A stretch of DNA of 60,972 bases, the filler included, from Bipalium vagum (lineage: Eukaryota): assembly GCA_037834085.1 (NCBI GenBank). It is 3 parts of 3 records of this genome, joined end to end, with 100 filler letters (N's around TTAATTAATTAA, not from the genome) between each part and the next. Parts side by side here need not be neighbours in the genome. Positions count along the whole stretch, not along the records: positions 24,806 to 40,540 come from JBBMKC010148634.1; 2 more parts are not named here. One strand, given 5' to 3'. Below the pieces are notes generated by a model. That model did not search any database. It had not been told where the DNA came from and saw nothing but the letters and a program-made list of their open reading frames with translations. Made by a program: the position numbers and the translations under genes. Positions 1-60,972 of the stretch are shown one piece after another; position 1 is the first letter of the stretch; every line of letters begins with the position of its first letter.

Positions 1-38
<38 letters not shown>
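1..38. repeat. (ATA)n microsatellite
   Basis: Direct reading of the sequence. Confidence 0.95.
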
Positions 39-42
<4 letters not shown>

Positions 43-1788
43 ATGATAATGTTAATTATGATAAAAATAAAAATGATTGTTTTTATTTTCCTAAAACGAA
101 CGCAATTAGGGACAATTTAATTTTTTGTAAACATTTCCTTCAACATAAATTCGAAGTTATCGAATCTTAAAGAGACATAAAAAAATATTGTTGAGAAGTT
201 TTCCTACCAATTAGCGGTGGACAACAGGTTTTAGCGGTCAGCTGTAACAATGCAGTATATAAAAAAGGCTACAAAAATAAGTTACCAAACATTATCGAGT
301 CAATTTTGATTAACTTGTTTATCCCGAGGATAATCGTTATTCGATGAAAATGTTTTTTATAAAGAAAAACTGTTAAGCGGAAGGAATATTATTTTCCGAA
401 AAATAACCATTGAAACAATTTGACGAGGTATTCAATTTTAATCAGATTTTTACCCGAAGAATTTGTTCATAACCAAGGTATTTCAATTATTTTATATATG
501 TGCACATCTTTTAAAATGAAGGACAAATGAGTCGAGTCGAGCTTTGTCTCTTTGAGGATAGCCAAACAGGCCTAACTCACAGCCCAATCCTTCTTTCTCT
601 GGATAAGAGGCTTAATAGTTTTAATTTTTTTTTATTAAATAATCGTAAGGGTTCGATTTATTGTTTGCTTTTATTTAATTCGTTATTATTATCTTTTCTC
701 AATTCATTAAAATTTATTCGTATAAATTTGCATTCTTATATTTCATTTGATTGACAATTAATCTCATTGAACATGATAAAACGAGAACTTGATTGTTTTA
801 TTTTACTAAGAATCAATTATTGAGATAGTCATTGGGATTCTTTGAGTAATTGCACTGTATAAAGTAAAATGTTTAAATGAAGTCTATTGAAAAATTGAGT
901 TGTTTTATTGTTTGTGGACACAATAATAACAAAAGTGAGGAGTCAGATCTAAAGCTTTTAGGTTTTATTAATGTAAATATTAACAATTTTTTTTGATATT
1001 TTTATTGATTAAAGAAAGGTTTAGAAAATTATGGAAAATGTGTGGAAAAATCAATACATATAATTAAAAAATTTCATTATATTAATTTTTCATTAAAATA
1101 TTCTTAATTAAAATTATAAAGCTTTTTTAATTAGTTTTTAATTGTGAAAAAATATCACCAAGGTCAATATATATTCGACAGTTTCATCGATTTTTACCAA
1201 ATTATTCAAATTTTAAACAGTTTCCAGGGTAGAATATTATCCATTGTAAACATTCTTCCTGATAGAATCAAAAAATGACGTCACGAAACTATTTTTTAAG
1301 GTCCAAACCAAAGTTGTTAAAAATTTGGGATTTATTGCCCAAATTTTTAATATTTTTAAATTCATATTAAAATCTCTTATTCTGGAGAAGAATTGAAACT
1401 CAAAAATTTTCAGTGATTTCTCAGAATATTTTGAGTGAAAAGATAAAAATGTTTTTTATGTTTCTTAATTAAAACGGAATTTAAAGTATTTTTTGAAAAA
1501 AAAATTAATGAAATTTCGAATGTAATTACTGCAAATATTTTTCGTTTGTTCTGATCTCCTTTTGTATTTTCTGAATAATATTTAATACGAAATACTTTTA
1601 TTGAATATCCCTGCATTTCTAAATGATGATTTTGTCAATTTTCCATTTTTATTATTAATATTCTTAAATTCTGATTCGTTTTATATTATATTATATTTTG
1701 TAATAATAACAATTATTTATATTCATTGAAGATATTTATTTTATATTTATATTTCTTTTTATCAAATAAGATTAATGTGGTTAATAGC

Positions 1789-1905
1789 CTAAACTCGTGG
1801 TCTTTTCCGCATCTTATTTTTTCTCTCTGACGTCTGAGAATCACAACCCAACTGAAACCCAGCACCGGTAGAAGACGATAATTTCCATATAGACTTCAAA
1901 GAGTT
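1789..1905 (-). CDS. Candidate terminal exon of the Ig/FN3 gene (NSLKSIWKLSSSTGAG...RKRPRV*)
   Basis: GC-richer island with an AG acceptor at 1907-1906. The phase-0 reading matches the phase-0 donor at 4643 and is open for 38 codons to TAG. Another frame gives a hydrophobic-then-basic stretch (LLPVLGFSWVVILRRQREK), so the true frame is uncertain. Confidence 0.35.
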   Translation of the reverse strand, partial: NSLKSIWKLSSSTGAGFQLGCDSQTSERKNKMRKRPRV

Positions 1906-2142
1906 CTTATCAATTAAAAGAAATGAACTTGTTAAAATTGATTTCTCATTATATTTTACTTTTTAGGTCGAATAAATCTATATGTTAAATGAAAGTTAAA
2001 AAAATTCGCAACTTCTGAAAAAGGGTTAGATCATCAGATTAAAAAATATTTATCTTGTAGTTTTCTTAATACCTTTCTTTTGCGTAGTCTGTATTATGTT
2101 GAAGTATATCCGGTTTGCCATTGTAAGATCACTGTAATAATT

Positions 2143-3046
2143 ATTAAGGTGTCTTGTAAAAAATAAACGTTTTAATTCAAAATATTCAATACGAAATTTT
2201 ATTTCACATCATAAAATTACGAACTACAATACAATCCAGCATTCTCACACATAAGTGCCCAAGGTTCTGCAACGTTGTGAATCTTATTTTCATACCAGTC
2301 CGGAGATTTAGAGTCAAAAACCACTGACTTGCTCTTTTCCAGGTCTTTCTTATTCTCCAAAAAAAACCTTGTGAATCAAGTCAATTATACAGAATATATA
2401 TCTGAATTAATGAATATAATTAATTATTGAATTTCAAAGAATAAAATTCCGTTGTAGTTGCAGAAAACCAAATGCATTAACTTATTTCCAAATCTATCCG
2501 TTTAAACCTGTCACCAGAAGGTTTGTTTGTTTATAGCCATTGTTATTTTTCTGTGGATTATTTATAAAAATCCACTTTACATCCATATCGATAATTCTTT
2601 GAAAAAACCGCTTGTCTAATGAGTTACGAACAACTTCTTACAAATTTGATAGCGTTTTTCAACTTGTGAATCTGTTAGTTGATATTGATACATTCGAGGA
2701 GCACTTTACTTTCTGTCAGGTGTCGATAGCTTTTAGATTTTGGATAGTCTATTCGAGCTGATAATTCACGAGTTAATTGAGATGGATTTGTATCTACTCA
2801 ATCCATTACATCATCGACTTTGAAGACCGAAGGTCTTCAAGATTTTGTGCATGTGAAAGCCTGGTGTCACTGAAACTAAATTTTTTAAACCAGTGCATTT
2901 CTGTCCTCTCATTGAGAGCATCTGGACCTTCAATTAACCAAGCTATGTAAATTTTCATACAATAAATCCATTGTTAATTCTTAGTACAATTTATTTAGCT
3001 TTAATGTAGATATATCAACATGGTCATTTTTATGGGACACCATAAT
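2143..3046 (-). mobile_element. Decayed mariner (Tc1/mariner) element
   Basis: Imperfect TIRs (tattaaggtgtcttgtaaaaaat vs revcomp tattatggtgtcccataaaaatg). Minus-strand remnants GPDALNERTEMHWFKKF and KWIF match the mariner HTH and first-Asp regions. Confidence 0.8.
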
Positions 3047-4643
3047 ATTACCAATGAGCTTAAAATCAATATTCATAAAAGGATTGCTTTTCATTGTGTA
3101 CTAATGCTGTAATTTAATAAAATTTTTCCGTAATCTGAAATGAAAAGAAATCGTTTTTTTCGAGATTAACATAATCAGAAGAAGAAATTGGTAATTAGCT
3201 CGAATTGAGTACAATTAGAAAATCTCTTGCATATCAAAGACCATCAAGCATACAGTATGATATTCATATTTATTGTAATGATAATATAAATAATTATGAT
3301 AATAATATTATTATCTTTTGTCATTTGTATACTTCTGATAATAATATAATAATATAATAATAATATATATATATTATATTACTTCTGATAATAATAATAA
3401 TAGTAAAGTATAATGATAATTATTTATTTATAATAAGCAAAGTAATAAAAATGTCTCGTTCTAACAGAGTCACTTTCAAAATTATTGTAGCCTTCACAAT
3501 TCAATATTTTTCAACCTTTTCAAAGATGTCATACTGGTTTTCCAAAGATGAAATATGTATGAGCATATCCGATTACATCAGAAGTTTTAGAAATTTTAAG
3601 ATTCATATATCTTCTATGTGTCTCAGAAACATCTTGCAGTCAAGATGTTTATTTTTATTTTCTAAACATGAACTTATCATAACTTCATACTACGATAGCT
3701 TTCACTGTCTTACTTTGGGTCTCACAATTTAGAGTCACTTACACTTCCATTTTCTTTCTATAACCAATTTTTCTAGGATTTTAAAAATGATTTTTTGCAT
3801 TTTTCATAAATTTTCAAGTCAAAACATTAACATTCTACAAATGTATATTCAATTTTCTCTGACAGAATTTCTTATAATAATGAACATGTTCACAAAATCT
3901 TTCAATTTTTCTTTGAGTGGTCATACATTCCTTGAAATGTTTTATCAACTTTTTGATTGAGACTTAGAATTTTTTTCTCGTATACATTTTTGAAAAAAAA
4001 TTCCTCGTCGTGACTTATTGACGAATTTTTTTTCTATAAATAAAAATAAAAAAATCAGTCATTGCTCTATATTTCAGTCCCTGTCAAATTTGATTTTAAA
4101 TAAAATTATTTTAAAGATACAAAGTTATGAACGTCTCCAATTTTTGGTGTGTGCTAACCTTTTACTTTGTTATATTGAACTTTTTCTTTCTTCTCAAAAT
4201 ACAAAACCAATAATATTTTACTGTTAAGTATACCAACTCCGGTTATGGATAATAAATGGGTTCAAGATAAAATTCCTCAAATAATTACGTTATCTTTTTC
4301 AAATAAGAAGGTTAAAAATATAAATAAAATGGTAATTTGATAAAGGGAAAGTTTGAAAAGTATTTAACCAAAATATTTATAAAAATCAGCCCGAGTGAAA
4401 AGTAAAATTTTCATAAATACAAAAATCCATTGAACCATGAAATTAGATTTGGGCGCAAATTCTAAAATTTTTACTAATTGGAAAATCCATAGTATTCTAA
4501 AAATTATTAACCAAACTTTTGACTGGATTAATTTTGAGATTTATTTATTTTAATATAAATAATTGGAAATAATAAAATCGATAATTAAAATTTTAATAAT
4601 TTATTTTAATTGTTAAAAAAAGTAAAAAAAAAAAAAGACTAAC

Positions 4644-4800
4644 TGCATTTTTATTGGAAATAGTTAATTTGCAATTGAGGATATTGCTGAAATCCACAAC
4701 ATTCGACCAATCGCTTCTGAGGGAACCTAATATGGTATTATTGAGGTTCTCAGATGCTGGTATAGGGGACATTACTTTGAGAATTATTATCACCCGAAAT
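4644..4800 (-). CDS. Exon of Ig/FN3 gene: C-terminal half of FN3 domain (R|FRVIIILK...RSDWSNVVDF)
   Basis: ttctag acceptor and gttagt donor. The phase-2 start joins the 14115 donor in frame, giving AALR-FRV...S-x-WS-x-x-V, the FN3 F/G strand signature. Confidence 0.75.
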
Positions 4801-6098
4801 CTAGAAAATTCAAAATTATTTTTTACTTAAAACATAATAATACTTATTTGTACCATTTTCTGATAATTATATTAAATAATTTTCAAATAATAATTAAAAT
4901 TGAATTTCCTTTCTAATACACCCAAGGTTTTTTTTTGTTTTACTTAATCACTTTTTAGGTATCATGCAATAATAGCTATTTAAAATATTTAAAAATATTA
5001 TTTTCTTATTAGGATTGTTACCATTCAATTGAATTTGGATTCAATCAAGTAACTATAGATCATGAAACAGTCGTTTTATTTAATCGTTTGTGTCAATAGT
5101 GCTTCCATAAATTATGATGAATTTAATAAAAATAAAAATTTTAATGAAAATAATAAAAAACTAATATTTTTACATTAGGACATTTTCGCTTCTTTGATTT
5201 TGTCATTTTCTGAAATCAGTGGTGTCATTTAAAATGTATTATTATTTTTATTAAGACTAAATTATTTTTTAGATTAACTTTAACAGTTAATGTTAACTCT
5301 TTAGATTCAAGTTTATACACTTTCAATGCCATTTAAAAAGCTTTCCATAAACTATTCTTATGTATCTGCCCCAGATGCATTTTGAGAGATAGTGTTCAAT
5401 GCTGATTTTATTTTTTACCTGGTTTGATATGCATTGTAAGACACCAAGCGGACTTTATAGAACAGAAATTAATCAAGGTTAAAATTTAACAAATTTTTCA
5501 ATTTATGATTACTTTATGGTTCATTATCATATTTTGGAAATATTTTTACAAGAAAGGTCGTTAAATTCTATGTTTCATTTCGTACTGTTATTTAATGTCA
5601 TGACTGTTTCATTATTAAATAAATAATTTATTTTTCAAAAGGATAAAGTAAAGCCAGCTGTCTATATTAGAATTAGTTGAAATCCGGTCTTGGTTCTCGA
5701 TATGGTTACAATGTATTAGAATCAATATACTACTTTCTTGAGTAATACCTTTGGGAGAATGAGTTTGGGAACAAAGATTTCTATATCTTTAAGTTAGATT
5801 AAAGTTAAGTTAGATTCTAAAAAATATAATCTTATTAAATTTTTTATATCTATAATAATATATGAAAGTCAAAAACTAAATATAAAGACAGGTATCATTA
5901 AAATGTTTATTTTAATGGATTCAAAAGTTTCAAAAGAAAAAGGTGACCATTTTATTTTGTGCAAAACAAAGAGACCTTAAAACCCAAACAAATAAGAAAA
6001 TGAGTAAACTTGATAAAGACAAAGAAAGATAAAATCAAGGAAGAAGAAAGAGAAAACAGAAAAAAGCGTTCAATCTTAACCTGCTCAAACTTTTTCTA

Positions 6099-7133
6099 TT
6101 AAGGTGGTTGTAATGTCTTCAGACTAATTATTGGTAACTTTGTTTTGTTTTAACCTTTTATTATTGCATCAACAAATTATTAGTAAGTTTTATATATCAA
6201 ATTAAAGGCTTTGTTTTACAGAATCAAATGGTATATTGATTTTTATTTAAATCCCGCGGTCAAACGTGAAGCTGTTGAAGGAAATCCCATTACAAGTCAA
6301 CGAAGACTTTTAGGAGAACTAAATTTGACAAAATCAACAGTCCATGATCATCTGCATAGGCTGAAAAAGTTAACAAACAATGTAGGGAAATTCCTCATGA
6401 ATTAATCTATGAGCAACAAAAACGAAGCATCGAAAATTATCAAAAATTGTTACATAATCCATATAATGAACTATTTTTTAAACGAATCGTCACTTTGGAC
6501 GAAAAATGAATTTATTCAACCAACTATAACTTGCAAAATCAGTGTCTCGATTCAAATCAACAAGCTCTTGAACTATCAAAATGAGAACGCTTAGCAAAAA
6601 AGGTTCTTTTGTGTATTTGGTGGAATTGCGAGGGAATAGTGAATTTTAAGCTTCTTCAAAGAGGGCAAACTGTCAATGCCGAATTCTATTCAACGCAATT
6701 AGAACGTGTGCTTGAAACTTTGAGGTCCAGCTATCCTTACTTAGTCAATCGTGAACGCATTATTCTTCAATATGATAATGCCAAACCGCATACTTTGAAG
6801 GTAACACGCCAAAAATTGAATCGCTGCAATTTGATCTTCTCTCTCACCCAGTCTACATTCCAGACCTAGCGCCTTATGATTACCATTTATTCATGTCAAT
6901 GGCACATTTCCTACGGGGACACCTCTTTGATTCGGTTGACGAGGTAGAAAATACCTGCCGAGAATTTTTCGCTTCGAAAGACAATGTAGATGAATCAATC
7001 AGATTGAGGAAATATGACAGAAGAATATTAAGCACTATGGACTGTATATTAAAGAATAAAAGTTTGATTTATATATTTTATGAATTTTTTGGATTTACCT
7101 TAAATTAGTCTAAAGATTTTCCGACCACCCTAA
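6099..7133 (+). mobile_element. Decayed, internally deleted mariner DD34D element
   Basis: ~30-bp imperfect TIRs (ttaaggtggttgtaatgtcttcagactaa / ttagtctaaagattttccgaccaccctaa) with TA target duplications. Motifs VTLDEK, KKVLLCIWWN, LQYDNAKPH and PDLAPYDYHLF are spread over frameshifted ORFs. Confidence 0.93.
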
Positions 7134-7429
7134 TATTAATTTTTTCATTATACCTTTGTTATACGTTTTCTTACAACAGCTATTATTTGATGTGAAGACG
7201 CCGGTATCTGTTTGACTAATATAAATTTTGTTTTTAATCTAATATCTTTTTCACTTTATTTCTTTTATTTCACTGTCAAATATAATGAAATTAAAAGGTA
7301 TAAAAATAAGATTTATCTAGAAGGGAAAATTGAAATATGATAGACGTAACTGTGGATACGATATGAACAACAAAAAATCCAATTTAAATAAAGTTAAGGA
7401 GCTTTTTTGCTTCATAATAAAATTTTTAT

Positions 7430-7711
7430 TCATATATTCAAGAAAACAAAAGAAAAATTATCAAAAGTTGAAATTATGCAGCTGGGCTCATCATCAATGC
7501 AGTCCAATTTTATCATAAAGTTTTTTGGTTGTTCAATCATCTGAAGAAACAGGTGCGAGGACATAAAGTTGTTGTCAAAAATGATATGAGGAATAAGGTG
7601 CCAAAATTTCTCATATAGAAGGATCAAAATTTTTTTGGAGACTTCAATGGAATGGTCGACCCGTGGAAGAAGTGAGTCAATGTAAATGGCGGTTTTGTCG
7701 AGAAATGAGAC
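7430..7711 (-). CDS. Candidate coding exon of unknown affiliation (VSFLDKTAIYIDSLLPRVDHSIEV...FLNI*)
   Basis: AG acceptor at 7713-7712 followed by 93 open codons in a GC-richer island. Lies inside the long intron of the Ig/FN3 gene. Confidence 0.3.
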   Translation of the reverse strand, partial: VSFLDKTAIYIDSLLPRVDHSIEVSKKILILLYEKFWHLIPHIIFDNNFMSSHLFLQMIEQPKNFMIKLDCIDDEPSCIISTFDNFSFVFLNI

Positions 7712-8379
7712 CTATAATGTATACTCATTGTTAAATTTTTTATTGGCTTGAATTTATTATTGCTCATAGGATCTAAGCACTTTTTGGCATAACTGAGTAT
7801 ATATGCACCTACTTATATATAATTTTTTCCATAATAAAACTATAAAAAGGCAAAAATAATTTTCCTTGAATTAAGTTTACAGTAATATTAATTTTCTCAA
7901 AATAGAACAATAAGGATTAATCAATAATGATACAAATGTCATAGTGTCAAAATGTTTCTTATAAAACATTAAAAATATGAAAAAGCTCAACTGAAAATAA
8001 TAAATAAATAATTTTCATAAATACGATAAGGATTCATTATTTAGTTTGTTATATTTCTTGTTATAATTAAAATATAAATATTTAATAAGTGAATAAAAAA
8101 TGCTTTTCCAAGAAATCGTCCTTGTATTGTTTACAATTATACCGTGTATTTAATAAGTCACTACAATTTTAAAGTGATATATTGATTACAAATATAAATC
8201 TTAATAATGAATAAGTAATTAATAAAAATGTTTTTTCAGGTAATTGTTTACATTCGAATTAACGAATATTTCAGTTAGTTTTATTTCATCAATTTAAACA
8301 TTAACATCAAGACTTTCAAATGTAATTAAAAATGTTTTTCTTTTCACAAAATCTTTATCAACAGTTCAGGTTGAAAGGA

Positions 8380-8830
8380 ATCTGAAAGTTACAGGATACA
8401 AGGAGAATCGAACCAGATTGATAATTAAAGCGCTTTATTCAAACGAGATTGATTGCAGACCCGAGCAGCTAACGAATGCCGAAAACATTTGTGAAAGCAA
8501 ATAAATCTCAAATCAAGGCAATTTTGAACGGGAGGCATAAGTTCACTTTGAGACAAATTTCTGCCAAAACTTAAATAATTCGGTCCATGATTTGGAATTA
8601 TATTAAAAATGACTTCTCTGTTAAGTCAAAAAATTCAAATGCAACAATATTTAGAACCTAGGCAGATGTATCCACACCGCTGGGGACTTCGTACCCTATC
8701 GAAATGACCAATATTTCGAAAATTTAATATTTTTCCGATGAATTCACTTTCCAGTTATCGAGTTATATTTAAACGTACTTTTCATAAAATTTATATACGA
8801 GATAAAATGTATAATAATACATTTCCATGG
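8380..8830 (+). mobile_element. Tc1-like transposase remnant
   Basis: Remnant reading (I)FSDEFTFQL around 8725-8760 matches the Tc1 first-Asp motif FSDE. Heavily decayed, no TIRs found. Confidence 0.55.
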
Positions 8831-11800
8831 AGAGGTGCTAATTGATTTAATACTTTTGGTAAAAACGGTTATATCTCCAAATAATTTTTTATAAAGGTAC
8901 GAAGAGAACATGTTGAAATTAATATATAATATCTATATCCGTTTAATATCCACAAAGACGATCCAGTCTAGTGACGGATTAAGATAACACTGAATACAGA
9001 TAAAATTTTCACATACCTAACAAAAATAAATCCCTGTAAAGAGAGAAGAGCCGGCCATATTTAATTATATATTTTTTAAAAGAGAATTTAGAGAATTTAT
9101 TTATTTTAGAGAAAGATAATTGTACTTGGAGAGGTTTTCTTTTTGAAAACTATAGACATATAATCTTTACATCTTTCCAAATGCAAATGATATTTAACAA
9201 TGCAAACGAAGAGAAATTTAGTTTCAACTCAATGTCATTAAATTTGATTCGAGAATTAATTAATTTTATATATTTATTTATCGAAATAATTACTGAACTA
9301 ATTACAATAATTGTTAATTTGTTTTAATGTCTATTTAGCAAGTGTCAAAACTGCTTAATGTGATGGTAAATTTATTTTCCCAATTTTTTGTAAAGAGAAA
9401 ACAAAACTTGTTTTGTCAAAAATAACGAAAAATGAAATTATCAATACAATTACCAAAAATTATCATAATAATATTTTTATGTTCCATAATAAATTATTTA
9501 ACAAAAATATGGAAATATGTCGATTAACTTTCGACGCTGTCGATATCAATCAATTTGAGGTATTAGCTTTTTTAAAATTTATTTATTTATTTAATATTAA
9601 TTCCTATATATATATATATACTTTTTAGCAAATCAAATTACAATAAATGTTTCAAATATTTCTATTACTCTACACAGATACGGAAAAAACCGCCTTGTAT
9701 TTTTCTGTATTACTTTAATTAAACAACAGAATCTATTTGGCATATAGTGAAAGTTTTATGGAATTGTGTTTCAGTATTAATAAATTATTTGTTTAAATTA
9801 GCAAAGGATACATTTAAGAGAAAATAATAAAAAAAACTATAATTTATTTCTTTAAAAAATTATGAATGTTTTCAGTTAAGCACAATTAAATTTGTTCCAT
9901 CATTTAAAATTGTTTGCCGATAAATTAAGTACAAATTTATAAAAAAAAGTATGAGAAAAAGGATTACATTATTAACAAATTCTCTACTGTAAAAAGGCAG
10001 ACGAAAAAATTTTACGAAATGCAAATTATTTTTTTCTTCAGATACAATTTGCAAATTAATACTTAGCTTTTATTTTCTATACAAAATTATGAAAAAATTA
10101 TTATTATTCTTATTATTATTGTTATTATTATTAATTATTCTTTTTATTATTATTATTATTATTATTGATAATATCCAATAATAATTTTTAACAAGAAAAT
10201 TAAATTTTTAAAAGATATTTCTTATATTTTTTAATGGTTATATTAAAATATATTTGATATTATTGTGTCGGCAAGGAGAAAGTAAATATTTTTACTTTTT
10301 AATAAAATTAGTTATTAATTATATTTATTTATACTTAAATTTATTTAACAATAAATAAATAAAATCACTTTTATTCAAAAGTAACTTTAAAAATGTGAAT
10401 ATATAATATTTTTATTTATCAAAATAAATTTTATGCGTAGTTGTTCTTGATAATAATATTTATTTTGCTTCGGTAAATAAGATTAATAAACAAAGCTGAG
10501 GATTTATAAGATTACTGACGTTTGCAAAAAAACCATTAAAGCTTGATTTGGGAAAAAATGTAAGCTTAAGTAATTAATAAGATTTTTCATTTGGTTAGGA
10601 AAATAAGACTATAGTCTCGACTGATGGTTACTCAATTGATTACCTGAATCAAAGGGTTATTTTTTGGCTGTGGAGCATAAAAATATTAAATGATAAGTAC
10701 GTATGAAATGAGAGTGTAATATAAGTAGCGATATAAAAAATCAATAATAAAATAATTTGAAAAATTCGGACCACGTTTACAAGTGATTTAATCGACCTTT
10801 GATGGTTAAAACGAAAATATTAAAATTAACTCTTGACAACAATCAATAGTGATGTGGCATGGTCCATCATCATTTTTTATCAGTTTGCACTTACCTGATT
10901 TGAATGAAGCCAAAAGGTCGGTCAAAAGAACACACGTATTTTAATTTTATTTATATATAAAACAATCAGCTGTGTTTCCATACATAGTAGATCACACAAC
11001 CGGTCCAAGAGCACACCTATACCTCTATAATTTGAACCCAAATCTCTGGAAAAATGAAATCAGTTATACATCCATACATGTAGGTGTATAGCTGGTTCAA
11101 TACATTATAATAACACAAATGAAGATTTTATATAATATTATAGAGATTTTATTATAATTACGGGGTATAAGGAAAGAGATGACAGAAGACTAGAGGTTGG
11201 TATAGAGAGAGTTAATGTGATAAGTCTGAGCAATAACCGACTCAATTAAATGATTTATTTGCTTTTATCACAAGACTAGCCTTTTGATTATTCTGTCATT
11301 TTTGAGACTTGTTCAAAGATTTCTGCAAACTACTTGTAAACAAAGGTATTATGTATTTCATTCCAAAAGAATAAATAAATTCCATCTATATATGGGTTCC
11401 GTTGTAAATTAAACCTTCGAATAATAATTTTTCGTAGAATCTTCATAATCTACTCTAATTTTGAATGTTCACCTATTAAAATTAAAATGAACTCCTTAAT
11501 TTAGATTTATGCAAATGATTTAAAGTAATTCAAGGTTGAATTTCATAATTAAGATAGTTATAAAACGCGGTTATCCCTTAATGTGTAAGATTTCAACTTT
11601 TTACAGCACGCCAGTTATGATCTTAAAACTGAAAATTCCAAAAAGCTTTTCTAAACTCCTTGTAATCGTAATTACAGCATAATATTCAATTTCTGAGAAA
11701 TTCAGTGACAGTGGAATGTCATTCTCCTATCAAATAGTTCGCAACCGTCATATGCATTAATTAGCTCTCTTTGAAAGGCAGCCAGAGCAGTCATTGATTT

Positions 11801-12109
11801 TATTTGTAAGTCGTCATCATTTGAACTTCAAAAAATCCAAAATATTTATCAAACAATCATTTAGACTGAATTCTAATTTAATAATAATAATAAATCTAAA
11901 GTTGACTTAATTTCCTAATTGGTTTATATAAACAAAAATATCAGTTGTTGAATAATATTGCTATTTAATATTTTAATAGTAAAATATTTCCAACATGTAA
12001 ATATTTTTTATTATTTTTAAGTTTTTTTCTAAAAATAATTTTAAAATATTTAGATTATAAACACAGCTTGTTATGTAAATAACCGAACTCTATTGATACA
12101 CATTATATT

Positions 12110-12440
12110 ATTCATAAAAGATAATAATTATTCAAAATAGGTTCCATTGGATTCCATACAACATCTGGCACACTCAGTTAATAGATTTTTCAAAGTCATT
12201 TAAACGAATTTTCTTGAGCACCAGTGTCACGGCTGCTTGAATAGCTTTGAACATCATAAAAAATACACTTTTGTTGCCAATTTCACTTTTTGGAATAGAA
12301 AAATAGCCGCATGATAATATACCAGGAGAATATCATGGATGTCCGATGACACAATTTTTTTTTGGTCAAAAATTTACAACCTTTTATGGACCTGTGGGGT
12401 GGGGCATTGTCGTGCAATAAAAAAACTGTTTTTCTTGAAA
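12110..12440 (-). mobile_element. Mariner transposase C-terminal remnant
   Basis: Minus strand reads HDNAPPH and GHP*YSPGILSCGYFLF (decayed HPPYSPDLAPCDYFLF). Confidence 0.8.
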
Positions 12441-14114
12441 TGAAACTTTTAGTGTATGATTTAAATCAAAAGTTCAGTTACTTATATAACTTACCATATA
12501 TTTATTTAATCACTGATTATTTCTTTTCTATTAAAAGTTACCTACATATGAAGAAATGAATTTTGGATAGAATGAAGAATGGCAGTATAAAAAAATAAAT
12601 CATTAATGAACTATTCTTAATAAAAAGTAGAAAGAAATAATTTTCATAATAAATCTATTGATCGAAATCATTTGCATATGAAATTAGCAATTCATAAAAC
12701 TGAGTTTGGAGGACATGAAATAAGAGAAGGAAACGAGTTAAGAAAATAATTAGATTACAACATATGGAAAACTATGTGCTTCTTAGTTTTATTTCATATT
12801 ACTTCTAGGTTGTTTTATTTTATCATTGAATCGATATATAGTGTAAAATGTGCACTTTCCAGATCTAAATAAATGAAAAATTTCACATATATTTGATGTA
12901 AAAATTAGAAATGACTATTTTGTTTATGAAAAAATTTCTTTTAATATACTTATTATAAATATTTGTTTAAATTATATTTTTCACTAGCTTAAATTTCGAC
13001 ATTTTAAAAGTGATTGTAATATATATTCTTTTGTCAAGAAGCATGTTTTAACTTCTGACAAATAAATATAATTATTGGCACATTTTAATTGTTCTGTATC
13101 TTTAAAAGAAAAAAAGCAACCGAAAGTGACGTCATTATTGTAGAAAGATATGGTGACAAAACTCTATCTCAAAAAAATTCGAAAGTTGGTTCGCAAGTTT
13201 AAAAAAGTTGAGAGACAAATTGGATTAACAAAACTTTGTATAAGATATCTTCACTGTTGGCTGAATATAATCTCAAGAAGCGATTTCTTGGCTGTGGTTT
13301 AATTAAGTTAAAAATGTAAACCTTTTTCAACAGATACCAAAACTCTATAAAGTCAGTTAGAATATTTCTAAAATATAATGAAAGATATTCTGTAATAATG
13401 AGACTATTTGGTGAGGGTTTTCAAAACTTATTCTATTTATATTGATATAGATGGAATAGTTGTTTAAATTTATTAACATAAATGTAAAACTGTTTCTAAA
13501 GTGTCCTGCATAAAAGTAATAACAATTAACCAATTATTAAGATTCACAGGACCAAGAAAGGCAAAGAATAAATGAGAAACATTAAAATTCAACATATTCC
13601 AAAGAAAGAATATATAAATAATTGAGTAAATTGTTGAATGAATTTTAAGAAATAATAATGATAATATTTTGTGCTCATTACCATTAATCTCATGTATGTT
13701 GTTCAACATATTTATATATTGTTATTTATTTATTACAGATAAAAATTGATCAATAAATTTGGCAATGATTACAAAGTTAGGGTCGTGAACAGAAACAAGA
13801 ATATCTTTCATTACTGTTCGGGCATAACTAATACATATAAATATTTTGTAATTGGAATGACAGGTTTGCATTAATTATTTGTTAATATGGCCAACTCTAC
13901 TTTGAGTAGCTGAGATAATCTTTCCTGAAACCTTGGCTATGGAAAACCGCTTAGGGATAAATTCTCACCAGCATATACTACAGCACTTTGTTGATATGGA
14001 AATTAATCAGAAAATTAAAACACACACGTCAGAATATTTTATAACATTTGAAGTGAAATAAATTAAAATTAAACCGAGTTAATGATTTTTGTAATAATCA
14101 CTAAAAATGTTTAC

Positions 14115-14400
14115 CTTAAAGCCGCATTTGATTGCAAAATATGCGGATCAGTGATAGTGATCGAATTCGTAGTTGGACATTCATCAATCATTGTCCCTTC
14201 AGACCAAAGATCAGTTTTCTTATCATCAGACAAATTTGACTCTTTCTGCTGTGATTTATCAGTAGGTCTTTTCTGATATTGTACACGGAAATGGTCGATG
14301 AAATTGGACGACTTCTCAGTAGAAAAGACTTCCCATTTTATATGTACCCCAAACACATATTCGTGTAGTTTTATTGCGTCTGGCGCAGAAATGAGAGGCT
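14115..14400 (-). CDS. Exon of Ig/FN3 gene: N-terminal part of FN3 domain (PLISAPDAIKLHEYVFGVHIKW...HFRVQYQ...W...LQSNAALR)
   Basis: tttatag acceptor and gtaaac donor; 286 nt open. Pattern P-x-x-L...I-x-W...F-x-V-x-Y...W is typical of FN3 strands A-C'. Confidence 0.8.
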
Positions 14401-14949
14401 CTATAAAAATATTTTAATTAAACAAAATACAAATTTAACATCATTTATCAGCAGGCAATGAAAAATCAAAACAAAATTGACATAATATTTGGAAAACGTG
14501 AAAAAATAATTTAAAATTTTCATTAAGATATTCAAAACTTTGAAAACTGTTTAGTTTTGCTGTTGACCTTGTCACTGTTTACGCTTTCAATTGAAGTCAT
14601 CGAAAATAAAGCTCGATTGATAATGAGACTTCTTGCACAACACATGTTTTGATGGTTTTCTCTATTGATGAACATAATATTTAAGCCAATTAATTTTTCT
14701 ATTCTCTGTCAAAAAAATAAAAATTTTAACAAAATATTAATTTTAACATTTAAGTTAAACTAAAATCTTATTTAAAATCTTAATAATTCCTTTTTTTAAA
14801 TATGTAACTTGTACGGTTGCAATTCGACATTATATTTACCCGATGTATTCATTGATTCTTTCCATCTAGGGATTATTTGACTTTTAACATATGTCTATTA
14901 GACCTGGTTAATAATCAATTATTTTTTAAACATATTAATTTGTTTTTAG

Positions 14950-15230
14950 GACTCAAGTCAAGGGTATCCTATGGCTTAACTCAAACGTTTAACTTTCAAT
15001 ATCACATTTTTCCAAAACCTCATGTGCTTTTGTTTTGATTCCACCTTCACTTATTTGAAAATTATATATATACCATTACCTGTCTATAAAAAACCTTTTA
15101 CAATGGTGTTTGGTACTTCATCTCAAGCATAAAGATAATTGCTTTTAAAGAATAACCTTGCAATGTTAGAGCTACAATCCTCTCCGTGGCATTATTTGAT
15201 ACTATTGGTCTTTTCTATCTTAGGCGTATT
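14950..15230 (-). mobile_element. Tc1/IS630-like transposase N-terminal HTH remnant
   Basis: Minus strand reads RPIVSNNATERIVALTLQGYSLKAIIFMLEMKYQT, resembling the first HTH of IS630-Tc1 transposases. Confidence 0.45.
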
Positions 15231-16779
15231 TCAGTTTTAAAAAGCATTTATTAAAAAGACTGCTTATAGATTTTCGATTAATTACACAATTTATTTTGAC
15301 AACATTATTTAATAAATCAAAAAAACCATTTAATACAGATGTATTAGACATTCATGGACCCTAAAACGTATGGAAAGCTTGAAGTGATCAAATGAAAAAC
15401 CTAACTAAATCCTTTCAGAATTGATAATGATTGCAATTAACTTATCTAAATTTTCACTTTAAAATTACTTTCCACAATTCTTTGTTTACATTAATTAATT
15501 CTTTTACTTCGATTTTAGAGGTTGTCTTCGAATTCACTTCTAACGGAAGAGATATATACCTTCACTTTCATGTTTTCCAATCGATAAATTAATTTTTAAT
15601 TTATTAAAATAACAATACAACATACAGTTTACTCTTAACACTTTGACCCATAAATTCATACCACAATCTTTTTAGGATCACAATAAAAGATAAAAATAGT
15701 GTGGTGCGAAAATTAATTAATTTTCCATATATTTTATGAACACTCTTCATGAAAATTTAAATTAATAAAAAAGTAATTAATTATCCATTTCAACCTAAAA
15801 TTTAATAAGAATTACATAAAATTTTACGCCATATTCCCCTTGAACACTTCTGGGTTATATTCATTTTATTATTTAATTTTCATAATTTTCTGTTATATTT
15901 TTATGTTTAATCGAATGGTTGATACAGAAAATGATAATTTTATAAAAAATAATTATCTTCAATCTAAAAAATAAATAATAATAATAATACTTTTTTCTTA
16001 ATTTTTATTATTATTATTATTATTTATTATTATTTTATTATTATTTTTTTATTATTGGAAACATTATTTGAGACATCAGAGCTATTGTGCTTTGGTGTTT
16101 TGATTACATACGTTTAAGGCTTACTAATTATATGTTTTATATAAAATTATTGATTGTTTACGAACAAAACAAAGATTTGAAGTAGGGTCTTTCGTTGAGA
16201 TTCGTTAATATTATAAGAACGGTAATCAGACCATTGGAATTTTTAATTTTGAAATCATATTGCTTTATTAATACGGCGGAGATTCGTCTACCACGCAAAG
16301 TTTCTAAAGTCCCAATTGTTAATAGAAGAGTTCATTATTTGTATGGATTAATCGATGGAAAAAGCAAATATAAAACATCTCAAACTGTTGATAATTCTGA
16401 TGAATTTTCAAATGTTGATTCTGGTATTTATACAATACCAGATGTTACCATCTCTGAAATTGATGTCGAACTTAGTGGAGCCACAATAAGTGATCATAAT
16501 GAAAACCATGATATAAATAAAACAATCTAAAATTATATCATTTCTACATCATATCGGATTTGCTAAAGATAAATATTTGCAAAAAGAATGATGTGTTGGT
16601 TGGGATGGAAAAGGAAATTATGAATTCACCAAAGGAATTGAAAACTAAATGATACCTTGATAGAGTTTAGAATTTTATTAAATTTTTCAAAAATATTTGG
16701 TTATTACACAATTCGCTTGCTTTCCACATTTCTCTTATCAGGAGCAAAACATACACTCGATATTATAAAATTTCAATGT

Positions 16780-17030
16780 ATCATGAAATTCTTAAAATAA
16801 TAAGAATGTTGGCGATGAATTTGAACATCAAGTGTAAAAATATTGGAACATAAAATGTCACTGATTGAATCTTGTCCCATCAATTAAGTTGCAAACTGAA
16901 GAGGCTTAACTTTATCACCATCATGCAAAGTTTGACGTAAACATATTTTATATGATTAAATCTTTAAATTTCTTGTTAAAATGTTGTGCACAAAAGACAT
17001 TTTCACATTGGTTCTCAATACATTGTAAAT
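16780..17030 (-). mobile_element. Tc1/mariner (DUF4817-type) transposase remnant
   Basis: Minus strand reads VHNILTRNLKI*SYKICLRQTLHDGDKVKPLQFA, matching the HPYKIQL.QEL...D...R..FA motif. Confidence 0.65.
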
Positions 17031-17374
17031 TCTTGAACAAAAGAAAAAAATAAAAGGAAGGTAATTTAAAGTGAGGAACCAGAATGATTAAATATTAAAT
17101 TATATTATTGTCAACATTTGGTCAACTGCTAAATGTTATGCACTGGCAAAATTAGTGTTTTTTTAATGAAAAAGTGTGTAAATAAAAATTTATTTAGACT
17201 TTAAAAAGAAAAATATTATGAATTCACAAGAAAATTTATATTTTGTCATAAATACTGTAGAAAAGATATTTAGTTGATATTTACGATCTTTAAGACTGAA
17301 ATTTTATTCAGATCAATTTTATATAAATATTATGTGAAAGACGTTTACAAATAATACTTAGATAGTGTATAGAC

Positions 17375-17892
17375 CTTAAGTGGACGTGAGGAAACATTGG
17401 TCAAAAGAAAGAAAATTAGAATAGTCTCCAGAGTCTGGTGAACCGAAATCACTGGGAAAATAAAATAAGAAAATATCATTAATGGATTATTAATAAATTT
17501 TTCTTAATCTTGATAAAAATATTTAGATTTAGAAAATATTGGTTTTAAATTTATGTACATTTTGAGAAGAAAAAAATCAATTAATAAGTTAAAAAAATAT
17601 AAAAATTTTGAAAAATAATTTTGCTTCCTTCTTGATATATTATGTTTTTAAAAAAATATTTAAAATTAAAAGTAACCAAAAAAAATTCAATCAATTTAAC
17701 AAATAATTTAATTAATCAATACTCTTTGAAGAGCTTTCCGTCGACTTTAATTGAAACTGATTTGCTTCACTAGACTTTTGATCATCTAAAATAAAAATTA
17801 TTTTTATTTCATTTATTCAAACAATATATACATTACCTACTATTAGGAGATACTTAATGGTCTGCAATAACTTCATTCGTTGATCATAAAAT
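17375..17892 (-). CDS. Three small exons of the Ig/FN3 gene (17837-17892, 17723-17785, 17375-17451)
   Basis: Canonical cag/tag acceptors and gt donors. Phases are mutually compatible and give FYDQRMKLLQTIKYLLIV-DDQKSSEANQFQLKSTESSSK-MISVHQTLETILIFFLLTNVSSRPLK without stops. Links to the flanking exons need additional unseen exons. Confidence 0.6.
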
Positions 17893-19535
17893 CTGCAAGA
17901 AAAGAAATCTTTTTTTAAAATAGAATATTATACCGAAATTTCAGCTTTATATATATATAAAATCAATATCAGAACTCTTTAGAATTAATCAAAATATTCC
18001 TAAAAACCACTTTATATATAAGTAAGGTACGGAAAATGGTTCAGATGCCTTTGAATTAAATAAATAATATTCAGCTAAATAATAAATATTATTATATTAT
18101 TATGCTTATTACACAAAATTTTTGGATAATACAAAGAAGGGTTAACATTCTCAGACGATTTTATTTTTATAAAACCGTTCAAATGAATGATAAAAAAATA
18201 AGTAAATATAATTATAATATATAATTTTATATTTCTTTTCCTTAAGCTCATTACTAATTAATTATATGTTATTTTTATATGAAAATACCATAGATAAAAG
18301 TTCCCATAGGGAAGAATTATTTGCATTTATCATTAATTTTTATTCAAATTTTTAGTGTGCTCATTTCACTGACTGCGCTCATAATCGATGCCCCAGGCCT
18401 TTCTCAATGAAAACTGACGAAGAAGCGGAATTAAAATGTGATAACCAGTGCGATCTCATTTAAACGACAATCTTCCAAAAACCTCTGAAATTTTGACAAA
18501 CAAACTCCAATTGAAAAATTTATAATATATTTTCAAAAAATAATTAATTTGATTGTTTAAATGTAATGAGGAATCTCAGTCTTTCCAACGAAAAATTCTT
18601 TTCGGTTATTATAACAAAGATTTTTTGATGTTTAATTATAATTTTTGTGAAAATAATATAAATAATTCCAAAGTTAAATTCTTAAAAGTATTAATCAAAG
18701 TTCACATCAAAAGATTAAAACAAATATTTTTAAAATTTTTATATATTAATTTTTAAAATAATTTTAAAATTATGAAAATATAAATTATAATAATATAATA
18801 TTTTTCATTATGATATTTAAAACAAATTTTTATTATTTATAGAAATTACATATGTAATATGCCTTCAATGATCAGTTCAATAATTAATATTTATATTTAA
18901 TAAATTCGATCTCTAATGTGTTTAATTGTTTATATGTAGCAATACCAATGCATCTCACAGTTTTACTGATTTCACAAATACGGTTTTTGAACTGATTTAA
19001 ACAAATTTTCTATGGAATTTCTGGATTTTCTAACAATATGAAATTAATTCATTTCTGATTAAGAAAAAAGGAGTTTGTAGGAAAAATAACAAAGGAATGT
19101 GAAAGAAAATAATTATATATAATTAATGATTAATTAATTAATAATTAAATTTATTTGCAGTACGGTTAAAATTCAATAAGATTGAAAATAAATTTTAAAG
19201 TCGAACTCTGCCCTCATTTTATATATATTAACATTGTTCGATGATTTTATTTTAAAATATTTTTAAGATTTCAACCAATTGAACATTGTTTTAATTTATG
19301 AAATTAAAATTAGTTTAACAATAATAGCAATAATTTATAATAACCCTTTCTGATAATGATCATAACGATGAAAAGTGAAAATAATAATTATGAGTAAGAA
19401 GGGTTACCTTGAGTTAGTGTTGGAAAAGGTTTTGTACACTTATTTTTCGTCATAAATCATATTTGTCATGGGATAAATATTTTTTTCATCATTATTATTT
19501 ATGATGTATATTTCATTTATTAAAAAATAAATATT

Positions 19536-20070
19536 CAGTAAATGCTTGATAAATGCAACATTCCTTGAATCCAATTCGTTGCATTTATCAGGATAACTAA
19601 ATTTTATACAATTTTTACTTTTATACCAAATTTTATATATAAACTGAGACAAATATTCGAAAACCATTATATTTTATAAATACATATTAAAACTCTTTCA
19701 GTTTCTGGTACTGTAACTGTGTTTATGCGTTTCATTTTTCCTAATGGAATATAAGCATGCCCTGAAAAATCTTCTGTTTTCCTTCTTTTGGTTAATTCTT
19801 GTAATTGTACTTCCCTGGCCAATTTAGCCATTCGACCTCCTTTTTTCATTGCTTTTATGATTTGAATTTTCTCTTCCAAACTAACTGATTTTTTCATTTT
19901 GTACCTGCTCATTTTAAATAGATTTGAAATGTGTAAATTTATTGTTATTATATAAACAATATCACAATTACACAACCAATTTTAATTAATATTAACTTTA
20001 ATCAAATAAAGGTTGTATTTAGCAAGTAGTCCTGAATTCACAAAATGTTGCGTTTATCAAGCATTTACTG
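19536..20070 (-). mobile_element. Internally deleted pogo/Tigger element
   Basis: TIRs CAGTAAATGCTTGATAAA(T/C)GCAACATT at both ends, TA on the right flank. ORF 19667-19975 encodes a CENP-B/psq-type HTH (KKSVSLEEKIQIIKAMKKGGRMAKLAREV). Confidence 0.9.
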
Positions 20071-20205
20071 TATTTTCTTTTTCATATTGAAAGTAAGACT
20101 TTATAATAAATAATTTTGATTTTGAAAAGAGTTTTCATAGCCATAAAAATTAAGAAACCAACTGATATCGTCATGGATTCATAAAATTATTTCTTGGAAA
20201 AGTAC

Positions 20206-20345
20206 AGTGTTCATTGACGAAAAACGCCTTTCCCTTTCTATATTTATAATTCTGTAAACAATGGTTTAAAGTTCTTGAAAAATTTAAGTGAGTCACATTT
20301 AGAATTGCAATTGGGGTCACTATGATACCTTTATAAGTCTCATTA
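20206..20345 (-). CDS. Exon of Ig/FN3 gene: Ig G-strand and start of next Ig domain (H-NETYKGIIVTPIAILNVT-HLNFS...GKAFFVNEH)
   Basis: ttttag acceptor. Phase 2 joins the 23827 donor in frame to give YIC-H-NETYKGIIVTPIAILNV (Ig N..G.I....A.L.V motif). The 3' donor (gtactt) is tentative. Confidence 0.6.
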
Positions 20346-20769
20346 CTAAAAAACCTTTTTAACATTAATGATTACTGTATAACTAAGTGTTTTCGGTTCT
20401 CTTCTTTTTTTCTTTTTTTGACTGATTGTCATTGGCCTACATTATGTTTGATGTTATCAGATATCGAAGCATTCATTTCATTTATGTTTTAAGCATAATT
20501 TTCTCATTTTCTAGGGGATCAATTATAAAAAATCATTTAAACGAAAATACCAAAATTTTGGAAATATCAAAATATTTTAATAAAATAATCGTAAAAGAAA
20601 ATTTAAATTTATTCTTTGAAGAATTTGAAAAATTTATAATTTCAATAAAAAAAAAGTTAAGGAAGAAATAAATAATTAGAGAAATACGTTATCAAGAGAA
20701 TACCTAATCAACAATAAAATTATTAATGAATAAAACAAAAATTCATTATATATATAAATTATATTAAGT

Positions 20770-21498
20770 GAATATATTATCATTACTTTCTTTGAAGTAA
20801 TTCATTTCTTTGTAACTGTGATTGGCTGAGCATCTTAGTCTAGCCACTGTCCTGAACGTCTGGTGTTGTCAAAGAATATCCATTTTTCATCACTGGTAAT
20901 AATTCTTATGAGGATAGCCTCTTTTTTGATTCTTAGCAATAAAGAAGAATTGACCAATTTTAAAAAGTTTTTTACTTTCCATTTTTTAACATGATCGGAA
21001 ACTGTTGTGTTATCTATTCAAAATATATCTGCAAGTACACCAGTTGATCGTTGAGTTGGACTCGATTTTGGGTTTTTAAGAATTATTATCAATCGCTGAT
21101 GGTCGACCTTAAACGAAACTGGTCTTTAATAAATGTGTCCCCAGAACGGAACCGTTTGAACCAATGCTGAGTATCTCGTTTAATAACCAATTCATTACTC
21201 CATGCTTGGCAATTATTTTGCACAGCCTCTGATGCATTTTTCTTTAACTTATATTCATAAAGTAAGCAAGTTCTAATTAACGACGTTTTCATTGTCTGTT
21301 AAATAGCATTTTATATTATTAAAACAAACCAAAATAATGAAATAAAGTTTTAATTTTATGGAGATTTTTAATTTTAATGCTTTACCTGTCTTATTATTAT
21401 TTTTAATCAATAAATATATAAATATTAGTCGATATTTTTAAATAATTTTGCTTTAAAGTTAGTATATGAAAAGGCGACAGTACTTTCCCTCAACCTAA
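20770..21498 (-). mobile_element. Mariner element, 5' half
   Basis: TIR ttaggttgagggaaagtactgtcgcc at 21498. ORF MKTSLIRTCLLYEYKLKKNASEA...QHWFKRFRSGD, with downstream ITSDEKWIFFDN. Confidence 0.88.
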
Positions 21499-23826
21499 TA
21501 CATAAATAATGTATATAATAAAGAATGTTAATATATATAAACTAAATTTTAAATATATATATATTTTCTCCGAAAAAAAAATTTCAAGGAAATTTTTTCG
21601 TGATGAAAAATTATATTTTTAATGAGATTTTTCATAATAATGAAATATCGACATATTTATTATATTATTCCTTTAATTATTATTTGCATAGTAATAATAA
21701 AACAGCTTATTTAATTGTAGGGATACATTTTATTAAATAATTTATTATTATCTTAAAAAATTACTTGTTTTATTATATTTGGAAATATATCCCAAAATAC
21801 AAAAATAATTAAAATATATAAATTAAAAATAATTTTATCATATTTACTTTTTAAATTTGATTTTGACATAATTTGGAAATACAAAATCAATAAAATTGAT
21901 TTGTTAAAATTTTTCATGATAAAATCTGGTGACGAGAAATAAGTTAGGTTGAACAAAATGTATGAAGGTAAAATGTAAAAATATAATTTTTCCAAAAAAT
22001 TATATTATATTATTTTATTTCTCCAAACCATTTTTCGGCTCGGTAATGGAAATCGGCAGTAAACTACTTAGCGTCATACAATGCAGAATCAATGTGGATT
22101 TTTTTGACAATTTCTGAACAGTCGCTCTGAGAAGTTCAGAAAGAAATTTATAATTTTTTAAATGAGACCAACGTATCAGTGATATCAGAGGCCGAAACGA
22201 AAATCCAAAAACGAAATTCCGTACATTGGGAGAGAAAATAATTGCTGAGACTTCTATAACAGAAATAGAACATTTCTTTTTCAGACGATAACATGGAGAG
22301 GCAAATATGTCAATTAATATTAAAAAATTGTTTCCTATAAAATTAAGGAATTTCGTATATTTGCTTTCCAGTAAGACAATTTGATATATTTTTGGAAGAA
22401 AATTCATTAATTAAAAGTCGGTTTATTTATAAAGGGGAAAATATTTATTGCGATTAATTTATTTTATTAAAGAAAAAATCATCATTGGCTGTAAAATAAA
22501 AATGACGTCTCAATAATATGTTTATTGTACTATTTTTTATCTGTATATTAAACATAATCATAGTAAAAGTAACTTTGCCAGGTTGAAAGATCACAGTTAA
22601 TAAAAATTGATTTTGGGATATCAGTAAGTTCTCTTGTCATTTTAATCAGAAATTTAATTTCGATCAACATATCTTTTTTTGCTTATCCTTCACTATACTT
22701 TATTTATAAAAATTATTTAATAATTAATAATAAATTAATTAATAATAATTTTTTCTTTTTTCATTTCTCTATTTTAAATTTATAATTTTAAATGGATATA
22801 AACAAATATAATTCTATTGGTTGAATGAATGCTGTTACTCAGGCTTTCTCAGATCCTGTCAGGAAATTGTTATGAAGCTCTTATTATTTATTATATATTA
22901 TATCATTTTCAATTGAAATGGTAAAGTGGAAGAAAGAAGACATTTAAATATATATATTTCTGAGATTTTGATTGATAAACCATTTTATGGAAAAGAAACG
23001 AAACAAGTGTGAAGATATATCTTTTCATTATATTCCATAAAAATATATATCTTAAATATAAAATAAAAATATCTTTTAATACTGTCTTCAATAATACTCT
23101 AAAAATTACCGTTAATATTTTTCAACATTGTCTGTACACCACAGTATTATTTTGTGGTATCCTTTATTAAGAAGGAATAAAATATTTAATGTCAACCATA
23201 AATCATCTCCAACATTTCATATATTCATAAACGTATTTTCTATCTTACAGAAATATCTTTCAAGATTTTCTGAAAAGTTATGGTCCATAATATAAACATA
23301 TTGACGGATTTTTTGGTATTCCTTGACAATTTTCATTTAGATCCACTAAGAATAATAATGGGTGAGAGAATCAGATTTTTAAGAGTGGAAAATGAAATTA
23401 AATATTTTTTGACCTATTCTGGGCCCAAAATTCTGAGCCCCCACTCACATTTAATCCATATAAAAAATTAATTTTAATACAATAAATATATTATCATTAG
23501 TACACCAAAATAACAACGATCGTTTAAAAAGTAAATATGTATGTGAAAATATAATGGTTGATTAAAACAAAAATATCATTAAAAAAGCCTTCTATTTATA
23601 TAATAATGTACTATAATTTTCAAATTAAACTAGTAATATCCAGGAAAGGATTTTATTTGGAGATTTTGTTTTAATAAATATTTCATTAATTCATTTGGTC
23701 GTATATCTTTTCTACAACGTTTTATCTATTTATTTTTCCATGAAATATCAGGAAATTTTATTTATTTATTTATTTATTTATATGAATAATTTTATTCAAA
23801 TATTTAAAATTTTATCAGCAACTCAC

Positions 23827-24094
23827 TGGCAAATGTATATTCCTTCGTCTTGATGCTTAGTTGGATTAACGATGCTAAGAATATTTTTTCTTTCAGATTT
23901 CATGTAAAACATTACATATTTATTTTGATGCAAGTCAATGGGCTCTAGGGAATCTTTATATCTGAGCCATTTGACAGTGAAATTCCTCGTGGAATCCTTT
24001 TGAGATTGCTGTAACCTGCATTCTAAATGAATTGTGAGACCAGAGGAAGTTCTTTTATCTATAATTGATACATTTTCCTTCTCAGTATCAGTCT
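23827..24094 (-). CDS. Exon of Ig/FN3 gene: I-set immunoglobulin domain
   Basis: ttattag acceptor and gtgagt donor. Open frame TDTEKENVSIIDKRTSSGLTIHLECRL...FTVKWLRY...KY...ILSIVNPTKHQDEGIYIC contains the B-strand Cys, C-strand Trp and D-x-G-x-Y-x-C motif. Absent from the ORF track. Confidence 0.85.
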
Positions 24095-24519
24095 CTAATA
24101 AAAATATAACATCAATTCGTTTTTATTGATTTTTACATAATATATATTTTTATATATACGATATTATATTTATTGAAAAATGGTACATCACATACATTAA
24201 ATATAATACCTAGACAAATGTTAAGTGAAGAGTATAAGCGAGAATTGCAGAAATTGTTCAAGACTGAACAATTATTTACTAATATTAAAATTATTACAAT
24301 TATCAGCTGAAATGTGAAATATACATATATACATAATATAAATATATATTGTAGAGCACGAGATAATAAGCATTTATATTTGTTTTATAATAGATTTCAT
24401 GATGCATTGTCCAACAGAAATTGTGGAATTTCAGAAATCAGACTATACATAATATTATTATTTAAAGTTTTTATATAAAATAATGTAACCATACTAAAAT
24501 ATTGATTTAAAATAATAAT

Positions 24520-24705
24520 AATAATAATTAATCATTAATAAATAAATAATAAATAATTAATAAATAATTAATAAAGAAATCATAAATAATTAATAAAGAA
24601 ATAATAAATAATTAATAAAGAAATAATTAATAATTAATAAATAATTAATAAAGAAATAATAAATAATTAATAAATAATTAATAAAGAAATAATAAATAAT
24701 TAATA
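24520..24705. repeat. AT-rich minisatellite (~ataaagaaataataaataatta units) running into an assembly gap
   Basis: Direct reading. Confidence 0.85.
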
Positions 24706-24805
24706 NNNNNNNNNNNNNNNNNNNNNNNNNNNNNNNNNNNNNNNNNNNNTTAATTAATTAANNNNNNNNNNNNNNNNNNNNNNNNNNNNNNNNNNNNNNN
24801 NNNNN
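24706..24805. other. Artificial contig linker 44N-TTAATTAATTAA-44N
   Basis: Exactly 100 bp. The 12-mer has stop codons in all six frames, and an identical structure occurs at 40541-40640. Confidence 0.95.
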
Positions 24806-24950
24806 GTCATGATTGACAGCTTAACTGGCCAATCAGAGACACTAAAATGAACAGTAAAATAGTATATAAGCCAGCGAAAATTCATTATTTTTCGCCCAGA
24901 GAATTGCCATATAAAAGGTTTGTTTTATATATAATTGGTGAGCGGCCCGA
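24806..24950 (+). promoter_or_regulatory. LTR-like promoter segment with CCAAT box, TATA box and PBS-like TGG start
   Basis: CCAAT at 24829, TATATAA at 24863, GCGAAAA/TTTTCGC hairpin at 24874-24895, ATAAAA ~24911, then TGGTGAGCGG at 24936 (resembles the tRNA-Leu PBS TGGTGGCAGCGG with a 2-nt deletion). Truncated by the gap and no second LTR seen. Confidence 0.45.
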
Positions 24951-25074
24951 TGTGGTATACGTTGGCTAGAGAGAGAATTTGCGAGCCTGTATTTTATAAA
25001 AGTTTAGGAGGTTGTGTCCGAATTTTTTAGCTTTATAGGCTGTATAGTATAAGAGCCCGAGGAGCTTCATAGGG

Positions 25075-25712
25075 ATGCTACCTACGCCTACCAGTATCAG
25101 AGCAGAAACTAAAGATAGTTTGAGAAGACACTACTTTGTAAAACTGGCTGAGAAATATCAAAAGAAACATGAAGAACTTTATGATATGGAAACAGCGGAT
25201 GACCAAAACATTATTAGAAAATTAATAAACTTGATGGATCCGTTAAATGAGGATAGATAAATTAACTCGTGACAATTTTGAAGAAATCCAAAAGGTTGTT
25301 AACGATTTTGAAGATTTTGTGAATGAACAAAGTAATATAAATGATGATTTGGTTCTAAAATATTTAGTAGAAGAAGCAGTAGATAAACAAAAAGTTTTAG
25401 TTGGTATTACGATGATATTACAAAGGTTATTAAAGATAAATAAAGAAGGTGGAGGACAAAGCCTAGATTTGTTATTAAGGAAAGCTAACAAGAAAATAAA
25501 TGATTTCTTTGTTCCATGGCTCAAATTACATCAGGGATTGCAAGGATTATTACTCACAAAGAAAGATCAATCAGAGCGACAACAGAAATCAAGAAAAGCA
25601 GATCCAAGGAATTGTAGACGTGAATATACAAGAGAAACAAGAAGTGAAGATGATTCAGAATACGAGCAACTTAGAGGAACTCCATAGAAGGGAGCAGGAG
25701 AGATCAGAGTGA
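25075..25712 (+). pseudogene. Frameshifted helical/coiled-coil ORF of unknown family (gag-like position) upstream of the glycoprotein
   Basis: Overlapping ORFs 25075-25260, 25247-25687 and 25500-25712 with E/K/L/I-rich amphipathic composition. No CCHC knuckle or RT/integrase motif recognised. Confidence 0.5.
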
Positions 25713-27520
25713 TAAAAGCCATCAAATATGTGGCTACCAATGATGATATTAATCATGTTTATGAATATGTTGGACAGAGGAAATTCTTAGTAGCTTACGA
25801 TTGTAGCAAACCTAAGATTGGTAATATATATTCGCTAATGGATCTAGAGGAATGCCCAGAAGCATATCTAACCAAAATGAAACAGACTAATCTACCAGGA
25901 AACGGAATTCAGGACAACTCAAGTAAAATAATGTAATGTGACAAAGCCATCTTTTGATTATTAATGTGGTGTTCACAGTCAGACAGATTTCTTAGATGCA
26001 ACAAATGATTCCTGTGCCAGTAATAGTAAATTCCGAAAATGGTGAAGCAGCATTCGTCACACACAAATTACAAATAACCGCAGGATTGGCAATAGATGCC
26101 AAGAAAGGTGTTGTTAGAAAGAAATTGTTATTGAAGGAGGATCAATTTAATCAAATGGAGAATGCACTGGAAGAGACAAATACAGACAAGGAACAAAAGT
26201 TAATTGGGTGATAACATACACACATTACCAAGTAGAATTGAGAGAATTCGAAGGAATTTTTGATGCGGTCACGGGAAAAAGGTTATTACACCCGTTTTGC
26301 AATTCAAAGCGTTCTGTTTGTAATACTGGAGAATCATTACTCGTTTACAATATACCGGATACCATGTGTTATATGATGTTTCTCAAAAAAGTGGTTTTTA
26401 TCCAGGTAAAAGGAGAAAAAGAAAGGGAAGAAGTCACAATGGGAAGAAAAGCAAATAAAATTTATAAATCATCGGAAAAGGTACAGAGAGAAAGAACACC
26501 AATTGTTTTATTCAGTAAACACAAGCCGAAGGAGTCAGGTTTGTGAGAAAAGAAAGTACTTTAAAATGTAATGTATCGGTATATGCAACTAATCACAAAG
26601 GGGTATTTGTAAGCCAGAAAAGTTGATAAAATGGAAATAAAAATGGTGAATTATGTCAATACGAAAATAGATTCTATCTATCATTTGCTGAAGCAATCGA
26701 CAAGTGAAATCTATCACGAACTTGTGACAAATGATTGTCGAATCATTTATCTGAAAAATCGATTTGCAATGATCATTACCAATCCAGATTTGGTAGCTCC
26801 AGTGTTAATGGCTGATCAAGAAGTATTCGCTAGGATAATGAGAGAAGACATGCGCAGTAGTAAATGTGCAGTTACGACGTCCAGAAGATTGGACAAATGA
26901 ACTTCCAGTTGTGTTGGAAGAAGAAAGATATGTGGCACCAGTAACAAAAATATTACTGCCAAAAGATGTCAGACCAAAAGTGCTGGAATGTGGAGCGGTG
27001 ATTTCATCAATTTATAAAGTTACAAAATGGATGTCACTTCCCGAAAGAAAAGAGACTGGAAAATTAGAAAATTTTGAGTTAGTTAAAATTGAACGCGATG
27101 CAAAATTTGATGATTTGACAGGAGGAGGAATATATACTCAAGAGGATATCGAAGAAGCAAGACGGAATATGTTATTTCCTGAGATGCGAGAAAGAATATT
27201 TACTAATTTTGTGGATAGATTAATAAATAGTGATGGACGAGTAATTGGAAACCCAAAGTACGAAATTTTATTGATCCCCGAACATTTCAAGAAAGCAACT
27301 ATGGAAATGCTTAGGAAAACATGGGGAAAGTTCACTGGTTTCAGAACATTCATGACAGGATTAATTGGGATTTAAACAGTTTTTATGATTGCTAAGTGGG
27401 AACTTTCTCAAAATACAAATATACAAAATGATGAACATTGCATAAAATATTTTCCCGGGTAAATTACGGAGAAGTCCCTGGTTTGTACAAAATTCCTGAA
27501 ACTTGACACAAAAAATAAAG
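25709..27520 (+). pseudogene. Decayed chuvirus (Jingchuvirales)-like class III fusion glycoprotein
   Basis: Collinear motifs: LVAYDC..P.....SLMDLEEC (25793); YQETEFRTTQVK*C...Y*CGVHSQ (25965, cf. CGMHSH); CNVSVYATNHKGVFV (26561, cf. CGY...TEHPKLFI); YVNTKID...IYHELVTNDC; NPDLVAPVLM...SKC; NELPV....YVAPVTKIL...C; GIYTQEDIE..R..MLFPE.R; WGKFTGF.TFMTGLIGI, leading into a broken TM region. Confidence 0.88.
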
Positions 27521-28323
27521 ATATCTATAAGAAATAGAGTTAACAATCCTGAGTTAATTAATAAATTAAACTTATTATTAGCTAATTTGTACCTTTGAAA
27601 GTGATTATCATTTAACAATACTTGTATTGATTTACGTTTACATTCACAAATTAAATAACCATTGATATTTTATATAAGAAAAATTTGATAAGCTAATATA
27701 TGGTCACGCCACGATTTGCTGAAAAAAATAATTAAAAATGACTAATCAATATTAAATGTCAATAATCACAGCTGATTTAAAAGAAATGACTTGTTCAACC
27801 TAAACAAATTTTGTTTAAATGTTATTGAAATTTTGTATTTCAATTGAATCTAAAAATCAATAAAATATTCAAAACTGATTTTAGTATGATCATATAATTT
27901 CTAAAATTTAGTTATATTGAAATATAGAATTTTCTAAAATAATCAATAAATGTTTTACAACTATTTTTAAGTTTCTAAAGAAGCGTCGACAATTACTTAA
28001 AATTTTCTCTGCAAAAAATCACGTATTTCGTTGAGATCAAAGTTTACAAAATTTCGTTTTAAGAAATAATCAGAATTTTGTAACGTTGATTTACAGTATA
28101 GTAAGGACTTTAATTAGTTCATGAAAAGAAACCAATTCTGATTTCGTATTGAAAATACAAAAAAAATTAACAAGTTCATTTAGCAGAAGGTAATTCGTAC
28201 ACACTACATTTGTACCTTTTGATACAATGAGAATTCTTAAAAATATTGTAATTTTCTAAGAGAAAAAAATATTAGATAGATAACATAATCTTGACATATA
28301 ATATTAATATCAAATGAAATTAC

Positions 28324-28988
28324 TTTTGTCGCATTCTTCTTGGGATATTTGAATAAAATATTGAAAATCATTATGACAGTTAACAAAAACAATAATATAA
28401 ACATAAGTCGTATTGCATAATAATATAGGCAATACTTCCATCCAAATTGAGAGCTGATGCTGTGCTTGATTTCTTTAAATTCTATATTGGGTTGAACTAT
28501 GTTCGGTGAAAACTTGACAAATTTGAATACTTCTTCATTACCTGGAACTTTTAATTATTATCACACTGTAATAATCACTAACCGTTGCTAATATAAAGCC
28601 AGGAAAAATAATGCTGAATATGGATGCTTCTAGACGACAGTACAGCACTGAAAATAATATTAAAAAAGCAATAGATTTACTGATTTAAATTCAACCTTTG
28701 AAGTGTTTTTTTGGAAAAAATCTCATATCCAACCTTGCAACCTCTGTTGCATTGAGATGCAATTTTTGAGAAGGCACTATATCCAAAATTACAATTGTTT
28801 TCACATATTGTTAACTTGTTTGCTTCTGTTAACTTGTTTTTATATGATAACACCTGATATATATGACACCCTGTTTCACAGATTTTATTACCATCTTTAT
28901 CAGCTTCTTTAGAACATTGTTCGAAACATACTTCCGACAATGAATTAACTATTAGCAATGAGAAAATAAATAGGACGAAAATATCCAT
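28324..28988 (-). CDS. TMEM59: TMEM59/TMEM59L-like single-pass membrane protein; exons 28681-28988, 28583-28647, 28324-28541 (3' end uncertain)
   Basis: Signal peptide MDIFVLFIFSLLIVNSLS; Cys pattern C-x3-C...C-x2-GC...C-x3-C...Y...C-x2-GC. In-frame splicing over 33- and 41-nt GT-AG introns gives SWLYISNGNEEVF (cf. SWTFYLQADDGKIVIF) and a TM helix LMFILLFLLTVIMIFNILF followed by KYPKK. Confidence 0.75.
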
Positions 28989-29449
28989 TTCAAATTTTTA
29001 CCAAAAATTCAGTTTATAACAACAAAACTAATGCAATTAAAGGGTAGGTAAGGTTTCAAATTTTATTTTTATAAATTTTAATATAGAAATTTTACAACGT
29101 TTAAAATTTTAATTGTAAATCGAAGAAAAAGAATATTTATTTGAAAATATTGTTTCAATGGAAATTGAAATTCTAAATCTTTTTAAAATATTTATGGAAA
29201 AACTAGTTAATTTTAGTTATTAATTTTGGATTTTAATAAAATATTTTTAGAGTTTTTCATTGTTAAATAGTAATAAGGGCATTTTTCAATAATGTTAAAA
29301 TTATAGAAATGATAACATATATATTAATTACATGAAAAGATGTACACATAAAAATATATATTACATAAAGAATTGTAAAACATTGAATTAAATAAAATAC
29401 TTCCTTTCTATCCAAGTCATCATAATTTATAAAATTTACTAAGTTACAG

Positions 29450-29880
29450 TATATATTCCTTGTTAAAAAAATTTTTTTTTATAATCCAATACACCTCTTG
29501 TCTTGTGGAAGCGTACATTTTTCATAATTAAAATTTTATTTGGGTTATTTTGGAAGAACGCAATTTTTCAATAATGAAATACAGAAATGTTTTCTTGTTA
29601 TATACTCCTTCACTTATTTCATAGGCTATAACAATATTGTTATTAATTGCACACAAGAAACTTTTTTGTTCCCTCGTTTAGCACATGCATTCTTAAATGC
29701 ATTAGTATTTTTAAAGCTGTGCGTTAGACTCTTGATGCATACAGAGTGAATCATGTTTCATCTAAAAATATATCAACAAATACCATGAAATACCCACAGC
29801 ATATATCAGTGGTTCCCATTTACTTAGTCGTTGCACACTGATGTGTCACGGTTGTGACTTTTAGTCTAAAATATTTTCCC
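29450..29880 (-). mobile_element. IS630/Tc1-like (DDE_3) transposase remnant
   Basis: Minus strand reads DET*FTL...KNTNAFKNACAKRG...CAINNNIVIAYEISEGVYN, matching the DETGFNL...RG.N.S..C.I......Y....GAYN pattern. Confidence 0.65.
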
Positions 29881-30848
29881 AATAACTATAGAACCTAAAA
29901 TTCTTGAAATATTTATTTTAAAGTAATATGTATTTTTATATTTTTTTGTTTGTTTTCAGTAATATTTTGTCAAATGTTGTTTTAATATGTATAATATATT
30001 TCAATTTTTTAAAAACTGACCTAAAAGTATGGGATATAATTCATAATCACTGATTTAAAAATTTGTTTTACATTAAATTTTTATTGATAATTACTTGGAA
30101 AATGACAGAAAGAATGAAAATATGTGATACTGAGATACAAAAATTATTGAAAGACAAGGAGGACAAATTTTCTTCAGCAACGGGAAATATATGAAATATG
30201 ATACCACAGAAAATGAAGAACTGCTTAAGAAATAGATAATGACATTTCACTTCCACATCGGAAAAATTGAAGTTATATTAATTTTTTTTTATAAAAATAC
30301 ATTGGAAACATGGAATAGAGTTCTTTGCCAACACATGTTGGATACTATGATAAGATATTGCTTAAATAAAATAACATTACCACCTGTTAAAAGTATTTTT
30401 TCCGATAGATGAGTTCATTATTTTTCGATAACGACTTTAAGTTTATTAAATTACACCAAGCAATGGAAAAATATTAAGAAAACTTAACATATATTGGATT
30501 GTTAATAAATATTGGAATAAGACAGCATATGATAAAAATATCCATTATACCCTAAAATTTTATTCTGAAATGATCGGTTTTAGATAACTTTTTTTCTTAC
30601 AAAATGCAAAACATCCGAATAGTACTTTTTTATGCAGGTGCAATACAGTGAAATCATCAATATAATAATAAACAATTATAATTTACCCTCTGATCACTCT
30701 TTTAACACTTCTTTAGTTAATTAACTTTTAAATTATTGAATTTTAACTTTATAAATTTAACATTAATTCCTAAATATTTAAAATCACATTAATTATTTAA
30801 TGACTTGTAGTACTGCTTTATTTTTTAAATTACAAAATGCCAACTTTA

Positions 30849-31492
30849 CAGGGTTATGCAGAAATATATAGAAAAATATATATAATTCTAATCAAAAATA
30901 TATAGAGAATTATTCAAAATATATAGAAAAAATATTCGATTGTTTCTGTCTGAATTTGTTGTTTACCAAATTTTGTAAAAATCAAATAAGATGGAAGATG
31001 AAATAAAGATGCATGATAATTTGTGTCGAAAGAAGCCAACCTCTATTAATAAAAATACCCTAAGAACAATCCGGCGAGATTTTGACAAAAATATACCGGT
31101 AAAGGTAATTTCAAAAAATGCGGGTACAACTGCAGCAACAACATGTAATGCAATCAACAAAATATCTGAAGGACTGACCGACGAACAAATTTTATCAAAT
31201 TAAAAAGGAAGACCCAGAAACTGCAATTATTATGTGAAAAGTCGAATAACTCAGATGTTATTAAAGGTTTTTACATTTATATTTATTTTTATCTTATCTA
31301 TTTTATAGGATTCCTCTTATACCCAAAAAGAATTTTTAGTCAGCCAAAGTACTGTCTCAAAGTCTTGGCGAGACAGAATTTATTTAGTGTACATTTGTTA
31401 TTTGAAATATATATTTTGAATAATTTTCTATATATTTTGAATAATGTTCTATATATTTTGAATATTTTTATATATATTTCTGCATAACCCTG
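30849..31492 (+). mobile_element. Internally deleted Tc1/IS630-like element (MITE-like) with long TIRs
   Basis: Perfect 22-bp TIR CAGGGTTATGCAGAAATATATA, TA duplications and inverted subterminal tcaaaatatatagaa repeats. ORF 30991-31203 is HTH-like and followed by *KGRP. Confidence 0.9.
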
Positions 31493-31548
31493 TAATTTAT
31501 ATCTAATTAATAGTAATTAGTAATTATCATTAATACCAATCCTTTTTT

Positions 31549-31970
31549 AAACTCTTAATTATGCAATATGGTATAATCTTTTTCAAAAATATCTCTTAAA
31601 TAATAACTCGTAATACTACGACAATCATATTATAATTACTTATGATAATTAAATGTTACAACAATTCTCACTTATTTGCTGTATTACTTCTATTAAATAC
31701 AATTTTAGCTTTAAATTATTTAACACAAACTTTAATATTAAACATAAATTGAAAATTCCTTTTATAAAACTCTTAATTACGCAAAATTGTATAACTTTTT
31801 AAGAAACAAAATCTCATTAATAATAACTTATACTATAATAATTATACTATGACATCTTATAATAATTGATAGTTGACAATAATTTCTCATTTATTTGCTA
31901 TATTACTTCTTATTTATACAATCTTAACTCTATATCATTTATCACAAACTCAAATAGCAAACATAAATTG
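31549..31970. repeat. Diverged ~220-bp tandem duplication
   Basis: Both copies begin aaactcttaatta(t/c)gcaa and end aaacataaattg, and share the internal ttatttgct.tattacttct. Confidence 0.8.
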
Positions 31971-33247
31971 CATTAATGCAATAATACTGTAAATTCTAAT
32001 AATTATGATAATATTTAGTATTAATAATGATACTTAATACTTAATAATAATAATAGGCAAAATAACAATAACATAAATCAAAATCATTTAAGTAATAATC
32101 GTTCTTGTAGTATTAATGATAATAACAGTAATGATAACAAATTAATAACAGTATTGATAATAATCATAGTAATGGAAATAATAATAATACATAATAATAC
32201 TATATTGATAATAATAATCATAAAAATTCTGATAATGAAAATTAATGATAATAACTGTAATAATATTTTTTAATAATAATAATCATAATAACAGTAATAA
32301 TATAATAGACTATAATAGTAACAATGCTATTATTATTGTGATAACTAATGATACGTAATAATAATAAATATTAATAAATACTATAACAACAATGATAATA
32401 ATAATAATTATACTAATGGTAATAATAACGAAAATAATAATTATGATAATAATTATGACAAAATTAGTGCAATGCCCTGTTCAAATGTATACTATTACAA
32501 TTTTTTATTCGTTCTTTTATTTCGGTATGTAAGCCGATTATAGAATACTTATTTAGAATTGACCGATTGACTGATAATATAGACTGAACTTTTTACTTGA
32601 TTGTGTTTTATCTCTCGGTATGTAAGCCGATACATGAGATAAAACACGCTTTAAAAACCTTCTAACCGTTAAGCTCTTAACCCGCTCCACTTTTTAAGAG
32701 ACTTAACAACAAGCTATTTATAAAAAATATTTTTCTAATTACAGAATAAAATATCTTCAGTTATTATAATTGTTAGAGAGAAAAAAACAAGATAAAAGAT
32801 ATGGTGAAAATTTTATACAACAAAAATCATTAAAAAAATGTAATATCTTTGATTTGCAAATTAGTTGGAGATTTCGAATGGGATTAATGAACAAGTAAAA
32901 CAAATTGTTCAATTTACATTTTTCAGTTTCTCATGTTTAATAATTATTATTATAAATGTTTTAATAAGCAGTTTGAGATAATAATAATCATTTTATTTCT
33001 AATATAACATATATCATCAAGTCTCATAAGTGACTTATTTACAGTTTGAAATGAAATACTACTTTTACTTAAATCGTTCATCAAATTATACTGTTATGAC
33101 TATCATAAAAATATAAATTTCATGATTTCATTTTCAATAAACATCTTTTGATATTTTTATATAAATAAGAACCACCATGTTTTAGGATGATCTGCAGTTT
33201 AAATAAAAATCTGTTATCATAAAATGTAAAACTATTCAACGTCATAT

Positions 33248-36200
33248 TTATTGAATATCCCATATTTGAATATGGTTGATAGCATCATCTTTACCAATGT
33301 CTTGGTTCGACTCTCGACTTGCTTTGCATGAAAAATCTTCATATCCATCTCCACCACAAATGACCTTCATCTGAGTGGCCATTGTTGTACAAGGACTCAA
33401 AGATTGTCTTCTCGATGACTGATGAGACGGTCTCACTGAGCTCTCTAAGCTTACAAGGAATCTAACATTACCTGTATGGCCCTTATCTAAAGCTGAATAG
33501 AATAAAACTAAAATTAATACATTGATTTCATGAGCCTTATCTTTTAAACCCAGAGTTCTTATACTTAATCGTTCGATTTTCAATTTATTAGAAAATAAAT
33601 AAACTCTTTTCCCTGTAGCAAAAGTTGCTTTTGTATTTATGGGGAATTAAGAATCACAGTTGAATTTTATTAGGCAGAGATAGATTCATAAATAATTCTG
33701 AAATATTTGTTTCAAATCAAAGATGAGAATTTTCCAAAGATGTAAATGGGGATATCTCATTTTCGCCATCTCTTGATTATTTTTTTTCATATTTTTGTCA
33801 TGTACATATGGTTACTTTTGCGATGAGAGCACTTTAATACAATAATTATAAAAATCCTAATTTTCAAAGGTATTTACATATATGTTCATTAAAGATTATT
33901 TTCTGGTCAGGAGTTGGTAGATTTCATGAATAAAAATTTCTTATTTAATAATTTTAAAAATCAAATATTTACATTCTACTTTCGGTTGAATAATATTTGG
34001 CTTGGTTGTGGAGGTGGTGACATTAGGAATTGGGATAGTAAGTATGACACCAGCACTAGTCCCAACCCACAGAACATCCTTACAGACTAGAAGACAAGTA
34101 ATACGCAAGCAGGCTTCTTTGTGTCGAATAATTATGTCGTCCCAAACTAAAAGACAATGTAAGAAAAATGTTAAATTAAAAATCAAAAATTATAAAAATC
34201 TATTCAGTTACAAGTTTTAATTATCTCTAAAATGTATCGTTTTTTTAAACTCAAAAATTAACTGTGCTTGAATCAAAGTTATTGTATTATTAATTTGAAT
34301 CAATAAACAATTTTTATCAATTTTATTTGTTAAGTTTGTCTAAGGATGGAGCAATTAACAAAAACGTAACTGAGAACTTAACGTTTAGATTTCATAAATC
34401 CTGTTCGAATTAAGGTAACAAAATCAAATGACTAAAATAACAAGATGTTCTATAAATTAAATTTGTTAATACCATTACAAACTGATTTCCTTTTAAGTTT
34501 ACAAATTAAGAATGATTATTCTTAGAAAAGTCTTCTGTTTAGAAAATATCCCAATTAATTAAAGAAGATAATCCTCTCACACGATATTATTATCAGTGAC
34601 TTTGAAGTCTTTAAGGAATGTAATACGATACTCTGATAAGTTTGAGAATAACTAACACCAAAATTATCTGGATCGGAAGTGAAGAAAGAAAGAAAAACTT
34701 AATTTAATCTTAGGGTTTAGATAAAGAAATAAATAAGAACATTAGTTAGCAATCAGTATTCTGACAAGACAGAGTTAAATCTAAGTTATTTTAAAGTGAA
34801 AAGAATACTGAATAATTCAGTAATTTATTGGTATTAATGAAAGATTGCTTATTTAAAATATGATGAATATAAGTATATTAGTAAAAGGAATCAGTAATTT
34901 AGAAGATTACTATCAGTTGTATCAATAAAGTTCATAAATTGATCCCAAAGAATATTAACAAATTTATAATTTTATCCATGGCTTTCAAACTATCTATTAT
35001 TGGTTTCTGGCTCCAATGATTTTCTTTTGGTCCGTTCCCTATGTGGACAAAGTAAAAAAGTAAATACTGACAACATTTTACCAAAATTATTCGATAATCA
35101 CTGAAAACAAAAGTATCAAATCTCAAATAGTCACATGAAAGGTCAACCGCTTTTGATCCGGTCAATTCTTTTTATCAGTTTGCTCAATTCACCTTCGAAT
35201 TCAATTCTATCTTTATCTTATAATCTCAATTTACAATTTCACCATAATTTCAATTCCTAATTTATTTGACATTAATTCTACCTTTACCTAATTCTAGTCT
35301 AACTCTGCTCCAGCTCAGCCAAAACGTATTCACCATAGCTGAATAATCAATTCTGCAGATGCCTTCATTTCTCAAGCTCACCATCTCCCATTTTTCATTA
35401 GTTAAATAAGAAACCGGAATTTTTAAATTATTAAGCTCAGTCCGAATGTATTCGCTGGAGCTGAATAATCAAGTACTTTAGGTTACCTAAAAAATAAATT
35501 GTTTATTTTAATATAGGAAAAGATTACTTAAATGATTCTGGAATATTTGAATTACTGTTATATATTATGAATTGGCCATTGAAATAGACTCAAGTATTAT
35601 TTTAAAAACAGTGATATAACCATAAAGTATAAGTTAACACCGGCCATGATAAAGAAGAGACTAGTTTGGGGAGTGAAATACAAACACTACGGAGACACAC
35701 TTTGGTCTAAAGTAAATAAAAATTAATTTTTAAAAAATGGTTTTCATTAAATCGGTTTAATTTCTTACGTAAAAAAAATATTTTTTGTATGAGTCTATTT
35801 CAATGGCCAGGTACTGTAGTATTATCAATTGTTAATATTATTATTACAAAGAAAATTATTTACAATGAATGCAATAAGAAAATCGATTTTTAAATAAATA
35901 TCATTAAAAATGAAAACCAGATTGATCATTGTAAGTCAACATTGTTCTGAAATCTTCGAATGAAAATGTCATAAAAACAGTGGAAATTATCTTAGACGTA
36001 AAATGATGTTACTTTATCTGTTAAACAGTATTAAGTTTGACATTATTTGATAAATTTTTTGTAAACATCACTTGTCTGCCTAAAAGTTCAGTGTGTAGGC
36101 CTGTTGTTGTCGCTGCTGCTGCTACCACCTCACAACAACACAGACCCAAAAAATATGGTCAGGAATCAGTCAGAATACAAAATCATCCCCGTTCGAATGA

Positions 36201-49700: not shown

Positions 49701-52399
49701 ATTTTCATGAAAACATATTTTGAAACGATCTAAACAATTTATATTCCAAAGAATGGATATACAGTCCGTTTATATATAGTATTAACAACGGAATGTAGAT
49801 TCGGTCACCAACTGATAATGAAGATTGATATGGACCACATTCACTATAAACGTTATGTTTTCGTGTTTTTGATTTGATTTCTTGTTCTTCATTGAAATTT
49901 TTTTCAGAAATGACTTTAATAAATTCCATTTTACCAAAGAATTTCATAGTTTCATGCATGGTCGATCTTTATATGTATCTATTCTGTATTCTGTTAAGAA
50001 ACTGCTGAATGTTCAACTCCAAACCGCTTTGATAAATGACAGTCCCATATGACAGAGCCATAGATCATTCATTATCTTTGACATTGTTATGTCTAGAAAC
50101 GAAAAGCCGAAAAAAGTTCTGAAAAGTTACTGACCTTCTAACTGAGTTATCGTAAAATGCTCTTAGTTCATATCAAGCTAGATCTTCTATAAATTCATTT
50201 TGGTCTCGTGTCTAATCCGTTTCTGTTATTATGAAAATTCCATATAAGGGCAAAAATATAAATGAAGAACAAATAATTATTTCATAATAAAATTNNNNNN
50301 NNNNNNNNNNNNNNNNNNNNNNNNNNNNNNNNNNNNNNNNNNNNNNNNNNNNNNNNNNNNNNNNNNNNNNNNNNNNNNNNNNNNNNNNNNNNNNNNNNNN
50401 NNNNNNNNNNNNNNNNNNNNNNNNNNNNNNNNNNNNNNNNNNNNNNNNNNTTATTTTCTTATTAATAATTTCATGACGAAGAAAGGAATACATTTTTGAT
50501 AATGTAAAAAGAAAAATCCATAATTATTAATCTTCCTAGAGCTCCCAAACAGTAAGAGAAATAAAATCAATATCAGAGTTTGTATGATACAATTTACAAA
50601 GGATGGATCAGATCGGCAATGAAAGATCTAATTAATTTTATCTGGAGATGAAATTCAATCGAAAAATTTCTGAAGTCGGAAAATGTTGTTCACTGATAGG
50701 GATAATAAATGAAAATGGATATTTTTCTATTTTAGTTATCAATAATTTTTTTTATATTTTAATTAAATTCTTAATCGATTTATCACTTTCTTCTGTATTT
50801 TTTTTACTTTTGAAAGGGTTTCTAATAAATATTATTTATAATAAAATTAAATAATTATTTTATAAATAATGGCATAAATAAATTATATTATATAATATAT
50901 TTTTATAATATTCTCAATTTAATATACATTTTCTTAAAATGAAGGATTCCTCTCATCTTCCATGGCTCAAAATCATTATTTATTTAAATAAACATTATAT
51001 TTTGGTATCAATCAAAGTTAAGAAAGCCCAGTAATAATCAATAAGAGAAAAGATAATAATTTAAATAATAATAAATTTCTCTTGTTTAAAATGGTGAAGT
51101 TTTCAAACCTGAAAATGTTGATTTGAGACCAAAAACATTAAAAAAAAAAAGATTTACTTTTTAAAACTGATACTTTTTATACGAAACATTAGCCTTTTCT
51201 CCATTGTCATAAAAATCGATAACTCCATTAACAATTGAATATTTTCATAAAGACATTCACTGTTAATATATACAACCGATTTTGTTTCACTAAGGAACCC
51301 GTAACTAATCTCACATATTTTCTCTAAATACTATGAATAAATAAAAATATTAAAAAAAGAAATAAAAACATAATTATTTCATTTAAATTCCGTTATAAGT
51401 TATATATTGCTTTTGTTTAATTGCAGAAAATAAATTCACATGTAGTTCTATAAATATCCATGTTTTTGAATAAAACAAGAAACAATTTATTGCCTAGAAC
51501 AGTTTTTCATGTGCAAGCTTTACAGCTAGTGACTTTATATATTGATTATATTATTTTTATAATAAAGTACTCTTCAACATTGAAAAATGTGATATTTTCA
51601 ATAATGTTTAATGATAATGAATCTTCAATTATCATTACGTCCAACTACACGTGTGTTCGAAAATATCGTGAATTATTCATTTAAACTGCGATGAATCAAA
51701 ATTGCCACGTCACTGTGTTCTGTTTGATTTGTCAATCCTGAACCGAATAATTTGTCAATGTATGTTGTTCTTGTTTTTGAAATAACCACTGATATCTTTC
51801 CTTAAATTAAAAAATTATCATGAGCGATTCTTCAATGTCCACAGACAATATATAAATAATCATTTGTTTATCATTCAAATATTACGAAATAGTCTTAATT
51901 ATGTCATCGCCAAGTCTTATCCTCTTTAATTCTTACTATTTATTAACAATTATTGACCGGGTCCAAAATATTTTCAATTATATCAGAAAATAATTATATA
52001 ACATTTAAGATAAATCCTCAAATGATAATTGAATATTTTCTGTTCTAATAACGTAAGGATTTGGAATAATTATCACATGTCCGCATTAGACGATGCGACA
52101 TTTTGGCGAAATATAGAGCTATTCATGACTATCCAAAGAATCTGTAATGTCAACAGATTTGATCTTTGAACTCCTTATGAACTCAAAAAATTTCATTTGA
52201 CAGCACTCTTGAACATTTAAGGTATACTCATTAAGAACAAGACAAACAATCGTTTGTAACCTCGTATGAAAATTGAATTGCTTACTACAATGTAACACAC
52301 TAAAGATCTGAATTCAGACTTTTTGACTTAAGCGAAATCGAAACCAGAGTCACCAGGGGAAGATTTTACACTCCCTTTTCTGGTCTTCTATTTTGAGTT

Positions 52400-52764
52400 G
52401 CTTCTAGGAAATAAAACTATCAATTCGATTGTGTATCGTTGACAATTGGGCAGTTTGAACGAAGTCATCATTCAAAACGCTCAGAACTCGTGAACCCAAA
52501 AAGATTTGTGCTTCATTATGACAATGCAAAGCCATATAAAAGTTTGATGACTCATCAAATAATATCGTATCGTGAATTAGACTCACTACTACACCAATCA
52601 TACTCATCTGACATTTCGCTGTCAGACATTCATTGATTTCTCTCTCTTCAAAAAAAGGTCTTCAAACAAAATAGAACCCATATAGCTGATTGATTTTTGA
52701 TTTGTAAATAGATAAATAAACTTTTCAAAGATTTCAAAAATGCCTCACTTTTCCAACAACCTAA
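52400..52764 (+). mobile_element. Mariner 3' fragment
   Basis: LHYDNAKPY...LHQSYSSDISLSDIH*FLSLQ and terminal cttttccaacaacctaa-ta TIR. Confidence 0.88.
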
Positions 52765-53282
52765 TAAGTAACTCTGAGTTAAGCTAATTTTTAATTTTTA
52801 GTTCACCACTTTTTACACCCATTAACCAAGAGTTATGTGTTAAACGACATGCAATACACATTGTTATATATTTAGAAAAGTGAATCTAGAAAACTGTAGA
52901 TACTTATTAATAATAAGTTTCCTAGGTTTGTTTTATTTGTTCTACTATGAGTCAATTGATGATATCCCGCCGAAATTGACGGTACTTTTAATGTAGAAAT
53001 GATATTGTCTTGGAAGAATCTTTTCATGTGTGACAGTAAACAGTGCGTACGTGACTGTATAATGTACCTGTATAGATTTGAACTGTCAGGATTGAGAAAA
53101 GTTTCATTTATGCATAAGGGTGACCAAACGATGTTCATCATAACAAATTTCAGAGATAAGATCAATACCTAAACAGTCGTTAGGTAAATTATATTTATTG
53201 TAATTACGGTTTTGTTATTATTTACTATACTGTTACATTATAAATTATATTATTTTTATAATCGCTTTTTACCTGTGCTCAC

Positions 53283-53492
53283 CTTGATTCTTGATCATCA
53301 TTCTTGGTTTGTTTCAGAGATTCACAAAATATTCTACCTCTACCTCTTTCAGCTGGTTTGGTTTTTCTCTTTCCCTTAACTCCTTTGGAATTATTGAGAT
53401 TGTTGGTCTTATTCTTTACCTTGCTATTATTACATTTTTCTGTCACTTCCTCTTTTCCTAATGTCTTCACCGTGTTGAAATAATATTGATAC
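53283..53492 (-). CDS. Candidate internal exon, K/N-rich low-complexity peptide
   Basis: cag acceptor at 53494-53493, AG|gtgagc donor, 210 nt open (YQYYFNTVKTLGKEEV...NDDQES). No family recognised. Confidence 0.3.
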
Positions 53493-55091
53493 CTGCGCTT
53501 TAATTCACAGCAATTTGTAGAAATGCAAAGTGATACAATTCTGCTTTTAATTCATGGATTTGGTATTGTTTAATAAAGAATGTTTTTACTGTTCCTATTC
53601 TCATTAACAATCAACCAATTTTTGAAACTTGGTAAATTTTTGGTGAATTAAAACACAACAATCAAACAAAGATTTTTATATGACAAAAAGCCTCTTCCGA
53701 GGAAAATGTGCATCATACACCATCTTCTTCTTTTGATTTTTGTATTGATCATCGTTAGTGTGCCATCCCCGCTCATGTGGATATGTCTTGAATGGTTATT
53801 AACTGAGAGAGACAGACAGTTGTTAAGAGATAAAGAAGATAAAGAGAGAAGAGAAATTAATACATAAGGTAATCAGAGATAAAATGATAATAAGAGTTAA
53901 TGTGGGTGTTTTATAAGTTAATGACTTAATTAATATGACAGTGCTTCTGTTCCAAAGTTTGAAAAGAATGTCAGCCTATGACATGTATAATAACAATAAA
54001 TACATATACTTGTAGAAGGAAGTCAAGTCAGTAACTATATATATAACAAATACAACATGTATTTAATACTACATGTAATACCATTGTATTCACATATATG
54101 TTAGTGACTGTTTTACCACTTGTCGATGGTGTACTTCAATTTTTTTCTATATAATATTTACAGAATTAATTGGAAAAAAACAGACATTTCTGAATTATTT
54201 CCATACTCGAATAACAATTTAAACAAGTTTTCCCTGATGAAAATAAAGTTCTTTGACCTTTCTTGGACAGTTTCGAGTTTTGGTCATGTTTAATTGAGTC
54301 CGTATCTATTACTTTTCTTAGTCTTTTTGTTTTCATTGAAAACATTGAAATACTTTTGACATGATGTTTAGGGTTTTCAACATGCGTCCGATTGGATAAT
54401 GTACAGAATAGTTCTTCCATTTCTGAACCCGACAGTATGAACCCCATAGCCATGTTTAGGTTATGAATCCTTTGTTCTAACATTTTATTACAAAAAACAA
54501 ATATTTTGACAAAATTAATTAAATAATTTTTGTTATATCTTGACAATAGCAAATTTTTTAAGTTGAAAAAAATTTTCGCTATCAGCAGGTGTACGACTAC
54601 CGAGATCGAAAAATTGTTTCATCAATATAAAATAAAAAAGATCTGTCTGGAAAGGAAGATCAGAAACAATTAAAACAATTAAACAATTTTAAATGGAGAA
54701 CGAACTATCAGCGAAAATTTAGAACAAAGGTTGTATGGAAATTATTATAAAAATCCATTAATTAAATATTTCGGTAAATTAAAACAAAACTATTTGAAAA
54801 AAAAATAATGACATTGATTTAAACTGATCATTGTGAATGTAACATATTTTGCAAACATGAAACTCAATATTCTAATGAGATAGAAATGAGGAAAATAATA
54901 TATCTGTATATTATTATAAATTTCATAAATATTTAGGAAAAATAATAAATATAAATTTTTGAAATATATATTTTTCAATATTTGTTTTAATACAATGACG
55001 TTGTTGGAATTAAAATTCAGCGCAGGATAATTAAAGATTTTTCTAGTTTTAATTTTCTTATGACATGAATGTTAAAAATATTTTTGAAATA

Positions 55092-55116
55092 TTCAATGTA
55101 TTGTTCAAATGTAATA

Positions 55117-55160
<44 letters not shown>
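55092..55160. repeat. (AAT)n microsatellite
   Basis: Direct reading. Confidence 0.9.
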
Positions 55161-55180
<20 letters not shown>

Positions 55181-55849
55181 TAATATAATAATTATATTCA
55201 TTATAAAAATATAATAATAATAACGATAATAGTAATAATATAATAATATTATTTTTAAAAATAAATATTTAAACTAGAAATTACATAAAAAACCTTTTTA
55301 TAAATATTTATTTACACTGTTTTTTTATACTCAGATTTTTACGAATTTGAGAGTAGTTTAACGAAAGAAATCCTTATGAAAAATCCTTTATGGATGAATA
55401 AATAATTTAATTATTTATAAAAATAACGATGTGTTTTTTGTGTGATTTCATTATTATTTATTTATAAAAAATGATAAAAGATTATAAAAGGCAATATTCC
55501 ACTCGCTATGCATACATGGGATAATTAAATTTTTATAATGTCTTTCACTGGATTGGTTCATCCAGTCAAAATATTTTCTCTTCTGTTCCCCATCTCTTCG
55601 NNNNNNNNNNNNNNNNNNNNNNNNNNNNNNNNNNNNNNNNNNNNNNNNNNNNNNNNNNNNNNNNNNNNNNNNNNNNNNNNNNNNNNNNNNNNNNNNNNNN
55701 NNNNNNNNNNNNNNNNNNNNNNNNNNNNNNNNNNNNNNNNNNNNNNNNNNNNNNNNNNNNNNNNNNNNNNNNNNNNNNNNNNNNNNNNNNNNNNNNNNNN
55801 NNNNNNNNNNNNNNNNNNNNNNNNNNNNNNNNNNNNNNNNNNTGATCAA

Positions 55850-56592
55850 TGAATGCGCATCCAAAAAAGGAGGTCACACATATTATTAGCAATGCTTGTC
55901 AAAAATTCTTTTGAAAATTGTGATTGTTGATTAAAGAATTTAAATGCCTAAGACTTTTGACGAAATATACACAAAATAAATTTCTTGTTTGTTTATTTCA
56001 TAGCATTGGCATACCAAACAGGAGGTCCCTTCAAAAATATTAATGTCAATGAAGAATGCAAGCTTTGCTATTTCAATTACATCAATAGAAAAATTCTCAT
56101 AACAATGGTTTTCATACCAGATGACCCGACACTTCATCAATCCGTTAAGAATCAGTCTTTGTGGTTAATGAAATATCTTTGAATAAGTAAGCTTTTTCTA
56201 AACATACAATCTTAGCTTGTTTACAAGGATCTTCTTAATAAAAATCCTCTTCATGATAAGACTTCACAATGATGGCGATCATTTTAATTAATCCACAGGT
56301 TGCCGTAACGGAAGCGGCATGCCCTTTCGGAATCTTAGGTCTTTTACAGGTCTTCATTTTAGGTCTTCATTTCCTTTAATTTTGAACCACGCTTTAGTCT
56401 TCGTATCTGTGGTAAGATCGACGGTTCGTTTCATGTCTTTTCAAGTTGTATTCTTTTGACGTTGCAAATTAGACATTTTATCTTTCCGTTTACTGTTATA
56501 CAAAAATACTGTGATTCCCACTTGTATTGAATTACTCCCCCTTCTTCTATAAATTTTCTTTTAATTATGGCTCAGAGCGCATTAGCCATTTC
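55850..56592 (-). mobile_element. Decayed hAT (Buster/Charlie, GTF2IRD2/SPIN-like) transposase, N-terminal part
   Basis: Minus strand reads KWESQYFCITVNGKIKCLIC, KEYNLKRHET, CLEKAYLFKDISLTTKT..RIDEV and SIDVIEIAKLAFFI. Confidence 0.85.
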
Positions 56593-57087
56593 ATAGACAA
56601 AGATTTTTTATTTATGTAAGAAAATCTTTTGCTTACAACTAACAAGCTGACGGCGTAGTTAGTCAAAAGTTTACAGAATTGGCAAAAAATCGCACATGTT
56701 CTTATAACTAAGGTTATCTTCTGCCGTGATATAGTGTAAATTTAGGAACCTATGTTTGGGACGCAGATACGGCGAGTTGGTCGTATGTTTGAAATGTCTG
56801 GTATAGGCAACATCTGATATTGAAATGTTGATCTTTTGTGAAATGGCTTAATTTAAGAGCTCGTGTTTATTACTTTTGAAAAATATTCAAGTATAAGTAT
56901 GCTTAGAAATGGCTATTTTATATTTGAAATGAAACTTGCTTACAATTTCATTGGAATAAATGTCTGCATATTGTTAAGGTAGGTAAATACACATTTATCA
57001 TATGTGCAACTTCTTTTTTAGACTAGCAAAATAGTAATTCTTTCTACATAAACACGATATTTTAAGATTATTTATGAACTTCTATTG

Positions 57088-57420
57088 CAGTGATTCTCAA
57101 CATCGGGGTCGCTACCCAATATAGGATCAACAAGCATTATTAAACGGGTCACCGAATTATAATAGGTGTACAAATCTTTACATGTGAAAAATCGTGTTTT
57201 ATGATGATGTTAATTAAATAGTTTGTGATGCTGATTAAACTACTTTTGTTCACAATTACCTTAACTTAAATATTTGTTATTATGTGATAATCTTATTATT
57301 ATAGGTTGGTTTAATCAAATATGGTGAGTCATGATTTATTTTTATTGATATTGATTTTCTTTGGGGTCGCCATAGAAAAATAGTATAGAACAAAAGTTCT
57401 ATAGAGTTTTAGACTCACCA
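57088..57420. mobile_element. hAT-type MITE remnant
   Basis: Starts CAGTGATTCTCAAC..GGGGTCGC.ACCC with a second GGGGTCGC at ~57363, typical of Buster/Charlie MITE ends. Confidence 0.6.
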
Positions 57421-60049
57421 ACATTTGATAAGTCTTTTTTCAAGATTTTTTTTTCAAAACACAGAATGTCCTTGAAAACCAATAATTAAAACAAAATCAA
57501 TTATGATAATTAAATTATCAACAAATATTTGTAAATTGTTTTCCACCTCAAAGAATTAAAATATCATGGATAAAAACAAAAATCATTTCTTATAATTATG
57601 AGTGATGATGTAAAAAGTTTTTTAAAATACTCAGTATTATTTTTCATTGTAACCAGTTTAACCAAGAAACTAAAACCATACAGCTAGAAAATTAAAACTC
57701 ATTATAGGACAAAAGACTTGAACAGCAAACCATAAAAAATAAAAATATTTGATTTCAGCCCATAAACGTTGACAGCTGAGCAATGTGACGATAAATTTCG
57801 CCAATATTTTTTATCTTCGATATTAAAATAATTTTTTTTAAAAAATAATTTGAAAAAATTAATTATTTTTAAACTTAGCGTATATATTATTTAGTGATAA
57901 TCATTTATAATAATAATAAAATATAAAATAATATTTTAAAGATATTTTTATCTTTTGAAAAGAGAATTGTTTAAGTAGAAAGTGATCATTTACATTATCA
58001 TTAAAAACCTATGTAAATGTTTCCATATGCCATTGTAATTTTAGAGAAAACGATTTCTCCAGATATTTAATGATCGGTTATGTTACAAAGTAATTCAGGC
58101 TTCATTTCCGATCTAACACGTTGAGCTGTTTCGGATCTTGATTGGCATTCAAGTGAAAATTTTTCACAAAATCATATAAAAATCAAATACTTATTTCTTT
58201 TTTCGGTCATATAAATAATTATTTCTGCAAAATCACTTCAAATTAAGTACAGGAAATGTATGAAGTAAATTTAAAACAAATAAATAAATATTAATCGAAA
58301 AAAATTCTTAAAAAAGAATTAATAAAAACGTGCTGAAAAATTTTGTTTGTAAGTTACAAATAAAGTTTTCATTTAAAACCATTGAGTTTTATTAATGATG
58401 AATTTTCATTGGTGTAAAATAAGATTTATTTAACCCAGCATCTGAGACATTTACATTATCGGTGGTTGCGTGCACTTCTTTAACCGATATATTAATAATG
58501 AAATATTTTTACATTTTTACATTGCAAATTTTTTGGGGCACCCCGTGCAAAGAATGTTTTTGCTTGATAATACATTTTGGAAACCATTTTTTATAATAAT
58601 CATTTCATTAACATTTGTTATACTTGATATCTGTATGATAACTGTACAGAATGCCATCTCAATGATAATATTTTAATGATCTGGATCCATAAATCAGGGA
58701 ATATTTCAATGGTTTCCTTCGAACATATTTTGTGAAATATTAATCATCCTGTCTAATTTTTCAGATTATTCAATGTTGTAAAAAAGAGAAAAAGATTTAT
58801 TTCATAAAATTGAAGCAAAAATGAACTCAAAATTTTTTCTTTAATTTTAGATTTTTTCTTTTTATTGATTTTACATTATTTTTCTGATAACAGTTATAAT
58901 AGACTGACAAAAACTATCTGCAAAAGAAGTAAAGAAAATACTTAATAATTTTCGCCTTAAAAGAATCAATAACCAAAGAGGCTTTTAGTAAGGTTTAAAT
59001 ACTTTCGACGAGTTGCTAATGAGTTTCAGCGGTTTTAAAACATTCTTTTTGAAATAATAAATATTATAAAAATTTTTTATTTTAACATAATGTTATTTTT
59101 AAAAAATTATGTTCTTATTTATTTATTTTTCAAATGGGAAATTAGTGTTAAGGCTATCAGTGACACCTTAATAAAACCTTTCTTCGAGAAAGAAAGAGCT
59201 GGATCTATTTTGATTTAACTATGGCACTTTGTGAACTACCAATCAGGCATATCAAGCGGTACAGGGTGTTGAGATTTTTCTAGCAAAAACGCCATAGGAG
59301 ATCAAAGTATAGGGTTAATACCAACTGGATTTCCTATCTCTTATACCAGGTGGATCAACTTACGACAGCCTTACAAAATATCTTAGAATCGCTCGGGGTG
59401 TCACGTGATTTTGCTAGTGGGTTTGATAGGTCGTAGAGAAAACATCGCATGAAGCATCTTGTTTTTTTTATAAAACAACTTATAAAAGAGACAGTTAAAT
59501 CAAACTTCAGTCAAGGAGTTTTATGTAATAAAGAAATATAATTAACTAAAATTGAAAGGAGTCTTTCTATGTTGAGTAAGAAGAAAAGTTGAAAAGTAAG
59601 TCTACCTTTGAAAGATCAATAAAATTTCTATGAACAGTTGAACAAATCTGATACAATTTTCTGGCATCATACATTACAATTAGTTTCTGTAAGCTTCATT
59701 GAACAATTTATCAAATGAGCAGGTTTCTCTTAGTTAGAAGTCAGTGGATGCTAATAATTTATCCACAGTCGGCAGAAAGAATAATCAAAATTAAATTTTA
59801 TTCATGTTCAAAGACACTGAAAGCTGCTGGAAAAGAAAATGAACCGAGAACAGAGATAGACACTGTTCTTATGTATTACCATAATTGAATTTCCAGCAAG
59901 CTTTCCCATAATTAAATATTGACAAACGTCCATCTGAGATGAAAGAGCTGAACTGAAAATCAGGGAAAATTAAGAAAATTAAAAACCTTTACAGATCATG
60001 TATTACTATAAATATATTATTTATCCCACATAATAATTAAAACGAAAAG

Positions 60050-60180
60050 ATCAACAGTTTCAAATGATCGAGACGTTTGTTTGTCAAACCAAAAACAGGG
60101 TACGCATTTCATCGTTGAGAAGGCTCCTTCAAACATCATCCATCAAATTTTGATGGCTGTTCGAAAACGTCTCGCTCAGT
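60050..60180 (-). mobile_element. Possible hAT C-terminal dimerisation domain remnant
   Basis: Minus strand reads EGAFSTMKCV...LTNKRLDHL. Confidence 0.4.
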
Positions 60181-60903
60181 AATGAAAAATGCAAAGTTTT
60201 CTTAGGGAAATAAAAAATAATTACAAAAACAATCATTTAATAATTGTTTAACGAAATGTTATTTTGAAATACTTGCTTTGCAAACAAGAGGTCTGGAGAT
60301 GTGGACTTGAGAAACATAAAAGCTCCTCATACATATTTGAGACTCAAAAGACTAATAGGCATAGTTAAAATGGAAAGTTGAGGAAATAATTAAAATTTAT
60401 CAAAGTCAATAATCTTTGGAGATTTTATTATTACAACATAATTAATTAAAGACTTTTTCTCTCGATCGAATGCAAAACAGAATTTTGTTTTAATCTGAAC
60501 GTGTATATTAAAATTAAATTTTATTTTATTTTTCAAAATCAGAGAATATTCAATTGATAAATAATTTTTGATGTTCCCCTAGAATTAAGAGTCAAAATCT
60601 TTTAATTTTGCATCGTTTGCAAATATTTCTCTTTCATAAATTCGATAATATTCTTTTTTATGGGATGAAAGATACTCATTGTTTATTTTGACCAGATTTA
60701 TATATTAATGGACAACGCAATTTATTATTTTATGAATAATTTTGATTAATCTGTATTTCTATATTTTCATTTCATTTTCTTTTGTAACTGCGTAGAAATT
60801 TTTAATTTTACTATTAAAATTTTAATAATAATTTATCAGTTATTTAATAATTTTTTTAATATTTTCATATATTTAATAATAATTATTATTTTTATTTATT
60901 TAT

Positions 60904-60908
60904 TTCTT

Positions 60909-60939
<31 letters not shown>

Positions 60940-60944
60940 TTCTT
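60904..60944. repeat. (TTC)n microsatellite
   Basis: Direct reading. Confidence 0.95.
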
Positions 60945-60972
60945 CCCATCAGAACACCCCCCTTCCCCCCCC

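Follow-up and report, generated by a model that had tools for sequence, protein, structure and literature searches.

A broken gB-type fusogen gene in Bipalium vagum is probably a dead remnant of a high-copy Burro-like Ty3/gypsy retrotransposon

We analyzed a 60,972-nucleotide stretch of DNA (the window) from the Bipalium vagum assembly GCA_037834085.1. It contains a broken gene for a gB-type fusogen (env) and, upstream of it, an ORF homologous to a Bcl-2-like region. Very probably, both are what is left of one copy of a Burro-like Ty3/gypsy (GAG-ENV-POL) retrotransposon of high copy number, a copy that is now truncated and dead; the host is likely a planarian. The copy is classified as a decayed remnant and not as an intact member, because gag and the protease, reverse transcriptase, RNase H and integrase (PR-RT-RH-IN) were not found in it. 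The original prediction had considered a chuviral endogenous viral element (EVE) or a BEL/Pao capture. The data point elsewhere, as the nearest relatives are Ty3/gypsy GAG-ENV-POL elements, a Bcl-2-like ORF lies upstream, and the whole belongs to a high-copy repeat. The features of the element are listed in Table 1.

Table 1. Features of the element (positions in the window)
Feature	Position	Strand	Evidence or remark
Putative LTR-like end	24806..24935	+	CCAAT 24829-24833, TATATAA 24863-24869; 5' side cut by 100-base gap
TGG-initiated stretch where a primer-binding site would lie	24936..24949	+	sequence only
70-codon open frame, part of the repeat	25048..25260	+	depth 7,001 in bin 25023-25239
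146-codon ORF homologous to the Bcl-2-like pre-env region, stop at end	25247..25687	+	BLASTP, profile search
Signal-peptide-like hydrophobic env stretch, frame differs from next fragment	25728..25772	+	peak 11-residue hydropathy 2.31
env fragment 1, mature N-terminus with AYDC	25769..25888	+	PF24664 18-67; 40.4 bits, retroelement env profile
env fragment 2, two in-frame stops	25890..25982	+	translation; inside tblastn alignments of relatives
env fragment 3 (weak)	26002..26124	+	10.8 bits, E 0.019
env fragments 4 and 5 (two frames), domain I-II region	26154..26620	+	89.4 and 28.0 bits
env fragment 6, long central-helix region	26619..26873	+	PF24664 300-384; 67.0 bits
env fragment 7 through WGKF and the transmembrane stretch, stop at 27373	26848..27411	+	PF24664 383-557; 160 bits

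Sequence and decay of the fusogen gene

Three-frame translation placed AYDC at 25793, YQETEF...CGVHSQ at 25893-25982 with two stops inside, LKCNVSVYATNHKGVFV at 26561 and WGKF at 27322, so the motifs quoted in the original prediction are indeed where it had put them. Three of the eight fragments scanned matched the Pfam family PF24664 (Monjiviricetes_fusion) in the profile order 18-67, 300-384 and 383-557; their E values were 5e-3, 2e-5 and 2e-15, and only the last passed the curated cut-off. We also built a profile from 13 retroelement-borne relatives and ran it on the 3341 stop-to-stop frames of the window, each separately. Six frames scored at E<=1, all of them within 25688-27372 and collinear over profile positions 23-578 of 625. 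Since no other of the 3341 frames reached this threshold, the match is not due to chance. The stop-free pieces of fragment 2 were too short for a profile score of their own.

The six stop-free fragments at 25769-27372 are collinear with a Monjiviricetes-type (class III, gB-like) fusogen, and together with the PF24664 matches they bear out the earlier description of a decayed, near full-length chuvirus-like glycoprotein. To the fragments noted then, a signal-peptide-like stretch in another frame can be added; the relatives carry such a stretch just ahead of AYDC as well. Counting this stretch, the reading frame changes at least seven times and contains three in-frame stops, indicating that the gene is dead. 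This copy is unable to encode a full-length fusogen. A class III gB-type env with signal peptide, ectodomain and transmembrane (TM) segment is thus present, albeit broken. In tblastn alignments of the relatives, env similarity ended at 27411-27441, ahead of any protease. The 3' end of the extent proposed at first (25709..27520) was therefore too generous, the similarity and repeat signals stopping at ~27410-27440, and on the 5' side the repeat unit reaches at least to 24806.

The G+C and purine content of 24806-27500 is higher than that of the surrounding DNA, the GC content of the window being mostly 20-30%. The window held no second env copy. Searches in other collections were negative: a word-indexed protein search with the longest env fragment confirmed 0 of 621 candidates, two viral-contig scans confirmed 0 of 5 and 0 of 30 stretches, and a PDB sequence search with an env fragment gave no significant match.

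Predicted fold of the fusogen

The fold was judged on a model (pLDDT 78) of the relative P0047, which shares 40% identity with the last fragment and 28% with the middle one, and not on the broken gene itself. The model matched herpesvirus gB (Foldseek E of 1.3e-13; VIA Z of 11.5, rmsd of 8.2 and 392 residues aligned). It matched tick-virus and chu-like glycoproteins of the viral library far better than gB, with E values down to 9.5e-41 at 22% identity. One of these matches is Tacheng tick virus 4, which we take to be a chuvirus. The central helix of the model (residues 444-491) corresponds to env fragment 6. These matches of the modeled relative argue that the gB-like class III assignment is right, as the original prediction had anticipated.

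Relatives and domain order

A phmmer search of 1.84 billion representatives with the longest env frame as the query gave 68 matches, 19 of them at E<=1e-10. The 10 best had E values of 8e-29 to 8e-20 and 35-43% identity. An aspartic protease followed the fusogen in eight of these ten, and reverse transcriptase and RNase H were found as well in three of the eight; the other two were a Bcl-2-plus-env record and a 203-aa fragment. Almost all relatives were metagenome records, and no named planarian protein was among the search matches. A Pfam scan covered 30 of the 68 matches and four cluster mates. The polyprotein continued to integrase in P0048, P0052, P0089, P0114 and P0117. In P0126, the order was Ty3 capsid, two CCHC, Bcl-2, env, protease and ankyrin, to which P0127 adds the SUMO-like PF11976. 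P0052 (HBK71150.1) is labeled as a Flavobacteriaceae MAG protein, yet it is an env-bearing Ty3/gypsy polyprotein; the contig behind it is likely eukaryotic and was mis-binned.

A metagenome scan confirmed 3 of 63 stretches (L001, L002 and L003). L002 contains a 3,703-codon frame with CCHC, ubiquitin-like domain, env and pol. The same order is seen in L001 and L003, which are incomplete; neither L001 nor L002 showed direct repeats of 40 nt or more. Judged from these sequences, the relatives encode a single polyprotein in the order Gag (capsid, CCHC), ubiquitin-like domain, Bcl-2-like domain, hydrophobic signal, fusogen ectodomain, TM, protease, reverse transcriptase, RNase H and integrase. In L001 and L002, the polyproteins run past integrase into a hydrophobic-ended extension. 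An accessory ORF further downstream encodes an RNase_T-family exonuclease domain (L001:10617-12107 and L002:12085-13473), and both loci have a coiled-coil ORF as well. The Burro description consulted here (PMC6431247) makes no mention of the exonuclease ORF, the coiled-coil ORF or the extension.

Every scanned relative with a reverse transcriptase had Ty3/gypsy-type domains and env upstream of the protease, and no Pao-type Pfam family was found among the scanned relatives. This bears on an origin of the window env from a BEL/Pao element of the Anakin type. Anakin elements of mosquitoes carry a chuvirus-like glycoprotein, often as solo or defective copies (PMC7642597), so the same fusogen family does occur and amplify inside an LTR retrotransposon, and the high depth described below would fit. 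However, Anakin is of the Pao and not the Ty3/gypsy type and lives in insects, and, judged on the relatives only, the pol type and the env position make this origin exceedingly unlikely.

The same scan speaks to a Maverick/Polinton origin, for which there is precedent in the gB-like fusogen MFUS-1 of nematode Mavericks (10.1101/2022.07.12.499685), likewise a fusogen on a mobile element. Atlas look-alikes of the env fragment included an 11% DNA_pol_B_2 cluster and a Preplasmiviricota cluster, but the Atlas score was 1455 against a recognition threshold of 2300. As described, these Mavericks are DNA elements with pPolB and capsid genes; no Maverick domain occurred in the 30 of 68 relatives scanned, and the window scans gave no pPolB, ATPase or capsid. 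We regard this origin as extremely improbable. The Polinton-flavored Atlas lead for the env fragment and a bacterial AAA_13 lead for the upstream ORF were both below the recognition threshold and were dropped.

Phylogeny and comparison with stand-alone glycoproteins

Stand-alone glycoproteins of ~650 aa were weaker matches, with 24-31% identity and a best E of 1e-7 at 26%; those bearing names were beetle genome proteins. The longest env fragment scored 160 bits on the retroelement profile and 97.8 on a stand-alone glycoprotein profile, a comparison that is partly circular because the retroelement set includes the best matches. A tree was computed from a single unjoined 174-residue frame over 177 columns, with 55 of 77 proteins kept and 22 dropped for short coverage. 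The window env fell within a set of 14 rows, 11 of them retroelement, with support of 96/95, and all 18 stand-alone glycoproteins lay beyond a 99/98 branch. The retroelement label of P0047 and P0070 was based on the Bcl-2-like region, and that of P0122 on its being a cluster mate of P0073. The original prediction had proposed a phylogeny with both exogenous jingchuviral and retrotransposon-borne glycoproteins. The grouping with the retrotransposon-borne copies was obtained, in a short, midpoint-rooted tree whose rows do not include named exogenous chuviruses. By sequence, the window env thus groups with the pol-linked Ty3/gypsy env proteins, apart from the stand-alone glycoproteins.

These results weigh on the reading of a one-off endogenized chuvirus (Jingchuvirales) glycoprotein, in which viral RNA would have been copied into DNA by reverse transcription and integrated in the host genome. 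The PF24664 match and the best viral-library matches of P0047, to tick-virus and chu-like glycoproteins, are what such an EVE would give, and Jingchuvirales-type glycoprotein EVEs, which share the Pfam family, fold class, endogenous state and decay of the window gene, are frequent, with reports from as far afield as Nematoda and Malacostraca (PMC10084718). However, these EVEs are more distant in sequence, form a separate clade, have mostly arthropod hosts and are described there without a Bcl-2-like ORF ahead. The stand-alone glycoproteins score far lower, and the ORF upstream of the window env has its homologues in retroelement polyproteins and lies under the same deep repeat signal. A one-off insertion is thus very unlikely.

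The upstream Bcl-2-like ORF

The ORF at 25247-25687 aligned with residues 23-139, the pre-env region, of P0046 (BLASTP E of 1e-7), and it was the sole significant match of a five-relative profile among 1301 window frames (E of 3e-7). PF00452 was matched by segments of three relatives in alignment A2 but not by the window ORF. The four-row profile A2, composed of the window ORF and these three relatives, matched Bcl-xL at E ~1e-3. The BH2-like end of the ORF is degenerate, and several close relatives have no Bcl-2-like motif ahead of env. Its model had a pLDDT of only 53; this low-confidence model gave no Foldseek match at E<=0.001, 22 of the 46 weak rows listed being redundant Mcl-1/Bcl-xL/BCL-2 entries, and its best VIA hit (Z of 6.8) was to unrelated helical chains. 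The ORF can therefore be called Bcl-2-like by transitive homology only; a region homologous to the BCL2-like segment of the relatives lies directly upstream of the window env.

A single stop separates the Bcl-2-like region from env in the same frame in both L003 (3058-3060) and the window (25685-25687). The other relatives read through this boundary, and the stop may reflect decay or programmed read-through. The 70-codon frame that precedes the ORF had no Pfam match and no significant match to the relatives.

Copy number and boundaries

Depth was taken as the summed depth of contigs from one public DNA run (X1), which may itself be the source of the assembly, and it gives no calibrated copy number. 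Among 30 bins, 24806-25022 was the deepest, with 46,197. Depth was 1,463-12,793 in 11 bins over 25023-27409 as opposed to 26-89 in 8 flank bins, and it dropped from 4,662 to 32 at 27410. The contigs of this run thus covered 24806-27409 50-500-fold deeper than the flank. Because this step ends exactly where the protein similarity ends, a large repeat family is the best reading. The repeat unit 24806-27409 exists in many genomic copies.

The stretch 24806-40540 has no assembly gap, and the 3' junction is bridged by a 2,040-nt contig (27345-29384; depth of 25) with 0 differences. On a 6.5-kb stretch that includes a second repeat, 2,028 contigs had identities from <90% to >99%. The second deep repeat (30882-31300) reached a summed depth of 22,383 over a 74-codon frame without Pfam match. 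Contamination, or a mis-join with a free virus or episome, could be imagined from the 5' end abutting a gap and from the very high depth, which a replicating entity might produce. However, the gap-free sequence includes spliced ARHGEF17 exons, the bridging contig is exact, the contig identities spread widely and the gene is heavily decayed, leaving this explanation a negligible probability.

Among 47 HSPs from 15 polyproteins, none lay outside 25769-27441 of the window, indicating no gag, protease, reverse transcriptase or integrase remnant there. The env-pol linkage in the present host is therefore deduced from the relatives. The repeat search found no paired LTRs in the window and no second copy of the LTR-like segment, and the window contained no tRNA gene for comparison with the TGG-initiated stretch. 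The LTR-like segment lies only ~0.3 kb ahead of the Bcl-2-like ORF, whereas intact relatives have kilobases of gag there. In the linker between the two, near 24,990, depth was ~345, roughly ten times single-copy. The LTR-like segment may belong to the same family as env or to an unrelated repeat. Comparable dips are seen within env at places of divergence of this copy, and so the arrangement may reflect a private deletion, a small non-autonomous subfamily or an unrelated repeat.

Flanking genes and repeats

The C-terminal exons of an ARHGEF17 orthologue lie at 33251-39330 on the minus strand, with a mariner copy within a 4.7-kb intron; tblastn detected no upstream ARHGEF17 exons in the window. 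An exon search gave 44 matches of 49 candidates, in which molluscs, a brachiopod and an annelid (65-71%) came ahead of two arthropods. Named spiralian matches spanned 58-76% overall, and one record was 95% identical. The host is therefore likely a spiralian, and a nematode or insect host, entertained early on, was dropped in view of these matches. With these as its best named matches, the gene agrees with the earlier view of an integration in a non-insect animal genome. The very short host introns described before did not hold for ARHGEF17, the one gene mapped, with introns of ~0.1, 4.7 and 0.5 kb.

Exon-like stretches on the minus strand flank the element (28988-28680, 28647-28437 and 24094-23826), with a signal peptide, a cysteine-rich part and an Ig domain. 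This suggests that the element sits in antisense orientation inside an intron of a gene for a surface protein, with splice phases that are not cleanly joined and a gap in between. A Pfam scan of 59 further window frames matched nothing but a mariner HTH and, weakly, a hydrophobin, and the flanking minus-strand gene therefore carries no name. At least five decayed Tc1/mariner transposase copies are present (6585-7105, 20838-21298, 36824-37867, 41857-42303 and 44709-44879). An 11-bp AT-rich tandem array of 18 copies (24510-24805) runs into the 100-base gap with a fixed 12-base spacer. Since the same spacer gap recurs at 40541, the gaps after the array and at 40541-40640 are scaffold joins of unknown size.

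Comparison with known elements

Burro, a giant Ty3/gypsy element described in PMC6431247, has gag, CCHC, PF11976, BCL2-like and env regions as well as ankyrin repeats, and env lies between gag and pol in the same frame. Its env matches mononegavirus-type fusion proteins, and decayed fragments occur in Dugesia japonica. Burro/GYPSM1 of Schmidtea mediterranea and other Dugesiidae resembles the window in having a BCL2-like region directly before env and many copies; its order of gag, CCHC, PF11976, ankyrin and pol is matched by the relatives of the window env, and the D. japonica fragments have stops and frameshifts like the window copy. Compared to that description, however, the window copy lacks gag, pol and the ubiquitin-like domain, measures ~2.6 kb as opposed to >30 kb, and has its LTR-like segment near the Bcl-2-like ORF. 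BURRO1 was reported to be silenced by PIWI (PMC8532177).

GAG-ENV-POL elements with an HSV/gB-type ENV have been reported in Nematoda, Bryozoa and Platyhelminthes, including six errantiviruses of S. mediterranea (Smed_errantivirus_1-6) with 1-215 intact copies per family (PMC13524379). Window 26235-26351 was identical by eye to Smed_errantivirus_1, as given in the supplement, at 25 of 39 residues, versus 20 of 39 for P0047. Together with the AT-rich DNA, this closeness favors a planarian host. Seven of the eight cysteines in the domain I-II row of Smed_errantivirus_1 have a counterpart in the window, consistent with the same fusogen class. The six families are intact, whereas the window copy is dead, and the term Bcl is absent from the main text of PMC13524379. 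Given these elements and the EVEs of Nematoda and Malacostraca (PMC10084718), the new host-range extension claimed in the original prediction had already been reported.

Discussion

In intact elements, an internal signal would direct the ectodomain into the ER, where signal peptidase would free its N-terminus, and the TM would bring the chain back to the cytosol, where the protease would release the enzymes. Env trimers on budding particles would fuse the particles with new cells. The Bcl-2-like domain would stay in the cytosol, where the cleaved signal would hold it at the membrane much as the tail anchor holds cellular Bcl-2, and it would probably delay apoptosis of the producing cell. This scheme builds on what is established about the topology of membrane proteins and about class III fusion. 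The window copy was likely inserted by retrotransposition, after which a deletion or truncation removed gag and pol and the sequence decayed. It may serve at most as a source of piRNA or antisense transcripts.

An unlikely alternative is that the LTR-like promoter, the Bcl-2-like ORF and env form a small multi-copy, non-autonomous Burro-derived subfamily without gag and pol. Such elements would be mobilized in trans and would by themselves express both a fusogen and an anti-apoptotic protein, as a satellite-like or receptor-blocking unit in an animal rich in stem cells. The sole hints of it are the short distance from the LTR-like segment to the Bcl-2-like ORF and the depth of ~345 near 24,990.

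Striking as it is to find a class III fusogen and a Bcl-2-like domain in front of pol in one retrotransposon polyprotein, this arrangement has already been published, and we found no functional test of either domain in such elements in the literature consulted. Read as a dead Burro-like remnant, the window copy contributes a further host family but hardly anything beyond that, unless the subfamily without gag and pol should be real. Outside insects, chuvirus-like G fragments in a genome can stem from the env of ancient Ty3/gypsy elements, which is likely an annotation trap. Such fragments would therefore be no record of chuvirus infection or host range.
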